The notes under the pieces: model-generated
The model's database searches: none
What the model was told of the DNA's origin: nothing
What the model saw: only the letters and a program-made list of their open reading frames with translations
In this document: in pieces, positions 1 to 62,690 of the stretch
Layout of the letters: every line of letters starts with the position of its first letter
Numbering within the stretch: position 1 is the first letter of the stretch
IMG/VR virus record: IMGVR_UViG_3300048915_000098
Location: 1-62,690 of that record
Strand: one strand, 5' to 3'
Length of the DNA stretch: 62,690 nucleotides
DNA from: a virus
Made by a program: the position numbers and the translations under genes

Positions 1-121
1 GGCCAGATGGCGCATCGCGGTCTTGACATCGATGCCGGGCTTCGGCACCGGGTAGCCCTTGAGTCCGCTGAAGAACCAGTCCGACTGCCACTGAGTCCAC
101 TTGTTGCCGTTGTGCCGCTTG
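1..121. repeat. Terminal direct repeat, left copy (121 bp, identical to 62570..62690)
   Basis: Base-by-base comparison: ggccagatggcgcatcgcgg...ttgtgccgcttg is present at both window ends. This implies circular closure or terminal redundancy. Confidence 0.95.
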
Positions 122-231
122 AACTCCTCGGGGATCTGAGCGTAGGGCGGCAGGAGCTTTGCCATGTCACTGCCGAAGACGGCGGACAGCTTGTCGACAT
201 CGGTTGGCTTCTTGAAAGAGGTCACGGTCAT
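1..231 (-). CDS. 5' part of a wrap-around gene (111-aa hypothetical protein; continues 62690 down to the stop at 62465)
   Basis: ATG at 231 with an AAGGA RBS. Reads MTVTSFKKPTDVDKLSAVFGSDMAKLLPPYAQIPEEFKRHNGNKWTQWQSDWFFSGLKGYPVPKPGIDVKTAMRHLA with no stop to position 1, then continues in frame through the repeat. Not in the ORF track because it is edge-truncated. Confidence 0.7.
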   Translation of the reverse strand, partial: MTVTSFKKPTDVDKLSAVFGSDMAKLLPPYAQIPEEFKRHNGNKWTQWQSDWFFSGLKGYPVPKPGIDVKTAMRHLA

Positions 232-271
232 TCCTTGTGTCAGTAGAAGAAGGGGCTCTGCGAGGTGCGGG

Positions 272-664
272 TTAGGCGTCGTCCTCGGCGGTCTCGATCT
301 CGCCGGCGCGAACTGTCATGAGCTTTTGGCCGCAGCAGCCGTAGTGCGCTACCCAGACCGGCGTGTTCTCACCCATGAGGAATTCGCCGCCTTTGTAGCC
401 CGTGAGTTCACGCCCCATGACGTTTCGGCAGCGCTCCAGCAGCTTGCCCGCGGTGCATTCCAGCTCACCGCGCTCGAAAGCGAGGTCGCTGTAGTAGCCG
501 CGGTAGCTGTGGGGCGAGCACAGCGACGGAATCACCGTGTCTGCCGGCATCGCTTCCAGCGCTGCGATCAGCTTTCCTAGCGTCATTTGCGTCTCGGCGC
601 GTTCCCGTCGCCACTCCGCACTCTTGGCGTCGAGCATTGCTTGGAAGGGGTTGAACTCGCTCAT
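272..664 (-). CDS. Hypothetical early-left protein (130 aa)
   Basis: ORF-track ORF. ATG 664 with an AAGGAA RBS; G/C-rich third codon positions. No recognisable domain. Confidence 0.7.
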   Translation of the reverse strand: MSEFNPFQAMLDAKSAEWRRERAETQMTLGKLIAALEAMPADTVIPSLCSPHSYRGYYSDLAFERGELECTAGKLLERCRNVMGRELTGYKGGEFLMGENTPVWVAHYGCCGQKLMTVRAGEIETAEDDA

Positions 665-716
665 GTCATTCCTTGGTAAGTAGAGAGGCCCTGCAGGGTG
701 TGCGGCGATGGGGGGG

Positions 717-905
717 TCAGGGAGCCTTGAACTCCGCCGGCGCGCTGGCCGGTTGTTCGGCGTGGTGGTCCCAGGTGTCGAGGAACGGCTCGCGCGCCGC
801 CCGGTGCTTGTTAGCCTCGATGGCGCCCAGCACGGCCATGCCGAAGGTCGCGAGGTTGAGGACGATCAAGGCGGCGTAGAGAAGGCGGCGGCGGGTGAAC
901 TTCAC
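717..905 (-). CDS. Small membrane protein (62 aa)
   Basis: GTG start overlaps the upstream stop (GTGA). One hydrophobic helix: LLYAALIVLNLATFGMAVLGAI. Confidence 0.55.
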   Translation of the reverse strand: MKFTRRRLLYAALIVLNLATFGMAVLGAIEANKHRAAREPFLDTWDHHAEQPASAPAEFKAP

Positions 906-1084
906 TTGGCGTAGTCCTTGGACTCAGAGGACGTGCCGCAGAAGGGGCACTTGGGGTGGTAGGACAGGTACGACAGGCCGCAGGCCGGGGCAGGACAGCG
1001 AACGGTGGTTGCGCGAGCGGTGGGCGCGGGTGCGGGGTGCTCGCGGCGCTCGCGGTAGTAGGCGGGGGTGCCTTTGGCGGGCAT
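902..1084 (-). CDS. Small four-Cys zinc-ribbon protein (60 aa)
   Basis: Trimmed from the 85-aa ORF to ATG 1084, just after the upstream stop at 1093. Contains CPAPAC...CPFC. Confidence 0.6.
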   Translation of the reverse strand: MPAKGTPAYYRERREHPAPAPTARATTVRCPAPACGLSYLSYHPKCPFCGTSSESKDYAK

Positions 1085-1092
1085 GGTGGTGC

Positions 1093-1617
1093 TCAGTGAA
1101 ACTGAACCGCGCCACCATCGGCCGCAAAGTCCATCGAAGCGCGGAACTCGCAATAGCACTCGTAGAAGTTGCGGCGCCCTTCGCTCTCGAACGTCTTGGC
1201 GCGTTCGTCGAACTCGGCGAAGTCCTTGGCCAGCTTCGCGGCCGTGACTGGCCCGATCAGGCCGTCGCAGTCGGTGAAATTAATGAGCTCAGAGAACGGG
1301 CCGGTGGCACCGTTCCATACCGCGGCGTCGTGGCGCATCTCGGTAGTGCCGTAGCGCGTGTAGGGTATGGCCTCGTAGCCGGCCAGCCTCGCCAGCTCCT
1401 CGCGCCAGAAGTTGTAGCCGCCGTAGCCGCCACTGAAGCCGTCGAGCGCATCCTCGTATGTGTAGATGCCCTTCTCAAGGCCGTCAGCACGCGAGACAAA
1501 GTCGCTGCTCGGGTAGAGGCGGACATAGTCCCGTTCGAGGTCGATGGGCTCGCCATCCTCGTCGCAGGGGCCGGCCCACTTGGTGAGCTTCTTGTATGCA
1601 GTCACGTCGAGTCCCAT
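1093..1617 (-). CDS. Hypothetical protein (174 aa)
   Basis: Trimmed to ATG 1617 (MGLDVTAYKKL...) with a GAAGGA RBS. An in-frame ATG at 1803 would add a 62-aa Arg/Cys-rich extension and is not excluded. Confidence 0.65.
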   Translation of the reverse strand: MGLDVTAYKKLTKWAGPCDEDGEPIDLERDYVRLYPSSDFVSRADGLEKGIYTYEDALDGFSGGYGGYNFWREELARLAGYEAIPYTRYGTTEMRHDAAVWNGATGPFSELINFTDCDGLIGPVTAAKLAKDFAEFDERAKTFESEGRRNFYECYCEFRASMDFAADGGAVQFH

Positions 1618-1920
1618 GGTGGGTCCTTCAGAATGTTTGGGCCGGGTTACCTTCGTCCCGGCTGCTGCAGGCTGCTGCAGGCTCCTGCAGCGGGTGGCGC
1701 TTTCGGCGCGCGGGCCTGGGGTCACAAATCCGCCGCTTCGACACTCGGTGACCTTGTCGTCGCAGCCGCGGGCCCGCTGCAGCGTCCCGCGTCGTGAGCA
1801 CATCGCTCTTGGGGTTAGGGTGGGCGGTCTGGGCGCAACCCCAGAATCGTTGCTTACGCCAGGGAGGCGTGGCGCACTCGGTCAGCTCACGGCGCTTGCC
1901 GCCGCCCGTGAAAGTGAGAC

Positions 1921-2565
1921 TTAGGTCGCGTCGTCCAGCGCCAGCAACTTCTCGCGCTCTTCGGGCGGGAGCTTCTTCACGGCCGACAGAATCTCGACCG
2001 CAGTGCGCCACGGCATGCGACGCGGCGCGCTCTGCGCGGCATGCCATGAGGCGCACAGGGATTCGTAGGTGGTGTCGGGCTGGGCGTGACCCATGTCCTC
2101 GCGCACTCGCGCCACGGCCTTCTCGATAGCTTCCAGCCCCTGGATGTTGGCGAAGGTGATGAGCATCAGCGTCTCGCCGTCCCTCGCGGCGCCGTTGCGC
2201 TGGCGCTCGACGCCGAGCCCCTGGCCATCGTTGCCGAAGAACAGCGCGGGCAGGCCTTCCCAGCTCGCATTGCCCACCTCGATCTTGCCGTGTCCCATCG
2301 CGATGACGGGGAACTCCGAGACGAGGCCATCGTCGATGGCGTGATAGCCCTCCTCGAAGGCCTTGGCCGGAGAGATGGAGGCATAGCCGTCCGAATAGAC
2401 CACGTAGTACTGTCCCTCTCCGGGTGTGAACTTCAGCGACCAGGTGGCGTCCTTCGCGATGCTCTCGCCATCCTCGAAATGGAGCGTGACGCCGTCGATG
2501 AGGTAGCCCTCGACGCGGACGATCTTGGCCGCATGGACGACCTTGTGACATTGAAACTTCTGCAT
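1921..2565 (-). CDS. Hypothetical protein (214 aa)
   Basis: ORF-track ORF with good codon bias. No domain recognised. Confidence 0.7.
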   Translation of the reverse strand: MQKFQCHKVVHAAKIVRVEGYLIDGVTLHFEDGESIAKDATWSLKFTPGEGQYYVVYSDGYASISPAKAFEEGYHAIDDGLVSEFPVIAMGHGKIEVGNASWEGLPALFFGNDGQGLGVERQRNGAARDGETLMLITFANIQGLEAIEKAVARVREDMGHAQPDTTYESLCASWHAAQSAPRRMPWRTAVEILSAVKKLPPEEREKLLALDDAT

Positions 2566-2644
2566 GGAGAGCCTTTCTGACGTGGAAGAGAAAAGGGGCG
2601 CAGGCGGCGGGAGGCTGTGAGGGCCGACTGGCGCCCGGAAATGG

Positions 2645-2977
2645 TCAGGCCAGCGGCTCGCCGTCGAGCTCGACCTGCGGCTCAGGGATCTGCTCCAGGC
2701 CGAGCGCGACGGCGACCTCGGGGCTGACGCGCGAGAACTCGAAGTCCTCGCGACGCAGAAGGATCGGCTTTCCGGTCGGCGCCATCGAGCCTTGGACGGG
2801 CGTGCCGACGACGAACGTCTCGTCGCTCGTCTCGCCCCGGAAGATCAGGTGTTCGTAGTCGCGGCTGCGCTTCGTGGTCTTGGGGCCGAAGCCGCCGAAG
2901 CCGCTGTCGATGACTTCGACGCGCAGGCAGCGAACGGAAAACAGTTCGTCGCGAATCGGGTTTCTGGTGAGAGGCAT
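2645..2977 (-). CDS. Hypothetical protein (110 aa)
   Basis: ORF-track ORF; AAGGA RBS before ATG 2977. Confidence 0.65.
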   Translation of the reverse strand: MPLTRNPIRDELFSVRCLRVEVIDSGFGGFGPKTTKRSRDYEHLIFRGETSDETFVVGTPVQGSMAPTGKPILLRREDFEFSRVSPEVAVALGLEQIPEPQVELDGEPLA

Positions 2978-3083
2978 GGATGTCCTTCGCTTGTTGCTAG
3001 TTGCTAGTTGGTGGTCGGGGCAGCCCGCACTCCGCCAGTGGTGCGTCTATCGCGGCGTCCCAGAACAGCCGCCCCGGAGAGGG

Positions 3084-3314
3084 TCAGGCCGTCTCGTGCG
3101 CCTGGTGGGGGTACTTGCCGACGACGTTGGCGGCGATGAACTTGCCGACGGACTCGGCCTTGTGCAGCGCGTCGACGACGTCCTGCTGGACGTCCTGGTA
3201 TTCGTAGCGCTTCTTGCCGTGAACGAACGTGACGGCGAGCGTCTTGGTGATGGGGTCGTAGCCCACAGCGCTGACGCTGCTGGACTTGACGGGCTTCATG
3301 TGGTGGATGGTCAT
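3084..3314 (-). CDS. KTSC-domain protein (76 aa)
   Basis: Trimmed from the 185-aa ORF to ATG 3314. SSSVSAVGYDPITKTLAVTFVHGKKRYEYQDVQQDVVDAL is a KTSC-like signature, recognised by eye. Confidence 0.7.
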   Translation of the reverse strand: MTIHHMKPVKSSSVSAVGYDPITKTLAVTFVHGKKRYEYQDVQQDVVDALHKAESVGKFIAANVVGKYPHQAHETA

Positions 3315-3331
3315 GCGGTGTCTCCTGGTTG

Positions 3332-4000
3332 TCAGAGGTTGAAGATCGAGGCGCCGCGGGCGACCACGTTGCGACCAGCGCCCGCGGCGATGCGGTTGGC
3401 CCAGCTCCTCGAGATGCCATGGCTTTCGGCAACCTCGCCGCGGTCGGCGCCAGCGCGGATCTGGTCGTGAACTTCCCTGGCGGCCTCGTTCGTGAGCGCG
3501 GAGCGGCGTGCGGCCGAGGCCGCCTTCGCTGCGGCCTGGGCCGGTGTGTTCAGCCGCCCGGTGTCGTTCAGCCAGCGAACGTATTCCCAGGGGGCGAGCA
3601 CGCGCACGCACTTCGGCGCAACGCAAAGCCGGTCCTGGCATTCAGAGACGACGAAATAGCCCTTGGGTGGCTGAACCTTGTTGCTCAGGAAGGCGACTTC
3701 ACGGCGCACAAGCACGGACTTGCCGCGCGTGCGTGCCTGCGGAACGCCTTCGCTGTTCGTGCCCTGCTTCCAGAGCCAGCAATCTCCGACGACATCGCAG
3801 CGGGCCTCGATGTCGGACAGCTTGAGCACCCGCGCCTTTGAGCGCTTGGCGGTCGGAACATCCTTTGCGCCCAACTCGCACATGATCTGGGCAGCCTCGT
3901 TCTCCAAGGCGGCCGTTTCCTCGGCGGCCAAAGCCATGAGATGGCGGCTGAGCTCGTATGCTGCAGCAACCTCGGCGGCGCTGATCGAGCGGTTGTGCAT
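3332..4000 (-). CDS. DNA-binding protein: degenerate HNH_3-like Cys core plus C-terminal HTH (222 aa)
   Basis: GDCWLWKQGTNSEGVPQARTRGKSVLVRREVAFL...SECQDRLCVAPKCVRV parallels the HNH endonuclease at 16879..17487, but the catalytic His positions are replaced. C-terminal HTH: GADRGEVAESHGISRSWANRI. Confidence 0.6.
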   Translation of the reverse strand: MHNRSISAAEVAAAYELSRHLMALAAEETAALENEAAQIMCELGAKDVPTAKRSKARVLKLSDIEARCDVVGDCWLWKQGTNSEGVPQARTRGKSVLVRREVAFLSNKVQPPKGYFVVSECQDRLCVAPKCVRVLAPWEYVRWLNDTGRLNTPAQAAAKAASAARRSALTNEAAREVHDQIRAGADRGEVAESHGISRSWANRIAAGAGRNVVARGASIFNL

Positions 4001-4962
4001 TACGCCGCCCTCAGCGACTTCTTCTCGAAGACACGCACGCCGTCGATCTTGGTGTTGGCGCCGAGTGCCTTGACGTAGGCCCGCATCTTCACGCCATCGA
4101 CGATCAGCAGGTTGGCGAGTTCAGGCTGAGTGTCGAGGCGCATGGCGATGTCGACGATGACCTTGGCCATGTTCTCGACTTCGTAGTCCATGGTCTTGCT
4201 GGTCGACAGGCCACTGACCTTCAGCGGCGCGGCAACGGTCGGCGCGGCAACGACGACGGCGGCCACACTCTGCACAGCGGCGACTTCGAGAGCGGCGGCG
4301 TGGGCGGCGGCGTCGCGCACGCGCTGCGCCTCCTGTGCCTCGGCCGCAGCCTTCTCGCTCGCAGCCTTGGCGGCAGCTTCCGCGGCGGCGGCGGCGGCGG
4401 CGTTGCCCGCGGCGGCCGCGGCGGCGGCTTCGTCGGCGAGGCGCTTCTGTTCGGCCGCGGCGGCGGCTGCACGCTCAGCTTCGGCGCGCACCAGCGCCTG
4501 GCGCTCCGCTTCAGCGCGGGCAGCGATAGCGCGCGCCTCATCTTCGAGGCGGCGGCGCTCGGCGGCGGCAGCCTCTTCGGCCGCACGTCTCGCGTCGGCG
4601 GCAATCTTCTCCTGCGCCGCTGTGTAGCCGAGCATCTTGTTCTTGATGATCGTCTCGGCCGCCTTCAGCGTCTTGAGGTGCGGCTGGAAGCGAGCGTTGA
4701 TCTTGTCGAGGATCGCGTTCAGCGGGCCCGTGAAGCCGGTGCGATCGGCCTCCATCGCCTTCCAAGCATCCTTGATGCCGGTGAGTTCGGCATGCGCGCA
4801 CTTGTAGTCGTCCTCCGTCTCGACACTCATGCTCTCGACCATGCGCAGGAACGAGTTCGCGCGCTTGGCGATGCGGACCGAGTCCGGCGCCACCATGGCG
4901 GCGATCGGCGCGAAGATGTTCTCCATCCCCTCGACGGGGCGCTCTTGGGTTTCCGTGGTCAT
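4000..4962 (-). CDS. Ala-rich coiled-coil protein of the recombination module (320 aa)
   Basis: Trimmed from the 397-aa ORF to ATG 4962, which overlaps the exonuclease stop (ATGA). Long AEAERAAAAAAEQKRLADEAAAAAAAG coiled-coil stretch flanked by globular ends. Confidence 0.65.
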   Translation of the reverse strand: MTTETQERPVEGMENIFAPIAAMVAPDSVRIAKRANSFLRMVESMSVETEDDYKCAHAELTGIKDAWKAMEADRTGFTGPLNAILDKINARFQPHLKTLKAAETIIKNKMLGYTAAQEKIAADARRAAEEAAAAERRRLEDEARAIAARAEAERQALVRAEAERAAAAAAEQKRLADEAAAAAAAGNAAAAAAAEAAAKAASEKAAAEAQEAQRVRDAAAHAAALEVAAVQSVAAVVVAAPTVAAPLKVSGLSTSKTMDYEVENMAKVIVDIAMRLDTQPELANLLIVDGVKMRAYVKALGANTKIDGVRVFEKKSLRAA

Positions 4963-5555
4963 TTCAGGTTGCTCTCTTTCCACTTGAAGACGTTGACGAA
5001 CGAGACGAACGTCGAGAAGTCGTTGGGGCTGGTGAACTCGTGCAGCCGGTACGTGCCGTCCGGCTTGAGTTGCAGCGCAGCGCGCTTGATTGAGGTCGGG
5101 CCCTTCTCGCCGACAAGCTCGCGCGGGAGCGCGCCGACATAGCCGGCCGTCTGCAGCGCGGTGGCCGGATTGATCGCCAGCGGCGTCTTCCAATCGATCA
5201 GCCAGCGGGCACCGTCGAATTCGGTGAGCAGGTCGAGCTTTCCGGCATAGCCGTAGACGGCGTGGTAGACCGGGAGCTCAGTCGCGATAACGTTGGTGAC
5301 CTTGTCACGTTTGAACTTCCGGTACCCCTCCAGATAGCCGCGCACGCTGCTGTGCACCGATTCCTCGACCAGGTCGTTCGCGTCATCCAGCTCGCAGGCG
5401 ATGTGCACGGCGGTGCCGAGTTCGGCCTTCGCCTCCAGAACATCACGCGACACCATGGAGAAGTCGAAGCACTGTTTGAGCACCTGGGTGACGGAAGGCA
5501 CCCGCGCGCCGTTCCATCGGTACTCGTGCAGATCAGCGTCGAACGTCAGCATCAC
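4959..5555 (-). CDS. PD-(D/E)XK family exonuclease
   Basis: Motifs GTAVH, YAGKLDLL, WLIDWKT and QTAGY. The start (GTG 5555 or ATG 5552) overlaps the recT stop. Confidence 0.75.
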   Translation of the reverse strand: MMLTFDADLHEYRWNGARVPSVTQVLKQCFDFSMVSRDVLEAKAELGTAVHIACELDDANDLVEESVHSSVRGYLEGYRKFKRDKVTNVIATELPVYHAVYGYAGKLDLLTEFDGARWLIDWKTPLAINPATALQTAGYVGALPRELVGEKGPTSIKRAALQLKPDGTYRLHEFTSPNDFSTFVSFVNVFKWKESNLK

Positions 5556-6496
5556 GAAGCCGCCAGCAGTTCCGACTTCAGGGCGTCGAATTGCTCCGCC
5601 GTCATCGTCGTGTCCATGGCCTTGATCTGCAGGCGGCCCAGCAGCGCCGAAACCTGCTCCTCGCCCATTTCGAGCGCAGCGATCTTCTGCTGCAGGTACT
5701 TGACCTGGCCCGGATTGATCGTCGACGCGGCGGCCGGCGTTTGCGCAGCCGGCTTCGGCGGCGGCGTCGTAGCTTGGGCTGGCGCGCTCGTGGCGCCCTC
5801 CTCCATCGTCGCGATGGGCGGCGTGGTTGCACCCTGTTCGCTCTTGCGCTGGGGCGTCAAGTTGGTCGGCGTGACAGTGCCGCTGGGGCCGAGGTCGAAG
5901 TCATAGGACTTGCCCTCCATCTCGTCAGCGGTCGGCTGGTTGCCGACTTCGGGGAACCCCTTGCGCAGCGCCTGCGCCTCGGCACACTTGGAGAGCTGCG
6001 CACGGACGCGCTTCTTCCACATCGCGTTCGGCATCTTGGAATCGCTGCCCGCAGTGGCGTAGTTCTCGGTCCAGTACTCGGTAGCCGTGAAGGCGCAACG
6101 CTGACCGCCGATCAGGCGATAAACCGTCACGCGGCACCATTCGGGGTACTGCATCACGAAGTCGCCGACCTTCAGGTCAAGCATCGGGCCGAACACCGGC
6201 TCATCGGTGCCGGCGTGCTCGCCAGTGCGCGCCGCCTGGATGCGGTACAGACCGATGGCGGGCATGACGGTGTCGCGCCATTCGTACTGGTCGCGCGAAC
6301 CTGCCTTCTTGCAGCGCATCGGCACGATGTGCGCTGGCTTGAGCATCGGGTCGAGGCTGCGCGCGGTGCAATAGCCCAGCACCAACTTGATCGACTCCCG
6401 CTTGGCGCCGGGAAACAGCGAGGCCTCCATGACGTCGAGCAGTTCGCTTTCGGTCAGCGCGAGCGCGCTGCGCTCGGTCGTCGTGACAGCATTCAT
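5552..6496 (-). CDS. recT: RecT-family single-strand annealing recombinase
   Basis: 314 aa. Contains LDPMLKPAHIVPM...IGLYRIQAARTGEHAG...NAMWKKRVRAQLSKCAEAQALRKGFPE, typical of RecT. Confidence 0.85.
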   Translation of the reverse strand: MNAVTTTERSALALTESELLDVMEASLFPGAKRESIKLVLGYCTARSLDPMLKPAHIVPMRCKKAGSRDQYEWRDTVMPAIGLYRIQAARTGEHAGTDEPVFGPMLDLKVGDFVMQYPEWCRVTVYRLIGGQRCAFTATEYWTENYATAGSDSKMPNAMWKKRVRAQLSKCAEAQALRKGFPEVGNQPTADEMEGKSYDFDLGPSGTVTPTNLTPQRKSEQGATTPPIATMEEGATSAPAQATTPPPKPAAQTPAAASTINPGQVKYLQQKIAALEMGEEQVSALLGRLQIKAMDTTMTAEQFDALKSELLAAS

Positions 6497-6525
6497 GGTT
6501 CAGTTCCAGGAAAGGGGTAGGAAGA

Positions 6526-6669
6526 TCAGCGGCAGAACAGGTGCGCCAGGAGACGAGCCAGCCAGCCGCCCTTGAGCGAAAGCGAGCGCGGCGGCGTCGG
6601 CCAGCGTTGTTCGGTGGTGCGCGGCGCGAAGCCGGTCCATGCGCCAGAGGTGTTGCGGTAGTCGTTCAT
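6526..6669 (-). CDS. Small hypothetical protein (47 aa)
   Basis: Trimmed to ATG 6669 with a GGAG RBS; high GC3. Confidence 0.45.
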   Translation of the reverse strand: MNDYRNTSGAWTGFAPRTTEQRWPTPPRSLSLKGGWLARLLAHLFCR

Positions 6670-6704
6670 GCGGTGCTCCAAGTTCTTAAGGAAAACGGGG
6701 CGCA

Positions 6705-6932
6705 TCACAGACCCACCGCGGGCGGGCAGCCGGCCGTGATGAGCAGCGCGCAGCCGGCGGCCACCAGCGTGATCGCGAGAACCAGGCGCAGCGCCGAGAA
6801 GTCACGGCGACGCGCCGTAGCGGGCGTGGGGCTGCGCGACTCCAAGGGGTAGGACACGTCCTCCTCCATGGCGGTGCAGCGGTGGAGTTCCGTGTTGATC
6901 CAGACCACGTTGGTTCTGTTGCGGGTGTTCAT
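6705..6932 (-). CDS. Small membrane protein (75 aa)
   Basis: ATG 6932 overlaps the upstream stop (ATGA). C-terminal TM helix: LRLVLAITLVAAGCALLITAG. Confidence 0.55.
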   Translation of the reverse strand: MNTRNRTNVVWINTELHRCTAMEEDVSYPLESRSPTPATARRRDFSALRLVLAITLVAAGCALLITAGCPPAVGL

Positions 6933-7330
6933 GCTTCCTCCCTTGAGGGGTTCCAGTAGACCGTTTCCCCGACCTTGACGGCCCCGGCGCCACCGAGGAA
7001 TCGCGCGGTGTTGGGGATTTGGTCGGCGTAGCGCTCCGGAACGTCGCCGCCAGCCCAGAGGTCATAGGTCGTGACCTTTCGGCCATCGAAGTACTCGATG
7101 TCGAAGCGCCGGCCAGCCATGCCGTTGTGCCTTCCGCCCTTGGGCCGATCGCCGACGCCGTAGATGCGTCCGTCGATGACTGTTTCGTGCTTCTTCTCGA
7201 CCTGCACACGCCAGAAGGCACAGGTAAAGCAGACGCCATGGGCATCCATGGCATTTTTCTCGGCGCAGGTCGAGGTGTACGCCGTGGGGTAGCCCTTGAC
7301 CCCGCAGTCGCTGCACTGAAGTTCAGCCAT
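6929..7330 (-). CDS. Cys-rich hypothetical protein (133 aa)
   Basis: Trimmed from the 178-aa ORF to ATG 7330 (MAELQCSDCG...CAEKNAMDAHGVCFTCAFW). Overlaps the upstream gene by 8 nt. Confidence 0.6.
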   Translation of the reverse strand: MAELQCSDCGVKGYPTAYTSTCAEKNAMDAHGVCFTCAFWRVQVEKKHETVIDGRIYGVGDRPKGGRHNGMAGRRFDIEYFDGRKVTTYDLWAGGDVPERYADQIPNTARFLGGAGAVKVGETVYWNPSREEA

Positions 7331-7871
7331 GCGCCACCTCCCGCACCACCGCTCCCGACCCATCCGTCGCCGCCATGCCGCGCGCGAACGCGAGCACGGC
7401 CGGGTCGGTCTTGACCGGCGCGGGGATGTCGAACAGCTCGCCCAGCGTGATGGAGTCGTCGCCAATGCTTTCGCCGAGTTCGACGGTGCCGTGCAGCACG
7501 GTGCGCGGCTTCTTGGCCTGCTGGATCGACGCGTGGGCGTCGGACATCGCGTGCCGGAACGTAGGCCGGTAGTCGAGCGTGAGCTCGCACTCGGCCAACA
7601 GCGCCTCGAGCGCGGCGAGTGGCGTCGGGATGTCGGTCGAGGCCGGCGCGCGCACGGTATGGTCGCGGCGGTCCGGCACCGGAAACTGATGCACGGCGTA
7701 CATCGTCCGCGCCGTGTTGAAGTGCAGACACACGATCGACTTCAGCAGCGCATCGAGGCTTTCGAAGTTGGCATGCTGACCGTGAGCGGCTTTGTCGCGG
7801 AGGTCCTGGATCGCGGTGTGCAGGCGCTTGGCCGCGTCGTTCGCGTCGGTGGAGTGGCGGGCGGCGCTCAT
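7323..7871 (-). CDS. Hypothetical protein (182 aa)
   Basis: Trimmed to ATG 7871, overlapping the upstream stop (ATGA). Confidence 0.6.
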   Translation of the reverse strand: MSAARHSTDANDAAKRLHTAIQDLRDKAAHGQHANFESLDALLKSIVCLHFNTARTMYAVHQFPVPDRRDHTVRAPASTDIPTPLAALEALLAECELTLDYRPTFRHAMSDAHASIQQAKKPRTVLHGTVELGESIGDDSITLGELFDIPAPVKTDPAVLAFARGMAATDGSGAVVREVAHG

Positions 7872-8314
7872 GCTTCCACCTCGGCATAGCCGTAGGAAAC
7901 CCAGCGATCCGTCTGCTCGTCGACCAGGCGCGAGCTGTAGTCGACGCCGTCGACGAGGTCGTCGACACCCTTCTCCGCCGCGATGGCCTTGCGCCACATC
8001 AGGTAGGCGCGATAGTGGGCGGCGTAGCGGTCGCGCACGTCCACGGGCATGCGGTCGAACTTCGTGGCCGGGAACACGTCGGCGCGCAGGAACGTGGCGC
8101 CCACCGGCATCAGCTCCTCGACATCCGGCATTTCCGCCAGCGGCGAAGCCTCCTGCACGGCGATGATTCGCTCGTGCGCCACCTCGAAGTCCGAGCCATC
8201 GGCCGCCAGCTTGTCGAAGCGGAAGTCGATGGTGACGACCCAGGGCACGGACGATGCGATCGCCTTGATCGCGCCGGAGAGGGTCAAGCCCTCCAACAGT
8301 CTCGCGTGGTGCAT
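7868..8314 (-). CDS. First gene of the leftward early operon, hypothetical (148 aa)
   Basis: ORF-track ORF. GGGAGAG RBS before ATG 8314; sits downstream of the PL-like promoter. Confidence 0.65.
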   Translation of the reverse strand: MHHARLLEGLTLSGAIKAIASSVPWVVTIDFRFDKLAADGSDFEVAHERIIAVQEASPLAEMPDVEELMPVGATFLRADVFPATKFDRMPVDVRDRYAAHYRAYLMWRKAIAAEKGVDDLVDGVDYSSRLVDEQTDRWVSYGYAEVEA

Positions 8315-8354
8315 GCTGCTCTCCCGTGATGCCTCGGCTGAGGCGACGGGATGC

Positions 8355-8397
8355 AGTTTAAGCGCGGCGCTTTCGTTTCGTCAAGCGCGTCGCTTCA
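8355..8397 (-). promoter_or_regulatory. PL-like promoter with two operator-like palindromes
   Basis: The minus strand reads GAAGCGACGCGCTTGACGAAACGAAAGCGCCGCGCTTAAACT. The -35 is TTGACG (8379..8384), followed by an 18-nt spacer and -10 TAAACT (8355..8360). AAGCG-N3-CGCTT sites overlap the -35 and the spacer/-10. The layout is the same as PR. Confidence 0.5.
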
Positions 8398-8412
8398 TTA
8401 TTTTTAAGCGCG

Positions 8413-8434
8413 AAAAAGCCCGCGCGCGGCGGGC
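8413..8434 (-). terminator. Rho-independent terminator after the repressor-lipoprotein operon
   Basis: Minus strand: GCCCGC-CGCGC-GCGGGC hairpin followed by TTTTT, 27 nt downstream of the lipoprotein stop. Confidence 0.6.
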
Positions 8435-8460
8435 CTTGTTCAGATTGGGGGGCTTCTGGC

Positions 8461-8859
8461 TTATCGCGTGGTGCACCGTGTCGCGTTGCCAACGGTTGTG
8501 CAGTTGGTGGTCATGCGAGATGGTTGCCAATTGGGCATTCCTGGCGCCGGCCCCCCGAATGGGAAGCCTGGAAGCGCGCCGTCCGATGGGCCGCAGGCGT
8601 AGCTCATGGAGAACCAAGTCACCGGGCCCGGAATCACGTCGTCGCCGAGGCCTCCTGCATGGCTCTCACTGGAGAGCACCTGGTAAGTGCCGCCGGGCGC
8701 GCAGCTCTTGGCCGCGAGTGCGAAGCACTTGCCCCTGTCTGACGCGCATTTCGCGGTTTTCACGAGGACGCCATTGGGCGCGCGGTACTCGCTGACCGAC
8801 TCGGTCGCGCAACCAGCCACGCAGGCCGCGAGCGCGAACGCTGCTGTTGAATGTCGCAT
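8461..8859 (-). CDS. Lipoprotein moron co-transcribed with the repressor (132 aa)
   Basis: Signal peptide plus lipobox: MRHSTAAFALAACVAGC. The start overlaps the repressor stop (TGATG). Cys-rich mature part. Confidence 0.7.
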   Translation of the reverse strand: MRHSTAAFALAACVAGCATESVSEYRAPNGVLVKTAKCASDRGKCFALAAKSCAPGGTYQVLSSESHAGGLGDDVIPGPVTWFSMSYACGPSDGALPGFPFGGPAPGMPNWQPSRMTTNCTTVGNATRCTTR

Positions 8860-9671
8860 CAGATCTTCCTTGCATTCCAGACCATCACCACTCGGCCCAA
8901 CACGCGCAGCTTCTCGCGCTCGGCATCGGCAATGACATAGGAGTCATAGGCCTTGTTGTCCGAGATCATCACGAAGGCGCCATCTGGTCGCTGCTGCAGA
9001 CGCTTGATGTACAGGCGGTCATTGAGCGACAGCACGTACACCGCGTCGAGCTTCACATCGTTGACGCTTCGGTCGACCAGCAGCGGGTCGCCATCCTCGA
9101 ACGTGGGGAACATACTGTCCCCTATGCCGGTAAGTATCCCCAGGTTGTTGGGGTGAGAAAAACTTGCGTGACGGCGCAACCAAGACTCGTCCACTTCCAT
9201 CGACATGACAACGCTTTCGCGGGACGGCTGATCTGCGCCTTGGCCCATGGACGCCCTCACGTCCATAACGGCCAGGCTCACCTTGCCCGCTGACCTCCGA
9301 TCTCGAATGTACTGAGCTGGGGGCTCAGTGACTGAGCTTGCGGCCGGCTTTGCGCCAAAGGCGACGATTTCGTCACGAGTGTCAAGAACTCCCGACAGAC
9401 GCGACCGCTTGCGGGGCTCATCGCTGTACGGGTGCTCAGTGTCCATCCAGTTGTTTGGCTTCGCGCAACCCGCCTCAAGGCGTCGGGCCATGACGGAACC
9501 CATCTCACGCACCTTGCCTGTCTTCGCGTCGACCGCTCCATTACGCAATTGGCTCAGGTAGACCGAGGACGTGCCGGCCCTTTCGGCGACGGCCTCCAAC
9601 GTCCCCTTCTCTTTGACCAATCGCTCGAGGTTTTCGAGGCGGATCTCAGCAACGGATTTCATGCCCGCCAT
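8859..9671 (-). CDS. cI-like repressor (XRE-type HTH plus S24/LexA autopeptidase)
   Basis: Trimmed from the 374-aa ORF to ATG 9671 (MAGMKSVAEIRLENL...; ATG 9662 is also possible). HTH: GTLEAVAERAGTSSVYLSQLRNG. S24 motifs: GDSMFPTFEDGDPLLVD and YIKRL. Confidence 0.85.
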   Translation of the reverse strand: MAGMKSVAEIRLENLERLVKEKGTLEAVAERAGTSSVYLSQLRNGAVDAKTGKVREMGSVMARRLEAGCAKPNNWMDTEHPYSDEPRKRSRLSGVLDTRDEIVAFGAKPAASSVTEPPAQYIRDRRSAGKVSLAVMDVRASMGQGADQPSRESVVMSMEVDESWLRRHASFSHPNNLGILTGIGDSMFPTFEDGDPLLVDRSVNDVKLDAVYVLSLNDRLYIKRLQQRPDGAFVMISDNKAYDSYVIADAEREKLRVLGRVVMVWNARKI

Positions 9672-9674
9672 TTG

Positions 9675-9752
9675 AAGCGCTGCGATTAAATCGGTCGATG
9701 AGCGGCGCGCTTCATTAAGCGCTTGACTCTCTTTAAGCGGCGCGCTTATCAT
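9675..9752 (+). promoter_or_regulatory. OR/PR region: PR-like promoter and 3-4 operator-like palindromes
   Basis: -35 TTGACT (9723..9728), 18-nt spacer, -10 TATCAT (9747..9752). Operator-like sites: AAGCG-GCG-CGCTT (9735..9747), AGCG-GCG-CGCTT (9701..9712), AAGCGCTT (9717..9724) and AAGCG-CTG-CGATT (9675..9687). Confidence 0.55.
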
Positions 9753-9758
9753 GCCGCA

Positions 9759-10034
9759 ATGAACCTCACAGAATGGACGGCGCAGCGCGGCCGGCAAACC
9801 GAATTGGCACTCGCGCTGGAGTGCGATCCCCAACTCGTTGGCCAGTGGGCAAACGGCCGTCGCCCGATCCCGCCTGCCAGACGGCCAGCCATCGAAGCCG
9901 CCACGCAGGGCGATGTCCGGTGCGAGGACATGGGCGACGACGTCGTCTGGCGCCGCGTTCCTGACAAGGCATGGAAGTGGCACCCGAAGGGCCGCCCGCT
10001 GCTCGACCTGACGCGTGTCGCGAGGGTTGCGTGA
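9759..10034 (+). CDS. Cro/YdaS-like HTH regulator (91 aa)
   Basis: Trimmed to ATG 9759. GRQTELALALECDPQLVGQWANGRRPIPPARRPAIEAATQGDV is a YdaS/Cro-type signature. Divergent from the repressor. Confidence 0.75.
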   Translation: MNLTEWTAQRGRQTELALALECDPQLVGQWANGRRPIPPARRPAIEAATQGDVRCEDMGDDVVWRRVPDKAWKWHPKGRPLLDLTRVARVA

Positions 10035-10471
10035 TGGAGCGGCTTTACATCGCGCGAGGCGATGGCGGCCTGTTCAAGGTTGGCCGAACCCGAGATTGGG
10101 AGACGCGCCTTTATCGGCTGCGCTACCAGTTCAGAGATCGCGGCGAGTCGCTTGTTGTGGCGCACGCCTTCGTGGATGAGGTTAAGAGCGCGCATGACGC
10201 CGAATTCACGATGCTTCGCGTCATCAGCAATGTCGGACACAAGCCCGTCGAGGGCCGTGAGTGGTTCCGAGATGTCGACTTTCGATGGGCTCACGTTGTT
10301 GGCGCGCTCGTGATAACGCATGCCAAGGCTGGCCACCTCTTTTTCAGCATGGTGGGCCACGTCACCCCTGAGGCGACGCTGCTTGCCGCCCGTATGCGAG
10401 ATGCGCCGCGCAAAGCCGGTCTGCCTCCCGCCGCAAGTCGTTCGACAGCACGAGCACCTGGCGCGCGATGA
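10034..10471 (+). CDS. T5orf172 (GIY-YIG-related) domain protein
   Basis: Trimmed to ATG 10034, overlapping the cro stop. Contains LYIARGDGGLFKVGRTRDWETRLYRL...GREWF. The last ~35 codons have poor GC3 and overlap a convergent small gene. Confidence 0.6.
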   Translation: MERLYIARGDGGLFKVGRTRDWETRLYRLRYQFRDRGESLVVAHAFVDEVKSAHDAEFTMLRVISNVGHKPVEGREWFRDVDFRWAHVVGALVITHAKAGHLFFSMVGHVTPEATLLAARMRDAPRKAGLPPAASRSTARAPGAR

Positions 10472-10532
10472 ATTCGCGCACGGCTTCGTGCGCCCACTGA
10501 TCTACCGATTTTTCTTCCGGGGTTTTATTCAT
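10362..10532 (-). CDS. Small antisense-oriented hypothetical protein (56 aa)
   Basis: MNKTPEEKSVDQWAHEAVREFIARQVLVLSNDLRREADRLCAAHLAYGRQAASPQG. High GC3 in this frame. An alternative ATG at 10538 adds MS. It is the C-terminal part of the spurious 229-aa track ORF. Confidence 0.5.
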   Translation of the reverse strand: MNKTPEEKSVDQWAHEAVREFIARQVLVLSNDLRREADRLCAAHLAYGRQAASPQG

Positions 10533-10785
10533 GGACATGGACTCCCTACCTCTTGAATCGAGAACTTCGATGAGCGCATTTGAATGCCTCACCGACGAGA
10601 TGCCCAAGATTCGCATGAGCGACGAGACGATGCTCATCCTGCGGCGCAAGGCCGCGGCGGCGCACATGAATCTGACGGAGTACGTCCGGATGCGCTTGGA
10701 CATCTTTGCGTTCGGTGAAGACCACATCGCAAATCTATGCGCTGACCGCGCCCGGCGGGTGGTACGAATGGGTGGCGAGTCGTGA
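10531..10785 (+). CDS. Ribbon-helix-helix (MobC/CopG-like) protein
   Basis: KIRMSDETMLILRRKAAAAHMNLTEYVRMRL fits a beta-strand-helix-helix pattern. The start is uncertain (ATG 10531, 10570 or 10600). Confidence 0.55.
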   Translation: MDMDSLPLESRTSMSAFECLTDEMPKIRMSDETMLILRRKAAAAHMNLTEYVRMRLDIFAFGEDHIANLCADRARRVVRMGGES

Positions 10786-11126
10786 GCGCGCAACTCGAGC
10801 TCCCGCTGAAGGCCGCGCGCGCCCGCGCCGATCTGGGCATCCAGCGCTGCTCGGAATCCGCTGAGCGTGTCAGCCCTGGCTGGGTGGATCGCGCCGCAGA
10901 GGCGCTTCGCGACTTCGCCAAGACGCAGACCGAACCCTTCCTGGTCGAGGCCGCGCGGCTGCACATCGCTGGCTCGCTGGCCGAGCCGCCGACGCTCAAG
11001 TCTTGGGGCGGCGCCACCCGGCGCGCCCTTGCTCTGGGCTACCTCGCGCACACCGGCGAGTTCGGCCGCGCGGCGAGTTCGAACGGCGCACCGAAAGAGA
11101 AGTACCGGGCTGGAGCGAACGCATGA
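10782..11126 (+). CDS. Hypothetical protein (114 aa)
   Basis: GTG start overlapping the upstream stop (GTGA); good codon bias. Confidence 0.6.
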   Translation: MSAQLELPLKAARARADLGIQRCSESAERVSPGWVDRAAEALRDFAKTQTEPFLVEAARLHIAGSLAEPPTLKSWGGATRRALALGYLAHTGEFGRAASSNGAPKEKYRAGANA

Positions 11127-11350
11127 CCAGCCGCGCCGGCTCCGACAAACCCTGCCCCTTCTGCGGCTTCCGGTTTCGCGTGGTTAGGCGCTTGCGCGAC
11201 CACATCGCTGAACACCACCCGAGCCCGAGCATTGTTTCCGTCGGCCTGTTCGGCGTGCCGGTCTTACCTGTCATCGAGGTTTCGATCGACTCCATCCACT
11301 CGTCCGCCATCGTGGCGGAGAAAGCGAAGGCCGCCTGTGGCGCTCAATGA
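11123..11350 (+). CDS. Small C2H2-type zinc-finger protein (75 aa)
   Basis: Trimmed to ATG 11123 (ATGA overlap). Contains CPFCGFRFRVVRRLRDHIAEHH. Confidence 0.6.
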   Translation: MTSRAGSDKPCPFCGFRFRVVRRLRDHIAEHHPSPSIVSVGLFGVPVLPVIEVSIDSIHSSAIVAEKAKAACGAQ

Positions 11351-12077
11351 GGTTCGTCGATTCGCGCGGAACACTGCTGGCTTCGACGTCGCCGTTGGCG
11401 ACATCCACGGGTGCGTTTCGAAGTTCCTGGTCGCGCTGGGGGAAATCGGGTTCGATCCTTCGCACGACCGGTGCTTCTCCGTCGGCGATCTTGTCGACCG
11501 CGGCCCCGAGTCGCACCGCTGCGACGAGCTCATCGCGCAGCCCTGGTTCTTCGCCGTGCAGGGGAACCACGAAGATTTCGCCATCCGCTGGCCGAACGGC
11601 CACATGGATGCCGGCAACTACGCGGCGAACGGTGGCGCCTGGAACATCGGCAACACGCACGACGAGCGCGTGCGATACGCCGACCTGCTTGGCAGCCTGC
11701 CTGTGGCGATGGAAGTCGAGACGGAGGGCGGCCTCGTGGGCATCGTCCATGCCGACTGCCCGCATGCCGACTGGTGGCGGTTCACGCGGGAGTTGGAGGA
11801 TGCTAGCTCGACCCGCGGCCTGATCGCCAATGTCCGCGAGCTGTGCATGTGGAATCGCACCCGGGTGCAGACCGAAGACCGCACCCCGGTCGCGGGCGTG
11901 CGCGCGGTGATCGTCGGCCACACGCCAATGCGCCAGCCGATGATCCTCGGCAACGTCTACCACATCGACACGATGGGGTGGAAGCAGGACGGTCGGTTCA
12001 CGTTCGTCGACCTCGAAACCCTGGGCATCGTGCAGCCGAAGCGCGCAGGTGCATCCAGCCTTGTCTGGGAGGCCTGA
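11337..12077 (+). CDS. Lambda-type Ser/Thr protein phosphatase (metallophosphoesterase, NinI-like)
   Basis: Motifs GDIHGC, GDLVDRG and GNHE. The start is set at in-frame GTG 11337, because the track ORF has no ATG before the domain. Confidence 0.85.
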   Translation: MALNEVRRFARNTAGFDVAVGDIHGCVSKFLVALGEIGFDPSHDRCFSVGDLVDRGPESHRCDELIAQPWFFAVQGNHEDFAIRWPNGHMDAGNYAANGGAWNIGNTHDERVRYADLLGSLPVAMEVETEGGLVGIVHADCPHADWWRFTRELEDASSTRGLIANVRELCMWNRTRVQTEDRTPVAGVRAVIVGHTPMRQPMILGNVYHIDTMGWKQDGRFTFVDLETLGIVQPKRAGASSLVWEA

Positions 12078-12078
12078 C

Positions 12079-12315
12079 GTGACCAAGCCCCGCACCACCT
12101 TCCAGCTCGAGCCCCTGTGGCCCCCTGGCTTTTCTCCCAAGCTCCCCGCCCTGCTCCAGGCCACCGCCGAAGAAGCTGCGCGCAGCGCAGCCGCTTCGTC
12201 CCGTCGACGCGCCTTGCTCGATTCCGAGGACTTGGCCGACCGGCGCCGCGGCGCGGGCTCGATCTTCGGTTTGTCGCGCCAAGCGGACGAGCGCATTCAC
12301 AAGGGGCGGGTTTGA
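12079..12315 (+). CDS. Hypothetical protein (78 aa)
   Basis: GTG 12079, 2 nt after the phosphatase stop. Moderate codon bias. Confidence 0.45.
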   Translation: MTKPRTTFQLEPLWPPGFSPKLPALLQATAEEAARSAAASSRRRALLDSEDLADRRRGAGSIFGLSRQADERIHKGRV

Positions 12316-12341
12316 CAACAGCCATCAACGCAGGAGTGACC

Positions 12342-12623
12342 ATGCAACAAGCTGATTGGGTTGGTGCGCCGACCGCTGCCGTCAAGCCCTTCAAGGACAT
12401 CCGCAACACCCGCGAGAGCGTTGCCGAGGAAAAGGCGCGACTCGTGATGGAACTCGGATGGCTCTTCCGCTCGCCCCCCCCCAGCGTCGTCAACGGATCC
12501 ATCCAAAAGGTGCGGCAGTGGACGGCCGCGCGCGAAGCCGCCCGCAAGGTTGCGGCCAGTGCGCGATCCAGCGCGCACGACCTGCGATCAGCGATCACCA
12601 GCATGCAAGGGTTTGAAGCATGA
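12342..12623 (+). CDS. Hypothetical protein (93 aa)
   Basis: Trimmed to ATG 12342 with an AGGAG RBS (12332..12336). Confidence 0.6.
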   Translation: MQQADWVGAPTAAVKPFKDIRNTRESVAEEKARLVMELGWLFRSPPPSVVNGSIQKVRQWTAAREAARKVAASARSSAHDLRSAITSMQGFEA

Positions 12624-14587
12624 GGGGCCCAATTTCCCGCCCGCGCCAGCGCCCCACATCGGTCGCGAAGGCCGCGCGCCAGTTCATCCTGGGGCTCGAT
12701 GACGGGCTCATCATCGACGAATTCGCCTGCGGCGGCGGCATGTCCGAGGCGATCGAGCAGGCCTTGGGCCGCCACGTCGACCATTCGGTCAACCACGACG
12801 ACGACGCCTGCAGCCTGCACCAGGCGAACCACCCGCAGACGATCCACCACTGCGCGGACGTCTTCGGCCGCGAGGTATCGCCGGCGTCGATCGAGCCCGA
12901 TCGTCCGATCGATCACCTTCACCTGAGCCCGGACTGCACGGACCATTCCCAGGCCAAGGGCGGCCAGCCGCGCTCGGTCAAACGCCGCGGCCTCGCCTGG
13001 ATCGGCGTGCGCTGGGCGGCGCTGCCCGCGTGGCGCCGGCCGAAGGTGATCTCGCTGGAGAACGTGAAGGAGGTCTTGCGCTGGGGCGCCCTGATCGCCA
13101 AGCGTTGCCCGAAGACCGGCCGCGTGGTCAAGGTCGACGGCTCGGTGGCGGCCAAGGGCGAGCGCGTGCCGCGCCGCGAGCAGTACCTGATCCCCGATCC
13201 CGCCCGCGCTGGCCAGACGTGGCAGCGGTTCGTCGGTGCGCTGCGCGCGCTGGGCTACACCGTTGACTGGTGGGCGTTAAACGCGGCCGACTTCGGCACG
13301 CCGACGACGCGCACGCGCCTGTTCATGGTCGCGACCTGTGACGGCATCGCGCCGATCCGCCCGCAGCCGACGCACTTCAAGAACCCGGAGCTGGGCCAGC
13401 AGAAGTGGCGCGCCGCGGCGGAGTGCATCGATTGGTCGATCCCGGCGCGGAGCATCTTCGGGCGCAAGAAGGATCTGGCCGACGCCACCATGCAGCGCAT
13501 CGCGCGCGGCATGTGGAAGTTCGTGCTGGGCCCGGACGCGAAGCCGTTCATTGTCAACAACCTCACGAACAACGTGCCGCGCGGCGTCGACGAGCCGATG
13601 GCGCCGATCCTGACAGGTGGCCACAAGGCTGTCGTCTCCCCCATGATCGCCCCCGTCACGCACAGCGACAAGCGAGTGCACGACGCCAGCGCCCCGCTGC
13701 CCACCATCACCACAGCCAAGGGCGGAGAGTTCGCGCTGGGCGCGGCGACGATCGTCAAGTTCAAGGGCGAGAGCCCGGGCACTGCCGCCTCCGATCCGCT
13801 GGACACCGTCACGGCCAAGGGCCACGGGATGGGGGCGCTCTCTGCCTTCATCGTCCAGGCCGGCCATGGCGAAGGGAAAGGCGCGTCGAAGCGCCGGAGT
13901 TACGGCGTCAATGATCTGGGCGGCCCGGTTGGAACCATCACGGCAAGCGGCGGCGGCCAGTCGATCGCAACCGCCTTCATGCTGCAGGCCAACGGGGGCT
14001 TCAACGATCAGCGCGGCTCGCCCGGCCACGCAGCCGACGAGCCCATGTCGACGATCGGCACGAAGGGCGCCGCCCAGCAGCCAGTCGTCGCGCACATGGT
14101 GCACCTGCACAACAACTGCGACGCGCGCGCGGCCAACGAGCCGCTTCGCACCGTTGGCGCCAGCGGTCAGCACCACGGCGTCGTCGAGTATCGACTCGCC
14201 AAGGAGCACGAGGAGGGCGCGCTGCGCTGCGCGGCGTTCCTGCTGCGCTATCACCGCGACGGCGGGCAGTGGGCCGACCTGCACGAGCCGGCGACGACCA
14301 TCACCACGAAGGATCGCCTGGCGCTGGTCACTGTCTGGTTCCGCGGCGAGCCCTGGGTCATCGTCGATATCTGCCTGCGCATGCTCACGCCGCGCGAGTT
14401 GGCGCGCGCGCAGGGCTTCCCCGACGACTACATCCTTGAGCACGGGCACGACGGCCGCAAGTTCTCCCAGGCCACGCAGGTCTGGATGATCGGAAACAGC
14501 GTTCCGCCGCCGCTCGGACGAGCGGTGATCGCCGCGCAATGGGACGTTCGTCGCCCCGGCGCTGAGCGGTATCGGGAGGCTGCTTGA
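12620..14587 (+). CDS. DNA (cytosine-5) methyltransferase, 655 aa, with an expanded repeat-containing variable region
   Basis: Motif I EFACGGGMS, IV SPDCTDHS, VI SLENV, VIII TRTRLF, then QGFPDDY, and X IGNSVPPPL. About 330 aa lie between motifs VIII and IX. Confidence 0.9.
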   Translation: MRGPISRPRQRPTSVAKAARQFILGLDDGLIIDEFACGGGMSEAIEQALGRHVDHSVNHDDDACSLHQANHPQTIHHCADVFGREVSPASIEPDRPIDHLHLSPDCTDHSQAKGGQPRSVKRRGLAWIGVRWAALPAWRRPKVISLENVKEVLRWGALIAKRCPKTGRVVKVDGSVAAKGERVPRREQYLIPDPARAGQTWQRFVGALRALGYTVDWWALNAADFGTPTTRTRLFMVATCDGIAPIRPQPTHFKNPELGQQKWRAAAECIDWSIPARSIFGRKKDLADATMQRIARGMWKFVLGPDAKPFIVNNLTNNVPRGVDEPMAPILTGGHKAVVSPMIAPVTHSDKRVHDASAPLPTITTAKGGEFALGAATIVKFKGESPGTAASDPLDTVTAKGHGMGALSAFIVQAGHGEGKGASKRRSYGVNDLGGPVGTITASGGGQSIATAFMLQANGGFNDQRGSPGHAADEPMSTIGTKGAAQQPVVAHMVHLHNNCDARAANEPLRTVGASGQHHGVVEYRLAKEHEEGALRCAAFLLRYHRDGGQWADLHEPATTITTKDRLALVTVWFRGEPWVIVDICLRMLTPRELARAQGFPDDYILEHGHDGRKFSQATQVWMIGNSVPPPLGRAVIAAQWDVRRPGAERYREAA

Positions 14588-14796
14588 CCTCTCACGACAC
14601 CGACCGCGCCCACCGCGTGCGCATCGCCGCCTTGCTGCTCGCACCGCGCGACAGCGAGGGCGTCGTGCGCGCACCACTGTCGGACGCACAGACGCTGGCG
14701 ACGATCAAGAACCTGCGGGCGCCCCAGCGCGCTGCGCTCACCAGCCAGGTGAACTTCGTTCGCGAGTACGAGCGCGAGGAGAGCGGCGATGCGTGA
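14584..14796 (+). CDS. Hypothetical protein (70 aa)
   Basis: TTG start overlapping the methyltransferase stop; moderate support only. Confidence 0.4.
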   Translation: MTSHDTDRAHRVRIAALLLAPRDSEGVVRAPLSDAQTLATIKNLRAPQRAALTSQVNFVREYEREESGDA

Positions 14797-15745
14797 ATAC
14801 GGCAAGGTCTTCGTCCAGATCTGGGAGAGCGAGGACTTTCGCTCCCTCAGCGAGGATGGCCGCACGTTGGTCCTGTACCTGTTGACCTGCAAGCACACCA
14901 CCATCGCTGGAGCGTTCCGTCTGCCCGATGGGTACGCCTGCGAAGACCTGCAATGGTCTTCCGAAAGGGTTCGTGAAGGGTTCGCGAACGTCTCCTCAAA
15001 GGGTTTCGCAACCCGGTGCGAGGCGTCGAAATGGGTCTGGGTGACGAAGTTCCTCGAATGGAACCCTCCGGAGAACCCGAACCAGCGCAAGGCTGCCGCC
15101 AAAGTTGCCGCCGGCATTCCGTCGCAATGCGCCTGGAAGCAAGCATTCATGCGGGTTTGTGGCGAATCGATAGGGCTGGAAGTGCCGCCGAACTTGCCTC
15201 CTGAACCTCCCCAAATCGGAACCCTTTCGAAACCGTTCCTTAACCAGGAACAGGAACAGGAGCAGAACCAGGATCAGGAACAGGAGCAGCAACAGGAAAT
15301 CCTTCCGCCGGCCGAATTGCTGAAGTCCCCTGCGACTCGCTCCGCTCGCGCCCCGAAGGCTCCGGCGGGGAAGTCCGACCAGCCGGTAGGTGCAACGACG
15401 TGGAACGCCTATTCGACAGCCTATGTCGACCGCTACGGCTCACCACCGGTGAGGAACGCCAAAGTCAACGCCCAGGTCGCGCAGCTCGTCCAACGTCTCG
15501 GTGCCGAGGAAGCCCCTCGGGTCGCCGCGTTCTACGTCCTTCACAACGGGCAGGCCTACGTCCGAGCGACGCACACCGTCGACCTGTTGCTGCGCGACGC
15601 CGAGGGCTTGCGAACGCAGTGGGTTCAGGGGCGGCAGACCACCCACACCGCGGCCGCTCAAGTCGACCGCACGCAGACCAACGCCAGCGCCTTCGCGCCG
15701 TTGATCGCTGAAGCCAGAGCGCGCGAAGCGCAAGGAGTCGAATGA
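14789..15745 (+). CDS. Putative replication initiator/replisome organiser (318 aa)
   Basis: Two globular halves joined by a Q/E linker encoded by reiterated CAGGAACAGGA DNA, a lambda O-like arrangement. The position precedes a loader-like gene. Confidence 0.55.
   Translation: MREYGKVFVQIWESEDFRSLSEDGRTLVLYLLTCKHTTIAGAFRLPDGYACEDLQWSSERVREGFANVSSKGFATRCEASKWVWVTKFLEWNPPENPNQRKAAAKVAAGIPSQCAWKQAFMRVCGESIGLEVPPNLPPEPPQIGTLSKPFLNQEQEQEQNQDQEQEQQQEILPPAELLKSPATRSARAPKAPAGKSDQPVGATTWNAYSTAYVDRYGSPPVRNAKVNAQVAQLVQRLGAEEAPRVAAFYVLHNGQAYVRATHTVDLLLRDAEGLRTQWVQGRQTTHTAAAQVDRTQTNASAFAPLIAEARAREAQGVE
15244..15298. repeat. Iteron-like reiterated (C)AGGAACAGGA(G) motifs inside the replication gene (candidate origin)
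   Basis: The sequence is ccaggaacaggaacaggagcagaaccaggatcaggaacaggagcagcaacaggaa. Confidence 0.4.
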
Positions 15746-16353
15746 TGGCCAGTTCCGCCCTTCTTGAGGCCGTTGCCGTGACCGCGGAACTCTGCGGCCG
15801 CGTCTTCAGTCCGGCCGCTGCCCGCGTGTTCGTCGAAGACCTGGCGGCCTACCCCGAGCGGCAAGTGCTTGGCGCGTTGCGACGCTGCCGCAAGGAAGTC
15901 AAAGGCATCCTCACGACGCAGGATGTCGTCTCCCGGCTGGACGACGGACGTCTGGGCGCGGAGGAGGCATGGGCGATGCTGCCGAAATCCGAGGCTGAGA
16001 GCGTGGTCTGGACGACCGAAATGGCTGAGGCGCTGCGGGTGGCGCAGCCACTGCTCGACGAAGGAGACCGCGTCGCTGCACGCATGGCGTTCAAGCAGGC
16101 CTACGACCGCCTCGTCGCTGCCGCTCGCGATGCAGGCCGCCCGGTCGACTGGCAGCCATCGCTGGGTCATGACCCCCGCGGGCGCGAGCAGGCAATCCGC
16201 GAGGCCGTAGAGCGTGGGCGTCTCTCCGTCGAATACGCGCAGACGGTGTGCCCGACGCTGCCAGCGCCATCGCACGAAGTCGCTGCCCTGCTTGAGAAAA
16301 GCCTTGCCGGCCATGTCATCCATTTGCAAACGGGTGCCCCCCGTCTCGCATGA
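15742..16353 (+). CDS. Hypothetical protein, possible helicase-loader-like partner of the replication protein
   Basis: ATGA overlap with the upstream gene. The assignment rests on position only. Confidence 0.45.
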   Translation: MMASSALLEAVAVTAELCGRVFSPAAARVFVEDLAAYPERQVLGALRRCRKEVKGILTTQDVVSRLDDGRLGAEEAWAMLPKSEAESVVWTTEMAEALRVAQPLLDEGDRVAARMAFKQAYDRLVAAARDAGRPVDWQPSLGHDPRGREQAIREAVERGRLSVEYAQTVCPTLPAPSHEVAALLEKSLAGHVIHLQTGAPRLA

Positions 16354-16546
16354 CCCGCTCGCCCTTCCTCCGCTCCGGCCCCTTGTACCGCTCCTTCTGC
16401 GGAGGCGCCAGCTCGCGGATCGTCATCGCCGCCAGCCAGTCGGCCGCAGGCCAGGGCGCCAAGTGCGCGGCGCGCTCCGGCGTGTCGAGCAGGACCGATC
16501 GGCGGAAGTCGCGTTCGTCCTTGAGCGTCCATTCGGAGATTTGCAT
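16316..16546 (-). CDS. Small antisense-oriented hypothetical protein (76 aa)
   Basis: Trimmed from the 141-aa ORF to ATG 16546 (MQISEWTLKDERDFRRSVLLDTPERAAHLAPW...). Very high GC3. Divergent from the wHTH gene. Confidence 0.55.
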   Translation of the reverse strand: MQISEWTLKDERDFRRSVLLDTPERAAHLAPWPAADWLAAMTIRELAPPQKERYKGPERRKGERVMRDGGHPFANG

Positions 16547-16609
16547 GGGTCGACCCTCTGTCGTTCTGTGCCCAGATCGCAGCAACCGTCGCGCCCTGTG
16601 GAGTTCGAA

Positions 16610-16882
16610 ATGACGACAACGAACGGATCCCGCTTGCATGCGGTTGAAATCTTCGCAGCGCTCATGAAGGAACCCTGCACGAAGGAGCAACTCTGCGAGC
16701 GCGTAGGCATCTCCGACAGCGCCGTTCGGAACTGGCTTCACGAGCTGCGCCGGTCGGGTGTGGTCCGGGTCTGCGGGTTCGTCCGACGCGCCGCGTCCGG
16801 CTACCCGGCGCGCGTCTTCTGCCTTCAGTCCAAGCCGTTCGAGCTGCCCGACGTGCCCTATCGCCGAAAGGACTTGGCATGA
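16610..16882 (+). CDS. Winged-helix DNA-binding protein (90 aa)
   Basis: Trimmed from the 222-aa ORF to ATG 16610. Contains CTKEQLCERVGISDSAVRNWLHELRRSGVVRV. Confidence 0.65.
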   Translation: MTTTNGSRLHAVEIFAALMKEPCTKEQLCERVGISDSAVRNWLHELRRSGVVRVCGFVRRAASGYPARVFCLQSKPFELPDVPYRRKDLA

Positions 16883-17487
16883 ACACGGTCGCCAGCAAGG
16901 CCTGCAGCATCGACGGTTGCGGTCGACCGATCCTCGCGTGGGGATGGTGCAACCGGCATTACAGGCGCTGGAAGCGGAACGGTGATCCGTCAGACAAGCC
17001 GCGGGTCTACCCCGTGAAGAGCGAAGCGCCTGGGTGGTTCAACGACGTCTTCATGGCCTCGGTCAAGATCGATGAAGCGACCGGGTGCTGGGTCTGGCAA
17101 CGGCCAATCTCGACAAGTCGGTACGGGGCCATCAACTTCGCCGGCAAGAGGCGAGGCGCACACCGTGTCGCTTTCGCAGTCCACAACGGACGAAACATCG
17201 ATGGCCTGGGCTGCATCTGCCACCGCTGCGACAACCCGCCTTGCGTAAATCCGGCGCACTTGTTCGAAGCAACTCAGCTCGAGAACATCCGCGACCGCAA
17301 CGAAAAGCAACGCACCGCCCGCGGGGAGGCGACTCCTCACGCGCGCCTGAATCCTGAGAAGGTGCTCGACATTCGACGCCGCGCGGCAAGCGGAAAGGAG
17401 AGTGTTCGCTCTATCAGCCGGTCATACGGTGTCGATCACATGACGATTCTCAACATCGTGCGTGGGGAAACCTGGGGGCACGTATGA
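16879..17487 (+). CDS. HNH (HNH_3-type) endonuclease with C-terminal HTH
   Basis: Contains CSIDGCGRP...GWCNRHYRRW, GCWVWQ..., ICHRCDNPPCVNPAHL and a terminal HTH (SVRSISRSYGVDHMTILNIVRG). Confidence 0.85.
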   Translation: MNTVASKACSIDGCGRPILAWGWCNRHYRRWKRNGDPSDKPRVYPVKSEAPGWFNDVFMASVKIDEATGCWVWQRPISTSRYGAINFAGKRRGAHRVAFAVHNGRNIDGLGCICHRCDNPPCVNPAHLFEATQLENIRDRNEKQRTARGEATPHARLNPEKVLDIRRRAASGKESVRSISRSYGVDHMTILNIVRGETWGHV

Positions 17488-17720
17488 AGACCGTGATTCT
17501 CAACGACGGCCGGGAGGTTGATAGCAACTCTCCCGAATGGCGTGATGAAACGATGGTCAGACACGGCCAAGTGCAAGAGCTCCTGGGCATGCGCGGCGTG
17601 GCCAACCGGCCGAAGCGCCAGCAGTTCATCGACCAGGTCGAGTTCCTGGAGGGTGCCCTCGCCGGCGAGCGCTTGCGCGCCGCGCTGCAGAAAGCCTGGA
17701 CGGAGGGCGCCGACGCATGA
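17484..17720 (+). CDS. Hypothetical protein (78 aa)
   Basis: ATGA overlap with the upstream gene; good codon bias. Confidence 0.55.
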   Translation: MKTVILNDGREVDSNSPEWRDETMVRHGQVQELLGMRGVANRPKRQQFIDQVEFLEGALAGERLRAALQKAWTEGADA

Positions 17721-18013
17721 ACTACGCCGAACGCAACGGCGGCGACACGACGCGCTTCGGCGGCGGCCGCGTCCTGCTGTTCCTGCACCGCACCGCCCGG
17801 CAGTTTCGCTGGCAGGCGCGCTGCTACCAGCCGGATTGCTGTGGCTGCACCGCCTGCGGGGCCGGCGACACACCCCGTGAAGCCTATGCGCAACTCATGG
17901 GCGTGCTCAAGGGTGACGGCGTCCAGCGGCTGTCCGAGCGGATGGTCGACCTGCTGTGCGGCCTGAGCGCGTGGCAGGCCATTGCCCTGAATCCGAGGAA
18001 CGAGAAGGCATGA
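17717..18013 (+). CDS. Cys-rich hypothetical protein (98 aa)
   Basis: ATGA overlap with the upstream gene. Contains CYQPDCCGCTACG. Confidence 0.55.
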   Translation: MNYAERNGGDTTRFGGGRVLLFLHRTARQFRWQARCYQPDCCGCTACGAGDTPREAYAQLMGVLKGDGVQRLSERMVDLLCGLSAWQAIALNPRNEKA

Positions 18014-18444
18014 GAGCAGTCACCGGCCCGCTCAGCGACCCCAAGCAGGCGATCGCCTTCTGGGAGCGCTTCGTTTATCCGCGCATCCGGCCATTTCTTG
18101 AGGCGGGGGTTCGCCTTCGCCTGAGCATCCGCGAGGACACCCGCACGCTCGATCAGAACGCGAAGTTTCACGCGCTGTGCGGGGACATCGAAGTCAGCAA
18201 GTTCCCCTGGATGGGAAAGCCCAGGTCGGCAAAGCAATGGAAGGTGCTGCTGGTGTCGGGGCACGCGATCGCAACCGAGGAAGGCGCGGACGTAATGCCA
18301 GGACTAGAAGGCGAGTTCGTGAACCTGCGCGAGAGCACCGCGCTCATGAGCGTGCGCCGCAGCGCCAGCCTCATCGAATACACCTTGGCGTTCATGGCAC
18401 GCAACGAGATTCCAGTCCTGGACAACGTGGGGGCCGAATGCTGA
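18010..18444 (+). CDS. ninB: NinB/Orf-family recombination mediator
   Basis: Trimmed to ATG 18010. RTLDQNAKFHALCGDI...KQWKVLL...STALMSVRRSASLIEYTLAF aligns by eye with lambda NinB. Confidence 0.8.
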   Translation: MRAVTGPLSDPKQAIAFWERFVYPRIRPFLEAGVRLRLSIREDTRTLDQNAKFHALCGDIEVSKFPWMGKPRSAKQWKVLLVSGHAIATEEGADVMPGLEGEFVNLRESTALMSVRRSASLIEYTLAFMARNEIPVLDNVGAEC

Positions 18445-19112
18445 GCCGCCGCACACCGCTCAAGCGCACCGCCATGAAGCGCAGCACCCTGCTCCGTGCG
18501 GCGGGCCCGGCCCGGGCATCGGTTCCCGTGTTGCGACCGCGCAAGTGCGCCAACTGCCGCGAGCCGTTCCAGCCTCGGACGTCGATGATCAAGTGGTGCT
18601 CCACCGACTGCGGCGCAGCGCTGGCGCTGGTCAAGTTGGAGAAGGTCAAGGCCAAGGCGGCGCGCGATGATCGCAAGAAGACCCGCGCGCAGCTCGAGGC
18701 CATGAAGACGATCGCCAAACTCGAAGACGAGTGCCGCAAGATCGTCCAGAAGATCGCCCGCATTCGCGACCGCAACGATGGCTGCATCTCGTGCCACATG
18801 GGGCCGAACTACAGCGGCCAATGGCATGGCTCGCACTACCGGGCTCACGGGGCCTGTTCATCGCTGCAGTTCCACCTCTGGAACATCCACAAGTCCTGCG
18901 CCCAATGCAATCTCTACAAGGGCGGCAACAAAGAGGGCTACATCGCCGGCCTTCTTGCCAAGTCAGGCTACGGCCGCGAGCGCCTCGAGTGGCTGGACTG
19001 CCAACCGAAGTCGAAGCGGTTCGATCGTGCGTACCTGCTGCGATTCAAGTCCGTCATGGGTCGGCGCTGCCGCCGCTTGGAGAAATCGAGTATGAAAGGA
19101 ATCGAAGCATGA
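18438..19112 (+). CDS. ninG: NinG/Rap-family protein
   Basis: Trimmed to ATG 18438. Contains KCANCREPFQP...KWCSTDCG and CISCH...CAQCN, the NinG-type Cys pattern. Confidence 0.8.
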   Translation: MLSRRTPLKRTAMKRSTLLRAAGPARASVPVLRPRKCANCREPFQPRTSMIKWCSTDCGAALALVKLEKVKAKAARDDRKKTRAQLEAMKTIAKLEDECRKIVQKIARIRDRNDGCISCHMGPNYSGQWHGSHYRAHGACSSLQFHLWNIHKSCAQCNLYKGGNKEGYIAGLLAKSGYGRERLEWLDCQPKSKRFDRAYLLRFKSVMGRRCRRLEKSSMKGIEA

Positions 19113-19546
19113 CCGTGATCTGCTGGGACGGGAAGACGCTGGCCGCCGACCGCATGTGCCAACACGGACACACCGCGTCGCCGGTGGTGAAGATCTTCCG
19201 CGTCCGCGATGAGTTGGTCGGCGTCAGCGGCTGCTTTCCCGACGGCATGGAGCTGCTGGATTGGTTCCGCGCTGGCGCCGTGCCCAAGGACTTCCCCTCC
19301 GCCAGCCGAAGCCGTGAGGGCGGCGCCGCGCTGCTGGTCATCGGCGCCGACGGCCGGGCCAGGAAATACGAGATCGGCCCCTACCCCTTCTTCTTCGACA
19401 GCACGCAGGTCGCTGCCGGCTGCGGGGACGAATCCGCGCTCGTCGCCATGGCATGCGGGAAGAACGCGCGGGAGGCGGTCGAGATGGCCATCCGATTCAA
19501 CAGCGGGTGTGGCCTGGGCGTCGACACCCTGGAGCTCAACCCATGA
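19109..19546 (+). CDS. Mini Ntn-hydrolase / proteasome-beta (HslV)-like protein (145 aa)
   Basis: Trimmed to ATG 19109. N-terminal MT-VICWDGKTLAADR has Thr directly after Met, and AAGCGDESALVAMACG resembles the proteasome-beta GSG motif. Confidence 0.55.
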   Translation: MTVICWDGKTLAADRMCQHGHTASPVVKIFRVRDELVGVSGCFPDGMELLDWFRAGAVPKDFPSASRSREGGAALLVIGADGRARKYEIGPYPFFFDSTQVAAGCGDESALVAMACGKNAREAVEMAIRFNSGCGLGVDTLELNP

Positions 19547-20115
19547 ACACCATCAACGACCGCCCGCCGTGCATCAGCGAGCGCTTCGCCTCCGCGACGG
19601 ACAGCTCAGACCTCACACTCCACACCGAGCATCGCTGCGATGCGGACATGCTCCTTGCTGCAGGCTACGCCGCCCAGGGCAACCGCAAGGGCATGATCGC
19701 CCTCATGGCCTACCGGATGAAGATCACCGGTGACAAGGCCTCGAAGTGGGAGATCGTGGAGGCCCTGATCGAGCACATGCGCTATGAGGTGCTCCGGCGC
19801 ACCCGCCAGAGTGGCCTGCCCAAGATCACTCGCGAGCAATCCCGCGTCGTCGTGCAGACCGTCATCAACTGGTGGATGGACGACAACTGCGTGACCTGCA
19901 CCGGCCGCAAGATGCAGCCGATCCCCGGCACGCCGCACCTTTCGGCGAACTGGTGCGAGGCCTGCGCGGGCAGCGGCAAGCGAGACATCCCGGACACCGG
20001 ACCGCACGCGAAGTGGCTGGCCGCGGAACTCGACCACATGCTGACGTTCATCGTCGGCGACATGGCGCGGCGGCTGAGCGCGCGCCTGGATCTGAAAAGC
20101 GAGGGCAAGCCATGA
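19543..20115 (+). CDS. Zinc-finger protein (CxxCxGxK ... CxxCxGxGK), function unknown
   Basis: Trimmed to ATG 19543. Contains CVTCTGRK...CEACAGSGK. It occupies the Q position of lambdoid nin regions, but no late operon follows it. Confidence 0.5.
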   Translation: MNTINDRPPCISERFASATDSSDLTLHTEHRCDADMLLAAGYAAQGNRKGMIALMAYRMKITGDKASKWEIVEALIEHMRYEVLRRTRQSGLPKITREQSRVVVQTVINWWMDDNCVTCTGRKMQPIPGTPHLSANWCEACAGSGKRDIPDTGPHAKWLAAELDHMLTFIVGDMARRLSARLDLKSEGKP

Positions 20116-20318
20116 AGGTCACGCTCACGAAGTGGGCGGCGGCGCGATACGATCCGCTGCCCAGCCTCTGGACGCTCAGGAGATGGGCGCGTGAGGGCGA
20201 ACTGCACCCTCCGCCCGAACTGGTCGGGAAGACGTACTACATCGACGAGAACGCGCGCCGACTGTCCATCCCTGAACCGAAGGCCACGCTGGTCGATCGC
20301 ATGAAAGCCACCGCGTGA
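20112..20318 (+). CDS. xis: Excisionase (lambda Xis-like)
   Basis: MKVTLTKWAAARYDPLPSLWTLRRWAREGELHPPPELVGKTYYIDENA resembles lambda Xis. Lies directly upstream of int. Confidence 0.75.
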   Translation: MKVTLTKWAAARYDPLPSLWTLRRWAREGELHPPPELVGKTYYIDENARRLSIPEPKATLVDRMKATA

Positions 20319-21403
20319 ACGCAGCACGTCGCTCCCGCCGCAAGCAGGACTGGCCGCGAGGCCTGTACGAGCCGCGGCCCGGCTACTTCGTCTGGAGGCA
20401 CCCGAAGACCGGCGAGACCATGGCCATCGGCCGCACGACCGTTGCCGACGCGCGCAACCAGGCGTTGGCAGCGAACCAGCACGTTCTGGACACTGCGCCG
20501 ACGCTGATCGAGCGGATGGAGGGCAGGGAGCACACGGTCGCGGATGTGCTGGACGTGATGCCCGAAGCCGAGAACGCCAACACGGCGAAGTCGCAGCGCT
20601 CGCTGGACAAGCGCATCCGTGCAAAGCTGGGCGGCAAGCACTGCGGCCGGCTGTCGGTCAGGGACTGCGCCGACATGCTCGATGAGATTGTCGAGGACGG
20701 CCACGCGCGCACGGCTCAGGCGGTTCGTTCACGGCTAATCGTGGTGTGCAAGAAGGCGCTGGCCAAAGGCTGGATGGAGAGCAACCCGGCCGAGGTGACG
20801 GAGGAGATCGAGGTCGAGGTCAAGCGCGGCCGGTTGACGCTCGAGATGTTCCATGCGGTCTACGAGAACGCACCCGAGGTGTGCGAATGGCTGCAGGCGG
20901 CCATGCGCCTGGCGCTCGTCACGGGCCAGGACCGGTCCACCATCTGCGACATGGAGCGATCACACGTCGCCGATGGCTTCCTGACCGTCTGGCGCACGAA
21001 GACCCGCGAGACCAATCAGCCCGTCGATATTCCCCTCGCGCTGCGCCTGGACGCGGTGGGCTGGTCGCTCGCCGACCTGGTCAAGCCGCGAACCGGCGTG
21101 CTGTCGAAGTACCTCGTCCACCACGTCCAGCCTTGGGGCAACGCGCCGGCGGGCTCGCCGATCCACGTCAACGCCTTGTCGCGCAGCTTCACCGAGGCCC
21201 GCATCCTGGCCAAGATCCCGGACGTCGGGCCAGACGGCAAGGGCGCGCCGACGTTCCATGAGATCCGGTCGCTGTCGAAGCGCCTCTACGCCGCCCAGGG
21301 CGGTGTCGACACCAAGGCCCTGCTCGGCCACAAGACCGACAAGGCGGCAGACCTGTATGCCGACCCGCGAGGCGTCGAACACATCCGTGTGCGCATCGCC
21401 TGA
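20315..21403 (+). CDS. int: Tyrosine integrase (lambda Int family)
   Basis: 362 aa, GTG start. The C-terminus has HEIRSLSKRLY...LLGHKTDKAADLY (the R..H-x-x-R..Y catalytic pattern). Confidence 0.9.
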   Translation: MNAARRSRRKQDWPRGLYEPRPGYFVWRHPKTGETMAIGRTTVADARNQALAANQHVLDTAPTLIERMEGREHTVADVLDVMPEAENANTAKSQRSLDKRIRAKLGGKHCGRLSVRDCADMLDEIVEDGHARTAQAVRSRLIVVCKKALAKGWMESNPAEVTEEIEVEVKRGRLTLEMFHAVYENAPEVCEWLQAAMRLALVTGQDRSTICDMERSHVADGFLTVWRTKTRETNQPVDIPLALRLDAVGWSLADLVKPRTGVLSKYLVHHVQPWGNAPAGSPIHVNALSRSFTEARILAKIPDVGPDGKGAPTFHEIRSLSKRLYAAQGGVDTKALLGHKTDKAADLYADPRGVEHIRVRIA

Positions 21404-21653
21404 CTTATCAAATGAACGGCAAGTAAACAGGAAATGAACTCACCGGGCGCGGTGTCTGTTGCCGAGGCAGACCATCAAAACACGAACTTTGTTCATATAC
21501 ATCAACGGCTTAGGTCTCTTTTTCGGCCCCTTATTCATGCGCAGAAAGACATCAAATAGGTTGATATGAATCAACCATTTATCAAACGCATTTGAACAGG
21601 GCTAACCCCATTTCAACCACCCGCTCGGGCATGCTCAAGCGTACAGTCGCGCG
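21404..21653. other. attP region (AT-rich, repeat-dense)
   Basis: The only strongly AT-rich 250 bp, directly 3' of int. It has about six ATGAA(C/T) copies in both orientations, a GGTTGAT-ATGA-ATCAACC inverted repeat (21559..21576) and TTATCAAA(T/C)G repeats. Confidence 0.6.
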
Positions 21654-22022
21654 ATGGCATTGAAGCGATCGCACGTCATCGCCGGCACCGTCCTGGCGCT
21701 GCTGGCTTTGGCGTCGCTGGTTCGTGGAGGGGAGACGGGGGCGCGGCCGGAGGCTGCGCAACCCCCGCTTGAACGGTCGGTGGCAGCCGCCGCGGCGCGC
21801 GCGCGGGCTGATCTCCCGATCAATCCGCGCATCCTGAAGGTCGGCGCCAACCAGGTGCAGGTCATCGACATCCCGTCGATGGTCAGCCCGAAGTCTGCTC
21901 TGGTGGAGACGCGCCGCTGCTACGTGTGGCGCGACCTCGAATTCCGTACGGCGTCGGTCACCTGCCCGGAAGATGGTGAGATGCTGCCAGCGGCCGGGCC
22001 TCCGCCCAGCGGCGAGCGCTAG
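21654..22022 (+). CDS. Secreted/membrane-anchored small protein next to attP (122 aa)
   Basis: N-terminal signal/anchor VIAGTVLALLALASLVRG; good codon bias. Converges on the giant gene with overlapping stops. Confidence 0.6.
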   Translation: MALKRSHVIAGTVLALLALASLVRGGETGARPEAAQPPLERSVAAAAARARADLPINPRILKVGANQVQVIDIPSMVSPKSALVETRRCYVWRDLEFRTASVTCPEDGEMLPAAGPPPSGER

Positions 22023-25000
22023 TCTTCGTCCGCCGTCGCCGCGGCCTTCTCGGTCTTGACGGCTTCCCGCTTGCGCTCGGCATCGAGCAGCTCGTTCATC
22101 TTCTCCAGGTCGTCGTCGCTAGCGCGCTGGCTGAAGCGACGGAAGGCACCCGCGCTCAAGCGGGACTCCGGCATCTGCAGGTGTCGCAGCGTGGTCATGA
22201 TCTGCGACGGCGGCATCTTGATGCCCTCGAGGAGCGCGATCGCCTTGTCGTCGTCGCCATCCTTGATGGCCTGCTTGACCTGGGGCATGACGTCCATCTT
22301 CGCGCCTTCGAACTTCCGGTCGGCGGCGTACATCTGGCCGACGGCCGGGCCGCCCGGTGCACCCTTGCTGAATGTCAGGCCGGCAAACGGCCCCACGGTC
22401 TTGAGCTTGTCGACGTCGGTGGCGGTGCCCTTCTTCCAGTCCCAGGCGCCGGCGATCGCGTCGGCCGGGATCATCTGCGTGGCGAACAGCTTGGCGATGC
22501 GGCCGGCGTTCGTCAGCACGCCGCCCAGGCCGGGAGCGTCGGGGTCGTAGATGCGCTGGCCGATGCCGTTGTCGTTGTTCCAGACCTGCTGGAGCGGCCG
22601 CACGAGTTGGCTTTCCTTGGCCTTGGCCGTGACCAGCGGCTTGGTGATCCAGTTCTTGAAGTCCTCGCCGACCTTGCCGGTGGGCAGGCGCATGTAGATC
22701 GCCGTGCCATCGGCCGACGTGCCCACGCGGATCCGGTCTTCCTTGCCGGGCTCGTTCTCCGAGGTCGACGACAGCGCGTTGACGGCGTCGAAGGGGTTGC
22801 TCAGCGTGTCCAGCGGGTGGTCGCCGGCGCGCTTCAGCAACTTGTGCAGGCGCTCGGCATACCCCTGACCGACATCACCCCAGGTCTTCTTGTCCTTCCA
22901 GTGCTCGAAGGCGCTTTGCATCAGGGAGTTGCCGACGTACATCAGGCCGATGTCCAGGATGAACGAGGCGATTGCGATGCGGCGCGCGCGCGAGGTCGCG
23001 GCGGCCGCGGCCAGCTCGCCGGCCGACACCTTGATCTGCGCGCGGACGTCGCGCGGCAGGCCGGTCATCATGTCCTTCATCAGGCCCATGTTGCCCAGGG
23101 TGAAGGTGCGCGAGAACATCAGCAGGTTGGCCGTGCGCCGGGCCGCCACCGACATCGCCTCGTTGGGCAGCGCGCCGGCGAAGCGGTTGGCGAAGTGGGC
23201 GGCGACCTTGCCGGCGGCGGCCGGATCCATCCCCTTGGAGATCTCGTGCTCGCGGATCGAGCCGTACAGTCCCGCCTGCAGGTCACCCACGCGATCCCAC
23301 AGCAGGGTGTTGTGCCAGATGTCGCCGGCCCGGTCGATCGCCTTCTTCGCCGCGGTGCCGGCCTTCTCGCTGGCCAGCCCGAGCGCGCCGCCGATCAGCT
23401 TGGCGGTCCAGCTCCGGCCCGGCGTCAGGCTCGGATCCTCCATGATCCCGGTGATGTCCTGGATCCCGCCGCGCCGGCCAATGGGCACCAGGCCGTCGGA
23501 GATCGCCTGGCGCATCTGCGCCGGGTCGTTCTTGATGCGGTTGCCCTCGAAGTAGATCTGGAACGTCGCTACCTTGCCGGGCATCGCCGGCAGCGCGCGG
23601 CCCCACTCCACCGCGTTGTGGATCAGCGGCGAGTACATGATGAGGCCCATCGACTTGCCCTTGAGCGCCATCAGGGCGTTGTAGATCTCGTTGGGCTTCT
23701 CGGTCATGACGGCCTTCAGCGGCCCCTCGAAGTCCTTGGAGACGTACAGCGGCACCCGCTCGAAGGTCTTCGAGCCATCCTCGTTCGAGGTCACCCGCCA
23801 GGTCTTGAGCGCCGGGCTGTCGAAGGTCACGAAGCCCGGCTCCTCGCTGGTCGACACCGTCTTCATGCCGGCCTTGTCGCCGTAGGCCTTGATCTGGTTG
23901 ACCAGCTCCCGGCCGGCGATCGCGCGCTCGAGCCGGGACATGGCCAGCGGCATGGTGCGGATGTCGCGGACGAGCTGCGCGCCCTCGCCCAACTTGCCCT
24001 TCATGGCGGCCTCGGTGTCCTCGGCGGTCAGGTGCTTGCGGCCCTTGAGGCTGCTCGCCGTCGTGACGATGTTGCGGCCCTGGGTGCCGCTGCCCTCGAC
24101 GTTGCCTCCCTTCGGCCGCGAGTACTCGCCGGCGCCGTCGATCATGACGGCCATCCGCGGCGTCCAGTACGGCAGGCCCTCGCCTTCGAACATCCCGACC
24201 GCCTTGGCGCGCTGCAGGAGCGATTCACCGTAGTTGTGCAGTGCGTCGACGGTGGCGCGTTGGTCCGGGGTCAGGCGGTTCAGGCCCTCGCCGGGCCCGG
24301 GTTCCTTGCCCTGCTGGCGCAGGACGCCCTCTTGGTCGGCCGCCTCCCACATCTCGCGGCGCTGGGCCTCGTCGTAGTTCTTGGCGATGACCGAATCGAA
24401 CTTGTCCCATTGCCAGCGCGCGAGGCGATCGGCGTTGGCGAAGTCCTTGACCAGCGCGCGGGTCTGATCGGTGCCCAGCGCCATGGGCGCGGTGATTCGG
24501 ACTGCCTCGTCGCGCAGCTTGCGGGCCGCGTCGGCAGCCGTGGCCGCGGCTTCGCGCACCTTGCCGAAGACCTCGGCCAGCTTGGATGGTTCGTGGATGT
24601 CCGGAACGTCGCCGGACTCATCGCCGGCGTGCTGACTCAGGAGCGGGGCGTCGCCACCGGCGTCGCTTTGGCGAACGCCTTCTTGCCGAACTCGTTCAGC
24701 ATGCGCTTGTGCTGCCGCAGCGACTCGATTTCGGAGCTCGTCAGCATTCCGGAAGCCAATGAGGTATCCCGCCTCGGCGCCGGTGAGGGCGCGGGGGTCG
24801 ACGTGAAGTTCGTCGCGGACGGTTTGACCATATCGGCTTTCAATCTCGGCGGTTTGTCGCTTCGGCGCAACCATTGTAGGTGCACGGCTGGCGTCTGCCA
24901 AGGTGGCCACCCCTACAACCTCGCCGCCGCCGGCGCGGATGTGATCCGCCAGTTCCGCGAGGGTCCCGCCCATGGTCGTCACATCGTCGACCACGACATA

Positions 25001-28000
25001 CTTGCGGCCCGGCTCGACCTGGCCGCTGAAGTCGGGGCGCGCGACCATCCGCTCCATCGCGTTGGCCCCTGTGTGGAACGCTCGATTCGTCTGGACGATG
25101 TCGGAGTCGACCTCGCCACCTGTCTCTGCGGCGTACTTGTGGGCGAGCATCGCCGGAATCGCGTTGCGTCCGCTTGCCTCCTCGGCGTGGGGATACGCAT
25201 AGACGATTCCCGGGCCAAGCTTTCGTGCAGCTTCGATGTCCTCTGCCTTGACCAGCGCGTTGACCACGCGCACCGCGGCATCGGGGTCGCCAGCCTTCGC
25301 CGCCTTGTAGTCGGGCTGGGCTTTCAGGTCGTCGACCGCAACACCGCCGCCGAGCTCCTTCGCGCCCTCGGGGATTCCCTGCTCACGCACCGGCCGCGAG
25401 GTAGCCGGCACAAGGTCGCCCGCCACCTCGCCTCCGCCGGCGTCCGCCTCGACCGCGCGCCGCGCGCGCGCCAGCAGCGCCGCCGTCTCGGCCTCCGTCA
25501 TCTTCTCCAGTTGGTCGGCGACGCTATGCAGGCCCACGCTGCGCAGCCACTCCTGGATCTTGGCCATGAGCTTCTGCAGCCCGCGGATCGGCTCGCCGCG
25601 GCCGGCGCGGTCGGCCAGCGCCTCCTCGGTGGACAGCGCGCGGACGACCCGCATGGCTGCCTCCTGCGACAGCCCGCGGCTCATGCGGTCGGCGATGGCG
25701 CCGCGGCCGTGGGCTTGCATCCACGCCTCCGCCTCCTTCGCCAACTCCGGATTGGCCTGGCGGAGCTTGTACATCTCGGCGAAGTAGGTGGCGTCCGAGC
25801 CGAGCACCTTGCGGATCCCGTAGTGGCCCAGCACCTCGTGGAACAGCGCGGCCTGCGCCATCGGCACGTCCTTCAGGCGACTGGCGATGAGGTAGACGTC
25901 GCCGGGATCGCTGCCGCGGCCGGGCATCAGCAGCGCGCGGGTCTTGCCCTCGGCGCCCATCGAGCGCAGAGAATCCTGGATGTGGTTCGGCAGGCCGTTG
26001 ACGTCATCGACGACGTGCACCGGAGGCGCGTCCTTCCAGCCGGCTTGGATGCGGGTGACCTCGGCGCGCAGGACATCAGGGGAGACGCCCTTGCGCACTG
26101 GCTCAGTCGACTGCTTCAACCGAATGTCAGCGCTTTCCGGATCGAAGGTGCCGCGGTTGCCGATCGCGCTCTTGACCTGCTCGGGATCGAAGGCGATGAA
26201 AACGCGGTGCTTGGTGCTGTCACCCTTGATGCGGCCGCCGCCGATGTGCGTGATGCCGTCGTAGCCCATCGACCGCAGGCCTTCCTGCATGATTTCGGCG
26301 CCCTCCCACTTGGGCAGGCCTTCGTCGATCAGGTGATCCTCGGCGATCCTGTAGAAGTCCTCATTGGTGTACGTCTCGCCGTTGCGCGGCTTGCGGTCGG
26401 TGTTTTCGAAGTCAACGTCAGGGAAGGCCTTTTGCCACGCAGACAACTCGCGCGTGACAGGCTTGTCCATGTCGATCGGGTTCTTGATCGACAGGTGCAC
26501 CGGGTAAACGGTAGGCGACTTGCCCTTGCCCTTCGTCGTGTAGTCGCTGGCGATCTTCGGGTCAGCGGTGAAGTAGGAGCCCTGGCCGAACAGCCCGTGC
26601 TCGGAGGCATAGGAGTCAAACGCCGAGAAGGCGTCGCCGTCCTCGGTCTTGCTCGTGCCGTGGAACATCACCTGCGGCTCGCCGTGCTCATCGACGACCT
26701 TGCTGTCGCCGAACCACTTCTTGAACTCCGGAGTGCTGGTGGTGCGCCGCGCGAGTTCCGCGCGAGCAACGTCCCGCGCACGCGCGGTGGCAGCGGCGGA
26801 GTCAACGATCTTCGCGAGCTTCTCGTCCGCCCACTGGTCGACCGGCTTTCCGAGCAGCCGCGGCGCAGGCTCGGCCGGCATCAGTGCCGCGTCGGCTCCG
26901 CCTCCAACGTCCACAGCAGCAGGCGCTCGAGCACCGGCTGCAGGTGCGGCGGCATCTCCACCGACTCCTCGTGCTCCGGCGACATCAGCATTCGATCCCA
27001 GATCTCCGCCGCTTGCGACAGCAGGACCACCTCCGCCATCACCGGCTCCAGCAGGTACTCCGGCAGGCTCTGCCACGTCAGGCTGTGCGCGCTCATCGGT
27101 CGGGCTCCATTGCGTGATGTCGCCCAGCGGCTTCGACTTGACGCCGTCGCGCACCCAGGCCTTGAAGGCGTCCATCGGCAGTGGGGTGATCGCGCCCAAG
27201 CCGTTCCACCCGTCGGCGTAGTTCGCGGCGTAGAGCTGGCGCGCCTGCGCCTCGCTGTCGGCGCCCAGGATGGTCTTGGGCTCGTCGAACTTGCCGGTGG
27301 CGGGGTCGACCTGGTCGATGACGTAGGCGATCTTCGATTCGGGATTCGGGCCGATGAAGGTGTCGACGTGATCGCCGTCGTTTGCCCTGGTGCCGCGGAT
27401 AAACCCATAGTGGGCCTGCATCTCGTTCGACCACGGCTTGCCATCCGGATCGACGCCGGACCGCACAGAGCCTTGCGGGTTCTCGATGGTGATGTCCAGC
27501 CCGTGCAGTTGGACGTGGCCCATCGGGTAGTTGCCCGCTGCCTTCTGCGCGTCGGTCGGCTCCGGCCGGTCGTTGAATGGTGACGTGGCGGCCTGGTGCG
27601 CGGCGTCGGCGATGTCGTTCGCCTGCGCCATCGCAGTCGGCGCGATCGGCGCAGGTGCAGCATCCTCGGGGGCGGCTGCATCGTGGGCCGGCGTGGGTTC
27701 CGGCGGCCGGATGGCGGCGAGCTGGTCGGCCACGCTCGACTTTCCCGCCTTCGGTGTCGGCGCGGCCGCGGGCTGCTCCGGCTGTTGCGCGGCGACGCGC
27801 TGAGCCAGCGCGTCCCGGAACGCTCCGGGTGCGCCGGGCTTGGTCGTCAGACCGTTGGCCTCCATGCGGTGGAACGCGCGCGCGACGAAGGTGGCTGCGT
27901 CCTGCGGATCACGCTGGGCGGCAGCCTCGCGCAGCGCGGCGGTTGCCTTCGGGGACAGGCCGACGGTTCGCGCGGCCTCATCGATCGAGTCGTGCAGGGT

Positions 28001-29317
28001 GTCCAGGCCAATCGGCCCGGGTGCCGGCGGCGCGGCCGCAGTCGTGTCGGCTGTCGTGGTCGGCGTCGCATCGGCCGGCGGCGGGTTCGCGCTGTCGATC
28101 TCGCGCGCCGCCGCGGCGTTGCCGTCGCCGTGCGCCAGCGAGTGCGCAGCATGGAACAGGTGGCCGGCGGCCAGCGGCACGCCCGGCACAGCCAGCGTCA
28201 GGAGCGTGGCGGATTTCGCCGTCGCGGCGATGTCGTGCAGCATGTCGTCGGCGGACATGTTCGGCTTGAGGCCGCCCGGCGCCATCTTGTCGTACAGGTC
28301 GCCCAGGACGGTCGTCGCCTCCATCCCGCCCACGTTCGTGGTCAGCGCGTGGCCGAGCGCGGCGATGGCCTGGCCAGCCGGTGCGCCCGACACCGCCTTC
28401 GTCAGCGCGCCGGTCAAGCCTGGAACCTGCGTGCGCAGCCCGACGTAGTTCGCCAACGCCATGGCCGTGCCGCGGCTGACCGCTTCGCCGGGCGAGTCGC
28501 CGGCCTGCCGCGCGTCGGCGTACCCGTCGACGCCGGCCTGCGTGACCATCGCCCCGAGGCCGGCCGGCCCTGCCACCAGCGGCGCGAGACTGAAGACGCC
28601 GGCCACGGTCTTGACCGTGTCGGAATCCTCGTTGCCCTGCATCGCGCGGTTGATGCGCGCGTCGGCGGCGGCCTGGTACTGCCGGCCGAGAGTGCGCAGG
28701 CCTTCGGTGTCGGTGACCTCGCCCGCGGTGGTCATCAGGTTGGCCAGCGTCTTGCCGGCCTGCCCTGCCGCGGCGTTGTAGCCGGCCTGCACCGGGTTCT
28801 GAGGGATGTCGTCCCAGGCCTTGCGGCGCGCGGCCGCCTGGTCGATCGCGACGGCTTCCGTGTGCGGGATCACCGGCTTGGTGACCGGCGCGGGCGGCCC
28901 GACGGGAATACCGCCCGCCGAGGCCGCGTCGATCATGTCGGCATGGGACATCGGCGCAGGTGCAGGGGGCGGCGCGGCCACGGTCGACGTCGCGAATGGG
29001 CTTTCTCCCGCTTCGCTGGAATGCGCGAGCGAGGCCAGCCCGGACTTCACGCTGTCGACGGCGCCGGACGCGGCGTCCGCGACGCTCGCGGCGGCCGACT
29101 TGATCGTGCCCATGACTGAATCGGCGAGCGATGGCGCGGGCGCTGCGGCGGCCGCGGGGGGCGCCGCCTGCCGGCCGCCGTCGATGTTGGCGATCCCGCG
29201 GCCACCGAAGTCCGTCGCGGCGCGCGCGGCGACGTCACCCGGGGTCAGGTCATCGGGAGCGTTCTGGTAGACGTGGCTGGTGCCGTCGGCGAAGGTGACC
29301 GTGATGTTGCGCGGCAT
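22019..29317 (-). CDS. Giant polyvalent virion/ejection protein (2,432 aa)
   Basis: One uninterrupted ORF. Pyrophosphatase-like motif DGDHVDTFIG (27350..27379). ART-like WFGDSKVVDEHGEPQVMFHGT (26654..26716). HEVLGH (25823..25840). PRTase-like VVVDDVTTMGGT (24962..24997). Hydrophobic C-terminal third. Confidence 0.9.
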   Translation of the reverse strand: MPRNITVTFADGTSHVYQNAPDDLTPGDVAARAATDFGGRGIANIDGGRQAAPPAAAAAPAPSLADSVMGTIKSAAASVADAASGAVDSVKSGLASLAHSSEAGESPFATSTVAAPPPAPAPMSHADMIDAASAGGIPVGPPAPVTKPVIPHTEAVAIDQAAARRKAWDDIPQNPVQAGYNAAAGQAGKTLANLMTTAGEVTDTEGLRTLGRQYQAAADARINRAMQGNEDSDTVKTVAGVFSLAPLVAGPAGLGAMVTQAGVDGYADARQAGDSPGEAVSRGTAMALANYVGLRTQVPGLTGALTKAVSGAPAGQAIAALGHALTTNVGGMEATTVLGDLYDKMAPGGLKPNMSADDMLHDIAATAKSATLLTLAVPGVPLAAGHLFHAAHSLAHGDGNAAAAREIDSANPPPADATPTTTADTTAAAPPAPGPIGLDTLHDSIDEAARTVGLSPKATAALREAAAQRDPQDAATFVARAFHRMEANGLTTKPGAPGAFRDALAQRVAAQQPEQPAAAPTPKAGKSSVADQLAAIRPPEPTPAHDAAAPEDAAPAPIAPTAMAQANDIADAAHQAATSPFNDRPEPTDAQKAAGNYPMGHVQLHGLDITIENPQGSVRSGVDPDGKPWSNEMQAHYGFIRGTRANDGDHVDTFIGPNPESKIAYVIDQVDPATGKFDEPKTILGADSEAQARQLYAANYADGWNGLGAITPLPMDAFKAWVRDGVKSKPLGDITQWSPTDERAQPDVAEPAGVPAGAGDGGGGPAVASGGDLGSNADVAGARGVGGDAAAPAAGARAPAAVDVGGGADAALMPAEPAPRLLGKPVDQWADEKLAKIVDSAAATARARDVARAELARRTTSTPEFKKWFGDSKVVDEHGEPQVMFHGTSKTEDGDAFSAFDSYASEHGLFGQGSYFTADPKIASDYTTKGKGKSPTVYPVHLSIKNPIDMDKPVTRELSAWQKAFPDVDFENTDRKPRNGETYTNEDFYRIAEDHLIDEGLPKWEGAEIMQEGLRSMGYDGITHIGGGRIKGDSTKHRVFIAFDPEQVKSAIGNRGTFDPESADIRLKQSTEPVRKGVSPDVLRAEVTRIQAGWKDAPPVHVVDDVNGLPNHIQDSLRSMGAEGKTRALLMPGRGSDPGDVYLIASRLKDVPMAQAALFHEVLGHYGIRKVLGSDATYFAEMYKLRQANPELAKEAEAWMQAHGRGAIADRMSRGLSQEAAMRVVRALSTEEALADRAGRGEPIRGLQKLMAKIQEWLRSVGLHSVADQLEKMTEAETAALLARARRAVEADAGGGEVAGDLVPATSRPVREQGIPEGAKELGGGVAVDDLKAQPDYKAAKAGDPDAAVRVVNALVKAEDIEAARKLGPGIVYAYPHAEEASGRNAIPAMLAHKYAAETGGEVDSDIVQTNRAFHTGANAMERMVARPDFSGQVEPGRKYVVVDDVTTMGGTLAELADHIRAGGGEVVGVATLADASRAPTMVAPKRQTAEIESRYGQTVRDELHVDPRALTGAEAGYLIGFRNADELRNRVAAAAQAHAERVRQEGVRQSDAGGDAPLLSQHAGDESGDVPDIHEPSKLAEVFGKVREAAATAADAARKLRDEAVRITAPMALGTDQTRALVKDFANADRLARWQWDKFDSVIAKNYDEAQRREMWEAADQEGVLRQQGKEPGPGEGLNRLTPDQRATVDALHNYGESLLQRAKAVGMFEGEGLPYWTPRMAVMIDGAGEYSRPKGGNVEGSGTQGRNIVTTASSLKGRKHLTAEDTEAAMKGKLGEGAQLVRDIRTMPLAMSRLERAIAGRELVNQIKAYGDKAGMKTVSTSEEPGFVTFDSPALKTWRVTSNEDGSKTFERVPLYVSKDFEGPLKAVMTEKPNEIYNALMALKGKSMGLIMYSPLIHNAVEWGRALPAMPGKVATFQIYFEGNRIKNDPAQMRQAISDGLVPIGRRGGIQDITGIMEDPSLTPGRSWTAKLIGGALGLASEKAGTAAKKAIDRAGDIWHNTLLWDRVGDLQAGLYGSIREHEISKGMDPAAAGKVAAHFANRFAGALPNEAMSVAARRTANLLMFSRTFTLGNMGLMKDMMTGLPRDVRAQIKVSAGELAAAAATSRARRIAIASFILDIGLMYVGNSLMQSAFEHWKDKKTWGDVGQGYAERLHKLLKRAGDHPLDTLSNPFDAVNALSSTSENEPGKEDRIRVGTSADGTAIYMRLPTGKVGEDFKNWITKPLVTAKAKESQLVRPLQQVWNNDNGIGQRIYDPDAPGLGGVLTNAGRIAKLFATQMIPADAIAGAWDWKKGTATDVDKLKTVGPFAGLTFSKGAPGGPAVGQMYAADRKFEGAKMDVMPQVKQAIKDGDDDKAIALLEGIKMPPSQIMTTLRHLQMPESRLSAGAFRRFSQRASDDDLEKMNELLDAERKREAVKTEKAAATADED

Positions 29318-29320
29318 GGC

Positions 29321-30619
29321 TTACCAGTTCGACACCGAGGGAACGGCTGCGCTGGCGGCCGGCTTGGGCACGAGGCCGGGCGCCGGGCCCGGAGCCGGCG
29401 GCGGCGTACCGGACAAAGCCTGCATCGCCGCGGCTCGCAGGTCGGCATCGCTCTTGTTCATGTTGTGGGGATCCTGGCGGGCAGCCCGTACCAGCCCGTC
29501 GACGCGCTTGGCGTACTCGCCCGATCGCACCGGCTGACCATTGACGGTCGCCCGCTGCATCGAGCCGTCCTTGAAGACGTTGACGACGTAACCGTCTGCG
29601 TCGGTGATGGTCTTTTGCACCTTCTTGGCGCCATCGACCCCGCCGCCGGCGCGGATCCCCGCCGCGTCGACGCGGCCCTGCGCGGTGATCCCCGCAGCCT
29701 CCGTCTCCGCGCCAGCGCGGATGCCGGCCGCGCCGAGGGTGGCCTTGTTGTTGCCTTCGGCGACCTTCTCGCGGCTGGTGTTTTCGAGGCCGATGCCCTG
29801 CAGGTGGAAGCCGCCCTTCACGTTCTCCGTGAGCCGGTCCTGCTCGCCCTTGGCCTGGGCTTCGATCTTCTTGGCGTTCGCCTCCTGGGCAGCCTTGGCC
29901 GCCAACAGGCGCGACTCGTACTCGTACTTCGCCGCGTCGGCCGGATTCATCATCACGTCGTGCGCCATGCTCGCGATCTGATCGCCGGTCAGGGTATGGG
30001 TCTGGCCGTCAGAAGTGGAGATCCTGTAGACGGGCGTGGTCGGCTGCGGCTTGAACTGCGTCGGGTCGTTGCCGGCCGCCACCCAGGCCTGGCGCTGTTG
30101 CTGGATGGCAGGGCTGGCGCCATCCGTGCCGCCCGCCCCGTTGTCCACCGTGATGCCGGTGATGTCGACGCCATCGTGCACCGTCGGATAGACGGTCTGC
30201 GCCAGCGCGGCGCCGTCTCCCGTTGCCTGGTAGTCGGCCAGCGCCTTGCCGATCACCTGCTGGCGGATCTGGTTGCGAATCGGCGCCGTAGCCGCTTCGT
30301 TCTTCGTCCACAGATCGAGGTCGCCGCTCTTGGCAATCGCGTCGCTGCGGGCATGCAGGCCGGCCAGCAGCACGGGTGCCGACATCTGGAACGGCTTGGG
30401 CTGGAACGTCGACGGGTCATTGCCGGCGTCCGTCCACGCCTTCTGCTGCTGGGCGATGTCCTGGTCGTGGGCGTCCTGCAGCGCCTGCGCACCGGCGGCG
30501 TTCGCGTCATTGATGACCTGCAGTTGCTTGTTCTGCATCGCCTGCTGCTTTTGCTGGTCATTCCAGGCGACGCCCTCCTGGTAGCCACGAAGGGCGTTCG
30601 TCAACCCGAGTCCGCTCAT
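29321..30619 (-). CDS. Internal-virion-like protein (432 aa, Gln/Ala/Gly-rich)
   Basis: ORF-track ORF, directly upstream of the giant gene. Internal repeat QKAWTDAGNDPSTFQPKP / RQAWVAAGNDPTQFKPQP. Confidence 0.7.
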   Translation of the reverse strand: MSGLGLTNALRGYQEGVAWNDQQKQQAMQNKQLQVINDANAAGAQALQDAHDQDIAQQQKAWTDAGNDPSTFQPKPFQMSAPVLLAGLHARSDAIAKSGDLDLWTKNEAATAPIRNQIRQQVIGKALADYQATGDGAALAQTVYPTVHDGVDITGITVDNGAGGTDGASPAIQQQRQAWVAAGNDPTQFKPQPTTPVYRISTSDGQTHTLTGDQIASMAHDVMMNPADAAKYEYESRLLAAKAAQEANAKKIEAQAKGEQDRLTENVKGGFHLQGIGLENTSREKVAEGNNKATLGAAGIRAGAETEAAGITAQGRVDAAGIRAGGGVDGAKKVQKTITDADGYVVNVFKDGSMQRATVNGQPVRSGEYAKRVDGLVRAARQDPHNMNKSDADLRAAAMQALSGTPPPAPGPAPGLVPKPAASAAVPSVSNW

Positions 30620-31515
30620 GCTGTTCCTTTCGCGGCGCGGCGCGCCTTGGCCGCGGCGATCTGCTTGCCGAGGCTGTCGATCTGCTTCTTCAGTTCCTGG
30701 ATGGCAGCGATGTGCACGCCGTTGGTGTCGACCGGGTGCGCGCAGTCCAGGCCGCGCTGCATGGCCGCCTGCGTGGCGCCGCGTGTCTTGACCGACTTCG
30801 ACGACTGCGCGATCTGCTGGTCGAGCTGCGACACCAGCCCGGCGTAGCCTTCGGCCCCCTGCACGGTCACGGGCTGCACCATCGGCTGCTGGCGCCTGCG
30901 CTGCTGTTGCTGGGGTCGGAACTGCTGTTGCCCGACGGTCGGAGCCTCTTGCGCGGGGCCGTAGCCCTGAGTGAGCCCAGGTTCCGCACCTTCAGCGTCG
31001 ACGGCAGCCGAGTCCGCTGCAGCCAGGCCGGCCACGTCACCCCCGCCAGCGCTGGCACCGACATCACCGGCCGTCAGGCCCAGGCCGGTGGAGGCGGCCG
31101 ACGAATCAGCGGCCCCGAGCGTCCCGGCAGAACCTCCCATGGCGGTGCCTTCACCACCGGCAGCAAGCCCTCCGCCGCCTGCACCACCAGCACCGCCAGC
31201 GGCCCCGCCCCCACCAAGCGCTGCACCACCCGCCATCGCGCCCGCGACGATGGCCAGTGCATCCCCCGGCTTGCTGGCGATGATGTCGCCCGCCCTGTTG
31301 ACGATCGGGATCTTGCGCACCGGATTGATGGTCTTGTCGACCTTGTCGAACGGCTTCATCACCGTCGACAAGCCGGAGTTGACCTTTTCCGGCAGGACGG
31401 TGCTGGTGAGCTTGGTCGACTTGCCGCCCGTGATCCAGGAGATCGGGTTCAGGTACTTGTCGCCATACCCGCCGATCTTTCCGAGGATCGAGCTGTGATC
31501 GAGCCACTTGGTCAT
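30616..31515 (-). CDS. Internal-virion-like Gly-rich protein (299 aa)
   Basis: ATGA overlap with the next gene. Long GGGGAAGGAGGAGGGG tract. C-terminal helix HIAAIQELKKQIDSL. Confidence 0.7.
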   Translation of the reverse strand: MTKWLDHSSILGKIGGYGDKYLNPISWITGGKSTKLTSTVLPEKVNSGLSTVMKPFDKVDKTINPVRKIPIVNRAGDIIASKPGDALAIVAGAMAGGAALGGGGAAGGAGGAGGGGLAAGGEGTAMGGSAGTLGAADSSAASTGLGLTAGDVGASAGGGDVAGLAAADSAAVDAEGAEPGLTQGYGPAQEAPTVGQQQFRPQQQQRRRQQPMVQPVTVQGAEGYAGLVSQLDQQIAQSSKSVKTRGATQAAMQRGLDCAHPVDTNGVHIAAIQELKKQIDSLGKQIAAAKARRAAKGTA

Positions 31516-32693
31516 GCCAGCGCCGCCAGTTCGCGCTTCATCGCCGCCACCTGCTTGGCGAGCTGTGCGATCGCCTTGCCGTTGACCTCGGACATCGCGC
31601 CCATGTCGATCGCCTTGCCGCGGGGCGCAACCGCATCACCGAACGCTGCATGCACGTCCTCGGCGTAGGGGCCGACGTGGTCGCCGGAATCCTCGACGCC
31701 CTTGTGATACTTCCAGCCGTCTACCGGCATCTTGCCGTTGGTCAGGCCCTCGAGCGCCTTCGGGCCGCTGACCCGGAGCGTGCTGGGCTTGGCCTTGACC
31801 GTCTGCTTGGCGGCCGGCGCGCCGCCGGCGACGAGGCCCTCCAACGCCGCCTTGCCGTCGACGCGCGAGATCTTGGTCTTGGCGGTCTTCGTGGACGTCG
31901 CAGTGCCGCCGTGCATCCCGTACGCCATCGCCCCTGCGCCGATCAGGTCACCGAAGAAGCCCTGATTGGCGGAGGCGGCGCCCTGCTGGAGTTGGTTGAA
32001 TCCAATGAGCCCGTTGACACCGGCACCGAAGGCTGGGGTCGAAGTTGTCAACGGTGCGGCCGTAAGACCCGATGCACCGCTCACGCTTCCTTGCGCGGCT
32101 TGGCCTGAACTTTGCGCCGCGCCAGCCGCCTGGAGGCTGGCCGTCGGCAGGCCGCGGCCGATGTTGACGGCGCTTCCCTGCAGGTTGAGGCCCGTGTTCT
32201 CGACATTCGTGCGCGCGGCATTCGCGGCCCCGGCCTTGGCCGTGGCCTCCTGCAGGTTGAGCGCGTTGTTCAATGCGAGGGCCTTGCCGCTGCCGGCCTG
32301 GACGCCGCCCGCCTGGAGCTGGTCCGCCTGCTGCGCGCGCGCCGTGTCGAACGCGGTGCCGACTTGGCCCTCCGCGGTCTGGGCGGCCTGCTCCTTGCGG
32401 CCGTCGGTGGCGTAGTCGGCCGCCTCGGTGGCGTACTGGCCTTCGAGCGGCTGGAAGTATTTGCGATAGTTCGCGTACTGGTCGGCCGCCTGCTGCGTTT
32501 CCTGCTGCTGCGCCGCGGTGTTGGAGGCGACCTGCTGCTGGAACAGCGGCATGTATTGATCGAGCAGCGCTTTCTGGTCCTGATATTCCTGCTTGCTCAG
32601 GGCGATCTGGTTCAGCGATGCTTGACCAATTTGTGGGTCTGGGGTCGGTGTTTTGACTTTGATGATGCTCTCCTTAGAGGGTGCAACCCTCAT
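31512..32693 (-). CDS. Internal-virion-like Gln-rich protein with an S74-chaperone-like C-terminus (393 aa)
   Basis: Trimmed from the 452-aa ORF. ATG 32693 lacks an obvious RBS, and a strong AAGGAG at 32671..32676 suggests the true start may be a few codons downstream. Confidence 0.65.
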   Translation of the reverse strand: MRVAPSKESIIKVKTPTPDPQIGQASLNQIALSKQEYQDQKALLDQYMPLFQQQVASNTAAQQQETQQAADQYANYRKYFQPLEGQYATEAADYATDGRKEQAAQTAEGQVGTAFDTARAQQADQLQAGGVQAGSGKALALNNALNLQEATAKAGAANAARTNVENTGLNLQGSAVNIGRGLPTASLQAAGAAQSSGQAAQGSVSGASGLTAAPLTTSTPAFGAGVNGLIGFNQLQQGAASANQGFFGDLIGAGAMAYGMHGGTATSTKTAKTKISRVDGKAALEGLVAGGAPAAKQTVKAKPSTLRVSGPKALEGLTNGKMPVDGWKYHKGVEDSGDHVGPYAEDVHAAFGDAVAPRGKAIDMGAMSEVNGKAIAQLAKQVAAMKRELAALA

Positions 32694-33525
32694 GAAGACG
32701 GCGCTTCGCCGCAACGTAGGTTCGATGAGCCTCTTCGGCGGTGTCAAAGGTACCGAGGTTGATTGCCTTACCCCGAACCTTGATGGCTGATTTGAAGCGG
32801 CCACCGTGTGCGTGCGCACCCAGCAACCCGGTGCTGTTGTTTGCCTGGGCGCGCCGCCTGTTCTCCGCATTCACCCGCCGGCTCACGTCACGCAGGTTCG
32901 CCCATCGATTGTTCGATCGGTCAGTGTCCCGGTGGTCGACATCAGCCTTTGGCCACTCGCCTGTGACGATGACCCAGATCAGCCTGTGCGCAGCGTAGGT
33001 CTTCCCGTCGATTTCGACCATGACATAGCCGTGGCTCTTGACGCTTCCGGCGAGTTGCCCTACTTCGACATTGCTGTATTTGGTGGGCTTGCCGGCCCAA
33101 CGCAAAAGACCCGTGCCCGCCTCATACGTGAACAACGCTCGCAGCATTGCTTGCGCAGCGGCCCCATCGCGAGGAATCCTGATCTTCGTTCGGGTATCGC
33201 CATAGGCTTTGAACCTGGCTGCGAGATGGTCTGCCTTCGGGCGATCCTTCAAGTTGACCCAGCGGTTGTCCGCGTGCGTGTCGTTTTCGTGAGTGACCTG
33301 GAACTGCGGCCATCGGCCCGTCATGTACAGCCAAGCCAAGCGATGCACCGCATGCGACTTTCCGTCCACGCACGCATACCTGTAGCCGTCCGTTTCATTG
33401 ACTCGGCCGATCTCATCGCCAACCTTTGTGCGATTCGATAGCGAAATGCGTCGAGTCATCACGCCCGTCTCCGGGTCGTAGTGAACCAGCTCGCGCAGGC
33501 GCTCGGCGCTCAGTTCTTGAGCCAT
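32674..33525 (-). CDS. HNH_3 x2 + AP2 homing endonuclease
   Basis: Two ~110-aa tandem modules ending THENDTHADNRWVNL and VDHRDTDRSNNRWANLRD. C-terminal AP2-like GRFKSAIKVRGKAINLGTFDTAEEAHRTY. Start taken at ATG 33525. Confidence 0.8.
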   Translation of the reverse strand: MAQELSAERLRELVHYDPETGVMTRRISLSNRTKVGDEIGRVNETDGYRYACVDGKSHAVHRLAWLYMTGRWPQFQVTHENDTHADNRWVNLKDRPKADHLAARFKAYGDTRTKIRIPRDGAAAQAMLRALFTYEAGTGLLRWAGKPTKYSNVEVGQLAGSVKSHGYVMVEIDGKTYAAHRLIWVIVTGEWPKADVDHRDTDRSNNRWANLRDVSRRVNAENRRRAQANNSTGLLGAHAHGGRFKSAIKVRGKAINLGTFDTAEEAHRTYVAAKRRLHEGCTL

Positions 33526-33929
33526 CTGCACTCTTCCTTCAACATCCGGTACATCCACCCCGGCTCGTCACCGAACCAGGCCTCAAGGGGAGCCTCGAAT
33601 AGAAAGCCCATCTTCACGAGCGCGCGCTGGGCATCGGTGTTTGACTCGCGCGTTACCGCGGTCAGGCGCTTGCAGCGCCACTCGACGAATGCGATGTGAA
33701 ACACGTTGCGCAGGAACGTGCGCCCGCCCATTGCGTGGGCGCGATCGAACCACACCGAGAATTCGGCTTTGGTGCCAACGGAGATGTCGGAGAACACCGC
33801 TTGCCCGTGAATCCCCTCGGCGCTTGCTGCCGTCAACACCTTGTCGCCTTCCTCGTGGCGGAAATGCCCGCCTAGCTTCTCGCTGGCGTGAAGGAATAGA
33901 GCCGGAGATTGATCGTTCCAGACATACAT
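33510..33929 (-). CDS. GNAT-family N-acetyltransferase-like protein (139 aa)
   Basis: RLTAVTRESNTDAQRALVKMGFLFEA matches the GNAT C-terminal motif pattern (V...N..A..L..K.GF). Confidence 0.55.
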   Translation of the reverse strand: MYVWNDQSPALFLHASEKLGGHFRHEEGDKVLTAASAEGIHGQAVFSDISVGTKAEFSVWFDRAHAMGGRTFLRNVFHIAFVEWRCKRLTAVTRESNTDAQRALVKMGFLFEAPLEAWFGDEPGWMYRMLKEECRWLKN

Positions 33930-33978
33930 GGTCTACCCCAATATGTCAGGGAAGCCCGCGAAACTCAACGGAAGTCGG

Positions 33979-34611
33979 TCAGGGCCAGGTGATCGCCCGG
34001 ACGGCGTCCGTCGTGGTGGCCGCGCGCACGGCCGCCTTCAGGTCCTGCAACTGCGCGAAGGCGGCGAAGCCATGATTGGCAAGCGCCGCGGCCAGACCCT
34101 GCAGGTCGGCGTAGGTGAACGGCGTCACCCGCGTGTTGTCCTTGGACTGCCAGAAGTAGCCCTCGGGCACCGCCTGCGCTGCCTGGAAGCCCAGGAGGCA
34201 GGATGACAAGTCGCTGACCGATTGCGGGTCGGCCTGATACATGCGGGTGTCCCCGGCGGCCGTCGTGAACGAGACATCCGCGGCGATCGCGCGAGCGTAG
34301 GCGGCGTCGAGCAGCGCGCACTGGCGGATCTGCACGGCGGCCAAGGATTGCGACTCGTCGCTGACGACCGCGGCGCCGTCGAATGGCGCGATGCTGGCGA
34401 GAGCCGAGTCGAGGTCGGAGAGCGCGCTTGGCGTGGCCGCAATCGGCCACATCCAGGCCAGATTACCGCCAGCGTTGTGTGCGTCCTCATCGACCCAGCT
34501 CGCGACGTTCACAGCGACGGTGCCGCCGACGGGGTCATAGTTGACCTGCATGGCCTTGTGAAATCCGACCGAAGCGCCATTCGGCGCGGTGATGTCTTTG
34601 AGGAGGGGCAT
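33979..34611 (-). CDS. DUF4376-like tail-fibre-associated protein (210 aa)
   Basis: Trimmed from the spurious 449-aa ORF to ATG 34611. YFWQSKDNTRVTPFTYADLQGLAAA...LKAAVRAATTTDAVRAITWP is a DUF4376-like pattern. Confidence 0.6.
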   Translation of the reverse strand: MPLLKDITAPNGASVGFHKAMQVNYDPVGGTVAVNVASWVDEDAHNAGGNLAWMWPIAATPSALSDLDSALASIAPFDGAAVVSDESQSLAAVQIRQCALLDAAYARAIAADVSFTTAAGDTRMYQADPQSVSDLSSCLLGFQAAQAVPEGYFWQSKDNTRVTPFTYADLQGLAAALANHGFAAFAQLQDLKAAVRAATTTDAVRAITWP

Positions 34612-35342
34612 CAGGTGAGTCCGTTGGCTTCGATGAGGATTCCGGTGCAGGCGCCACGGAATAGGCTTGGTGTCACGCCTGAGTCGCTGTTTTCGTAGGA
34701 GTCCAGGTACTCCGCACGGTGCAACTGGTTGTCGCCGGTCCAGTGCCACATGCCGCGGTAGCCCTGATTGACGTAGCTCACGCCGCTTCCGCTGGAGGTC
34801 TTCTGTTCGTACCAGGGCTTGCCGATGATCGCTGGCTTCGTCAGCACCGGGATCGTTGTCGCCAGCACGCTGTCGGCCAGTGCGATCCGCGACGCGGGCG
34901 TCAGTGGCATGCGACTCAGGTCTCCGGTCAATGTGCCCGCGGCGTTGTAGAGGGCAACGCCGAACGCTGGCAGCGAGCCCGGGAACCCGAACACGTAGAC
35001 GTCGGTTGTCGTGTTCTGCGCGTCGTAGGTTCCGCCAGAGGATGGGGAAACGGAACCCGTTCCACCGTCGTACGTCGTGATGGTCCATGTGCTGCCGGAC
35101 TTGCTCATGCTGAGCAATGCGACGCCGGTCTGGCCCGAAGACTTCAGGCCAAGCGCCACCAGGATCGGTCCGGAGGACGTGAACGTCCAGGTGCTGTAGC
35201 CGGATGTGCTCGAGAGGCTGTCGACGTTCTGCGCCGGCGTCGACGAGACGAATGTGGCCTTGCCGAGGTACCCGAACGTGTAGGCCTCGGACGAGATGGT
35301 GAGCTCGCCCGTGGACGCGTTGGTGCACTGGATCCCGAACAT
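34611..35342 (-). CDS. Tail-associated hypothetical protein (243 aa)
   Basis: ORF-track ORF. Ser/Thr/Gly-rich and beta-rich; its N-terminus is paralogous to the next gene. Confidence 0.6.
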   Translation of the reverse strand: MFGIQCTNASTGELTISSEAYTFGYLGKATFVSSTPAQNVDSLSSTSGYSTWTFTSSGPILVALGLKSSGQTGVALLSMSKSGSTWTITTYDGGTGSVSPSSGGTYDAQNTTTDVYVFGFPGSLPAFGVALYNAAGTLTGDLSRMPLTPASRIALADSVLATTIPVLTKPAIIGKPWYEQKTSSGSGVSYVNQGYRGMWHWTGDNQLHRAEYLDSYENSDSGVTPSLFRGACTGILIEANGLT

Positions 35343-35626
35343 CAGAAGACCACCAAGATGAATGAGAAGGCCGCAGGAGCGCCCGACGACACGGTCACGA
35401 CGGGGTATCCCGAGGACATGCTCAATGACGTGAGCGACTGGCCGTAGCCATTGCCGCCCGCGTCAAGGATGAACGCCGAGAAGCCAGCCCATTGCGGGTA
35501 GCTCAAGGTCGTGCCGCTGAAGCCTGCGGAGTACTGCTGGTAGTCGGCTGCGACGCCGCCCATGGCAGTGGTCGAATCCCACAGCAGGCCGCCCGAGGCG
35601 TCGAAGATCTGAACCCCGAAGGTCAC
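35342..35626 (-). CDS. Tail-associated hypothetical protein (94 aa)
   Basis: MTFGVQIFDASGGLLWDS resembles MFGIQCTNASTGELTISS of 34611..35342. Confidence 0.5.
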   Translation of the reverse strand: MTFGVQIFDASGGLLWDSTTAMGGVAADYQQYSAGFSGTTLSYPQWAGFSAFILDAGGNGYGQSLTSLSMSSGYPVVTVSSGAPAAFSFILVVF

Positions 35627-36972
35627 GAGAGGTCACCGATCTTGACCCGGCAAACGTTGGACGAGTCGTAGACGCGGATCTTGTTGTCCTGCACTTCGGT
35701 GCGCTGGCCACTCGATGCGGTGCGCAGGGTGCCAATCGTGGCCGAGATGGCGTCAAGCTGCGTGACGCTGATCTTCGAGGCGGTCACCTGACCGGCGCCG
35801 ATCTGTGATGCGACGAGCTGATCGCGGATCATCGCGAACGAGAACTCCGCGGTGCCGTTGCCCAGGATTCGCCAGCCCGTCGAGCCTGCGGTGAAGCCGG
35901 TGCTCTGGATGTACTGGCCCACCGCGATAGAGCCCGCGGTCAGCTTTCCGGCGGAGACGTTGGCAATCTTGGCGTCGTCGATCGCGGCCGAGCCGATCAT
36001 CGCGTTGACGATCGCGCCGTTCTGGATCGCCGCGGTGCCGACGGCGATTGCGTTCGCTGCGATCGCGCTTGCCGTCACGGCACCCACCGCGAGCGAGCCG
36101 GCAATGATGCTGCCGGCAATCACATCGGCGCCGTCGACTGCCTTCGTGTAGGCCGTGCCGTTCCAGCGATAGAGCTTGCCGTCGGTGGTGTTGAAGATCG
36201 TCTTGGTGACCAGCGTCGACGGCACCGAGGAGACGACCGAGACGGGTTCCACGCCGGCCGCGAACTTGGTGGCGTCCACAGAGTTCGCGCCCAGCTTGGC
36301 CAGCGTCACCGCGCCGTTGGCAAGATTGCCTGCCAAGACAACGAGCGGCCCGAGGTCGGCGCTGCCTACCTTTCCGGTGGTGGCCGACACGCCGTTGGTC
36401 CCGCCAGTGGGGCCAGCGCCGTCGACCTGCCGCACGCCGTCGACCGTGACCGCTCCAGCCCAGAAGTGCGTCTCCTGACCGGTCTGCGCGGGGATGATGG
36501 CGATCGTCGCGGCGCCAGTGACCTGGTAGACCTCGACGGCGTCGGCGAACGTGGGCAGCGGGCCGGTGCCGGAATAGTTTGCCGCGTAGATCTGCGTATA
36601 GGCGTTGCCGTGGCCCTGCGTGTAGGCCGGCGCGTCGAACTCGACGAAGAAGTTCGTCAGGCCGGGCGTGACCGTCAGCCCCGTGATCGAGTCGGGTGCC
36701 GAAAGGTCTGGCGTGCTTCCGCCGCCGCTGACACCAGAACCACCGCCGGCCAGCGTACCGACGCCGAACGATCCGCCGGTTCGGTACTCCAGGACGTTGA
36801 GCCCAACGAGCTCGCCGCGGGTGACGAACTTCTGCAGCGAGTCGCCCTTGGCAATCGGCTCGCGCGTCATGGCCTGCGTGCGCAGGTTCTGCAACCACTC
36901 GATGACCTGGTCGAGCGATGCCCCCGTGGGGAGTTCCGGCAGATCGGGAACGACCGGCGGCGTGCGGCTCAC
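35623..36972 (-). CDS. Tail fibre / host-specificity (J C-terminal-like) protein (449 aa)
   Basis: FN3-like ITGLTVTPGLTNFFVEFDAPAY...YTQIYAANYSG, then DGKLYRWNGTAYTK and repetitive AGSI(A/I)VG... segments. Confidence 0.7.
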   Translation of the reverse strand: MSRTPPVVPDLPELPTGASLDQVIEWLQNLRTQAMTREPIAKGDSLQKFVTRGELVGLNVLEYRTGGSFGVGTLAGGGSGVSGGGSTPDLSAPDSITGLTVTPGLTNFFVEFDAPAYTQGHGNAYTQIYAANYSGTGPLPTFADAVEVYQVTGAATIAIIPAQTGQETHFWAGAVTVDGVRQVDGAGPTGGTNGVSATTGKVGSADLGPLVVLAGNLANGAVTLAKLGANSVDATKFAAGVEPVSVVSSVPSTLVTKTIFNTTDGKLYRWNGTAYTKAVDGADVIAGSIIAGSLAVGAVTASAIAANAIAVGTAAIQNGAIVNAMIGSAAIDDAKIANVSAGKLTAGSIAVGQYIQSTGFTAGSTGWRILGNGTAEFSFAMIRDQLVASQIGAGQVTASKISVTQLDAISATIGTLRTASSGQRTEVQDNKIRVYDSSNVCRVKIGDLS

Positions 36973-38585
36973 GGCAGGTCATCCGTTTCTTCGGCCAGCA
37001 GCACGGCCTCGATGGGGCCGGTGCCGGAGACGGTCACATAGAACTCGTTGGCGCCGCCGTAGTTGCCAGGCAGCGGGAACGGCAGCGAGTCCGAGACGGT
37101 GCGCGTCTCCAGCAGGGTGCCATCGCCGTACAGGCTGAACGTCACCGGGTAGGTCGACGCGATGACCTGCGCCCGCCCGGGCGTGGTCTTGTCCTTGGTG
37201 CGCTTGACGTCCGTGGTGAACGTCGCGGTCAGCGCGCTGCCGGCATCCCACTTCTTGACCACGTTGCCGGTGTCGAGCAGGTAGAGCGACTGGCTGATGA
37301 GGTCGAAGAAGACCGCATCTGCGCCCTGGTCGAGCCAGATCACGCCGACGGGGTTCGTCGTGTCGATCATGAAGCCGCCACGCACGGAGCCGGTGTTGTA
37401 GAAACCGATGTACCACTTCTTCCAGCTCACGCCGATGATCGAAGAAGGCACCAGGGCGGCCCAGGCCGCTTTGCTGATGAACTTCTCGGTGATGACCCCC
37501 GCGGGAAACAGCGAGCCGAAGTAACACAGGCCATCCTGCGATGCCCAGCAGACGCCGTGGCCGACGCCCACGACAGAGCGCTTCGAGACGCCGCCTTGCT
37601 TCAGGTAGATCGGCACATCGGACAGACTGGCCGACGTGCTGCCGGTGACCAGCCGCGGTAGGCCCGTCGTCACCAGCACCCACTGCTGGCCGTAGGTGGC
37701 CGAGCCGACGATGGTGTCCGGCACCACGCCCTGATACTCCAGCGGCCAGGCGTGCGGCGTGTAGGCCACGCACGCGCCGTAGCCCTTGCCGAAGAACCCG
37801 CCCATCATCCCGTTCCACAGCTCGGTCAGCCCGGACAGGTTGTCCGGCGGCGTGAGCCAGGCCGGGCGCGACGCCGAGCCGCCGGTGGCCAGCACCTGCA
37901 GTCGGGTCGTCCCGGCATCGGTTGCCGTCGTGAGCGCCGCAGCCTGTTCCAGCACGAGCTGAAAGTCGCTGCCCGTCGAAACGTAGATGCGGCGCGTGAC
38001 CGTGCCGAAACTCCCGCTGGGCGGCGGGGCCAGGCCGGAGAGGTTGACGCTGGATCCGCCCGGGCATGAGATCTCGACAGGGTTCGGGTTCGGCGCCGAC
38101 TCGTCGCCGTTGGCGCGTCGGAACGTCTCCGTGTACTCGCGCGTCTCCGTTGGGCCGGTGCCAGCGGTTCCCACGGCCGCGGCCAGCGTGCTGGTGGGCG
38201 CTGGGACACCCAGCGTCGTGAATCCATCCGGATACGGCGCGGTGCCGAGCTGGGTGTTGTCGGTGTACTTCGGCAAGCCGTCGCCGGTGTAGTACGTCCG
38301 CTCGGTCGAATCCGTCGCCAGCATGGAGCGCACGGCGTTGACGTCGGTCGTCCAGGTCAGCCAGTAGGCGGTGTCGCTGGGCGCGTCGCGGCCCATCCGA
38401 TAGATGGTCTTCTGCTGCACGCTCAAGCCCGGCAGCGTGATGACGGCCGCGGCGCCGGCGCGCCCGCGCAGGTCGCCGTGAATGGTGTCGAGGTTGCGCG
38501 CGTTCTGCCCGATCCCGTCAGGCAGCCCCTTCGGGTTGGTGTTGTTGTTCGCGCCGAGGAACTGCGTCCAGTGAGCCAGCAGCAT
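36969..38585 (-). CDS. Virion/tail structural protein (538 aa)
   Basis: ORF-track ORF in the tail module with strong codon bias. No catalytic motif recognised. Confidence 0.65.
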   Translation of the reverse strand: MLLAHWTQFLGANNNTNPKGLPDGIGQNARNLDTIHGDLRGRAGAAAVITLPGLSVQQKTIYRMGRDAPSDTAYWLTWTTDVNAVRSMLATDSTERTYYTGDGLPKYTDNTQLGTAPYPDGFTTLGVPAPTSTLAAAVGTAGTGPTETREYTETFRRANGDESAPNPNPVEISCPGGSSVNLSGLAPPPSGSFGTVTRRIYVSTGSDFQLVLEQAAALTTATDAGTTRLQVLATGGSASRPAWLTPPDNLSGLTELWNGMMGGFFGKGYGACVAYTPHAWPLEYQGVVPDTIVGSATYGQQWVLVTTGLPRLVTGSTSASLSDVPIYLKQGGVSKRSVVGVGHGVCWASQDGLCYFGSLFPAGVITEKFISKAAWAALVPSSIIGVSWKKWYIGFYNTGSVRGGFMIDTTNPVGVIWLDQGADAVFFDLISQSLYLLDTGNVVKKWDAGSALTATFTTDVKRTKDKTTPGRAQVIASTYPVTFSLYGDGTLLETRTVSDSLPFPLPGNYGGANEFYVTVSGTGPIEAVLLAEETDDLP

Positions 38586-38591
38586 GGTCGT

Positions 38592-39269
38592 TCAGCTCCG
38601 GCGGCAGTACCAGGCCGGCGCGGCGTCCTGCATCTGGACGCGCAGCCCCTTGCGACGGACCGGGCCCGCGCGCGAGCCGGCCAGCATCACGGCGGCGTCG
38701 AACTTGGTCTTGTGAAACGCGGCCAGGCCCGGGTTCGACCAGGGCTTTCCCTCCTGCGCGCACAAGATCTCGATGGCGCCCGACGCGATCTCGCGGCGCC
38801 AACGGTTGAAGATGAAGTCCGGCACGCCGGTGGCTGCGTCCGATGGCGCGAACGACAGCGTGCCGGTGATGGCGATGCCGCCCGTGTCCGGCGCCGGCGT
38901 TGCGCGCAGTGCGGCGGGGCCGTCGATACCGATGACGCAGCGCGGCCAGCCGCAGTCGACCCGGCCTTGCGTGCCCGGGGCGTAGTCGTCGCTTTCCCCC
39001 GGCTCCTCGACATCGACTTCCCGGCCGTTGGCCCAAGCCGAATGCACGCCCACAAGCTGCGCATCGGCCGGGATCAACGCCGTGATGTCGTAGGACTCCT
39101 GCCCCGCCACCGTGGTGAACAGGGCGAGCTCGCGCACGCGCCACATGAACGAGCGCCGGCAGAAGTCCTGCGCCGCGTTGCGGATCTGGTTGATGCGCTC
39201 GAACTCCGGACAGGCCGTCGTCGACAGGTTCACGTCCGGCAGGAACAGCGAGTAGTCGATCGTGCTCAC
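38592..39269 (-). CDS. Virion structural protein (225 aa)
   Basis: Trimmed from the 341-aa ORF to GTG 39269 (GTGA overlap, GAGGG RBS). Begins VSTIDYSLFLPDVNLSTTACPEFERI. Confidence 0.6.
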   Translation of the reverse strand: MSTIDYSLFLPDVNLSTTACPEFERINQIRNAAQDFCRRSFMWRVRELALFTTVAGQESYDITALIPADAQLVGVHSAWANGREVDVEEPGESDDYAPGTQGRVDCGWPRCVIGIDGPAALRATPAPDTGGIAITGTLSFAPSDAATGVPDFIFNRWRREIASGAIEILCAQEGKPWSNPGLAAFHKTKFDAAVMLAGSRAGPVRRKGLRVQMQDAAPAWYCRRS

Positions 39270-39949
39270 GTCGCCGCCCTCTGGCTGCCGGCGGCGTCCG
39301 CCATCTGCACGTTCTGGCCGCGCACGCCCAGCGACTGCAGGAACAATTGCCAGTAGGCGCTGGCCAGTTGCGGGCTCTTGGCGTAGGTCGCGTCCTTCGA
39401 GTACATGCTGAACAGCGCGAAGAACTGCAGCGCGTTCGCGTAGGTGTCGGGGATCGTGATGATGTCGGTCAGGGCCGTGAGCGGCGCCGGTTCCGCGGCG
39501 TAGACGATCTCGAGCTTCGCGCCGGACTGCAGAGGCGGATAGATGAAGAAGGCCAGCGGGTCGCGGTCGTCCGACATCCAGTGCACCGCGTCGAGCGCGG
39601 CTGCGGTGGAGTGCCACAGGGGGATCTGCTCGTCGAACTCGACCCGATCGCGCTTGGTCATCGCCCGGCCCGGCGTGGTGCCGTCAGCGCGGAAGTTGCG
39701 CGTGATGTCGACGAGTTCGACCCCGTCCACGATCGACAGGCCAGTGAAGTCCTGGCGGGTGCCGGCCACGGCCGTTGCCTTGACCGCCTTCGTGTAGGCG
39801 CGCGGCGACTGGTTGACGATCTCGCGCTGGCCGTCGTTGATCCAGCGCAGCATCTCGGCCGACGTCCAGCGCACCGCAGTGCCGTCCGTCTGCTCGTTGA
39901 CCTTCGTCCACGCGCCTTGCGCGATCTGCGTCCCGGTGATGGTTGGCAT
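39266..39949 (-). CDS. Putative head-tail adaptor-like structural protein (227 aa)
   Basis: ORF-track ORF with a TGGAG RBS. The adaptor call rests on position and size only. Confidence 0.5.
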   Translation of the reverse strand: MPTITGTQIAQGAWTKVNEQTDGTAVRWTSAEMLRWINDGQREIVNQSPRAYTKAVKATAVAGTRQDFTGLSIVDGVELVDITRNFRADGTTPGRAMTKRDRVEFDEQIPLWHSTAAALDAVHWMSDDRDPLAFFIYPPLQSGAKLEIVYAAEPAPLTALTDIITIPDTYANALQFFALFSMYSKDATYAKSPQLASAYWQLFLQSLGVRGQNVQMADAAGSQRAAT

Positions 39950-39962
39950 TCGGGCTCCAATG

Positions 39963-39986
39963 AAAAAAGCCCGCGACGTGCGGGCT
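39963..39986 (-). terminator. Hairpin plus T6 (minus strand) between the accessory cassette and the adaptor-like gene
   Basis: Minus strand: AGCCCGC-ACGTC-GCGGGCT followed by TTTTTT, only 14 nt upstream of ATG 39949. Confidence 0.5.
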
Positions 39987-40090
39987 TCAAGTTAGGGGTA
40001 CTGCTGCTTTTGGGCGCGCTGCATGCTCCGTCCCCACCCGACTCGCGCGCGCGGGGCGCTCGGTGTCGACCATGTACAGGGAGGAGATTT

Positions 40091-40702
40091 ATGAAACGCG
40101 AATTCAAGGCCGGCTTGGCTGCGCTGGCGATCATCGGCAGTGCTGCGCACGCGTCAGCTACCGCAGACGTTTCATTTGGGGACGGGATTGGGATATCGGC
40201 CGGCCCGATCGCCGGCGGCACCTATGTGACCGACGGATGGACGTCGCCTACGCTCGGCTACCAGGAGACATACACATTCACCATCACCTACACGATCAAT
40301 CTGGCAGCGGATGGCTTGGCCGTGACGCGCGACTGGATGTTTTGCACGCCTTCGTTCCCTGACTATTGCGGCCGCGCGCCGACAGGGCGGGAGTCGGCTG
40401 AGGTCTACCTCATGTGGGGTGGCATGGACTCGCGCGGAAATCCGGGCGTCGACAACCTCTCGTTCACCTACACGCCAGATCAGGACTTCTATCTGAGCAG
40501 CGGCTCGCATACCTACGCGGGCGTGATGACCTTGAGCGTCACCAACAACGACTACTTTCCGACCGCCTTCTCGCCGGTGCTGCTGGCGGGTGTCTTTGTG
40601 GACTCGAGCGCTGCCTCGCCTGCACCAGAGCCTGCGCCTTCCGGCCTGCTATTGGCCGGCGGAGCGCTTTTGTTCGCGGTTAGACGAAGCGGACGCGCCT
40701 GA
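40091..40702 (+). CDS. PEP-CTERM-anchored secreted protein (203 aa)
   Basis: Trimmed from the 451-aa ORF to ATG 40091 with a GGAGGAG RBS. Signal peptide: MKREFKAGLAALAIIGSAAHASA. C-terminus: SPAPEPAPSGLLLAGGALLFAVRRSGRA, i.e. PEP motif, TM helix and Arg cluster. Confidence 0.75.
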   Translation: MKREFKAGLAALAIIGSAAHASATADVSFGDGIGISAGPIAGGTYVTDGWTSPTLGYQETYTFTITYTINLAADGLAVTRDWMFCTPSFPDYCGRAPTGRESAEVYLMWGGMDSRGNPGVDNLSFTYTPDQDFYLSSGSHTYAGVMTLSVTNNDYFPTAFSPVLLAGVFVDSSAASPAPEPAPSGLLLAGGALLFAVRRSGRA

Positions 40703-43166
40703 TGCCAGTGTTGGTGCCCTGCCCTGCTCGGATAATCAGACGAATAACGTAAGGCCCGATCTTTGGCGGCGTCCAGGCAAGTGCCTCGGACGGTCCGACG
40801 GTTGACGTGCCGACGGCGCCATTGCCACCAGCCGGGACGTGCACCGTACCAATCTGCACTGCACCACTTTGGTCTGGAGGGTAATACCAGACTTCAACTG
40901 CGGTGGCTGCGACGTCAGTGCCATCAACAAAAATCTGGCGCGCAGTCAGTGTGTTGTTGCAATAGACCCAATCGACATTCCGATCCTTGGCGTTGCTGCC
41001 GGTCCCCCAATAGAGGACACCTGTCGTCGCCTGAATGAACGTCGTGCTGGTCATCTCCTTGGCGTTTTGGTAGTACGCCACATCCAGCGTGCAGAGGTCG
41101 TGTCCGTTGATATTTGAGTAGAAGACGTCGTCGTTGAACTTGTTGTAGCCGGCCTTCTTGGCGCTGTAGTTGCTGTCAGTGGAGGTGACGCTGTCGCTCC
41201 AGTAGGTGCACGATTGCCACTGATCATTGCCGCTGTTGCCGTTCTTGGTGACGCGCGGCGACGAGTGGAAATTCATGCACCGCTGCACGCCGTTTTGCAG
41301 CACCGTGCGGACATGGGCATCAACGTAGGCCTCCATCCGCGGGTCGACGGCGGCTTGCACCGCATACGAGGACCAGCTCGTGTACTGCAGCGCCGGACCG
41401 CCCTCGTAACTGATTGGGCGCAGGCCGTTCCGCAAAGCGAGATAGACGGCGCCGCGAGCGCCGTTATCGATCGTTGCCGCAGTGCCGGCTCCAGTCGAAT
41501 CGTTCAGCAACGCATAGAGGCTCGTCGTCTTCGTCGCGTCGTACAGGTCGTCATACGCAGCCAACGTGCCCGAATTGGCGTTGTAGAAAGCCGGCGCAAA
41601 GCCGTCCAGCCATGCGCCCGTGCCATCCAGCCACTTGTAGTAGGTGATCTCGAACGGACTGGCGTCCTGACCGCCCTGTACCCCCGCCGGCATCTGGACG
41701 TTCAGGTAGCAGCGATCCTTGTACGTGGCTTTCGGGCGAACGGTTTGCCACGATTGCATGCCGAGATAGGTGTTGCGGACCGTCCACTTGACCTTGACGC
41801 TGGCGAGCGCAAACGAAAGGTTGTCGGCCAGCAGCGGAGAGCCGACGTTGAAATACATTTGTGTGCTGCCAGGAGCAGTCGACGCAGTCGTCGTGCTGAT
41901 GCCAGTGTTGTAGGTGAACGTGTTCCCGCTCACGCTGGTCACCGTCACCTGCCTGGTCGTGTTGGCGATCTGGCCGAGTGCGTTGAAGGACACCGTGGTC
42001 GCGCTCACGATGAGTGGCGCGTTAAGGACGATGTAGGGCTGATTCGTCGCGTAGTCCAGGTACGTCGAGCAGTTGGACGCCAGCGTCACGGTCACATTGC
42101 CGGCCGTATCCAGACTCATGCTCGTGATTTGAATCGCCGCGGTAGGGCCTTGATAGAGCGCGCTGGGCTGGCTCGAGTTGTAGTTGGAGTTGAGCAAGTA
42201 GTTCGCCAGCGCCTGCGTGCTGTTGACCACGGCCCACAGATAGGCATTGAAGCGAATCGGGATGAATGAATTCCACGGCTCGTTGCCGTACTCCATCTCC
42301 AGCTCGTCGATGCCGATGCCCTTTGAATTGGCAAGTGTCGCGAGTTGGGCCCAGTAGTCCGCGTCGCAGAACGGTGGCACGTTGACCATCAGCTTGGATG
42401 TCCGCGAACCGGGATACGCTTTGGCAGCCAAGTAGAAGTCGAAACCTCGCTCCCAACTGCCGATGTCCGCGGCCACCTGTGGCCCTGTGTAGTTGGGCGG
42501 CCGCGTCGACCACGTCGTGTCAGTGCGACCACCGCCGTTCCAGAAGTCAAGCAGGCGCATGACGTTGTTCTTGGAGACTTCGGCCAGCGCCTCGGCACGG
42601 AACAACGGGCCGCCGACGGTAGTAGCCTGCCCATCGAACGGCGTGTCCACGAATGTCACGGCGCCGTTGACGCCAAGGTTCACCGTCGCGCCAGGCGCCA
42701 CGGTGAAGGTAAACGGCTGCACCGTGGTCGCGCCGCCGTTGGTCGTATAGCTTGCGCCGAGCGTGAAGCCCGTGATCCCGGAGCTTGCCGGCGAGGGGGT
42801 CGAGAACGAGGGCAGCGTGGCGCCCTGCGAGGTGTTGTACCAGATGGCCCAGGTGTACGTGCCCGCTGGCACGACACTGTCGTACGAGGTGCCAGCGCCG
42901 TTAGAGATGGCAATGCTGATGCGGACAAAGAACGCCTCGGTCGGCCAGCCCGTGACCGGGTCACGATTGCAATTGACGCCAGGGCTCCCCATCCTTTCAA
43001 GCCGTGCTCCGTTGTAGAGCGCTTGGGAATAGAGGCGGTTCGTCAGGATCGAGTTCGCACCGCTGAAGTTGGCGCCCATGCCGCCGATGTCGCGGAATTT
43101 GGCCTTCCAGGTGCCAGCCGTGGCCCGCACAAAGGCATTCATCTGGAATCGGCTGATGGCGCTCAT
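40680..43166 (-). CDS. Glycoside-hydrolase-like (clan GH-A type) putative polysaccharide depolymerase (828 aa)
   Basis: ELEMEYGNEPWN contains the NEP acid/base signature of TIM-barrel GH-A enzymes. Asn/Thr/Ser/Tyr-rich; GC visibly lower than the flanks. Confidence 0.55.
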   Translation of the reverse strand: MSAISRFQMNAFVRATAGTWKAKFRDIGGMGANFSGANSILTNRLYSQALYNGARLERMGSPGVNCNRDPVTGWPTEAFFVRISIAISNGAGTSYDSVVPAGTYTWAIWYNTSQGATLPSFSTPSPASSGITGFTLGASYTTNGGATTVQPFTFTVAPGATVNLGVNGAVTFVDTPFDGQATTVGGPLFRAEALAEVSKNNVMRLLDFWNGGGRTDTTWSTRPPNYTGPQVAADIGSWERGFDFYLAAKAYPGSRTSKLMVNVPPFCDADYWAQLATLANSKGIGIDELEMEYGNEPWNSFIPIRFNAYLWAVVNSTQALANYLLNSNYNSSQPSALYQGPTAAIQITSMSLDTAGNVTVTLASNCSTYLDYATNQPYIVLNAPLIVSATTVSFNALGQIANTTRQVTVTSVSGNTFTYNTGISTTTASTAPGSTQMYFNVGSPLLADNLSFALASVKVKWTVRNTYLGMQSWQTVRPKATYKDRCYLNVQMPAGVQGGQDASPFEITYYKWLDGTGAWLDGFAPAFYNANSGTLAAYDDLYDATKTTSLYALLNDSTGAGTAATIDNGARGAVYLALRNGLRPISYEGGPALQYTSWSSYAVQAAVDPRMEAYVDAHVRTVLQNGVQRCMNFHSSPRVTKNGNSGNDQWQSCTYWSDSVTSTDSNYSAKKAGYNKFNDDVFYSNINGHDLCTLDVAYYQNAKEMTSTTFIQATTGVLYWGTGSNAKDRNVDWVYCNNTLTARQIFVDGTDVAATAVEVWYYPPDQSGAVQIGTVHVPAGGNGAVGTSTVGPSEALAWTPPKIGPYVIRLIIRAGQGTNTGIRRVRFV

Positions 43167-43169
43167 GGC

Positions 43170-45044
43170 TTACGGCAGCTTGTTGATGCCAACGCAGCGA
43201 ACGCCGACGTTTGCGGTCTTGGTGAAGTCGCTGCTCGCGGCCGCCGAGACACCGTTGACGGTGCCCATCTTGACCTGGATCTGCGGCACGACAGTGCTGA
43301 TGGTGCCGTTGCTCATTTGCAGGCGTCCCGTGGAGATCTTCATATTCCCGGATGGCGAAGCCACTGGGAATGGGCCCGAGTCAAGCGTTTCGCCGTTCGT
43401 GACAAAGCCGTATCGGCCGCTGGCGTTTGTCGTCATCTGCGCAAGGATGTACTGAATCCCCGCGGCGACCGCGTTTTCCCAATACAGTTCGAACACGAAC
43501 TCGTATTCGGCTTCGTCCGTTGGTGAACCGATGCCTGCTGCCGCCAGGTTGGCAAAGCCAGAGGTGCCAGCCGGGTCGAAGACCAAGACCTCGTTGCTGC
43601 CGCCGCCGGCGCACTCAGCGTTGATCCACACACCGAGACCATCGGGATCGGCCCACTGCGAGCACTTCATGGTCGCCGTTGCGGATGCCCCTTGCCCGCA
43701 GACCCAGCCAGACGGAATGCCGGCGACTGGCGAAGTGCCCTTCGGAAGCCGCGTGCTGTTCGATCCGCCGCCGAGGTATGTGCCGCTGGTCGAGCTGGTG
43801 TTCCACGGGCCCTTGAGCCAGACGTGCGTGCGACCGCCGGGCGTGCCGGAGTCGGTCGAACTGCGCGGAACTACCACCGGGAACGTGATCCCAGCAGCAG
43901 TCATTGTCGCGGCGAGAGGAACGCCCTGCTTGGCTGCAGACGACGTCGTGAAGTGCGTGCCGTCGCTGGTGTCGTAGTTGCCGTCGGGGTCGAGGTGACC
44001 GCTGTTGTCGTACATCACCTGAGAGGCGAAGCTGTACGTCGGCGTGGATACGTCCGAGAAGAGGATGCGTCCGGGGCTAGCCTGTTGAAGTTCGTACAAC
44101 TGCCGGTTGTACGTCTTCCTAGGCGTGGGGTTGTACAGCGTGTACGTGCTGGAATCGACGTTGAGCGTGTTCGGCGCGCCAGAAGTTGCGCACTTGCCGA
44201 TGACTTGCTCGTTGAAACTTCCGACGACGCCGGTGTATGGCGTACCTAGGGCTGCGGCGCTGCCAACGAACGAGCAAGATTCGAGCACGACATATGCGTT
44301 GCCACCACTGCCGTCCGCGCCCGTCAGGCCATCGAGCAACTTCTTCATCGAAGTAGCTGTCGCAGTTGGATCACCGCCAGGCTTCAGATCGTTGATGCCC
44401 ATGCGGACGATGCACAGCACCTGACGGCCGAGGCCGTTGTAGTAGGTGGTCAGTTGCTTGGCGTAGGCGAGCTCAGCCGCCGATTCGGCCGAGAGATTGC
44501 CGGAGCCGTCACCGATCAGTGCGCCAGGGTGGCCCAGGTTGGCCACGATGTCCATGCCGCCACCCAGGATCGCGTTGGCGTGGTTCACTGGCCCGCGCCA
44601 GGAGCGGCGCTCCATGTTGATGATGTCGCCGTTGCCGAGAACCTGCGTGACGCCCGATGCGGCGGTTGTCGCATTCCAACTTGGCGCACCCTTCGCGTAG
44701 GTGTCGCTGGCGTTCGTGTGGATGCTGAGGCCCGTCGTCGTCGAGTCCTCGTAGTTGTTTCGGCCAATGACCTCGAGAGACTTGTCCGAGACATTGACGA
44801 TAGATGCGCGCGGCGTCCCGGCCATCGCCGTGGAGCCTAGCGTCGTCGTGATGGCTGCCGTAATGCGGCCCGGATGCGTCGTACCGTCGCGAGCGAGGGT
44901 GGCCGCGCCAATCGCCACCATCTGGTTTTCCTTACCCGTGATCGAGTCACCGATCAGGATGACCGCCGGATTCGACAGCGCCGGGAAGGTGGCGGCCCCG
45001 AACTTCTTGACAGCCCGGGCGCGCGCGTGGAGTGCTGGCCGCAT
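43170..45044 (-). CDS. SGNH/GDSL-family esterase with a C-terminal beta-rich domain (624 aa)
   Basis: Block I VILIGDSITG, block III MGINDL, block V SDGTHFT. Confidence 0.7.
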   Translation of the reverse strand: MRPALHARARAVKKFGAATFPALSNPAVILIGDSITGKENQMVAIGAATLARDGTTHPGRITAAITTTLGSTAMAGTPRASIVNVSDKSLEVIGRNNYEDSTTTGLSIHTNASDTYAKGAPSWNATTAASGVTQVLGNGDIINMERRSWRGPVNHANAILGGGMDIVANLGHPGALIGDGSGNLSAESAAELAYAKQLTTYYNGLGRQVLCIVRMGINDLKPGGDPTATATSMKKLLDGLTGADGSGGNAYVVLESCSFVGSAAALGTPYTGVVGSFNEQVIGKCATSGAPNTLNVDSSTYTLYNPTPRKTYNRQLYELQQASPGRILFSDVSTPTYSFASQVMYDNSGHLDPDGNYDTSDGTHFTTSSAAKQGVPLAATMTAAGITFPVVVPRSSTDSGTPGGRTHVWLKGPWNTSSTSGTYLGGGSNSTRLPKGTSPVAGIPSGWVCGQGASATATMKCSQWADPDGLGVWINAECAGGGSNEVLVFDPAGTSGFANLAAAGIGSPTDEAEYEFVFELYWENAVAAGIQYILAQMTTNASGRYGFVTNGETLDSGPFPVASPSGNMKISTGRLQMSNGTISTVVPQIQVKMGTVNGVSAAASSDFTKTANVGVRCVGINKLP

Positions 45045-45048
45045 CGCT

Positions 45049-46371
45049 TCAGCCCACCAGAGCGCGCCAGGTGTCCGCGCCCACCTTCTGCAAGAACGCG
45101 GTTTCGTACTGCGCGCTGATGGCCAGCGACCGCGCCGAGGGCTTGACGATCGTCACGCCCGAACCGGCCGCAATGGTCGTCGTCCCGGCGCCGCCCTGGG
45201 ACACGCTGATGACCGTGTAGAGCGGGAAGGCGACGGACGAATTGGGCGGGATCGTCAACGTGTTCGCGGCTGCGTTCGCCATGTCCACGCTGTTGCCGGC
45301 ATCGCTGAGCGCCAGCGTGTAGGTGGTGCCGGTCTGGAAGTTGATCGGCTGCTGCAGGAGAGCCGGAGCGGTCGCCGTCAGAACCGTGGTGTTCGTGCCG
45401 GCCGCGCGCGTCACGTCGCCAGTGAGTGCGCCCGATTGCGCTGCCGGGACGTAGCCGCTGCCATCGAGCGAGGCCACGCCGTTTGCGGCGCCGACCTGCA
45501 CGGAGGTGATGTTCTTCTGCCAGGCGGTGCCATCGCTCTTGTAGAGGACGCCCGCCACCAGCGCATCGCAGTCGACGTTGCTGGCTGCCGGATAGGCGGT
45601 CTGGAGCGCAGAGGTCGAGGCGTAGGAACCGAGGTAGCCGCCGCCAAGGCGCACACAGGTGAAGGTTGTCCCGTTCCACACTGCCTCGTCGCCAGTCTGA
45701 TAGGTCTGGCCGTCCAGCACCTTGCCGCCCGCCCCGGTGTAGAGGAAAGCGTTCGATCCGAACAGTGGGAGCGGATTGGTGCCTGACGTGAGGTTGGGCG
45801 TCGTTCCGTCCCAGTTGATGGGGATGTTCTGCTTGGCCGCCAGGGCGCTCACGCCATCGGTCAGGTCGGTGGTGGCCAGCTTGCCCGTCATCTGGGCGGT
45901 CGGAACCTTGGTGTCGGAGCCGAGCGTCGCGACACCGTTGGCGGCGCCCTTCTGCGTCGAGGGGATCGCTGCATTGGCTGTGGTTTGCGCCGATCCCGCG
46001 GTGCTGAGCGCATTCGAGGCGTTGTTGTTCGCCGTGGTGATCGAGGCTTGCATGCCAGTGATGTCGATCGCCACGTACGCGGTTCCCGCCGCGTTGATGT
46101 ACCGGAGGATGTTGTCCGCCCCGACGAACAGCGCGCCGGCACCCAGCGCGATGTCGGCACTCGTGGGGGTGCCGGCCAGTTGAGGCGAGGTACGGACGTT
46201 CAGGCGCTTGTAGGATGCGGTGAGCGCAGTCCACGAACTGGACCCGTCGCCGATGCGCAGGTGCCCGGTGTCCGTCTCGAGGCCGACTTCGCCGAGGGCG
46301 AGCACCGGATTGACCGTCGTCCAGTTCGCGGAGGTGTCGCGGCGGACTTGAATTTGGGTGAGGAGACTCAT
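45049..46371 (-). CDS. Tail fibre protein with an Mtd-N/HylP-type N-terminal domain (440 aa)
   Basis: IQVRRDTSANWTTVNPVLALGEVGLETDTGHLRIGDGSSSW is the widespread fibre N-terminal signature. Confidence 0.75.
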   Translation of the reverse strand: MSLLTQIQVRRDTSANWTTVNPVLALGEVGLETDTGHLRIGDGSSSWTALTASYKRLNVRTSPQLAGTPTSADIALGAGALFVGADNILRYINAAGTAYVAIDITGMQASITTANNNASNALSTAGSAQTTANAAIPSTQKGAANGVATLGSDTKVPTAQMTGKLATTDLTDGVSALAAKQNIPINWDGTTPNLTSGTNPLPLFGSNAFLYTGAGGKVLDGQTYQTGDEAVWNGTTFTCVRLGGGYLGSYASTSALQTAYPAASNVDCDALVAGVLYKSDGTAWQKNITSVQVGAANGVASLDGSGYVPAAQSGALTGDVTRAAGTNTTVLTATAPALLQQPINFQTGTTYTLALSDAGNSVDMANAAANTLTIPPNSSVAFPLYTVISVSQGGAGTTTIAAGSGVTIVKPSARSLAISAQYETAFLQKVGADTWRALVG

Positions 46372-46380
46372 GGACTTCCC

Positions 46381-46908
46381 TCAGGCGGTGCCGCCGTCGA
46401 TGGGTGGAAGGGTGTAGGTGCTGTTCGAGCTGCCGCCGCTCAGGGACTCGCCCAGATACGTCGACGAGGCGGTGCCGCCGTCGTAGGCGAGGACCGCCCC
46501 GGCCCCGTCGATGGGGCCGCCGACCGCCGCGTACGACAGGCCGATCGCGATGCAATTGATGCTGGTGCCGGCGTCGGCCGAGGTGACCGAGTACGAAGCG
46601 CCCGTCGCCCCGCTGATCGGGACGCCGTTGCGCGTCCACTGGAAGCTGGTCGCAGCCCAGCCGGCCGCGAGCTGCGCGACCAGGGTGCCGCCCACCACGA
46701 AGTTGCCGGTGACCGAGACAGGGGCAATGCCGCCCGCCACATAGGCGAGCGAGGCCTGGCCCGGGCCGTTGATGAGCACCGACTTGCCGAGCCCGCGCGC
46801 GATGTCCTTCTGCAGGGACGTGGTCGTGCCGGCCTTGACGGTGAGCACGTCGAAGACCACGTCCTCCAGGAACGTGACGCTCAGGTACTGGATCGGCGAG
46901 ACGGGCAT
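46381..46908 (-). CDS. Ig-like-domain protein (possible decoration/fibre accessory, 175 aa)
   Basis: FQWTRNGVPISGATGASYSVTSADAGTSINCIA is a bacterial Ig-like repeat signature. Confidence 0.55.
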   Translation of the reverse strand: MPVSPIQYLSVTFLEDVVFDVLTVKAGTTTSLQKDIARGLGKSVLINGPGQASLAYVAGGIAPVSVTGNFVVGGTLVAQLAAGWAATSFQWTRNGVPISGATGASYSVTSADAGTSINCIAIGLSYAAVGGPIDGAGAVLAYDGGTASSTYLGESLSGGSSNSTYTLPPIDGGTA

Positions 46909-46919
46909 CTCTTCTCCGA

Positions 46920-47264
46920 TCAGGCCGCGGCTTGGCCGGCTTCAGCGTCGGCGATCGCCTTGAGCAGGCGGGGCTCGCCCCAGGTGCCCTTGACGTCGAT
47001 GCCGAGCTCCTTGGCGCGCACGCGCAGCGCGTCGAGCTTGGCGACCTTCTGCGCGGCGGAGCCGGCGGGCTCGTCCTCGCTGTTGCCTTGTTCGCTGACC
47101 GGCTCGTTCGCCTCTTCCCACACGGTGGGAAACGAGAGCAGCTTGGAGGCGGCAACGGGGTCGGCGACCTCGTGCACGTCGCCATTGCCCATCCAGACGA
47201 TCCCGGTGGCGGCGACGTTGTCTTGCTTCACCGGCTTGATGCCGATGTATCGGATCTGCGTCAT
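46920..47264 (-). CDS. Hypothetical head-module protein with a Rho-N/HeH-like C-terminus (114 aa)
   Basis: Start moved to ATG 47264 (GGAG RBS); the track start at 47276 is a TTG. C-terminus: KLDALRVRAKELGIDVKGTWGEPRLLKAI. Confidence 0.55.
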   Translation of the reverse strand: MTQIRYIGIKPVKQDNVAATGIVWMGNGDVHEVADPVAASKLLSFPTVWEEANEPVSEQGNSEDEPAGSAAQKVAKLDALRVRAKELGIDVKGTWGEPRLLKAIADAEAGQAAA

Positions 47265-47274
47265 TCGGCGCTCC

Positions 47275-47304
47275 AAAAAGAAGAGCGGCTCCCGAAGGAG
47301 CCGC
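47275..47304 (-). terminator. Rho-independent terminator after the capsid/decoration genes
   Basis: Minus strand: GCGGCTCC-TTCG-GGAGCCGC followed by TCTTCTTTTT. Confidence 0.6.
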
Positions 47305-47338
47305 CCAAAGCGCCCGCAGGCGCGGAGACAACAGCGAA

Positions 47339-47782
47339 TTACTTCGGACCGTTGGCGTTGCCCGAGACGATCGCCCAGAGCTTGCCGGCCGCGGCGAACG
47401 TGGCCGCCGAAGCCGTCAGCGTCAGGCGCACGATCACGTCTTCGTTGAAGGTGATCGGCTCGAAGCCGCAGAACAGCCGGCCGCCGGCGCGCATGACCGT
47501 CTGGCCCGCCGCGGCGAAGTAGTTGTCGACCGCCGTCAGCGAGGACGTCGAGTCGACCGCCAGGTAGCCCAGCTTGAACGCCAGCGTCGGGGTGCCGTTG
47601 GTGTCGAAGGCCGCGGACTGCACCGCCACGTTGGTGATCTCCAGCCCCGCGGGGATGTAGAAGTCGAACGTGTCGCCGCTGGCCGCAGCCGTCGGGACGC
47701 AGTAGTCGTTGATGTGGACAGCCAGGCCCTCGGCCTGCATGAACTTCGGCGCGTTGAAACGCACCGCCTTGGTGTTTGCCAT
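47339..47782 (-). CDS. Putative capsid decoration/auxiliary head protein (147 aa)
   Basis: Immediately follows the major capsid gene. Beta-rich; good codon bias. Confidence 0.55.
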   Translation of the reverse strand: MANTKAVRFNAPKFMQAEGLAVHINDYCVPTAAASGDTFDFYIPAGLEITNVAVQSAAFDTNGTPTLAFKLGYLAVDSTSSLTAVDNYFAAAGQTVMRAGGRLFCGFEPITFNEDVIVRLTLTASAATFAAAGKLWAIVSGNANGPK

Positions 47783-47841
47783 GGTGGATTTCTCCGAAAG
47801 AGGTTGAGAGCGGGGCGACCGACGGCCGCCCCGTCAGTGCG

Positions 47842-49137
47842 TCAGACGCGGCGGCGGGTGACGGAGTCGATGACCATCACGCCGAAGTCGGTCGGCTCGG
47901 CCTGGCCCGTCTCGTTGGGCACGGAGAACCGCACCTTCTGCTCGGCGCCGATGATCTCGCCCGCGATCTCCAGATTGCGGCCGAAGTTCTCGGAGTTCTC
48001 GAGCATCGTGTAGGGCGAGCCCGAACCGGTGTTCGCGCCGCCGGCCACGCCCAGCGCCTGCGCCGACAGGAACAGCGAGCGCGAGATCTGGTAGGCCGAG
48101 GTGATCGCCGCGTTGACGGTGACCTGCGTCTCGGTGGCCGCGTAGCGGTTGGCCTGCGACACGTAGTTGACGCCGGCACCCGCCGAGAAGCGCACGCCCT
48201 GGCTCATCTTGCGAACCAGCACGCCGTTCCACAGCAGCGGGCCGCCGGCGAACAGCGGGTGCTTGGCCATGTCGCCGTACTTGGCGCGCTCGAGCGCCGC
48301 CGACTGCCACTGGCGGAAGTTGTTGCCCGTGGACTTGTCGGTCAGGATCGTGTCCCAGACCAGCGGGTCGACCATCAGCACGCCCTTGATCGGGTCGTCA
48401 CCCGCGGCGGGGTCGCCGGGGATCTGGATCGGGGCCATCTTGATGGTCATTTCGTCGAACAGCGCGGCGATCTCGTCGATGTGCGACAGCAGGAGGACGT
48501 CCGTGTTGTCGATCGCCGAGAGTTGCTGGCCGCCCTGCACCAGCGTGGAGCCGTCGCAGACGTAGTGCCGGTTGTAGGTCGGCGCCATGACCGGGTTGAT
48601 CATCTGGCTGGCGAAGTCCGGATCGCTGGCCAGGGGCAGCACCCAATCGGAGCCGTCCATCTCGCCGCGAGCGCCGGCCATCTGGGTCAGCGCGCGCTGC
48701 CACAGGAACGCCGGGACGCTGCCGGCCAGTTGCGCCAGCGCGAGGGTGCGCAGGTCGAACTGCAGGCGCTTCTGCGTCATCTTGCCGCCGACCGACACCG
48801 GCAGGGTCGCCATGTCGATCTTGATGTCCTGCTGGCTGAACTTCATCGAGGCGCCCAGGCCCTCAGCGTTCTGGTCGCCCATCACGGCGCGAACCTTGAC
48901 GACTTGCGCGCAGTCCATGCGCACGGTGTCGCCGGCGGTCTTGTCCAGGTCGTTGATGCGCACGATGGGCATGCCGGTCGACGACTGGCGGCGCAGGATG
49001 CCGGTGGCCTTGTCGATGGTCGGCGCGCCGGCGGACAGGGTCTTGAGCGGCGTGGGCGCCTTGACAGCCTGCGCGTAGAGCATGTCGCTCCAGATCTTGG
49101 GTGCCAGGTTGGAGCCCGACGGAACTTGCGTGGTCAT
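47842..49137 (-). CDS. Major capsid protein (N4-gp56-type)
   Basis: 431 aa. Lies after the scaffold gene. The N-terminal APKIWSDMLYAQA...GDTVRM pattern and length resemble the N4-gp56 family, recognised by eye. Confidence 0.8.
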   Translation of the reverse strand: MTTQVPSGSNLAPKIWSDMLYAQAVKAPTPLKTLSAGAPTIDKATGILRRQSSTGMPIVRINDLDKTAGDTVRMDCAQVVKVRAVMGDQNAEGLGASMKFSQQDIKIDMATLPVSVGGKMTQKRLQFDLRTLALAQLAGSVPAFLWQRALTQMAGARGEMDGSDWVLPLASDPDFASQMINPVMAPTYNRHYVCDGSTLVQGGQQLSAIDNTDVLLLSHIDEIAALFDEMTIKMAPIQIPGDPAAGDDPIKGVLMVDPLVWDTILTDKSTGNNFRQWQSAALERAKYGDMAKHPLFAGGPLLWNGVLVRKMSQGVRFSAGAGVNYVSQANRYAATETQVTVNAAITSAYQISRSLFLSAQALGVAGGANTGSGSPYTMLENSENFGRNLEIAGEIIGAEQKVRFSVPNETGQAEPTDFGVMVIDSVTRRRV

Positions 49138-49166
49138 GGTGAGTTACCTCAGAGGTTGGTCTGAAG

Positions 49167-50099
49167 TCACCCGAAGCGCGCGAGCGCGGCATGCATGTCC
49201 TCTTCGGACATGTTCATGATCTGCTCGAGGCTGGGGGCGCCTTCGGTCGTGGGTGCCGCACCGCCAGCGATGTCCGACAGCGTCGAGGGCTGGGCCCGGG
49301 GCGCTTTCGCAACAACTTCGGCGGGATCGCGGCGTGCGGTGGTAGCAGGTGCCGGCGCGGCGGCCGGCTTCTGAGGAGGCGTGGGAGCAGCGGGGGCGGA
49401 CTCGCCGAGCTCTGCCTTCACGCGTCGCGCGCATTCGGCGAGGCGTTCGGTCAGCGGCTTGTCAGCCCACTTCGGGTGGTTCTTCAGCAGGGCATCGGTC
49501 TGCACGGCCAGGTTGAACGCCGTCTGGTCCGGGTCGTTCTGCATGTCCAGGAGATCGGGGATCTCGTCGATCGCGTCCTGGACCGCCGGGGGCTGCGTGG
49601 GCGGAACGAAGTCGGAGTCGGCAGGCGCCGGCGCGGGGGCAGCCTTCGGGAGTGCGGCCTTGATGGCGCGCGTCTCGCGGAGGGCCTTGGCCACGACGGG
49701 CATGTCCTTCTCGAGTTCGGCGATTTCCTCGTCGGTGAGGCTCTCGTCCTTGGGCGTGGGGATCTGCTTGCGCGTCTCCTCGAGTTCCGCCTTCAGGCGA
49801 GCCGCTTCCTCGCGGGCTCGCTGCTCGGCGCGACGCGACGCACGGAGTGCGGCACGGACATCGCCTTGCTTTTCCGCCGCCGGCGCGGGGGCCGGGGCTT
49901 CGGCGGTGGTGCCGCCCTCGCCTTCAGTCTTCGCCGGGGTCGCTTCCTGGGTGCCTTGCGTCGCGCCTTCGGCCGGCTGCTCGCTCGTCGACGTGGTCGT
50001 CGCGGCCTGCTGCTCGGCTTCCGTCGCTTCGTGCTGGCGGATGTGCTCGATTACCTTGGCGAAGTCGTCATCGCCGTAGTCCTGCTGGGTGGTGGTCAT
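49167..50099 (-). CDS. Scaffolding protein (310 aa)
   Basis: Trimmed to ATG 50099. Acidic, Ala/Pro/Glu-rich and helical; lies between portal and capsid genes. Confidence 0.7.
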   Translation of the reverse strand: MTTTQQDYGDDDFAKVIEHIRQHEATEAEQQAATTTSTSEQPAEGATQGTQEATPAKTEGEGGTTAEAPAPAPAAEKQGDVRAALRASRRAEQRAREEAARLKAELEETRKQIPTPKDESLTDEEIAELEKDMPVVAKALRETRAIKAALPKAAPAPAPADSDFVPPTQPPAVQDAIDEIPDLLDMQNDPDQTAFNLAVQTDALLKNHPKWADKPLTERLAECARRVKAELGESAPAAPTPPQKPAAAPAPATTARRDPAEVVAKAPRAQPSTLSDIAGGAAPTTEGAPSLEQIMNMSEEDMHAALARFG

Positions 50100-50145
50100 T
50101 GCTCTTGGCTTCCTCAGTGCGCTGTGACGGGCGCGGCCCGAACGC

Positions 50146-50174
50146 AAAAAGCCCGCGTGATTGCTCAGGCGGGC
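50146..50174 (-). terminator. Hairpin plus T5 between portal and scaffold genes
   Basis: Minus strand: GCCCGC-(12-nt loop)-GCGGGC followed by TTTTTG. Confidence 0.45.
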
Positions 50175-50282
50175 TCGTGCGTGCCGTCCATGGATTCACG
50201 CGGCGGGGTCGGACGACGCCCTGCTGCGGCTGCCTCTGCGTACACGCTGCCCGGCGAGGCCGGTCGGGCAGCGGCTATGGGG

Positions 50283-52481
50283 TCAGGCGGCGGCTTCGGC
50301 CAGCGACTGGTTGATGAGGTCGGACTCCTGCGGCTGGTTGGCCGCGGGGTCGGCGGCGCCCGGGTACGGGTCGGCCGGCTGCGGGATGCCGCCATGGAAC
50401 TGGTGGGCGACGTCCAGATTGATCTGCGTCGCCTTGGACTTGGCGAGCTCGGCCTGCGCGGAGTCGAGGACTGCCTTGGCCTGGTCGTGCTGCGCGCTGG
50501 CGGCCAGCGCCTGCGTCTTGGCGGCCTGCTCCTGCGCCGCGGCGGCAGCCTGCTGGGTGGCGACCTGCTGTTGCTGCTGCTGCCAGGCTTGCGCACCTGC
50601 GCGATCGCCCGTGACTGGCAGACCCGCCATCCGGCGCATGTCGTCGGCCGCCTGCTTGCGGCCCGGGCCCAGGGTCGTGTTGTTCTCGACCCACATGGGC
50701 ACGAGCACGGTGGCCTGCGGCGTGCCGGCCAGCGCGCGCACCATGTCGCCGATCTGCTGGCTGGCCTGCATCTGGTAGGCCGGCGATGCAGGAACCTCGG
50801 ACAGCCCGACGTTCAGCTTCATGTCCTTGACCTGGTTCATCGGCTTGGACTGATCGAGCGCCGGCTGCCCGGTCCGCGGATCCACCACCGGCTGGCCGTT
50901 CTGGTCGACCAGCGGCTCGAAGGTGTTCAGTACCACCACACGGCGCGAGTCGCCGGCGCCGATGGCGACCTGCATGTTCGGCTCCATGCAGTCCTCGGCG
51001 ATGAGGTCGAGGAGCGCTTCGAACACGGTGTTGCGCGCCAAGCCGTAGTTGTCGTTGAGCTCGCCCATGGCGATCTGGCCCTGCTCCACGAGCGAATTGA
51101 TCGCGATCCCCGACGTGACGCCGGCCGGAGCGTTTCCGAGCTGCGTCGCGTAGACGCCAGGCACGTCCTGGATCAACTGCTTGGCGTCCTGCATCACCTC
51201 GAACTGCTCCTGCTGGAGCTGCATCGAGTTGCCGATCTTGATGCCGTCGATGTTCTTCCGGCCCGGATTCGTCACCAGGAGCATGTCCGGGCGCATGGCG
51301 TTCTCGGCCAGGTCGGCGATGTTGTTGTACTTGCTCTCGAGGGCGTCCGAGTCGACCTGGATCTGCTGGGCCTTGAGCATCCACTGAATGCGCAGGCGCC
51401 GCTCGTTGTACTCGTCCTGCGGGTCGAGCATCCCGTGCACCAGCCCGTAGGGGGTGTTGTCCTGGTCGTCGCGGAAGGCGAAGAACGGGATGTAGGGGAA
51501 GTCGAGCTTGGTAGTCGCCACGTCCATGATCCGGAACGGGCCGGCGAACAGCGACATGCGCACCTGGTCGGTGATCTTCTTTTCGATCTGCACCGTGCCG
51601 CGCGACACCGCGGCGACGTGGTACGGGTTGTCTTCCTTGTACTGCACCCAGCGCGGGCCGATCCGGATCATGACGATCTCGGCGGGCACGCGGTACCAGA
51701 CCTCGTAGAACTTCAGGCGCTGGCGGATGCCGTCCAGCCACTCCGAGCGGCGCACGCCGAAGTTCTGGCAGTCGTTGTACGCCTGGTGAAAGCGCGTCTC
51801 GAACGAGAACTGGAAGTCGGCGATCGCTCCCTGCCAGTTGTTCATGGCCAGGTCGAACACGTCGGCAAACTGCGGCATGCTCGCCTTGGCGACGTCCAGG
51901 TCGACCCAGCGCGCGCGGCACAGCCAGCGGGCGTCGCGCAGCAGGATGTGCTTGGCGCGCCAGTCCCAGAAGATCTCCGAGCGGTGAACCTCCTGCACCC
52001 GGTACGGGAAGCGCCGCGGGTCGGCCACGCGGGAGACTTCGACCCAGCCGATGCCGGCCGACACCTGCGAGGCGTAGGCGTTGGAGATCGCCATGTCCGT
52101 CAGCGACTCGCGCTGCGCCTGCTTGAGCTTGACGCTCATCACGTCGCAGACGTCGGCCCACTGGTCGTCGTCGGGCTCGAGGTGCGCGTCGCGGCGGTTC
52201 TTGGCCTCGGCGCCCAGCACGCTGCGGATCGTGCGGCCGATCAGGTTGGTGACCCGCGGGACGAGCTTGTTCTTCTCGGCCCACAGACGCTGCTCGGCCG
52301 AGAGCTGCTTGCCGTCGACGTAGGCGCAGCACAGGTCGGCCGTCGACCGCCAAGCCGGCTGCTGCTCGCAGTCGGCCAGCATGCGCTCGAGTTGCCGGAG
52401 CGAATAGCCGCCCTTCGCCCGGTCGCGGTAGGTGTCGACGGCACCCTCGCTGCGGACGGTCTGGACGGGATTCATGCTCAT
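50283..52481 (-). CDS. Portal protein (732 aa)
   Basis: Follows terL. The size and the Gln-rich helical C-terminal extension (AWQQQQQQVATQQAAAAAQEQAAK) fit a portal protein. Confidence 0.8.
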   Translation of the reverse strand: MSMNPVQTVRSEGAVDTYRDRAKGGYSLRQLERMLADCEQQPAWRSTADLCCAYVDGKQLSAEQRLWAEKNKLVPRVTNLIGRTIRSVLGAEAKNRRDAHLEPDDDQWADVCDVMSVKLKQAQRESLTDMAISNAYASQVSAGIGWVEVSRVADPRRFPYRVQEVHRSEIFWDWRAKHILLRDARWLCRARWVDLDVAKASMPQFADVFDLAMNNWQGAIADFQFSFETRFHQAYNDCQNFGVRRSEWLDGIRQRLKFYEVWYRVPAEIVMIRIGPRWVQYKEDNPYHVAAVSRGTVQIEKKITDQVRMSLFAGPFRIMDVATTKLDFPYIPFFAFRDDQDNTPYGLVHGMLDPQDEYNERRLRIQWMLKAQQIQVDSDALESKYNNIADLAENAMRPDMLLVTNPGRKNIDGIKIGNSMQLQQEQFEVMQDAKQLIQDVPGVYATQLGNAPAGVTSGIAINSLVEQGQIAMGELNDNYGLARNTVFEALLDLIAEDCMEPNMQVAIGAGDSRRVVVLNTFEPLVDQNGQPVVDPRTGQPALDQSKPMNQVKDMKLNVGLSEVPASPAYQMQASQQIGDMVRALAGTPQATVLVPMWVENNTTLGPGRKQAADDMRRMAGLPVTGDRAGAQAWQQQQQQVATQQAAAAAQEQAAKTQALAASAQHDQAKAVLDSAQAELAKSKATQINLDVAHQFHGGIPQPADPYPGAADPAANQPQESDLINQSLAEAAA

Positions 52482-52494
52482 TGGCGTTGCTCTC

Positions 52495-54033
52495 TCAGTT
52501 CAAGCCGCGTAGGCGGCGGAATTTGTCGGCGTCGTCGGTCGAAGACGCGAGTGGGATGCCATCAGCGAACGTCATCGCGACCGCGTCGCCCTTGTCTGGC
52601 GAGCGGCCCAGGACTTCGCGGATCTCGTCCTTGTCGCGCACTAGGATCCCGGCGAAGGGGCCCATCTGCACGACCTTGTAGCGAACGGCGCAGAGGTCGC
52701 CGAGCAACTCCTGATCGGGTGGCAGCGCGATCGGCTCCTCTGCCGTCGGATCAAGCGCCTCGCGCATGCGCCAGTACATCTCCGCGCGCAGGTTCTTGAA
52801 CCGCAGCGCGCCTGTCTGATCGGTGCCGTTCGAGCCCTGGGAGCCGACGATGGGCACGGTCTTGATGTTCAGGCCCTTCAGATAGTCGTAGGCCGACGAG
52901 CCGATGCCGATCGAGTCGACGCACACCGGCGCGCCGTTGCGCACATGCGGCGTTACGAAGGCCGCGGCATGTGGTCCATCCTTGGTCATCGCGCCAGGCA
53001 CGGACAGCAACTCGTCGAACCAGTTGTCATGCCGCCGCGCCAGCGTGCTCTTGTCCGTGCCACCGCGCGCCACATCGAAGCCCAGCGAGCGCATCGGGCC
53101 CTTCTTCTCGCGCGGTTGCCAGCGCGCCTGCGCCGCCTTGACCCATTCCGTCGGGATCAACTGCCAGACTGGATCCGACCGGCCCGCCATGAAGTTGCCC
53201 TCGGCCATCTGCGATCGCAGCGGCTCGGGCAGCGCCATCAGCGTGTCGCGGTAGCCGGTCAGCGTCAGGAACAGGTTGTCGTCGACCGAGGAGCGGATGA
53301 AAGTCCGGCTCTTGGGCTTGACCAGCCGACCCTTGACCTTGACCTTGTCCGGCCCTGGAACCTCAAGATCCTTGCCGTCCGCATCGGTGACAAACCACCG
53401 CAGTTCGCCATCCTTGGCTGGATTCGGGTGCATCGGATCGAGCCACGGGGCCCAGAAGCGGACGACCCATTCGCCATCGGCGTCCGTCGGCGGGTTGCCG
53501 GCGCAGATCACTCGCTGACGCACACCCGGGTTGTCGGTACGCATCCAGCCGATCAGCGCCCGGAATTGCGCCTCCAGGAAGTGGCAGATCTCGTCGAAGC
53601 CCTTCAGGTCGTGCGGCCGACCCTGGTACTTCATCCAATCGTCCGGTTCCTTGACTGAACCGAGTTCGAGCACGCGCTTGGTGCCCGGAATGCGCCAGAC
53701 GCCGGTCTGGCTGTTGTAGCCGGTGCGCGAGCCCAGCACCTTCGTGATGCGCTCCTCGAGCCCCACGAGCTGCACCGACTCGCGCCGGAAGATGATCGAG
53801 TGCTCCTGTTGCGTCAGTGCCGCGCCGATCAGAAGGTCGCTCTTGCCGCCGCCGGCCTGGCCGCCATAGAACAGGATGTCCGCCTGCGACGCCAGCGCGC
53901 GCATCTGCGGGCCGACCTGTTCGAGCCAGGGCGGCAGGTCGTCAGTCAGTAGCGCATCGAGCTCAGCGCGATCCTCGTCGGACATGTGCGGCAGCAGCCG
54001 CAAGAGCTCCTGCGGGTCAAGCAGGTTCGACAT
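52495..54033 (-). CDS. terL: Terminase large subunit
   Basis: Walker A FYGGQAGGGKSD and Walker B DLKGFDEI. Start trimmed to ATG 54033. Confidence 0.9.
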   Translation of the reverse strand: MSNLLDPQELLRLLPHMSDEDRAELDALLTDDLPPWLEQVGPQMRALASQADILFYGGQAGGGKSDLLIGAALTQQEHSIIFRRESVQLVGLEERITKVLGSRTGYNSQTGVWRIPGTKRVLELGSVKEPDDWMKYQGRPHDLKGFDEICHFLEAQFRALIGWMRTDNPGVRQRVICAGNPPTDADGEWVVRFWAPWLDPMHPNPAKDGELRWFVTDADGKDLEVPGPDKVKVKGRLVKPKSRTFIRSSVDDNLFLTLTGYRDTLMALPEPLRSQMAEGNFMAGRSDPVWQLIPTEWVKAAQARWQPREKKGPMRSLGFDVARGGTDKSTLARRHDNWFDELLSVPGAMTKDGPHAAAFVTPHVRNGAPVCVDSIGIGSSAYDYLKGLNIKTVPIVGSQGSNGTDQTGALRFKNLRAEMYWRMREALDPTAEEPIALPPDQELLGDLCAVRYKVVQMGPFAGILVRDKDEIREVLGRSPDKGDAVAMTFADGIPLASSTDDADKFRRLRGLN

Positions 54034-54727
54034 CAACCGCCGCGGCCTTCTGGCGCGCACGTTCCAGGATGGTGGCCAGCCGGCTCGCGCGCTCAGCGTC
54101 CGTCAGCGTCTTGCCACCGCCTTCGCCTTGATCGGGGTCGTCGAGCCGGAACGTCACGCGTTCGGCGTCGATGAGCTTCGTGATGGTGTCGGCCAGTGCC
54201 TTAACCCCGGTGATCCGACTTGGAAGGCTGATCGCCCGGTTGAGCGCCTGCCGCAGCTTGTTCTCGTCGGGCTTCTCGTCGCCGGAGCCGCCCAGCATTT
54301 CGGCGATCTGGTCGAGCGTGTCAGCGTGCTCGCTGGTTTGCTGCAGTTCGGCAAGCATCGCCAACGCCACGTCGCGGATCGAGCGCAGGTCTTCGCGGTG
54401 GCGAATCTCGACGCTGGAGCGCACCTCCGCAAGGGCGGCGACGACCTCGGTGGTTGCCGGGATGGCGGTGGCAACCTGTCTGGCAACCGCTTTGGCAACC
54501 GCGCTGCTGGCAACCTTGGAAACCTCGTGCTCGGCCAGCTTTGCCTGGGTGGCGGCCCGAACGGCGCCGGCGAGATCCTTCTGCCATCCAGCCTTCTTGG
54601 CGCGCTTCTGGATGGCCGTGTGGCTGACGCCGTAGCGGGCGCCGAGTTCCCGGTCGGTGAAGTGGCCGGTGCGGTAGTCGCGCTCGACTGCCTCCCAATC
54701 GACGGGCGGCTTCTTGGCTTCGGTCAC
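54017..54727 (-). CDS. terS: Terminase small subunit (N-terminal HTH)
   Basis: FTDRELGARYGVSHTAIQKRAKKAGW is the HTH. Directly upstream of and overlapping terL; GTG start. Confidence 0.7.
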   Translation of the reverse strand: MTEAKKPPVDWEAVERDYRTGHFTDRELGARYGVSHTAIQKRAKKAGWQKDLAGAVRAATQAKLAEHEVSKVASSAVAKAVARQVATAIPATTEVVAALAEVRSSVEIRHREDLRSIRDVALAMLAELQQTSEHADTLDQIAEMLGGSGDEKPDENKLRQALNRAISLPSRITGVKALADTITKLIDAERVTFRLDDPDQGEGGGKTLTDAERASRLATILERARQKAAAVDVEPA

Positions 54728-54903
54728 GAGAACACCACCCAGGCCGCGGCGCCGCCGCAGATGGCTGCGAGGCTGAAGAACAGGTGACTGGCCTTGCCGG
54801 CTTGGTCGATGGGGTCAACGAGTTCGAAGGCGCCGAGCAGGAGGAAGACCAGGCCGACGACAACCATCACCGCGGCGATCCCGATGCGGAAGGGGTAACT
54901 CAT
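54724..54903 (-). CDS. Small two-TM membrane protein (59 aa, below the ORF-track cutoff)
   Basis: My translation: MSYPFRIGIAAVMVVVGLVFLLLGAFELVDPIDQAGKASHLFFSLAAICGGAAAWVVFS. High GC3. Its stop overlaps the terS GTG. Confidence 0.5.
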   Translation of the reverse strand: MSYPFRIGIAAVMVVVGLVFLLLGAFELVDPIDQAGKASHLFFSLAAICGGAAAWVVFS

Positions 54904-55097
54904 TTCGCGTCGGCCCGGGTGACCAGCGGCGGCATGGCGCAGCGGCGCGCGACCTGCAGGCGGATGCGGTGGAGTTCCATGGCGGCCTGAGCCTCGGCGC
55001 GCGCCTTCGGGGCGGTGCGGACGATCCAGTCGAACGGGTTGCCGTCGGTGGCGGGGTCGAAGACGGGCTTGGGCGGCAGGCGCAGGAGGTCGGTCAC
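54900..55097 (-). CDS. Hypothetical protein (65 aa)
   Basis: GTG 55097 overlapping the o-spanin stop (GTGA). Trimmed from the 79-aa ORF. Confidence 0.4.
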   Translation of the reverse strand: MTDLLRLPPKPVFDPATDGNPFDWIVRTAPKARAEAQAAMELHRIRLQVARRCAMPPLVTRADAK

Positions 55098-55363
55098 GGC
55101 TGCACCGCCTTGATGAGGGCGGCCTTGGTGTCCGCGCACTCGTTGTAGGCGCGGCCGAGCTCCACGAGCTTTCGGGTCATGTCAGCGCCCGTCCGCCCCA
55201 GAAGCGGCGACAGCGGCGGGCACGGCTGCGTCAGGCTGGCTGGGATCAGCGGCTGCTCCGGCAAGGGCGGCGTTGATGTTGCGCAGGCCGTCATCGTCGA
55301 TGCACTCGCTGCGATACACAGGGCGCTCCACCACGCGGTCGACGGTCTTGGTGATCGTTGCAT
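55094..55363 (-). CDS. o-spanin (Rz1-like lipoprotein), overlapped architecture
   Basis: Starts inside the i-spanin gene in another frame. Lipobox-like STMTAC, followed by the Pro-rich CATSTPPLPEQPLIPASLTQPCPPL. Confidence 0.6.
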   Translation of the reverse strand: MQRSPRPSTAWWSALCIAASASTMTACATSTPPLPEQPLIPASLTQPCPPLSPLLGRTGADMTRKLVELGRAYNECADTKAALIKAVQP

Positions 55364-55604
55364 AGATGACCTTCTGGTCGGCCTGCTTGGTTGCGAGGCT
55401 GCCGGCGACTTCGTTGTTGCGGAAGTTCAGCTTGGCGATGCGCTCGTGCTCAGCCTGCTGGGCGATGGCTTCGTTCGCCTTCTCGGCGGCGCGCCCCAGG
55501 CCCTCGAAGTGGTTGGCCAGCGCCAGGGCGCCGGCGATGAGGGCGACGAGCGCGACCGCGTAGGCGATCAGCTTCGCCTCGAGCGGGAGGCCGGGCAGGG
55601 TCAC
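55182..55604 (-). CDS. i-spanin (Rz-like)
   Basis: N-terminal TM helix LIAYAVALVALIAGALALA, followed by a charged coiled-coil periplasmic domain. Confidence 0.7.
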   Translation of the reverse strand: MTLPGLPLEAKLIAYAVALVALIAGALALANHFEGLGRAAEKANEAIAQQAEHERIAKLNFRNNEVAGSLATKQADQKVIYATITKTVDRVVERPVYRSECIDDDGLRNINAALAGAAADPSQPDAAVPAAVAASGADGR

Positions 55605-55861
55605 CCGCCCTGCCCCGTCGTCTTGTTGATGGAGTCGGCGATCTGCTGCATGGCGACCTTCTCCAGCGCGGCCTGCGCATCGATCTCGGCCTTCGCGTCC
55701 GCGGCGCCAGGCAGTTTCATGGCAGCGGAGAACAGCGCGTGCGCGGCCTTCAGGGCGTCGGCGCGGGTGGTGCCGCGGCGCTTGTAGAAGACCCAGGCGA
55801 CGGCGACGCCAAGGATGAAGCCGATCAGCACGAAGACGAGGTCGGTGGGGGTGATGGTCAT
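55601..55861 (-). CDS. Single-TM membrane protein of the lysis cassette (86 aa)
   Basis: Trimmed to ATG 55861. TM helix: LVFVLIGFILGVAVAWVFY. Lies between the peptidase and the spanins. Confidence 0.55.
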   Translation of the reverse strand: MTITPTDLVFVLIGFILGVAVAWVFYKRRGTTRADALKAAHALFSAAMKLPGAADAKAEIDAQAALEKVAMQQIADSINKTTGQGG

Positions 55862-55880
55862 GGTGGACTCCGCTCGGCGA

Positions 55881-56285
55881 TCAGCCGATGGTGATGAAGA
55901 CCTGCTCGCCGGCATCGCGGGCCGCCCGGATCTTCGGAAAGAGGACGTTGAAAGCGAGCACGCTGCTGCCCACACCCTTGGGCTGACGGATTTGGCCGAC
56001 GAGGATGCAGCCCTCGGTGTCTGCGGCCGTGTTTCCGGGGTGGATGCGCACGCCCTGGAAATTCGGGACGTCGGCGAGCTCGGGAAGGTCGCGGTTGAAG
56101 TGCGGGCTGTAGGTGACCTCGACCTCATAGCGGCCGGCGGGGATGGCGGTCTGGCCGAAGACCTTGGGCGCGCCCGGCGCGCGGACGGTGTCTTCGCACG
56201 TCCAGCACTCGAAAGCGCCGTCGACCGTCATGGCGCCGATGGTGCAGTCCGGATCGAGCTGCAGGCGGGAGACGCGGATTTCCAT
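55881..56285 (-). CDS. DUF5675-type (YkuD-like) putative cell-wall peptidase / endolysin (134 aa)
   Basis: TAIPAGRYEV...FQGVRIHPGNTAADTEGCILVG carries the His...Cys signature of this family. Confidence 0.6.
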   Translation of the reverse strand: MEIRVSRLQLDPDCTIGAMTVDGAFECWTCEDTVRAPGAPKVFGQTAIPAGRYEVEVTYSPHFNRDLPELADVPNFQGVRIHPGNTAADTEGCILVGQIRQPKGVGSSVLAFNVLFPKIRAARDAGEQVFITIG

Positions 56286-56287
56286 GG

Positions 56288-56512
56288 TCAGGCCGCCTCG
56301 AACTCGCGCTTGGCTTGGGCGAGCTGCGCTTCCAGATCCTGCTCGATGACCTTGAGGGCGCGCAGCCAGGCGTCCTCGGACGCGAGGGAGCAGTAGAAGT
56401 AGGAGAGCTCGGAGCGCGCGCCGCGGCGCTTGGCCATGGCTTGCAACTCGTTCTCCAGCCCGCGAATTCGCTCACTGAGGGCGTTCAGCTTCTCAAGACG
56501 TTCGATGTTCAT
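56288..56512 (-). CDS. Coiled-coil small protein (74 aa)
   Basis: Trimmed from the 243-aa ORF to ATG 56512 (MNIERLEKLNALSERIRGLENEL...). Confidence 0.5.
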   Translation of the reverse strand: MNIERLEKLNALSERIRGLENELQAMAKRRGARSELSYFYCSLASEDAWLRALKVIEQDLEAQLAQAKREFEAA

Positions 56513-56691
56513 CAGAAGCACCCGTAGTTCTGCGGGATGTTGGTGCGGAGCTGCCCGTCGCGGTTCTCCTCGACGCCCTTGGCCGCGCCGGGGCGCTGCT
56601 TCCACTCGGGCTCGACGTCCTTCGGCTTGGGCGGCACCTTCTCGCCCAGCGGCTGGAATCGTTCGGGGTTCAGGTCGTCGGTCGTGCGCAT
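56512..56691 (-). CDS. Small hypothetical protein (59 aa, below the track cutoff)
   Basis: My translation: MRTTDDLNPERFQPLGEKVPPKPKDVEPEWKQRPGAAKGVEENRDGQLRTNIPQNYGCF. GGAG RBS; high GC3. Confidence 0.5.
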   Translation of the reverse strand: MRTTDDLNPERFQPLGEKVPPKPKDVEPEWKQRPGAAKGVEENRDGQLRTNIPQNYGCF

Positions 56692-56852
56692 GGCGTCTCC
56701 AATCCGAGCTGGCGAACAAGCGCGAGGGCTTCGCGCGACTCCTGGGCGATGCCGCGGCGGAACGTGGCGATCCAGGACGTGACGAACGGCTCCGGCCGCG
56801 GCGCGTCATCCGCCGGCTTCTGGGGCTCGGCGTAGACGGGCTGGCGGCGCAA
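56670..56852 (-). CDS. Small hypothetical protein (60 aa)
   Basis: TTG start 9 nt after an AGGAGG RBS, just past the holin stop; high GC3. Confidence 0.45.
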   Translation of the reverse strand: MRRQPVYAEPQKPADDAPRPEPFVTSWIATFRRGIAQESREALALVRQLGLETPCARPTT

Positions 56853-56856
56853 GGGG

Positions 56857-57270
56857 CTACCTCCTCTTGGTACCGGTGGGCCCGGCCAGGACGCCCCACT
56901 TCTTCTCGGCGAAGGCCTCGAAGGCGTTGATGGCCCGAGTTCCCATGTGGCCGGCGACGCCGACCAGGCCGATGGTCACCTTCAGCGAGACGCCGATGGC
57001 GTCGCAGAGCAGGAAGCACAGGAAGCCAGCGAAGGCCGATGTGCAGAGCTCTCCGATCAGGTGCATGAGGCTCCAGCCGGGGACGACACCGGCTTTGACC
57101 TTGGCGATCCAGCTCACGAGGCCTCCCAGCAACGACATGCCCACGATGAACGCCAACGTGTGCAGGTTCAGATCGAGTTCGTCACGCGGCGCGGGCTCGA
57201 CGGCCTGGGCCAGGGTCACCACCATCGCGACGAGGAAGGCAGCAGCGAAGCGCGTGATGGTGCGGCGCAT
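56857..57270 (-). CDS. Holin-like multi-TM protein (137 aa)
   Basis: Trimmed from the 329-aa ORF to ATG 57270. Has 3-4 TM helices. LIGELCTSAFAGF...GLVGVAGHMGTRAINAFE resembles holin superfamily III members. Confidence 0.6.
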   Translation of the reverse strand: MRRTITRFAAAFLVAMVVTLAQAVEPAPRDELDLNLHTLAFIVGMSLLGGLVSWIAKVKAGVVPGWSLMHLIGELCTSAFAGFLCFLLCDAIGVSLKVTIGLVGVAGHMGTRAINAFEAFAEKKWGVLAGPTGTKRR

Positions 57271-57389
57271 TGGTGCCCTCACTTGCAGGTGATGCCCGGG
57301 CCGCGGACTCCCAGCGCCAGCGGCGCCTGGTAGGTTCGCGGCTCGCGGCGATGGCGCCAAAGCACCCGGACGATCCAGACGATCACGGA

Positions 57390-57680
57390 TCAGCCGAACG
57401 CGACGTTCAGGCCGGTGGGGGCCTCGTAGGTCATCACCGGGGGCGGCGGAGGTGCGTCGGCCGGCACGGTGAACTCGATCGAGGCGAAGCCCAGCGGCGC
57501 GCCGTCGGTGTCGTAGGCCTGGCATGAGCCGCTGTAGGCGCCGGCCGGCAGGTCGTACTCGACGATCGTCTGCTTGGTGTCGACGTCGGCCTGGCCCGTG
57601 ACCTTGAACCGGTAGAACCCGAACGAGACTCCGGAGGCCAGCTCCGTCGTCGTGGTGGCGAGCGTGAGGGTGACTTTCAT
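57390..57680 (-). CDS. Small beta-rich protein, first gene after the late-region terminator (96 aa)
   Basis: Trimmed to ATG 57680 with a GGAG RBS. Confidence 0.55.
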   Translation of the reverse strand: MKVTLTLATTTTELASGVSFGFYRFKVTGQADVDTKQTIVEYDLPAGAYSGSCQAYDTDGAPLGFASIEFTVPADAPPPPPVMTYEAPTGLNVAFG

Positions 57681-57690
57681 GGCGACTCCA

Positions 57691-57719
57691 GAAACGACAA
57701 AGCCGCCTCGATGGCGGCT
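57691..57719 (-). terminator. Rho-independent terminator ending the leftward early operon
   Basis: Minus strand: AGCCGCC-ATCGA-GGCGGCT followed by TTGTCGTTTC. Confidence 0.55.
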
Positions 57720-57903
57720 TCGGGTGGAAGATTTTGCAGACGGCTCCGCCACTAAGCGGAGTCTGCGTTTTATTCTGGCCTGGTTCGTCTGTCAGGCTAT
57801 GGTTGCGCTGGTTACTATGCCTGCGGCAAAACCTTCCGTCAAGCAATTCGAGTGCCCAGCCGAGTTCTAGAGCGCAGGCCCTGTGCGCCTCTCCGGCGTG
57901 TGC

Positions 57904-57913
57904 TGTATATAAT
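57904..57913 (+). promoter_or_regulatory. Consensus -10 (TATAAT within tgtatataat), 6 nt upstream of ATG 57920
   Basis: A perfect TATAAT at 57908..57913 in a GC-rich genome. The -35 is weak. Implies a leaderless or near-leaderless transcript. Confidence 0.4.
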
Positions 57914-57919
57914 CACAGC

Positions 57920-58219
57920 ATGTCGTTGGAGCGCCTTCCCCACTACCGCTGGCGCATGCGCAGCCAGACCATCCCCGGCCGAATGGTCACCAGCGAGCTC
58001 ATGACGGAGCGGCAGGCGAAGGCGGCCGATCCTGACGCGGTGCCGCTGCCGGGCACGCTGGAAATGCGGGTGGTCGACGAGGACGAGCCGGAGGCGTTCG
58101 ATCCCTATGACCCGCGGTGGACACGACCTGACCACCGGTGCGCATGCGCTCGGCGATCGGGTGCGGCCCGGGCAACCAGACGCGGTCAGCGTCGAAGCCG
58201 CGTTGAAGTTCGGCCTTGA
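57920..58219 (+). CDS. Plus-strand hypothetical protein (up to 99 aa)
   Basis: High GC3 from 57920 to about 58110 (MSLERLPHYRWRMRSQTIPGRMVTSELMTERQAKAADPDAVPLPGTLEMRVVDEDEPEAFDPYDPRW). The tail overlaps a convergent gene. Confidence 0.45.
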   Translation: MSLERLPHYRWRMRSQTIPGRMVTSELMTERQAKAADPDAVPLPGTLEMRVVDEDEPEAFDPYDPRWTRPDHRCACARRSGAARATRRGQRRSRVEVRP

Positions 58220-58343
58220 GGTCGACGTGCTCGCGAGCGCCGCACCTGCATGCTCGTTCAGCAGGGACGCTGAAGCCATTCCAGGCGGTGTCATCCCAGG
58301 AATGGCGGTGGAGCGCGCGGCGGATACGTTGAATGAGCGTCAT
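57999..58343 (-). CDS. Hypothetical protein (up to 114 aa)
   Basis: ATG 58343 overlaps the upstream stop (ATGA). Good GC3 for about 70 codons (MTLIQRIRRALHRHSWDDTAWNGFSVPAERACRCGAREHV...), then degrades. Confidence 0.5.
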   Translation of the reverse strand: MTLIQRIRRALHRHSWDDTAWNGFSVPAERACRCGAREHVDLKAELQRGFDADRVWLPGPHPIAERMRTGGQVVSTAGHRDRTPPARPRRPPAFPACPAAAPRQDRPPSPAAPS

Positions 58344-59569
58344 GGCAGTTCCACCGTCTCGCCCAGCTTCGAAGCGACGTAGGCGCGCATGGCGGCGACG
58401 AGGTACGTTCGACCCGTTTGCTCATGCTCGCCGCTGATGTTCGTGTCGCTGTCTATGTCCCAGCGCCCGACACAAGCGCGGAACCCTTCGCGGTTGCGTT
58501 CGCTCACGTTCTCACCCCAGGAAATCCACGTCTTCTCGACAGCGACTCCCTCGCGATCGAGGATCGGGCCGCCCTGCTCCCATGCGGTCGACGGACACCA
58601 GTCGAAGCGGCCATCCCCTGCGCGGGCCGGGCCGAGCACGCAGGCTTCCGCGCGGTCGCCGTCGCCCGGGTCGATCCAAAACGACGGGAATCCCTCCGCC
58701 TTGGCGACGGCAGCGTCCAGCAGCGCGCCAGTCAGCTCGGCGACCTTGTGAGTGGACATCCTCATTCCTCCTTCGCCCAGCTCGTCACGATCAGTCGAGG
58801 CCTGTCGGCTCAGCATCGCCACCTCCTGCGGCACCCCTGCACCAGCAGAAGGGTGGATCACGCCGAGCGCGCGAATGGTCGTCGGCGTCTTGACCGTCCC
58901 GGCGTCCGCTTTGGCTGCAGCCAACGTGTCGCGCGCCGGGAACATCGGCGCATCGGTGAAGACCGAGCAGACCTGCCACGCCACTGCCTTCTGCGCTTCG
59001 CTGGGGGATGCGCTGGCCGCAACGTCGGCGAATAGGCGCTTGAACTCGTCGACCGACGGCACGATGGGCACCCGATGGCCGCTGTCCAGGCCCAACGCGT
59101 TGCTGATAGCGAGGATCCAGTCGCGATCACGCTCGGCCGTAGGCTTGGCCTCGACTGCGGGAGCATCGATGCGCACGAAGCGTCCGTCGTCGAACTCGCT
59201 CGCGACTCGGTCCCACAGGACGCCGGTCGCGCTGCGATAGATCACCCGGGAAAGCTCGGGGTTTGCCTCGTCGATCGCACGGCAGATCAACTCGTACTCG
59301 CCGCCCGACTTGACGTGGCGGTAGAACTGGCGCTCCTCCACCGGGCTATCTGCCCTACTGGCGAGGTCGCGGAGGCGGTCGATGGTGGAGGAAAGCTGTG
59401 CGAGCTGTTCGCGCGCTTGCTTGTCGTACTTCTCCTGCTGCTTCCACGAGTCGCGCTCGTCGGCCACGCCTTGGCTGTAGGCGCTGCTGCTCAACTGGCG
59501 AGCCAGCCGATTCGCCTCCTCCGCCAGCCTCGCCGCTTCGGCGTCTTGTGGGGTAGTGTTGGGGGTCAT
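58340..59569 (-). CDS. Multidomain protein with DUF1653-like and NinX/DUF2591-like modules (409 aa)
   Basis: FYRHVKSGGEYELICRAIDEANPELSRVIYRSATGVLWDRVASEFDDGRFVRI is DUF1653-like. KVAELTGALLDAAVAKAEGF...WCPSTAWEQGGPILDREGV is NinX-like. Confidence 0.7.
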   Translation of the reverse strand: MTPNTTPQDAEAARLAEEANRLARQLSSSAYSQGVADERDSWKQQEKYDKQAREQLAQLSSTIDRLRDLASRADSPVEERQFYRHVKSGGEYELICRAIDEANPELSRVIYRSATGVLWDRVASEFDDGRFVRIDAPAVEAKPTAERDRDWILAISNALGLDSGHRVPIVPSVDEFKRLFADVAASASPSEAQKAVAWQVCSVFTDAPMFPARDTLAAAKADAGTVKTPTTIRALGVIHPSAGAGVPQEVAMLSRQASTDRDELGEGGMRMSTHKVAELTGALLDAAVAKAEGFPSFWIDPGDGDRAEACVLGPARAGDGRFDWCPSTAWEQGGPILDREGVAVEKTWISWGENVSERNREGFRACVGRWDIDSDTNISGEHEQTGRTYLVAAMRAYVASKLGETVELP

Positions 59570-60339
59570 GCATACTCCAGTTGCAATTGCGGTTCAGGCT
59601 CAGGCTCGTCGGGGATCACGACGGAGAAGTCCCAGCGCGGCGGCGAGTTGTTGGCAGGGTTCTCGATGCGCTCGCGCATGACCGCAGCGCGGCCTTCCTT
59701 GGTGGAAGGAAGGTAGACGCCATTGGCCCAATTGACGTCCTTGCCGATGTTCTGGCCGATGTTCGTGCTGTCGACGCTGGCGAACGGGAATCGCGACGAA
59801 ATGGCCCCATCCAGCATCCGCAGACCGTGGAACTTGCAGAGCGGATACCCGTCCTCGTCACATGCGACCTGCATCGCCTGGGCCATACGTTGCCACCATG
59901 CAGGGGTTTTCAGCTTGGCAAACTCCCCCGAGCTGCCGAAACACACGCGCGGCCACTCACGCACCAGCCGTTGCAACCGACCGAGCGATTCGTGAAGGTG
60001 CCACACCGGCGCGCCAAAGTTCTTCCCCAGCGGCCACGCGGCCAGCAGCGCGTCGTTCTGTTCCTCGTCGCCATCGATAACGTCTGGAACGACTGCGAAG
60101 TCGCATGACGGGATGCGTCGGCATTCCGCTGCCCAATCGTAGAACGGCTTCCAGTCTGTGATCGGCTTGCCTTTGCGCCAGGCGCTGAACGCCCCGTTGT
60201 CCAGCGCGAAGGATTGGCAGACCGAGATGGCCAACGGTAGCTGCCGGTAGTCGGAGAACGGGACGAACGCGTGGCCGCGTGCTATTGCAACGACAGCCGC
60301 GGTTTCAGGCGTGATAGGCAAGCCTTCGTACGGAATCAC
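59566..60339 (-). CDS. TGT-fold / DpdA-like DNA transglycosylase candidate (257 aa)
   Basis: The CDS itself is solid. The family call is tentative. It rests on FALDNGAFSAWRKGKPITDWKPFYDW, VVPDVIDGD, VCFGSSGEF, KFHGLRML and FASVDSTNIG, which resemble DpdA/TGT motif order (DSGAF ... HGLG ... SxDS). Confidence 0.45.
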   Translation of the reverse strand: MIPYEGLPITPETAAVVAIARGHAFVPFSDYRQLPLAISVCQSFALDNGAFSAWRKGKPITDWKPFYDWAAECRRIPSCDFAVVPDVIDGDEEQNDALLAAWPLGKNFGAPVWHLHESLGRLQRLVREWPRVCFGSSGEFAKLKTPAWWQRMAQAMQVACDEDGYPLCKFHGLRMLDGAISSRFPFASVDSTNIGQNIGKDVNWANGVYLPSTKEGRAAVMRERIENPANNSPPRWDFSVVIPDEPEPEPQLQLEYA

Positions 60340-61262
60340 GCACTACCCTCCATGCGCTCGCTCACCTCGCCCGCCTTCAGCCACGGCTCAGCAAGCACCA
60401 GTCGGCGCGTGCGATCAGCGGCGATAGCAGCACGCGCCATCTTCAGGTGCGGCGTGGCGACATGCGGATAGACCTTCAGCAGCAAGGCCGTCAACTCGCT
60501 GTCCGTCATGTCCACCTGCGCCCCCATGACTCCCTGCACGCTCGCCGATGCAGCCCGCGCAATCGCGGCATTGACGGGTTGGAGCGTGAAGCTGTCGATG
60601 CGCCCAGCCGGCACCAACCTGTCGTCGAGCAGGCCCTGCACGATGTCGCGCAGTTCGGTCAACGCTTCCAGCAGCTCGCCGCTCGCCAATGCAGTCGAGC
60701 CCGCACGGGGTGGCTGCTCGTAGGTGTCGATGAGTCGGCAAATGTTGGAATGAACGTCCGATGCGTGGGCATAGCGTTCGTCTTCCAGAGCATCGGCGTA
60801 CTCACTGATCGCTCGCTTCAGCTCAGACTTCCACGCCACCGGCTCTCCCGCCACTGCATCGACAGCCTGGATGGGAGCGGCTGAGGGGAGGCGCATCCAG
60901 CCCACGCAGTCCTTTTGGTTGCGCGGGATGCAGGTTCCGGCGTCAGGCATCCAGCCCTCGCGCGGGCAGCCGGCGATCTTGAGGCGCGGACTGTCCTCGG
61001 CCGAGGCCCACGCTCCGATGCAGATCCACTCCGATTGACCGCTGACCCATCGGAGCAGCACCCGCTTGATCGGATTCTTCGGCGCCGTCTCGATGGGCTG
61101 CCACATCCCTTGGGCAGTCGCATTGAGGGCGCGGTCGGCCATGACGGCGGCGCGGGCGTAGGCTTCGATCTCTTCGCGAACCATTTTGGGGTGCGGAATG
61201 TCCTCGGTGGCGAGAAGCAGATCAACAGGCAGCGGTTGGAGGGTGATGGGCTTGTCGGTCAT
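60336..61262 (-). CDS. DUF551-containing protein (308 aa)
   Basis: WQPIETAPKNPIKRVLLRW...WICIGAW...GWMRLP is the DUF551 signature. Confidence 0.7.
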   Translation of the reverse strand: MTDKPITLQPLPVDLLLATEDIPHPKMVREEIEAYARAAVMADRALNATAQGMWQPIETAPKNPIKRVLLRWVSGQSEWICIGAWASAEDSPRLKIAGCPREGWMPDAGTCIPRNQKDCVGWMRLPSAAPIQAVDAVAGEPVAWKSELKRAISEYADALEDERYAHASDVHSNICRLIDTYEQPPRAGSTALASGELLEALTELRDIVQGLLDDRLVPAGRIDSFTLQPVNAAIARAASASVQGVMGAQVDMTDSELTALLLKVYPHVATPHLKMARAAIAADRTRRLVLAEPWLKAGEVSERMEGSA

Positions 61263-61267
61263 GGTGG

Positions 61268-61598
61268 TCAGTCCTTGGGGTTCAGAGCGGCGCGGGCTTG
61301 ACCAACAGCGGACAGGCCGCGTTCGATCATTTCGTCCGGATAGTGGTAGTCGCGGTCGATCTCGATGAGGCTGATCCGGCGCAGTGCCTCCCGCAGTCGA
61401 TGCAATTCAGCATCCTTTTCAGCGAGGAGGCGAGAGGCGTCGTCGGCCCAAACGACCTGTCGGTATTGCCTGTCCGGTGCGAGGTAAGCATTGCGCTGTT
61501 CTGCGACTTGTCGGTCGTCGGTGAAAGCGCCGGACGGCGCTCACCCATGCCACCGTCTGAAGTTCCGCCCCGCTGGCGTTATCGGGTGCTTTGCTCAT
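61268..61598 (-). pseudogene. Frameshifted small gene (needs a +1 shift at a T3 run, 61524..61526)
   Basis: ATG 61598 gives MSKAPDNASGAELQTVAWVSAVRRF with good GC3, after which the frame decays. The +1 frame continues TDDRQVAEQRNAYLAPDRQYRQVVWADDASRLLAEKDAELHRLREALRRISLIEIDRDYHYPDEMIERGLSAVGQARAALNPKD to the stop at 61268. Confidence 0.55.
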
Positions 61599-61771
61599 GA
61601 TGCGAGTTCCTTGGTGGTGGCCTGGCGAATTCCGTAGAACCGGACGAATCGCTGCCATGCCTCGAACGCCAATAGCGGCGACTCGCCCTGCCCGAAGCCG
61701 CCCCCGCCGAAGCAAACCCAGACGCGCGAGCCGTAGGGACAGTAGCCGCTCTTTCGAATGCGTGGCTTCAT
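61595..61771 (-). CDS. Small hypothetical protein (58 aa, below the track cutoff)
   Basis: My translation: MKPRIRKSGYCPYGSRVWVCFGGGGFGQGESPLLAFEAWQRFVRFYGIRQATTKELAS. ATGA overlaps at both ends. Confidence 0.5.
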   Translation of the reverse strand: MKPRIRKSGYCPYGSRVWVCFGGGGFGQGESPLLAFEAWQRFVRFYGIRQATTKELAS

Positions 61772-62425
61772 GATGCGAGTCCTATGGCGACAAGTTTGGC
61801 GATGTTGATGAGTACGTCCCTGAATTCGGGGGGTGTGGCATTGCGGATTCGGGTCTTGTTCTTGCCGCCGACCATCGCGACGACACCGATGCGCCGGGCC
61901 TTCTCATAGCCGTAGCGCTCCACCATCCAGTCGGGCAAGCGCTGCGCTCCGCGCGACCAGTTCAGCTCGGGTAGATCGCGCTTCTGCATGCCGCACGCAA
62001 TCAGCCAGGTGGGTTTGCGGCTGCTGTGACCGTAGTGACCCTGCTCGACGTAGCAGACCCATACCCCGTGCTCTCGGTCGAACTCCCACCCGGCGCCTTG
62101 CTTGGGCTTGAGGATGCCGAATGCGTCCCACGCCTTGCTGTGCGCCGGATGTTCCAACACGCCACCGAAGCGCTTCAGGGCTTTGAATGCTGCCTCGAAG
62201 CATCCACCGTCGTCGCCGAGTTTGAACTGGTGCGGCTTGCGCGTGCTGCCGTGCCAGAAGCGGCCCCAGCGTTGACACGGTGAAGTGGCAAATCACTGGA
62301 TGCGGGCCGGCGTACTTGCGCGCATCCCGCACCTCGTCCCACGGGTCGACGCCAGTCAGGCCGAAGTAGGCGCCGCCCGTCTCGACGTACAGAGCAGCGA
62401 TTTGCGCTCCCTCGCTCATATTCAT
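61768..62425 (-). pseudogene. Frameshifted gene (needs a +1 shift near the T3 run at 62290..62292); compact C5-methyltransferase-like motif order
   Basis: The frame from ATG 62425 gives MNMSEGAQIAALYVETGGAYFGLTGVDPWDEVRDARKYAGPHPVI. The +1 frame continues ATSPCQRWGRFWHGSTRKPHQFKLGDDGGCFEAAFKALKRFGGVLEHPAHSKAWD...TRIRNATPPEFRDVLINIA to the stop at 61768. Confidence 0.55.
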
Positions 62426-62464
62426 TTCCTTTCCCCTATCGGGATGGGCTCTTGTGGGAGAGGG

Positions 62465-62690
62465 TCAGGCGGCCTTGGCTTCCGAGGGTGCCTCGAACCA
62501 GAGCGACGCGAGGTACGCGACGCCAGCCGCCTTGTGCTCGTGCTTGGGCGCCCACGAGCCCTGGATCGCGGCCAGATGGCGCATCGCGGTCTTGACATCG
62601 ATGCCGGGCTTCGGCACCGGGTAGCCCTTGAGTCCGCTGAAGAACCAGTCCGACTGCCACTGAGTCCACTTGTTGCCGTTGTGCCGCTTG
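62465..62690 (-). CDS. 3' part of the wrap-around gene (see 1..231)
   Basis: In-frame continuation ...AMRHLAAIQGSWAPKHEHKAAGVAYLASLWFEAPSEAKAA, with the stop (tca) at 62465..62467. Confidence 0.7.
   Translation of the reverse strand, partial: KRHNGNKWTQWQSDWFFSGLKGYPVPKPGIDVKTAMRHLAAIQGSWAPKHEHKAAGVAYLASLWFEAPSEAKAA
62570..62690. repeat. Terminal direct repeat, right copy (identical to 1..121)
   Basis: See the left copy. Confidence 0.95.

Follow-up and report, generated by a model that had tools for sequence, protein, structure and literature searches.

Gene, operon and phage

The window analysed here, the entire 62,690 nucleotides of IMG/VR virus record IMGVR_UViG_3300048915_000098, carries on its minus strand a virion operon in which the large terminase (52495-54060), the portal (50283-52481), the major capsid protein (47842-49137) and an SU10-type adaptor (39266-39949) precede a giant final gene (22019-29317), also on the minus strand, encoding a polyvalent protein of 2,432 aa. 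The ATG of this gene lies 3 nt past the stop codon of its predecessor, the last of three minus-strand genes (29321-32870; individually 31512-32870, 30616-31515 and 29321-30619) whose products are rich in Ala (17-18%), Gly (10-17%) and Gln (7-9%). The first of the three (31512-32870) matches phrog_8003 'virion structural protein', and all three, as genes co-transcribed with the giant one, are candidates to encode ejection or internal proteins. A reading made from the letters of the window (hereafter the sequence-only reading) had put the giant gene at the distal end of the virion operon, behind three Gln/Gly/Ala-rich genes, and both gene order and composition agree with it. Synteny is kept at three homologue loci (L001-L003), which likewise have three genes followed by a giant one; at all four loci the surroundings are the late or virion gene neighbourhood of a (pro)phage that is typical of phage-type polyvalent proteins (Iyer et al. 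2017). The host of the gene is a temperate podophage; its portal shares 33.5% identity with those of Stx phages of the phi24B/933W type and has further matches in records of Burkholderia, Ralstonia and Pseudomonas phages.

The reading frame is single and unbroken, as had been claimed, running from an ATG through 2,432 codons on a strand, the minus, that the sequence-only reading had left unnamed. Every peptide quoted in that reading was located in the translation (AGNYPMGHV at aa 594, IENPQGSVRSG at aa 611, DGDHVDTFIG at aa 647, FKKWFGDSKVV...FHGT at aa 865, GSYFT at aa 913, ALFHEVLGHYG at aa 1157 and KYVVVDDVTTMGG... at aa 1439). GC-rich DNA readily yields long spurious ORFs, and one of 1,800 aa (22181-27583) does overlap the giant gene on the opposite strand, which invites the view that the long frame is an artefact of gene fusion, assembly chimerism or chance. 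Against this, third-position GC is 0.73-0.98 per 200-codon block, versus about 0.45-0.64 at codon position 2, uniformly along the whole minus-strand frame; the curated domain matches all fall in that one frame; and the contig ends overlap by 121 bp, i.e. the contig closes on itself. Homologues of 2,362-2,778 aa, found on independent contigs from several sources, further argue against the merged-gene artefact that the sequence-only reading had raised against itself. Because the coding evidence sits entirely in the minus-strand frame, the antisense ORF is read as a high-GC shadow, and an artefactual origin of the giant gene is so improbable that we set it aside.

N-terminal region and enzyme modules

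The protein begins with a tag (aa 1-95, MPRNITVTFADGTSHVYQNAPDD...; 29033-29317, minus strand) that is shared with protein P0036, whose cargo differs and which carries an LPD38 domain, and that is 37% identical (E 8e-14) to the start of a 607-aa protein in phage record MW202710. The tag is part of an Ala/Pro-rich N-terminal region (aa 1-445; 27983-29317, minus strand) in which aa 240-258 and 370-390 are moderately hydrophobic (hydropathy peaks at 240 and 370). A family match was looked for in this region and none was found; it is kept only in the closest relatives (P0001-P0008), with either type of C-terminal tail. The Ala/Pro richness that had been claimed for aa 1-585 is real, at 24% A and 10% P.

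Four enzyme modules follow. The first, with the region immediately before it (aa 446-732; 27122-27982, minus strand), is an inorganic pyrophosphatase (InPase) and matches the C-terminal extension of portal gp19 (PDB 9b41_L). The curated Pfam profile PF18823, the InPase of polyvalent proteins, matches aa 589-722 (nt 27152-27553) over profile positions 1-134 of 135 (E 1e-53; 181.3 bits against a cut-off of 26.8), and the acidic metal ligands E612, D647, D652, D678 and E679 are each at least 90% conserved among 43 homologues. A Gly/Ala-rich linker (aa 733-859; 26741-27121, minus strand; 26% A and 16% G, computed on aa 731-859) leads to the second module, an ADP-ribosyltransferase (ART; aa 860-1066; 26120-26740, minus strand) that matches PF18760, ART-PolyVal, over all of its profile positions 1-140 (E 9.4e-21; 75.5 bits against a cut-off of 31.2). 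H886, Y915 and D1020 are all present and place the module, together with the profile, in the H-Y-D clade of ART-PolyVal (residues expected in strands 1, 2 and 5 respectively), with strands assigned from sequence only; the His and Asp are invariant among seven aligned ARTs, and some relatives have F, W or H in place of the Tyr. Both modules had been proposed from motifs, as pyrophosphatase-like and as an ART of the polyvalent type, and the curated profiles vindicate both proposals.

The third module (aa 1067-1310; 25388-26119, minus strand) had been described as an HExxH metallopeptidase. The motif was misread: HEVLGH is an HExxxH, and the pattern HE..H is absent from the whole protein by regular-expression search. 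Only eight columns are at least 90% identical in an alignment of 31 homologues, and these include the H, E and H of the motif, the Gly after it and a downstream Glu; in the present protein the motif and Glu residues are H1160, E1161, H1165 and the distal E1231. A zincin-like peptidase of polyvalent proteins would be expected to have HExxH, or its HEXXXH variant, on a helix and a third ligand, Glu, on a later helix. Two of the 31 homologues have a canonical HExxH. No profile library recognises the module, which has no match in Pfam, in PDB sequences or in a profile-profile search; a database search using its alignment returned no match either, and its hhalign probability with HEWFH-type peptidase segments from relatives was 0.1%. 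An HEXXXH peptidase clade has been reported in polyvalent proteins (Iyer et al. 2017; PMC5512222), and, with the conservation of H, E, H and distal Glu, this makes the module a probable zincin-like metallopeptidase.

The fourth module (aa 1311-1556; 24650-25387, minus strand) is a type-I phosphoribosyltransferase (PRTase), taken here as a loop of four hydrophobic residues, DD and T/S-G-x-T accompanied by a profile match. The PRPP loop VVVDDVTTMGGT occupies aa 1441-1452 and contains D1444 and D1445; in 17 homologues these two and a further 39 columns show at least 90% conservation. The Pfam pass (PF00156) is marginal, since 27.1 bits stand against a cut-off of 26.3; phrog_22413 matches aa 1330-1542 at E 1.9e-56, and phmmer against the PDB gave weak matches to solved PRTases. 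The PRTase-like module of the sequence-only reading therefore stands, as does its core, a polyvalent protein of enzyme modules encoded in a virion operon, given the profiles and the position of the gene. A short junction (aa 1557-1589; 24551-24649, minus strand) containing APLLSQH separates the PRTase from the tail, and the motif P-[LA]-L-S-Q-[HR] recurs at module boundaries of close relatives.

The C-terminal tail

The remaining ~840 aa (aa 1590-2432; 22022-24550, minus strand) form a mostly alpha-helical module, a putative carrier, that is the least-known part of the giant protein. Its family comprises at least 745 clusters (50% identity) at E<=1e-3; in nearly all listed proteins the module is C-terminal or close to it, and the family is so far seen only in uncultured podophages and in prophage-like loci of alphaproteobacterial MAGs and genomes. 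Proteins that carry the module range from 806 to 4,853 aa, the forms of ~850 aa being little beyond the module itself. No Pfam, PHROG or NCBIfam model matches the tail, and tblastn against 50,697 phage records found no match. An AlphaFold model (pLDDT 81, pTM 0.78) of the tail alone (aa 1590-2432) has no fold match in the PDB by Foldseek (best E 0.8, TM<=0.17); it does match, at E down to 1e-14, C-terminal pieces of other phage polyvalent proteins, whose LPD38-type identity is taken from UniProt names only. This likeness in fold to pieces of LPD-named proteins is the sole link of the tail to LPD38.

Three established classes were considered for the tail and set aside. The LPD38 profile (PF18857) gave no match even at E<=1, with hhalign probabilities of 1.3-1.8%, and the PLxRFG 'tail-700' model (NF032893), to which P0016 scores 762 bits, gave none at E<=0.1, with an hhalign probability of 0.5%. 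Solved podophage ejection proteins (e.g. T7 gp14/15/16 and P22 gp7/20/16) were not recovered by fold, as tested for aa 1590-2432, and phmmer of the giant protein against the PDB returned only the portal InPase extension and PRTases, with no ejection protein. The hydrophobic-helix or membrane character that had been ascribed to the C-terminal region holds weakly: a single C-terminal segment reaches 1.6 on the Kyte-Doolittle scale and falls within a 40-residue helix (H512-551 of the model; mean pLDDT 86-94 in 10-residue blocks), and a hydropathy search of the giant protein gave no convincing transmembrane segment.

These properties bear on a mainly structural reading, in which the giant protein would serve as internal core or ejection conduit, much as the largest of the ejection proteins does in T7- or P22-like phages, and its enzymes would be vestigial or mere bulk. 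The commonest form of the tail family, of ~1,100-1,400 aa, has none of the four enzyme modules; a position after ejection-protein-like genes would fit; the N-terminal tag is shared with the MW202710 protein, whose gene lies two genes downstream of a match to the phrog_4287 'DNA ejection protein' family; and phi24B gp47 has been proposed as a trans-periplasmic conduit (bioRxiv 10.64898/2026.04.10.717836). Yet the tail fold resembles no solved ejection protein, clear membrane segments are lacking, and nothing is missing from the signature residues of InPase, ART and PRTase or from the HExxxH motif, all of them conserved in modules of 31-49% median identity, which argues for selection on catalysis. 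We consider a purely structural role improbable.

Relatives and module exchange

All four enzyme modules occur together in none of 286 relatives, so that the exact architecture is unique in this sample. The sequence-only reading, which did not recognise the combination as described, nevertheless overstated the novelty, because each of the four enzyme types was already known as a component of phage polyvalent proteins (Iyer, Burroughs, Anand, de Souza & Aravind 2017, J Bacteriol; PMC5512222). P0001, a relative with 88% identity, has no ART, nor do P0002, P0003, P0004 and P0006, where other segments fill its slot; the ART therefore behaves as a swappable cassette. Relative to P0001, the left edge of the exchange lies near aa 810, inside the Gly/Ala-rich linker, and an ART present here and absent from so similar a protein marks a very recent cassette exchange. 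The PRTase is missing from P0005. P0007 and P0008 share the N-terminus, InPase, HExxxH module and PRTase with our protein but end in an LPD38-type tail, and because they keep N-terminus and cargo the comparison suggests that the two tail types may be functionally equivalent: the same cargo is able to ride on two tails unrelated in sequence. Such combinatorial shuffling is the normal, defining habit of the polyvalent-protein class.

Whether the modules work together is a question that shuffling helps to weigh. They could constitute one coupled, injected pathway that makes or destroys a signalling or defence nucleotide, in which the PRTase would use PRPP and release PPi, the InPase would remove that PPi and pull the reaction forward, and the ART would supply or consume an NAD+-derived moiety. 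Release of PPi by the PRTase reaction is established enzymology (PMC5512222), and an InPase lies in the same chain; the ART-HExxxH-PRTase block is contiguous in a distant protein of Comamonas antarctica (P0016; 32% identity over 720 aligned columns); and the HExxxH-PRTase pairing recurs in P0002-P0004, P0007, P0008, P0012 and P0043. Close relatives nevertheless gain and lose the modules independently, the ART in five of them and the PRTase in one, the complete set recurs in no relative, and a substrate is not inferable from sequence. A coupled pathway is accordingly an unlikely, if coherent, account.

Proposed role in infection

The reading that we favour, at a probability of roughly 0.75, is that of a phage-type polyvalent protein, a polyprotein that would be packed into the capsid and leave with the DNA as a co-ejected effector. 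The analysis establishes the identities of the modules, their catalytic residues, the position of the gene, the exchange of modules, the size of the tail family and the kinship of the tail fold; packaging, ejection, self-cleavage and targets are inferred, as follows. The helical C-terminal module, possibly with the short N-terminal tag, would be the structural carrier, placing the giant protein inside the head in company with the small Ala/Gly/Gln-rich products of the three genes immediately before it; the middle of the chain would be a string of exchangeable effector cassettes. On infection the protein would be ejected into the cell, where the HExxxH zincin-like module probably cleaves the chain at inter-module junctions, or else cleaves host proteins. 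In the opening minutes of infection, host proteins and the pools of nucleotides, NAD+ or PRPP would be the targets of the InPase, ART and PRTase, whose action would weaken defence or ready the cell for expression of phage genes. We propose the carrier role of the tail from its C-terminal placement, the tail swap in P0007 and P0008 and the Foldseek links. Several results weigh against the favoured reading: the tail family has no match in the 50,697 phage records and no fold match in the PDB, no sequence-level link connects it with PLxRFG tails or with the LPD38 tails of virion-verified giants (hhalign probability below 2% for the latter), convincing transmembrane segments are lacking, the peptidase has a motif and its conservation but no profile match, and the PRTase passes its Pfam cut-off narrowly.

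Packaging is suggested by analogy, because the giant proteins of the related-portal group, phi24B gp47 and JC1 gp69, are detected in virions. It might instead be that the giant protein stays behind as a late cytoplasmic polyprotein, for example conditioning the cell or processing virion proteins during assembly. Some polyvalent-protein peptidases do act before packaging, P1 DdrB among them (Iyer et al., PMC5512222). The gene is, however, tightly coupled to the structural operon and occupies the same conserved position as the virion-proven giants of related podophages, and InPase domains occur fused to portal proteins; a protein that is never packaged is very improbable.

A bolder extension of the co-ejected effector reading would join several of these strands: the ~840-aa module as a third carrier tail beside LPD38 and PLxRFG, one that has no profile model; the conserved P-L-L-S-Q-H-like junctions as points of insertion for effector cassettes and also as HExxxH cleavage sites; and, in this phage, PRTase, InPase and ART set free after injection as a coupled unit for nucleotide modification, directed against a nucleotide- or NAD+-based defence. 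We regard this joint reading as speculative and, taken whole, unlikely.

Polyvalent proteins are thought to be the phage's first-minute toolkit, delivered ahead of phage gene expression, and to our knowledge almost none has been biochemically tested. A tail family of at least 745 clusters is labelled only 'hypothetical' by current phage annotation pipelines; with a profile of the tail, giant effector genes could be picked out in phages from metagenomes, and the packing and ejection of such proteins would become easier to study.

Comparison with known systems

T7 gp16, the N4 virion RNA polymerase and P22 gp16 are large proteins that the phage head holds in store and that enter the cell together with the DNA. 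They are functional analogues, sharing neither sequence nor fold with the protein described here (in the Foldseek search of the tail against the PDB no match fell below E 0.8), although the N4 enzyme is itself counted among polyvalent proteins by Iyer et al. (PMC5512222).

Closer in kind are the giants of podophages with related portals. Bcep22 gp75 and its homologue JC1 gp69 ('DarB-like', Lessievirus) likewise come from temperate podophages of this portal lineage, in which a giant gene stands last or near-last among the virion genes, and have modular cargo followed by a C-terminal tail, and JC1 gp69 has been detected by mass spectrometry in purified virions (PMC9144972). The comparison with gp75 made by the sequence-only reading thus holds for gene position and phage group and fails for domain content: those proteins have ~4,500 aa, a lytic transglycosylase, a COG4646 methylase/helicase, LPD3 and LPD38 (PMC9144972), domains of which Pfam detected none in the present protein, and the tail has no tblastn similarity. 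Nor is it a DarB-like antirestriction protein (P1 DarB, Bcep22 gp75), having no Pfam match to a COG4646-type methyltransferase/helicase; the sole PHROG 'DarB-like' match covers the InPase region alone (aa 434-745). The 2,811-aa gp47 of phi24B, the phage whose related portal was noted above, was identified by mass spectrometry of purified virions, cannot be seen in the cryo-EM map and has been proposed as an ejection protein (bioRxiv 10.64898/2026.04.10.717836); it differs in carrying LPD5, LPD1, an LPD38 tail and a MuF-C peptidase. Achromobacter phage CF418P1, whose portal is the nearest among cultured phages (39% identity), encodes at the same gene position a 2,684-aa protein (WNO49116.1, annotated 'putative portal') with a 51%-identical InPase module; that protein differs in having an LPD3 domain and an LPD38 tail, ART and PRTase not being detected there. 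P0016 (3,630 aa), the Comamonas antarctica 'PLxRFG domain-containing protein' that shares the ART-HExxxH-PRTase block, ends instead in the NCBIfam 'tail-700' PLxRFG domain (NF032893, E 6.5e-229).

The closest correspondence is with the polyvalent proteins of Iyer et al. (2017; PMC5512222) as a class: unrelated enzyme domains in one polypeptide encoded among virion genes, shuffled combinatorially and drawn from the same families, namely the InPase clade without the beta-hairpin, the H-Y-D ART clade, PRTases and metallopeptidases including the HEXXXH form. The present protein differs from that set in a combination absent from 286 relatives and in a tail family that lacks an LPD or other profile model. 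With InPase, ART-PolyVal and PRTase domains beside a conserved HExxxH, it joins at least two disparate activities in a single chain, and is a further example of the polyvalent proteins already described, extending the existing concept and leaving it unchanged.

Gene integrity and genome

The giant protein gene occupies window 22019-29317 on the minus strand as a single unbroken ORF of 2,432 codons starting with ATG (ORF list and translation), and all peptides quoted in the sequence-only reading were found in its product, at aa 594, 611, 647, 865, 913, 1157 and 1439. Coding signal in this frame is strong and uniform, with GC3 between 0.73 and 0.98 across all 200-codon blocks. The lowest values (0.73-0.74) fall in the blocks covering aa 601-800 (27518-26919) and aa 1401-1600 (25118-24519), which correspond to the inorganic pyrophosphatase (InPase) and PRTase modules; the rest of the gene lies at 0.85-0.98, and its C-terminal tail at 0.93-0.98, a mosaic consistent with cassettes acquired from elsewhere. 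Homologues of 2,362-2,778 aa on independent contigs (JGI, ENA, NCBI, Logan) argue against an artefact of merged genes and for the genuine single gene proposed earlier. An 1,800-aa ORF lies antisense to it (22181-27583, plus strand); since the coding evidence from GC3 and domain matches is all in the minus-strand frame, we read this ORF not as a gene but as a shadow of the GC-rich coding sequence. Among its 2,432 residues the giant protein has no cysteine, and of the three Ala/Gly/Gln-rich proteins encoded upstream two have one each and the third none. Megablast of the giant gene against phage records gave no match.

The last 121 bp of the window (62570-62690) are an exact direct repeat of positions 1-121. 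The contig is thus a circularly closed assembly of ~62.6 kb (about 62,569 bp), which most likely represents the entire genome of a temperate podophage. A search of the window for tRNA genes found none.

Genomic context and phage group

The giant gene is the last of a minus-strand virion operon comprising a large terminase (52495-54060), portal (50283-52481), major capsid protein (47842-49137), tail-fibre-like genes, an SU10-type adaptor (39266-39949) and an 'internal virion protein' (36969-38585), followed by three Ala/Gly/Gln-rich genes, recognised by composition, directly before the giant gene. The three such genes anticipated from sequence are indeed there, encoding 452, 299 and 432 aa, and the ATG of the giant gene lies 3 nt beyond the stop of the third. 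Three homologue loci (L001-L003) share this order of adaptor, several unknown genes, genes of ~400, 300 and 400 aa and giant gene. One tail-fibre-like protein (45049-46371, minus strand) carries an Mtd_N domain (major tropism determinant N-terminal; E 1e-14); the genes scanned included no reverse transcriptase and hence gave no sign of a diversity-generating retroelement. Within the structural operon, an HNH endonuclease (32674-33558, minus strand; phrog_99, E 4e-81) and a GNAT acetyltransferase (33510-33929, minus strand; phrog_4470) stand between the tail genes and those resembling ejection genes, their ORFs overlapping by ~50 nt; L001 has a GNAT at the equivalent position. Just past the giant gene, the gene scan placed a tyrosine integrase on the opposite strand, and the early region encodes a 655-aa DNA methyltransferase (12620-14587, plus strand; phrog_116, E 3e-87). 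The related genome L001 has a DNA methylase and a PAPS-reductase-like gene; Bcep22-like phages likewise have a PAPS_reductase domain, in JC1 gp65 (PMC9144972).

Portal identity is 39% to Achromobacter phage CF418P1 and 33.5% to Stx phages of the phi24B/933W type, with further matches to records of Burkholderia, Ralstonia and Pseudomonas phages. By portal, JC1 and phi24B belong to the same podophage lineage as this phage, and in both a giant late product has been detected in purified virions by mass spectrometry: JC1 gp69, the homologue of Bcep22 gp75 (PMC9144972), and phi24B gp47, proposed to be an ejection protein (bioRxiv 10.64898/2026.04.10.717836).

Enzyme modules of the giant protein

The protein opens with an Ala/Pro-rich region (aa 1-445) containing two moderately hydrophobic stretches, as judged from composition computed on aa 1-585. 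Its first ~60-95 residues recur as the N-terminus of a homologue with otherwise different cargo (P0036), and the same tag, at 37% identity, opens a protein of 607 aa in record MW202710; two genes upstream of that protein's gene is a match to the 'DNA ejection protein' family phrog_4287. In a tblastn search of the N-terminal 585 aa against phage records only a 43-residue tag was matched; the idea that these 585 aa belong to the widespread tail family was rejected, as they are present only in the nearest relatives.

The pyrophosphatase, polyvalent ART and type-I PRTase modules recognised by motif in the sequence-only reading were all borne out by profile searches. The InPase and its preceding region span aa 446-732 (PF18823, E 1e-53, full-length profile), five acidic residues being conserved in 43 homologues; the C-terminal extension of portal gp19 (PDB 9b41) likewise pairs this preceding region with InPase. 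A Gly/Ala linker, defined by composition (aa 733-859), leads to ART-PolyVal at aa 860-1066 (PF18760, E 9e-21, full-length profile), in which H886, Y915 and D1020 give the H-Y-D configuration described for this ART clade (PMC5512222). The type-I PRTase (aa 1311-1556) passes the PF00156 cut-off marginally (27.1 vs 26.3 bits) and matches phrog_22413 at E 1.9e-56; its PRPP loop VVVDDVTTMGGT is canonical and its DD pair conserved.

Between ART and PRTase lies a module recognised from sequence conservation (aa 1067-1310), previously described as HExxH metallopeptidase-like. The motif is actually H1160-E-V-L-G-H1165, with HExxxH spacing; what stands is the metallopeptidase-like pattern, as H, E, H and a distal Glu are conserved in the 31 members that the module profile finds among 286 collected proteins. 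Eight columns are at least 90% identical across these 31, among them those of the motif's two His and its Glu, of the Gly that follows, and of E1231, a Glu ~70 residues downstream, and two of the 31 have a canonical HExxH at the equivalent site. Searches against Pfam (even at E<=10 with six members) and PDB sequences returned nothing significant, nor did hhalign against canonical HEWFH-type peptidase segments of distant relatives; a database search with the module alignment gave no matches and was uninformative, missing known relatives too. A match to 3-hydroxyacyl-CoA dehydrogenase (E 0.014) was disregarded, as it covers a helical stretch outside the motif only. The conserved residues appear to have the ligand layout of a zincin with a third-ligand Glu on the following helix, and Iyer et al. 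described a group of HEXXXH-bearing metallopeptidases in polyvalent proteins (PMC5512222); on these two grounds the module is a probable zincin-like peptidase. That the giant protein could be purely structural is unlikely given the conservation of active-site residues.

Cassette exchange

BLAST mapping of 36 homologues onto the giant protein revealed repeated replacement of individual modules. In P0001, the closest relative, overall identity is 88% and the flanks are nearly the same, yet ART is missing and unrelated sequence takes the place of ~aa 810-1067 of the giant protein; this is clean evidence that a cassette was swapped very recently. P0002, P0003 and P0006 share aa 1-863 and P0004 only aa 1-751, all four match again from ~aa 1067-1076, and in each the ART slot is occupied by other sequence; past aa 1292 P0006 diverges a second time, and no PRTase was matched in it. 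P0005 has ART and HExxxH without PRTase, and a Comamonas antarctica protein ending in a PLxRFG 'tail-700' carries ART, HExxxH and PRTase as a contiguous block. Tails are exchanged too: P0007 and P0008 have the N-terminus, InPase, HExxxH and PRTase in common with the giant protein and an LPD38-type tail (aa 1506-2395 in P0007) instead of its own, so that two tail types are found behind the same cargo, while P0009, P0010 and P0011 share the tail alone and carry different cargo (Zeta toxin and DdrB-ParB in P0009, a lytic transglycosylase in P0011). Such independent gain and loss weakens the reading of PRTase and InPase, with or without ART, as one coupled pathway, which is chemically attractive because PRTase releases PPi, but which we consider improbable.

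A short junction motif, P-[LA]-L-S-Q-[HR] or looser forms such as FSR and IRFxR, recurs exactly at module boundaries, at aa 1065 (IRLKQS), ~1305 (ATSRP) and 1559 (PLLSQH) of the giant protein and in its relatives P0002, P0004, P0005, P0007 and P0008. Across the giant protein and 36 homologues the loose pattern [LFAM][LFA]S[QR] was observed 75 times, against 45 expected from shuffles. The motifs may mark points of recombination, of cleavage, or of both.

A family of C-terminal tails

The tail (aa 1590-2432) belongs to a large family: a profile built from six tails and searched in 1.84 billion representatives matched at least 745 representative clusters at E<=1e-3, with 521 at E<=1e-30. Among the matches listed, the tail is at or near the C-terminus in almost all proteins. 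Collected members range from 806 to 4,853 aa (median 1,396), some, at ~850 aa, being hardly more than the tail module, and their source names are 'hypothetical protein' throughout. Neither the tail of the giant protein nor ten short family members matched Pfam or PHROG, no NCBIfam model matches the former, and tblastn of the C-terminal 873 aa against 50,697 phage records found no match; by contrast, the LPD38-type tail of P0007 matched 86 phage records, among them Bcep22-like phages and phages of Ralstonia, Vibrio, Bacillus and Pelagibacter. When 185,579 species genomes were scanned by pattern, eight tail loci came up. One is in a MAG of unclassified Proteobacteria; the other seven are in alphaproteobacterial genomes or in MAGs placed in that class (Xanthobacteraceae, Rhodospirillales, Rhizobiales, Azospirillum, Bradyrhizobium). 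The complete, 36,097-bp Azospirillum sp. B2RO_4 plasmid pTA1.3 (L010; NZ_CP118493.1) encodes a protein with a tail of this family (44% identity); the plasmid may be a phage genome that was circularised, or else a phage-plasmid.

An AlphaFold model of the tail from a 65-sequence alignment is mostly helical and confident (pLDDT 81, pTM 0.78), an earlier 6-sequence alignment having given an unusable pLDDT of 49. Foldseek against the PDB yielded no comparable structure, the best E being 0.8, and the helical-bundle and transporter matches there were rejected as chance-level. Against BFVD it returned 61 matches at E<=1e-3 (best E 1e-14), the top ones with TM 0.4-0.5 over ~800-1,000 columns at 10-15% identity. 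Those hits that bear names are all either uncharacterised or labelled with an LPD, ART-PolyVal, Zeta-toxin, RelA/SpoT or helicase domain; from these names we infer that the targets are LPD38-type, and most, as non-first pieces of split entries, are taken to be C-terminal parts. Profile comparison by hhalign with LPD38-type and PLxRFG-type tails, full-length or over the last 400 aa in greedy mode, was not significant. With fold matches where profiles fail to connect, the tail is a fold-level relative of polyvalent-protein tails, in a separate sequence family. The membrane character earlier ascribed to this region is weak: the only hydrophobic segment is marginal and falls within a helix of 40 residues that is modelled with confidence (H512-551, block mean pLDDT 86-94), so a membrane-inserting role is not supported.

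Proposed mode of action

We favour, at a probability of roughly three in four, an encapsidated, co-ejected effector polyprotein. The tail, perhaps with the N-terminal tag, would dock the giant protein in the capsid beside the three upstream proteins, and the protein would leave the capsid with the DNA. The HExxxH module may then process the chain or host proteins, and InPase, ART and PRTase would act early on host proteins and on nucleotide, NAD+ or PRPP pools. These proposals on function follow Iyer et al. (PMC5512222) and the virion proteomics of related phages (PMC9144972; bioRxiv 10.64898/2026.04.10.717836).

Comparison with known proteins

As far as can be tested, the giant protein has the features that define phage-type polyvalent proteins, and belongs neither to the LPD38 and PLxRFG types nor to the solved ejection proteins; a DarB-like antirestriction protein was rejected, as methylase and helicase modules are absent. 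Among cultured phages, the Achromobacter phage CF418P1 (OQ817832.1; L012, 8822-16876) encodes a 2,684-aa giant protein annotated 'putative portal', which is instead a polyvalent protein with InPase, LPD3 and LPD38, the mislabel probably stemming from portal-InPase fusions such as gp19 (PDB 9b41). The four-module combination, which the sequence-only reading did not recognise as described, is new, with none of the 286 relatives having all four; the enzyme types themselves, however, had all been catalogued in polyvalent proteins by 2017 (PMC5512222), and novelty of this kind is routine for such proteins. What is added to knowledge of polyvalent proteins is a large unmodelled tail family, together with clean evidence that their cassettes have been swapped very recently.

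Follow-up and report, generated by a model that had tools for sequence, protein, structure and literature searches.

The window analysed here, positions 1 to 62,690 of IMG/VR record IMGVR_UViG_3300048915_000098, carries on its minus strand a giant gene encoding a protein of 2,432 aa. The gene closes a late structural operon (TerS-TerL-portal-capsid-tail-internal virion), and its ATG lies 3 nt past the stop of the upstream gene. The GC3 value of 0.88 identifies the minus strand as the coding one, and a plus-strand ORF of 1,800 aa lying over the giant gene was rejected on this ground as an antisense shadow. An integrase gene next to the giant gene indicates a temperate phage or prophage; the phage is probably temperate and podovirus-like. 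An exact-sequence look-up returned no identical sequence on record for the protein, and megablast against isolated phages gave no match for the gene. The features of the locus are the following (aa numbers refer to the giant protein):

20315..21403, plus strand: integrase, adjoining the giant gene (phrog_7244, E 1.2e-43)
22019..29317, minus strand: whole gene of the 2,432-aa polyvalent protein (ORF list and translation)
22022..24565, minus strand: conserved C-terminal "chassis" domain, aa about 1585-2432, about 850 aa (homologues in IMG/VR and GTDB)
24656..25396, minus strand: type I PRTase domain of an invasive-element, ComF-like family, aa 1308-1554 (PF00156, phrog_22413, AF2, Foldseek)
24962..24997, minus strand: predicted PRPP-binding loop VVVDDVTTMGGT, aa 1441-1452 (reverse-strand translation)
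25388..26110, minus strand: protease-like module, aa 1070-1310, with HEVLGHYG at aa 1160-1167 (25817-25840)
26144..26692, minus strand: ART-PolyVal ADP-ribosyltransferase domain, aa 876-1058 (PF18760, E 9.4e-21)
26708..27085, minus strand: Gly/Ala-rich low-complexity linker, aa 745-870 (26% Ala, 16% Gly; composition)
27152..27553, minus strand: InPase domain, the family I-type pyrophosphatase of polyvalent proteins, aa 589-722 (PF18823)
27350..27379, minus strand: predicted metal-binding motif DGDHVDTFIG, with D647, D649 and D652 (reverse-strand translation)
27626..29317, minus strand: Ala/Pro-rich N-terminal region, aa 1-564 (24% Ala, 10% Pro; composition)
29321..54727, minus strand as the giant gene: upstream late operon with TerS, TerL, portal, major capsid protein, tail-fibre-like proteins, SU10-like adaptor, internal virion protein and virion structural protein (PHROG and Pfam)

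An earlier note, made from the letters of the window, had placed a type I phosphoribosyltransferase (PRTase) module at 24727-25312 and a pyrophosphatase (PPase) module at 27100-27565 of one polypeptide. Both do lie in a single minus-strand ORF, and the two signature motifs were found exactly where the note had put them; the note had named no strand, and translation on the plus strand yields nothing but stops. The first interval corresponds to aa 1336-1530, within the PRTase envelope, and the second to aa 585-739, spanning the InPase domain. Neither motif is a chance resemblance, as judged from the E-values for PF18823 and phrog_22413 and from the number of PRTase clusters given below.

The match of the PRTase region to PF00156 is marginal (27.1 bits, with a cut-off of 26.3 below which about half of the PRTase relatives score); phrog_22413 matches it with E 1.9e-56, and a profile search collected 2,568 clusters with the top E near 1e-107. 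The loop VVVDDVTTMGGT follows the type I pattern of a hydrophobic strand, two acidic residues and xx[ST]xG[GSA][ST], and across 151 aligned domains its key positions are almost invariant: D1444 in 150, D1445 and G1450 in all, T1452 as T or S in all, together with R1423 in 150. The family also conserves an Arg-rich helical C-terminal extension. The AF2 model (pLDDT 92.7) has the alpha/beta type I core fold, and Foldseek found 68 matches in the PDB at E <= 0.001, of which the 50 listed all belong to the PRT family (PRTases, PRPP synthetases, PurR). As to the subfamily, for which the note had advised a structure-based search, the closest among the matches listed is H. pylori ComF (7p0h_A) by TM-score (0.54, rmsd 3.5 Å), while by E-value adenine PRTases (APRTs) lead and ShosT (8zvc) stands fifth.

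The InPase domain was recognized by PF18823 with E 1e-53 and 181 bits (cut-off 26.8), covering profile positions 1-134 of 135. Its AF2 model (pLDDT 86.7) is a beta-barrel, and all 50 Foldseek matches listed for it are family I PPases with TM about 0.44. In a profile alignment DGDHVDTFIG lines up with DGDPLD of mycobacterial PPases. Among 32 aligned InPase domains E612, R619, Y637, D647, D652 and K681 are invariant, D649 is D or E in 31 and D678 is kept in 30. The acidic residues, whose loss in homologues would have spoken against the assignment in both modules, are thus preserved. Like the family I enzymes of E. coli and M. tuberculosis (PF00719, Ppa), the domain has the OB-barrel and retains IExPxG, YG, DGDxxD and the later Asp and Lys; it scores only 12.3 bits against the PF00719 gathering threshold of 23.5 and differs from the mycobacterial enzymes in a deletion of 10 residues, the missing segment holding their "DR" in the profile alignment. 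A beta-hairpin of classical PPases, between the first two core strands, was reported as lost in the InPase of polyvalent proteins (PMC5512222), and the 10-residue deletion agrees with such a loss. The Arg of this "DR" is taken to be the substrate-binding one; the complete PPi-binding set, hairpin Arg included, was not found in InPase when aligned with the mycobacterial PPases, and PPi may not be its substrate.

Two further modules, first the ART and then the protease-like one, lie between these domains. ART-PolyVal scores 75.5 bits against a cut-off of 31.2, and at least 579 related stretches occur in IMG/VR. In the protease-like module the HExxGHxG motif is kept across 75 homologous regions (H1165 in 75, G1167 in 72); since no Pfam or NCBIfam family was matched by this module, we call it a putative zincin only. 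Polyvalent proteins often, though not always, contain a zincin-like metallopeptidase for self-processing.

The chassis has relatives at 69 IMG/VR and 8 GTDB loci, with 31-58% identity, whereas sequence searches against Pfam, PHROG and the PDB matched nothing; it contains a single hydrophobic segment (aa 2114-2132). In related podovirus-like contigs the chassis-domain gene sits among internal-virion and tail genes, and at two loci (L015 and L019) it comes after an internal virion protein that contains a transglycosylase domain. The chassis is probably an internal-virion or ejection protein. Because the giant gene stands last in the late structural operon, and because the chassis sits in the internal-virion cluster of relatives, delivery of the giant protein with the virion, as the earlier note assumed, is plausible from gene context. 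The cargo carried in front of the chassis is variable: among 63 complete chassis-anchored proteins, most of them 1,130-1,350 aa long, none has the PRTase and three have InPase.

The giant protein belongs to the phage polyvalent proteins as understood by Iyer, Burroughs, Anand, de Souza and Aravind (2017, J Bacteriol), who described InPase and PRTase domains in such proteins, so that both families have been known as swappable polyvalent-protein cargo since 2017 (PMC5512222). It combines more than one disparate biochemical activity (InPase, ART-PolyVal, PRTase), draws its domains from that repertoire (PF18823, PF18760, with LPD38, PF18857, in relatives), and is encoded by a phage or prophage alongside virion genes. 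It shares with the described proteins (PMC5512222) the giant multi-enzyme layout beside virion genes, ART-PolyVal, the hairpin-less InPase, and a PRTase that has both the DD motif and a conserved Arg resembling that of ComFC. It differs in the 850-aa chassis, which fits no Pfam LPD or other family, in the lack of a MuF or portal fusion, and in the protease-like module, missed by Pfam models.

We favour, with a probability of roughly 0.65, the reading of a packaged and injected polyvalent protein whose chassis bears swappable and largely independent cargo, any coupling of PPase and PRTase being a bonus. What the analysis shows is the identity of the domains, their folds and intact active-site signatures, the late-operon position and the variation of the cargo between relatives. 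N-terminal to the about 850-aa chassis stands a string of InPase, ART, protease-like HExxH module and ComF-like type I PRTase, read as swappable effectors; by inference, the protein would be packaged, enter the cell with the DNA, and may be cut by its own protease-like module into separate units acting largely on their own. The PRTase would bind Mg-PRPP and then either transfer phosphoribose to some acceptor or sense nucleotides at the DNA-entry step, and would do so with no fused or neighbouring InPase, as it presumably does in conjugative elements and most phage relatives. InPase would hydrolyse PPi or a diphosphate-bearing nucleotide. Where both are present, removal of PPi may aid the PRTase, with no built-in two-enzyme device.

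It is possible, at odds of about one in four by our reckoning, that the PRTase module has no enzymatic role and, as proposed for ComFC, serves to sense PRPP or a nucleotide or to handle DNA, acting on incoming phage DNA. That protein (H. pylori, PDB 7p0h) binds PRPP and ssDNA and requires its PRPP site for DNA movement into the cytoplasm, with transferase activity undemonstrated (PMC9005727). The phage module shares with it the canonical PRPP loop, the link to DNA entry and the TM-score rank noted above. Solo PRTases of the same family occur within conjugative T4SS DNA-transfer operons, with no InPase nearby, the Arg-rich extension is conserved, and Iyer et al. proposed nucleotide production or sensing at DNA entry for these domains (PMC5512222). 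The flanking helices of the phage module are different, though, and its context is phage or plasmid rather than a competence operon; being free of Cys, it cannot have the 4-Cys zinc finger seen in ComFC, and with the ComF family model TIGR00201, which requires 233.55 bits, it scores 21.3. The full catalytic signature, both Asp included, is almost invariant, which suits binding and catalysis equally. Catalysis is undemonstrated even for ComFC or ShosT, so that a catalytic role of the phage PRTase is itself only predicted.

The earlier note had gone further and suggested that the two modules form a pair, InPase hydrolysing the PPi released by the PRTase to drive its reaction. The outcome could be depletion of host PRPP or an unusual nucleotide, making the protein a convergent, phage-delivered analogue of ShosT. 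The modules themselves proved real, but their dedication to each other was not borne out, and we hold it doubtful. InPase occurs in 31 of 112 long PRTase-bearing relatives (28%) and in 13 of 80 ART-anchored proteins (16%), two samples differing in length distribution, with an odds ratio of about 2 that is not significant (p = 0.08); this twofold enrichment could be real. InPase is missing from 72% of the long PRTase proteins, from all 38 short ones and from the closest relative, P0249, in which ART is absent too while the N-terminus, protease-like module and PRTase are all kept. InPase is present in 464 isolated-phage records, the PRTase family in only 2. In the giant protein about 585 residues, with the ART and protease-like modules, separate the domains, and among relatives the gap varies widely, the shortest being 26 aa and the longest over 3,000 aa; the adjacent arrangements in P0184 and P0199 (gaps of 26 and 89 aa) favour a couple. 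That InPase stands ahead of the PRTase is a generic trait: with ART, too, it is the more N-terminal domain in 12 of 13 cases. Host cells have their own PPase, a further point against a dedicated couple.

Support for coupling comes from known fusions, and from the place of ShosT among the top structural matches of the PRTase model. ShosT of the ShosTA defence (PDB 8zvc/8zvd) likewise joins PPase and PRTase domains in one polypeptide; its PPase domain is active, and it depends on the DD loop to bind PRPP (PMC11961720, PMC12961424). Mutation of its DD motif abolishes toxicity, and its authors propose PPi removal as the driver of the reaction, yet the PPase mutant reduces toxicity only a little (PMC11961720). 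ShosT, a host protein, carries a Rossmann-fold hydrolase that has been compared with type III soluble PPases (a BT2127-type HAD-superfamily enzyme) that abuts its PRTase, whereas the phage protein carries the distant OB-fold family I type. Searched with PADLOC, the InPase and PRTase modules matched no family apart from weak ShosT matches around the PRPP loop (E 0.0024 and 0.019), and a HAD-like hydrolase fused directly N-terminal of the PRTase, with a ShosT model match, was not found in the giant protein. The type III effectors XopC1/Rsp1239 (NCBIfam NF041412) are injected proteins that combine a PRTase with a phosphohydrolase-type domain; they use a HAD-like hydrolase instead of InPase and T3SS delivery into plant cells, and the giant protein matches their family weakly (105 residues, E 7e-5, far under the cut-off). 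Such fusions thus recur in toxins and injected effectors, and since ShosT and XopC1 each fuse a hydrolase to a PRTase, the coupling idea is not absurd; it is optional at best.

That the protein is not delivered at all, being made and active inside the infected or lysogenic cell, seems to us unlikely. The gene lies by the integrase at the operon edge, a typical moron location, and Burkholderia phage vB_HM795 has a solo PRTase directly beside its integrase in a similar place. Against this stand the strand shared with the structural operon, the tight coupling to the upstream gene and the position of the chassis gene after internal-virion and tail genes in relatives. The InPase family is moreover fused to portal and head proteins of other phages. 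In the Pbunavirus-type portal-InPase fusions (Pa193 gp19, PDB 9b41; BcepF1.124) the same family is built into a virion protein, in Pa193 as the C-terminal domain of the portal, and matches with E 1.4e-29 (single sequence) or 3e-50 (profile); these fusions differ from the giant protein in being joined to a portal and having no PRTase, and their InPase domain is unresolved in the cryo-EM map.

The NAD-related counter-defence that the earlier note had raised, in which the pair would rebuild NAD+ or destroy an immune signalling nucleotide, draws on the NAD+-using ART domain and on NAD salvage enzymes known in phages, but is highly improbable, the phage salvage PRTase being a NadV-like TIM-barrel (PMC9503650), whereas the PRTase model here is the ComF/APRT-like type I fold and not the type II fold of NadV/NAMPT, and PADLOC offering either module only the weak ShosT matches.

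The linker of aa 745-870 has no homologue among the relatives, Pfam found nothing on aa 1-564, and aa 160-585 are common only to the giant protein and P0249 among the relatives compared.

Both motifs behind the proposal of the earlier note, a phosphoribosyltransferase (PRTase) paired with a pyrophosphatase in one injected protein, were recovered on translation at the coordinates it gave, on the minus strand and within a single shared open reading frame, 22019-29317 (-), encoding 2,432 aa. The PRPP loop, 24962-24997 (-), reads VVVDDVTTMGGT (aa 1441-1452), and the DGD motif, 27350-27379 (-), reads DGDHVDTFIG (aa 647-656). The plus-strand reading of these coordinates was rejected, as its translation gave stops only. 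Because of the GC3 value of the giant gene, 0.88 (window GC, 66%), the minus strand was taken as the coding strand for 22019-29317. The 1,800-aa plus-strand ORF, 22181-27583 (+), is no gene but an antisense shadow, of a sort often seen in coding DNA of high GC. Megablast of the giant gene against 50,697 phage records gave no match, and an exact-sequence look-up of the 2,432-aa protein found no record. The following features were recognised in its product.

Features of the giant protein (aa positions and coding strand)
aa 589-722, (-): InPase domain, PF18823, Pfam E 1e-53
aa 876-1058, (-): ART-PolyVal domain, PF18760, Pfam E 9.4e-21
aa 1160-1167, (-): HEVLGHYG, between ART and PRTase; HExxGHxG pattern kept in 75 homologous regions
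aa 1330-1542, (-): phrog_22413, PHROGs E 1.9e-56
aa 1405-1478, (-): Pribosyltran domain, PF00156, Pfam 27.1 bits (cut-off 26.3)

In addition, PF00719 matched the DGD region below the Pfam threshold, and in PHROGs the InPase region matched numerous families of giant proteins, whose annotations are DarB-like, minor head or virion structural. Since the module holding HEVLGHYG was not recognised by any curated model, including Pfam at E <= 10, we only infer that it is protease-like. The N-terminus and the C-terminal domain gave nothing meaningful in Pfam at E <= 10.

Very large proteins of phages and plasmids that combine numerous unrelated enzyme domains have been described as polyvalent proteins; packaging and injection are predicted for them, and a zincin-like peptidase often processes them (Iyer et al. 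2017, PMC5512222). That work treats the InPase and PRTase domains in separate sections: InPase is limited to phage-type polyvalent proteins, with portal fusions in some, while PRTases commonly occur as solo versions and their role in polyvalent proteins is called "somewhat enigmatic". LPD38, a domain named for polyvalent proteins, was present in the scanned relatives. The giant protein is another member of this already described class, well formed but ordinary.

An alignment of the PRTase module with 31 relatives of 43-54% identity has an invariant DD, together with the GGT loop, HTGA, the Arg of 'MER' and the segment 'HAxEAxGxNAIP'. The AlphaFold2 model built on it reached a pLDDT of 92.7, and all 50 matches listed by Foldseek against the PDB were PRT-family proteins. 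As to the subfamily, adenine PRTases came first by E-value, H. pylori ComF (7p0h_A) had the best TM-score (0.54, rmsd 3.5 Å) and ShosT with PRPP-Mg (8zvc) was the fifth match. A BFVD fold search with the PRTase returned distant giant-virus and phage PRTases only. The InPase model (pLDDT 86.7) is a beta-barrel, for which all 50 Foldseek matches listed were family I pyrophosphatases, with probabilities mostly of 0.94-1.00 and a TM-score of ~0.44. In a profile-to-PDB alignment its IENPxGS...YGYI...DGDHVD corresponds to IEIPKGQ...YGFI...DGDPLD of mycobacterial PPases, of which a 10-residue segment has no counterpart in InPase; judged by this alignment, the gap fits the InPase beta-hairpin loss reported by Iyer et al. 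(PMC5512222).

Conservation was assessed in 151 PRTase domains (clusters at <=50% identity) and 32 InPase domains. In the PRTase, D1445 and G1450 are kept in 151/151 domains, D1444 and R1423 in 150/151 each, and position 1452 is T or S in all 151. Among InPase domains, E612, R619, Y637, D647, D652 and K681 are invariant (32/32), D649 is D or E in 31 and D678 is D in 30. The acidic residues, whose loss had been named beforehand as grounds for refutation, are thus near-invariant in both sets. Pfam, PHROGs, the models, Foldseek and the catalytic residues together show that the PRTase and pyrophosphatase-like assignments of the earlier note were right.

The two families differ in their occurrence among isolated phages: InPase was found in 464 records, mostly of Pseudomonas, the PRTase family in 2 of 50,697. 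The only PDB sequence relative of the InPase module is the portal protein gp19 of Pseudomonas phage Pa193 (9b41 chain L, residues 635-763; E 1.4e-29 with a single sequence, 3e-50 with a profile). The portal C-terminus of this therapeutic phage is an InPase domain with the catalytic signature, and 294 Pseudomonas phage records carry the domain. In the Pa193 cryo-EM study (9b41) portal residues 529-765 are without density and a pyrophosphatase is not mentioned.

A profile made from the PRTase alignment, searched exhaustively, yielded 2,568 representative clusters at 50% identity, 971 of them at E <= 1e-30; among the best 150, 112 are 1,000-5,093 aa long. Word-indexed homologue searches with both modules returned short solo proteins only, which is misleading against the exhaustive search, where most relatives are giant. 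The family is therefore large, with most best matches in proteins of 1,000-5,000 aa, yet it is nearly absent from isolated phages, which would make a cultivable example a useful handle. In the literature, polyvalent-protein InPases and PRTases are both experimentally uncharacterised. The PRTase of Burkholderia phage vB_HM795 is a solo gene (L001 7803-8789, 328 aa), which adjoins an integrase, with a DNA methyltransferase beyond. An arrangement resembling that of vB_HM795, with the giant gene near an integrase, is seen in the window (12620-14584 and 20315-21403).

Whether PRTase and pyrophosphatase form a dedicated pair, as the earlier note had it, can be judged from their distribution. Among the best 150 of the 2,568 clusters, InPase accompanies the PRTase in 31 of 112 long representatives (28%) and in none of the 38 short proteins. 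As a background we used giant ORFs anchored on the ART domain in IMG/VR (n=80): 13 carry InPase (16%), and a single one carries the PRTase, together with InPase. The comparison of 31/112 with 13/80 (odds ratio ~2, p = 0.08) gives at most a hint of enrichment, since the PRTase and ART samples are not alike in how their lengths are distributed. In 30 of 31 cases InPase precedes the PRTase on the N-terminal side, which reflects a general habit of InPase, because it also precedes ART in 12 of 13. Across relatives the gap between InPase and PRTase is 26 aa at its shortest and exceeds 3,000 aa at its longest; in the giant protein it is ~585 aa, with two other modules in between.

The closest relative overall, P0249, has its N-terminal region and protease-like module in common with the giant protein, as well as the PRTase, which scores best of all; InPase and ART are both missing from it. 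The closest solo PRTases (~50% identity) belong to conjugative elements. One of them, P0012 (JGI sample 3300075153, gene 10001-11065), is located in a Trb/VirB T4SS operon, flanked by TrbI and a TraF-type peptidase, after which comes a TraG-type (T4SS-DNA_transf/TrwB) coupling protein; another, L159 10001-10999, adjoins a resolvase on a contig that also has LPD7 and TrbM genes. No InPase was found near these two. Some database entries name solo PRTases 'conjugal transfer protein TraN', probably a positional mis-annotation derived from the place in the Trb/VirB operon. As far as sequence comparison tells, neither module needs the other; the best view of both is as cargo acquired independently, often found together but not obligatorily so. 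A dedicated pair is not supported, InPase being optional (31/112, p = 0.08; absent from P0249 and from the surroundings of the solo PRTases).

A functional coupling of the two activities is nevertheless still alive as an idea, because ShosT and XopC1 also combine a hydrolase with a PRTase. In ShosT, the ShosTA defence-system toxin, a PRTase is fused to an N-terminal hydrolase domain that shows PPase activity; ShosT toxicity is lost in the DD mutant and slightly reduced in the PPase mutant, the acceptor base was not found, and the authors suggest that the PRTase reaction is driven by hydrolysis of PPi (PMC11961720). The toxicity requires PRPP binding (PMC11961720, PMC12961424). XopC1 is annotated as a PRTase with a HAD-like hydrolase, and residues 59-163 of the PRTase module (24683-25360 (-)) have a weak 105-residue match to the XopC/Rsp1239 T3SS effector family (NCBIfam, E 7e-5, far below cut-off); no other curated model covers as much of the domain. 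Toxins and injected effectors thus combine a hydrolase with a PRTase repeatedly, as ShosT and XopC1 illustrate, with non-homologous hydrolases: a Rossmann-fold PPase in ShosT and a HAD-like hydrolase in XopC1. A phage-injected hydrolase and PRTase might be a convergent weapon on both sides of the conflict (ShosT, XopC1 and, with an OB-fold InPase, some quarter of the phage polyvalent proteins that bear the PRTase), and the pair, consuming PRPP or making a nucleotide, would rewire host purine and PRPP pools or neutralise PRPP- or nucleotide-dependent defence at DNA entry; we regard this as rather improbable (roughly 0.15). If true, the coupling would mirror ShosT and mark PRPP metabolism as a field of conflict.

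ComFC, which gave the highest TM-score, binds PRPP, and its PRPP site is required for moving DNA into the cytoplasm, while transferase activity is undemonstrated (PMC9005727). The PRTase of the giant protein differs in lacking the ComFC zinc finger, and its score against the ComF model is far under the cut-off. The NAD-related role, raised earlier as speculation, was rejected in its NAD-salvage form, as the PRTase is of the wrong fold type.

The giant gene is the last one of a minus-strand late operon with the order TerS, TerL, portal, major capsid protein, tail-fibre-like proteins, SU10-type adaptor, internal virion protein and virion structural protein, and an integrase adjoins it on the opposite strand; the phage is temperate and podovirus-like. 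Between tail and virion genes of this structural operon lies a GNAT-type acyl-CoA N-acyltransferase gene (33513-33929 (-), phrog_4470, E 3.9e-18), possibly a moron or some other enzyme aimed at the host.

The C-terminal domain (22022-24565 (-), ~850 aa) had no match in Pfam, PHROGs or PDB sequences, profile search included. It is kept at 31-58% identity in 69 IMG/VR and 8 GTDB loci (L002-L078). Its relatives are mostly from alphaproteobacterial MAGs and genomes, with one Terracidiphilus MAG. Most of the 63 proteins with a complete 5' end are 1,130-1,350 aa long and 'chassis-only'; the PRTase is present in 0/63 and InPase in 3/63. A minority of carriers have a long, variable N-terminal cargo. 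In a few relatives InPase follows the domain, at the very protein end (L054/L074, ORF residues 1662-1825; L060, ORF residues 4353-4519), so either end can take cargo.

As tblastn of the structural proteins of the window against the 77 loci gave almost no conserved neighbours, synteny was judged from PHROG matches in three of them. In both L015 and L019 the immediate upstream neighbour codes for an internal virion protein that has a transglycosylase domain (phrog_342), and tail proteins come before it; in L009 there are tail proteins only, and the gene directly upstream is without a PHROG match. On the sizes and cargo counts and the internal-virion neighbours in L015 and L019, we read the C-terminal domain as a putative chassis that stems from the gene cluster of the internal core or of ejection and that would have received effector cargo of variable kind. 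This gene context offers the best available, indirect support for the giant protein being injected.

What the first reader, a model, noticed from the sequence alone, without database searches (positions are those of the whole stretch)
40091..40702. Plus-strand PEP-CTERM secreted protein embedded in the minus-strand tail module
This is the only plus-strand gene in about 35 kb of late genes. It has its own strong RBS (GGAGGAG) and a cleavable-looking signal peptide. Its textbook PEP-CTERM tail (PAPEPAPSGLLLAGGALLFAVRRSGRA) comprises the PEP motif, a TM helix and a basic cluster. PEP-CTERM proteins are sorted by exosortases in EPS-producing Gram-negative bacteria, so a phage-borne cargo would depend on a host exosortase. 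Its opposite orientation is typical of a moron expressed from the prophage. That raises surface remodelling, superinfection exclusion or biofilm effects as possible roles. Its 3' end overlaps the 3' end of the glycosidase-like gene by 23 nt, and a hairpin (39963..39986) lies upstream.
Basis: partly seen in the sequence, partly recalled or inferred. Interest (0 to 1): 0.65.

Follow-up and report, generated by a model that had tools for sequence, protein, structure and literature searches.

The report
Phage-carried PEP-CTERM protein in enzyme cassette
A temperate phage carries a real, backwards-facing gene for a secreted protein with a host-type "PEP-CTERM" sorting tail, and in several unrelated phages this kind of gene sits tail-to-tail with a sugar-cutting-type enzyme gene, suggesting that phages use the host's slime-layer sorting machinery.

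Summary
ORF 40091-40702 (+) is a real 203-aa gene with an SD site, a signal peptide, a beta-sandwich core and a PEP / TM helix / RR tail. It is the only plus-strand gene in 40.7 kb of minus-strand late genes. It overlaps the 828-aa gene by 23 nt.

The tail scores just below the curated cut-off (TIGR02595 14.9 vs 16 bits). An exhaustive search nevertheless found 33 full-length homologues, most with canonical [VI]PEP tails, so this is an undescribed PEP-CTERM family.

New finding: it is not a lone moron. It closes a ~7-kb cassette of Ig-like protein, tail fibre, SGNH esterase and NEP/YEGG glycosidase-like enzyme. The closest prophage backbone (a Rubrivivax MAG) lacks this cassette.

An enzyme gene convergent with, and overlapping, a PEP-CTERM gene recurs in at least three other phage lineages. 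In one lineage the PEP-CTERM protein has a different core. Cellular homologues stand alone.

The phage is temperate and encodes no exosortase. Its likely hosts are Burkholiales-type bacteria (order Burkholderiales) that have exosortase-linked exopolysaccharide (EPS) loci.

The likely role, inferred and not shown, is an exosortase-sorted lysogenic-conversion protein expressed counter to the EPS-degrading late genes. The "upstream hairpin" is a minus-strand terminator.

The parts
40080..40086 (+). Shine-Dalgarno GGAGGAG, 4 nt upstream of the ATG
   Evidence: sequence
40091..40702 (+). PEP-CTERM protein gene (203 aa): signal peptide, beta-sandwich core with a conserved Cys pair, and a PEP / TM / basic tail
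   Evidence: coding; 33 homologues; AF2 pLDDT 83.7
40091..40153 (+). Sec-type signal peptide (residues 1-21, AHA|S cleavage site predicted by rule)
   Evidence: Read from the sequence; conserved A-x-A in alignment A1
40625..40633 (+). PEP motif (P179-E180-P181); E180 is nearly invariant in the family
40640..40696 (+). Tail transmembrane helix (residues 184-197) and basic cluster RRSGR (198-202). The basic cluster is encoded antisense to the conserved ...RRVRFV C-terminus of the 828-aa protein
40680..40702 (.). 23-nt convergent 3'-3' overlap of the two coding sequences
   Evidence: Equivalent overlaps of 4-29 nt occur in L005, L011, L016, L017, L018
39960..39988 (-). Intrinsic terminator of the minus strand (9-bp GC-rich stem, U6), between the start of the PEP gene and the adaptor gene. 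It marks the distal end of the cassette
   Evidence: an equivalent site in L016
40012..40027 (+). Weak sigma-54-like -24/-12 match (GGGCGCG-N4-ATGCT), ending 63 nt before the ATG. A lead only
   Evidence: 9/12 match; about 0.05 expected by chance in the 141-nt spacer; no upstream TTTACA enhancer motif (one search gives the expected pattern)
40680..43166 (-). 828-aa enzyme-like protein with invariant GNEPWN (E296) and SYEGG (E588) motifs. Candidate retaining glycosidase / EPS depolymerase and the conserved partner of the PEP-CTERM gene
   Evidence: no Pfam, PHROG or PDB hit
43170..45044 (-). 624-aa SGNH-type esterase (invariant GDS, GxND and DGTH blocks) with a C-terminal beta domain
45049..46371 (-). 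440-aa tail fibre (Mtd_N N-terminal domain)
46381..46908 (-). 175-aa Ig/Hoc-like protein, the first gene of the cassette
39950..46919 (.). ~6.97-kb accessory cassette. It is inserted between g114 (46920-47264) and the adaptor gene (39266-39949), which are contiguous in the closest relative, L023
   Evidence: lower GC and GC3

Best explanation
Shown: the ORF is a genuine protein-coding gene of an undescribed PEP-CTERM family. The family has about 200 aa: a signal peptide, a disulfide-containing beta-sandwich and a PEP / TM / Arg tail. Other members are single-gene units in bacterial chromosomes.

Shown: in this temperate podovirus-like phage the gene is the last, reverse-oriented gene of a ~7-kb mobile cassette for host-surface interaction. 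The cassette holds an Ig-like protein, a tail fibre, an SGNH esterase and an NEP/YEGG glycosidase-like enzyme. It is inserted between a head-proximal gene and the adaptor gene.

Inferred mechanism:
1. The gene is transcribed on its own, against the late operon, most plausibly in lysogens.
2. The product is exported by Sec and held in the inner membrane by its C-terminal helix.
3. The host's exosortase cleaves it at PEP, and it is passed to the cell surface or exopolysaccharide matrix.
4. There it changes the same exosortase-linked EPS layer that the cassette's esterase and glycosidase-like enzymes attack during infection or release. That would mean receptor masking / superinfection exclusion, or matrix and floc conversion.

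The enzyme mRNA must read antisense through the whole PEP gene to reach its terminator. Late transcription and PEP expression should therefore be mutually exclusive.
For: Real gene: correct-phase GC3 and positive codon LLR. There are 33 full-length homologues at 28-47% identity. They share the signal peptide, DGLPAxRxW..C.P....CGP.PTG.E, FVD and [VI]PEP..LLLAGL..RRR.

PEP-CTERM identity: 18 of 34 members hit TIGR02595 at E<=0.1. P0006 (phage) scores 20.9 and P0005 21.6, against a cut-off of 16.

Structure: the AF2 model has pLDDT 83.7 and shows a beta-sandwich plus a terminal helix.

Cellular homologues stand alone among housekeeping genes.

The cassette is an insertion: in L023 the g114 homologue's stop and the adaptor's ATG are 4 nt apart. 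A1 and A4 family members are absent from 16 related prophage loci.

Recurrent pairing of the enzyme gene with a convergent, overlapping PEP-CTERM gene:
- L005: enzyme 49.5% and PEP protein 47% identical to the window's, next to TerS/TerL.
- L018/L019.
- L016: enzyme 28% identical, next to an endolysin.
- L011: siphovirus tail genes; its 602-aa protein is 46% identical to the window's SGNH protein.
- L017/L039/L042: the PEP-CTERM protein has a different core; TIGR02595 16.2.

The TerL of these other phages is unrelated to the window's.

Lifestyle and host: the phage is temperate and has no exosortase-like protein. The nearest capsids are in Rubrivivax, Rhodoferax, Piscinibacter and Hydrogenophaga prophages. 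Rubrivivax, Rhodoferax, Aquincola and Leptothrix have exosortase/PEP-CTERM EPS clusters (PMC3684757; PMC9850573).

Terminator: the minus-strand terminator lies beyond the PEP gene.
Against: - This copy scores below both curated thresholds (TIGR02595 14.9 vs 16; PF07589 9.4 vs 20.7). It has APEP in place of [VI]PEP.
- No promoter was identified. The sigma-54-like site is weak and is not conserved in the other phage loci.
- The host is only inferred from capsid relatives at 56-62% identity.
- The enzymatic nature of the 828-aa protein rests on two motifs only. There is no HMM or PDB hit, and the AF2 model is poor, with pLDDT 44.8.
- Two homologues of the enzyme (L020, L021) have no PEP-CTERM neighbour.
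- The PEP core can be swapped, which argues against a strict enzyme-inhibitor pairing.
- There is no expression, processing or phenotype evidence.
Confidence: 0.65

Rival explanations
1. The tail is only a C-terminal membrane anchor and is not an exosortase substrate. The protein stays in the inner membrane facing the periplasm and acts there, for example as a Sie-type block to DNA entry or a periplasmic binder, independently of any exosortase.
For: This copy is below the TIGR02595 and Pfam cut-offs and has APEP followed by a second Pro. The phage copies P0002 and L018 have a variant PEPxxWA-like tail that also scores below its cut-off (22.7 vs 35). The tails therefore drift in phages.
Against: E180 of PEP is nearly invariant across the family, and the whole tripartite tail is conserved in position. 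Other phage copies pass TIGR02595 (20.9 and 16.2). When the core is replaced in L017/L039, the PEP-CTERM tail is kept. That points to selection on the sorting signal itself.
Confidence: 0.15
2. It works in the lytic cycle together with the cassette enzymes, for example as a matrix-binding helper or chaperone for the esterase/glycosidase at release or adsorption. It would not be a prophage-expressed conversion gene.
For: There is tight, recurrent linkage and 3' overlap with the enzyme gene in several phages. No lysogeny-type promoter was found.
Against: It lies on the opposite strand to every late gene, and it lies inside the 3' untranslated stretch of the enzyme transcript, before the terminator. 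Co-expression with the late genes would therefore be opposed by convergent transcription. It needs Sec export and inner-membrane processing, whereas the enzymes have no signal peptide. Cellular homologues function without the enzymes.
Confidence: 0.12
3. It is a hitch-hiking host gene with no function for the phage, kept only because its 3' end overlaps the enzyme gene or because it arrived recently.
For: Atypical codon usage: 0.15 LLR per codon against 0.3-0.6 for neighbouring genes. GC3 is lower. Two homologues of the enzyme lack it.
Against: The ORFs are intact, with signal peptide, Cys pair and tail all conserved at only 28-47% identity, in at least four phage contexts. Only 23 nt overlap, so the other 590 nt are free to decay and have not. 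A non-homologous PEP-CTERM protein occupies the same slot in another lineage.
Confidence: 0.06
4. It is not a gene at all, but a chance ORF or GC3 shadow in high-GC DNA.
For: The window is 66% GC and has many long spurious ORFs.
Against: There are 33 homologues, 13 of them at E <= 1e-10, and a confident fold prediction. No minus-strand ORF spans the region in the GC3-rich phase.
Confidence: 0.01

Closest known systems
Cellular PEP-CTERM proteins sorted by exosortase (XrtA/EpsH), e.g. the flocculation protein PepA of Zoogloea and Aquincola (Haft 2006, PMC1569441; PMC9850573)
   Same: N-terminal signal peptide; a C-terminal PEP motif, TM helix and Arg cluster; a single-gene unit with its own upstream spacer; little similarity to known domains; association with EPS biology.
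   Different: It is encoded by a phage, inside a late-gene cassette. Its core domain matches no named NCBIfam PEP-CTERM subfamily above cut-off. This copy's tail is slightly sub-threshold. No PrsR/sigma-54 control region is recognisable.
Morons / lysogenic-conversion genes in late operons, such as lambda bor and lom (my own knowledge of the Hendrix/Juhala concept)
   Same: An extra gene absent from the closest relative; deviant composition; opposite orientation to the late genes in a temperate phage; an envelope-targeted product.
   Different: It has no terminator of its own on its strand, and no promoter was identified. It is not an independent insertion: it is a fixed part of a larger cassette that moves between phages together with an enzyme gene. 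Its sorting signal needs a host system found only in some Gram-negative bacteria.
Receptor-blocking proteins encoded next to receptor-binding genes, such as T5 Llp beside pb5 and Cor of phi80/N15/HK022 beside the tail-fibre genes (my own knowledge)
   Same: A small exported envelope protein whose gene is linked to the host-recognition genes and travels with them. This is the functional model I favour.
   Different: Those proteins are lipoproteins that block the outer-membrane protein FhuA. This protein has no lipobox, the presumed target is a polysaccharide layer, and sorting would be by exosortase. No exclusion phenotype has been tested. It is not a member of those families.
O-antigen / EPS-modifying conversion modules linked to tailspike specificity, such as P22 gtrABC and Sf6 oac (my own knowledge)
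   Same: A temperate phage alters the same surface glycan that its own enzymatic tail proteins recognise.
   Different: Those are glycosyl- or acetyl-transferases. This is a non-enzymatic-looking beta-sandwich that would be added to the matrix.
Excludon-type convergent gene pairs, in which a long antisense UTR covers a neighbour of opposing function (my own knowledge)
   Same: The enzyme transcript must run antisense across the whole PEP gene before reaching its terminator.
   Different: No transcript data exist. The terminator arrangement is clear only in the window and L016, and weaker in L011.

Membership tests
PEP-CTERM sorting domain (TIGR02595 / PF07589; Haft 2006) | Pro-Glu-Pro motif at the extreme C-terminus | tested here: met
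   P179-E180-P181, 22 residues from the end. E180 is nearly invariant in alignment A1.
PEP-CTERM sorting domain (TIGR02595 / PF07589; Haft 2006) | A predicted transmembrane helix directly after PEP, followed by a cluster of basic residues | tested here: met
   SGLLLAGGALLFAV then RRSGR; AF2 helix at 183-201.
PEP-CTERM sorting domain (TIGR02595 / PF07589; Haft 2006) | N-terminal signal peptide | tested here: met
   n-h-c pattern with AHA|S, read from the sequence; conserved across 33 homologues. No dedicated predictor was available.
PEP-CTERM sorting domain (TIGR02595 / PF07589; Haft 2006) | HMM score at or above the curated cut-off | tested here: not met
   TIGR02595 14.9 vs 16; PF07589 9.4 vs 20.7. 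Homologues in the same alignment columns do pass: P0006 20.9, P0005 21.6, the L017 protein 16.2. 18 of 34 hit at E<=0.1.
PEP-CTERM sorting domain (TIGR02595 / PF07589; Haft 2006) | Occurs only where an exosortase (EpsH/XrtA) and EPS genes are present | not testable with these tools
   The host genome is unknown. The phage has no multi-pass membrane protein. The nearest prophage relatives are in Rubrivivax, Rhodoferax, Piscinibacter and Hydrogenophaga. Rubrivivax and Rhodoferax carry exosortase/PEP-CTERM EPS clusters (PMC3684757).
PEP-CTERM sorting domain (TIGR02595 / PF07589; Haft 2006) | In Proteobacteria, an upstream PrsR enhancer motif (ending in TTTACA) plus a sigma-54 -24/-12 site | tested here: inconclusive
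   One 9/12 -24/-12 match at 40012-40027, with about 0.05 expected by chance. No TTTACA motif; not conserved in the other phage loci. Haft found the site in only 99 of 167 genes.
Named NCBIfam PEP-CTERM subfamilies (NF038126 FxDxF, NF038129, floc_PepA and others) | Whole-protein score above the subfamily cut-off | tested here: not met
   Best scores are NF038126 at 21.3 vs 50 and NF038129 at 13.1 vs 65. No listed member of the family reaches a subfamily cut-off; most of these matches cover only the C-terminal third of the protein and the tail. It is therefore an unnamed family.
Moron (extra transcription unit in a late operon) | Absent from closely related phage genomes at the same position | tested here: met
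   In L023, g114 and the adaptor are contiguous. However, the whole 7-kb cassette is the inserted unit, not the gene alone.
Moron (extra transcription unit in a late operon) | Own promoter and own terminator flanking the gene | tested here: not met
   No sigma-70-like promoter and no convincing plus-strand terminator downstream. The only strong hairpin is a minus-strand terminator upstream.
Moron (extra transcription unit in a late operon) | Nucleotide composition different from the neighbours | tested here: met
   GC3 is 0.75 against 0.91-0.93 in the adaptor and nozzle genes. Region 40-45 kb is 0.60-0.63 GC against about 0.66-0.70 elsewhere. Codon LLR per codon is lowest here.
Clan GH-A retaining glycosidase (partner 828-aa protein) | A (beta/alpha)8 barrel with an acid/base Glu in an N-E-P motif and a nucleophile Glu | tested here: inconclusive
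   N295-E296 (GNEPWN) and Y587-E588-G589 are invariant in 6-7 homologues and are also alignable in L011_770. There is no Pfam or PDB sequence hit, and the AF2 model is too poor to search (pLDDT 44.8).
SGNH/GDSL hydrolase (partner 624-aa protein) | Block I GDS, block III GxND, block V DxxH | tested here: met
   G32-D33-S34, G216-x-N218-D219 and D361-G-T-H364 are invariant in three homologues. Pfam PF13472 scores only 18.5 against 32.9.
Lipoprotein receptor blockers (T5 Llp, Cor) | Lipobox signal peptide; homology to Llp or Cor | tested here: not met
   No L-x-x-C lipobox. No PHROG, PADLOC or structural match. The analogy is functional only.

The most novel reading that the evidence does not exclude
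The cassette is a two-state 'attack or protect' module aimed at the exosortase-linked exopolysaccharide. During lytic growth the esterase and the glycosidase-like enzyme strip or penetrate that polymer, while their transcript silences the antisense PEP-CTERM gene. In lysogens the PEP-CTERM protein is installed into the same polymer by the host exosortase and shields it from phages carrying the cognate enzymes. This would be a new, sorting-system-dependent class of superinfection exclusion. It would also give the first functional handle on what PEP-CTERM proteins are attached to.
Probability: 0.2. Interest if true: 0.8.

Novelty: new variant of a known kind. Interest (0 to 1): 0.6.

Why it matters
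PEP-CTERM/exosortase sorting is widespread in soil, sediment and sludge bacteria, but it is poorly understood. The acceptor of the cleaved proteins, and the role of most substrates, are unknown.

I found no paper describing PEP-CTERM cargo of tailed phages. The only virus-like mention was a Dehalococcoides mobile element.

Here a phage cassette repeatedly couples an exosortase-type substrate to polysaccharide-active enzymes. That gives a concrete, testable link between the substrate, the EPS layer and phage adsorption. It suggests that temperate phages can remodel flocs or biofilms of Burkholderiales-type hosts through a host sorting pathway. It also defines an unnamed PEP-CTERM family and an unnamed enzyme family for annotation.

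Tried and rejected
Searches for relatives that found little or nothing:
- Megablast of 36-48 kb against cultured phages: no match.
- tblastn of the 828-aa protein against phages: none.
- Word-indexed protein search with the PEP protein: only itself. The exhaustive phmmer search was needed.
- The search for related loci with A1: the alignment was too divergent.
- The search for related loci with A2 in GTDB genomes and IMG/VR: none confirmed.
- A4 in JGI metagenomes: none. A7: one more L039-type locus.
- Look-up of the window's own protein for the sample name: not on record.

Structure and family searches:
- PDB sequence searches with the 828-aa protein, A1 and A4: chance hits only.
- Foldseek of the PEP model against PDB and BFVD: nothing at E<=0.001, TM <=0.3.
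- AF2 of the 828-aa protein with 6 sequences: pLDDT 44.8, so it was not used.
- Pfam on all A4 members: nothing.
- PADLOC: nothing.

Regulatory signals:
- Rfam: only Bp2_287 at 19 vs 70 bits, which is chance.
- Sigma-70 promoter scan: none.
- Sigma-54/PrsR control: one weak -24/-12 match, no enhancer motif, not conserved. Kept only as a lead.

Ideas rejected:
- Spurious ORF: rejected.
- Strict enzyme-inhibitor co-evolution: weakened, because L039's enzyme pairs with a non-homologous PEP-CTERM core and L020 and L021 have none.
Full report
THE OBSERVATION

The ORF runs from ATG 40091 to TGA 40700-40702 and encodes 203 aa. GGAGGAG lies at 40080-40086. The window is 66% GC and full of spurious ORFs, so I tested coding potential in two ways.

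- GC3 is 0.75 in the phase of this ORF, and no minus-strand ORF spans the region in that phase.
- A codon-usage log-likelihood model trained on 13 confident genes selects this ORF (LLR +29.9). It makes this the only plus-strand gene between 22,019 and 62,690.

The 3' overlap with the 828-aa gene is 23 nt (40680-40702). The RRSGR codons of the tail are the antisense of the enzyme's conserved C-terminal ...RRVRFV codons.

The hairpin is real: 39966-39988, -17.8 kcal/mol, z = -2.98. Its U-run is on the minus strand, so it is an intrinsic terminator for minus-strand transcription.

IS IT A PEP-CTERM PROTEIN?

The tail has the three defining parts set out by Haft 2006 (PMC1569441):
- PEP at residues 179-181;
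- a hydrophobic helix (AF2 helix 183-201);
- a basic cluster.

The protein also starts with a Sec-type signal peptide (AHA|S).

By HMM this copy is just under threshold: TIGR02595 14.9 vs 16 bits and PF07589 9.4 vs 20.7.

The word-indexed protein search found nothing except the query itself. An exhaustive phmmer search of 1.84 billion representatives found 33 homologues, 13 of them at E<=1e-10. All but a few fragments or frameshifted entries are about 200-230 aa and full length.

The alignment shows:
- a conserved signal peptide;
- a core with DGLPAxRxW..C.P....CGP.PTG.E, including two conserved Cys;
- SGT.T.T.T and FVD;
- then [VI]PEP..L.LAGL..RRR, with the Glu of PEP nearly invariant.

Of the 34 family members, 18 hit TIGR02595 at E<=0.1. 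Several pass the cut-off: P0006 at 20.9, P0005 at 21.6.

No named NCBIfam PEP-CTERM subfamily is reached, and there is no Pfam domain for the core. AF2 predicts a confident beta-sandwich (pLDDT 83.7) with no significant neighbour in PDB or BFVD.

Conclusion: this is a genuine member of an undescribed PEP-CTERM family, with a slightly degenerate tail (APEP).

THE PHAGE

The window is a whole 62,690-bp contig. It encodes:
- a CI/S24 repressor (8859-9983, minus strand), RecT, an exonuclease, NinB, NinG, a NinI-like phosphatase, a DNA methyltransferase and a tyrosine integrase at 20315-21403;
- on the minus strand, terminase, portal, an F116/933W-type capsid (PF13252), two SU10-type adaptors, an internal virion protein family member, tail proteins, and a 2432-aa polyvalent protein.

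It is therefore a temperate podovirus-like phage. It has no protein with more than three hydrophobic segments, so no exosortase of its own.

The closest cultured capsid is Achromobacter phage CF418P1 at 44.6% identity. Closer capsids (56-62%) sit in prophages of Rubrivivax, Rhodoferax, Piscinibacter sakaiensis, Hydrogenophaga and unnamed Burkholderiales MAGs.

Rubrivivax gelatinosus and Rhodoferax carry EPS clusters with exosortase and PEP-CTERM regulators (PMC3684757). Aquincola, Rubrivivax and Leptothrix share floc-forming PEP-CTERM systems (PMC9850573). An exosortase-positive host is therefore plausible but not shown.

THE CASSETTE

In the closest backbone relative, L023 (a Rubrivivax MAG; portal 59%, capsid 62%, nozzle 56%), the g114 homologue stops 4 nt before the adaptor's ATG.

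In the window, 6.97 kb lies between those two genes (46919 to 39950) and contains:
- g175 (Ig/Hoc-like);
- a 440-aa Mtd_N tail fibre;
- a 624-aa protein with invariant SGNH blocks GDS / GxND / DGTH;
- the 828-aa protein with invariant GNEPWN and SYEGG;
- the reverse-oriented PEP-CTERM gene;
- the minus-strand terminator.

This stretch has lower GC (0.60-0.63) and lower GC3 (0.75-0.79 against about 0.9) than the flanking structural genes. None of the 16 related prophage loci contains a member of either family.

RECURRENCE ELSEWHERE

Looking up where homologues are encoded gave two classes.

Cellular, stand-alone copies sit among housekeeping genes:
- P0035 (L001-L004);
- P0005 (L006-L007);
- P0039 (L008-L010, 157 nt after a tRNA-Pro gene);
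- P0007 (L014-L015).

Phage copies are always convergent with, and overlapping, a large enzyme-like gene:
- L005: PEP protein 47% identical; enzyme 49.5% identical; 14-nt overlap; next to TerS/TerL.
- L018/L019: a 200-aa family member with profile E = 6e-58; an 825-aa enzyme; next to PhageMetallopep and DUF2280.
- L016: a 956-aa enzyme, 28% identical, E = 1e-43; 29-nt overlap; an endolysin fragment downstream.
- L011-L013: siphovirus tail tube, chaperone and tape-measure genes; a 602-aa protein 46% identical to the window's SGNH protein; and a 770-aa protein that aligns colinearly but weakly with the enzyme family, including ADEVWN and YYEGG.

Searching from the enzyme side found five more homologues.
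- P0055 (L017, the 73.9-kb IMG/VR contig L039, and L042) has a 600-aa SGNH homologue upstream. Downstream it has a convergent 23-nt-overlapping gene whose product shares only the signal peptide and the PEP-CTERM tail with the family (TIGR02595 16.2). Its core is different.
- P0056 (L020) and the distant P0058 (L021) have no PEP-CTERM neighbour.

The TerL of the L005/L039 lineage is unrelated to the window's (25% over a fragment). The pair therefore occurs on at least three backbones: the window's podovirus-like phage, the L005/L018/L039 lineage, and the L011 siphovirus. L016 is an additional locus. Tail-fibre-like genes precede the enzymes in the window, L011 and L018.

In a rough neighbour-joining tree, the window, L005, L018 and L011 copies cluster together with the tRNA-adjacent L008 copy. 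L016 falls elsewhere.

MECHANISM

Shown:
- a secreted-type protein with a PEP-CTERM-type tail;
- the cargo position and opposite orientation;
- a temperate phage;
- linkage to polysaccharide-type enzymes;
- a terminator for the enzyme transcript that lies beyond the whole PEP gene in the window and in L016, with a weaker hairpin in L011.

Inferred:
1. Independent transcription, most plausibly in lysogens.
2. Sec export, followed by disulfide formation in the periplasm.
3. Cleavage by the host exosortase and delivery to the EPS or outer surface.
4. Alteration of the polymer that the cassette enzymes act on.
5. Late transcription reading antisense through the gene, so that the two states exclude each other.

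The PEP-CTERM tail is kept when the core is exchanged (the L039 type). This argues that selection acts on exosortase sorting at this slot, not on one specific protein-protein pairing.

I rate the identity and the cassette architecture as well supported. I rate the conversion or exclusion role as an inference, at about 0.3 on its own.

WHAT REMAINS WEAK

- No promoter was found. One sigma-54-like -24/-12 match at 40012-40027 ends 63 nt before the ATG, which is within the range Haft reports. However, about 0.05 such matches are expected by chance, there is no TTTACA enhancer motif, and it is not shared by the other phage loci.
- The glycosidase assignment of the 828-aa protein rests on motifs only.
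- The host is inferred.
- All comparison loci are metagenomic contigs.

NOVELTY

Searches of the paper library for PEP-CTERM with prophage, or with bacteriophage and exosortase, returned no description of phage-encoded PEP-CTERM cargo. One 2026 preprint notes a PEP-CTERM domain in a Dehalococcoides virus-like mobile element.

The protein is a new family member of a known kind of sorting substrate. The recurrent enzyme/PEP-CTERM cassette in phages is a new variant of lysogenic-conversion or receptor-linked cargo.

Noticed in passing
window 22019-29317 (-): A 2432-aa 'polyvalent' protein with inorganic pyrophosphatase (PF18823), ART-PolyVal ADP-ribosyltransferase (PF18760) and phosphoribosyltransferase domains, at the end of the late operon. 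It is probably an ejected effector protein.
   Followed up: no
L017 2867-3697 (-); L039 12483-13313 (-); L042 488-1282 (-): In another phage lineage, the slot convergent to the 828-aa-type enzyme holds a ~265-aa PEP-CTERM protein. It has a different core (TLSDFRITLVDLDPGDG...) but the same kind of signal peptide and tail, and also a 23-nt overlap.
   Followed up: partly
window 40012-40027 (+): A sigma-54-like -24/-12 match (GGGCGCG-N4-ATGCT) ending 63 nt upstream of the PEP-CTERM start. PEP-CTERM genes of Proteobacteria are often RpoN/PrsR-dependent, but this match is weak and not conserved.
   Followed up: partly
window 32674-33531 (-), 3332-4000 (-), 16879-17487 (+): Three HNH endonuclease genes. 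One of them, with two HNH_3 stretches, sits inside the structural late operon.
   Followed up: no
L008 3543-3619 (+) and 3777-4400 (+): The 'cellular' homologue that clusters with the phage copies lies 157 nt downstream of a tRNA-Pro(TGG) gene, a typical integration hot spot. It may be a remnant of a mobile element.
   Followed up: partly
L001 7449-8087 (+) and 8072-9520 (-): A chromosomal family member also overlaps (16 nt) a convergent gene, here for an HTH_3 + Peptidase_M78 (ImmA/IrrE-like) protein. Convergent 3' overlap may be a general habit of this family.
   Followed up: no
window 20315-22022: The integrase gene lies mid-contig and abuts the end of the minus-strand late operon. The contig is therefore the excised or circularly permuted phage form, and attP probably lies at about 21.4-22.0 kb.
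   Followed up: no
window 40000-45000: GC content drops to 0.60-0.63 and GC3 to 0.75-0.79 across the PEP-CTERM, 828-aa and 624-aa genes, against 0.66-0.74 GC and about 0.9 GC3 in neighbouring structural genes. This is consistent with recent acquisition of the cassette.
   Followed up: yes
window 33979-34611 (-); L021 2742-3353 (+): A DUF4376 protein (a domain seen in phage tail-fibre regions) occurs in the window's tail region, and also near the distant 860-aa enzyme homologue in L021.
   Followed up: no
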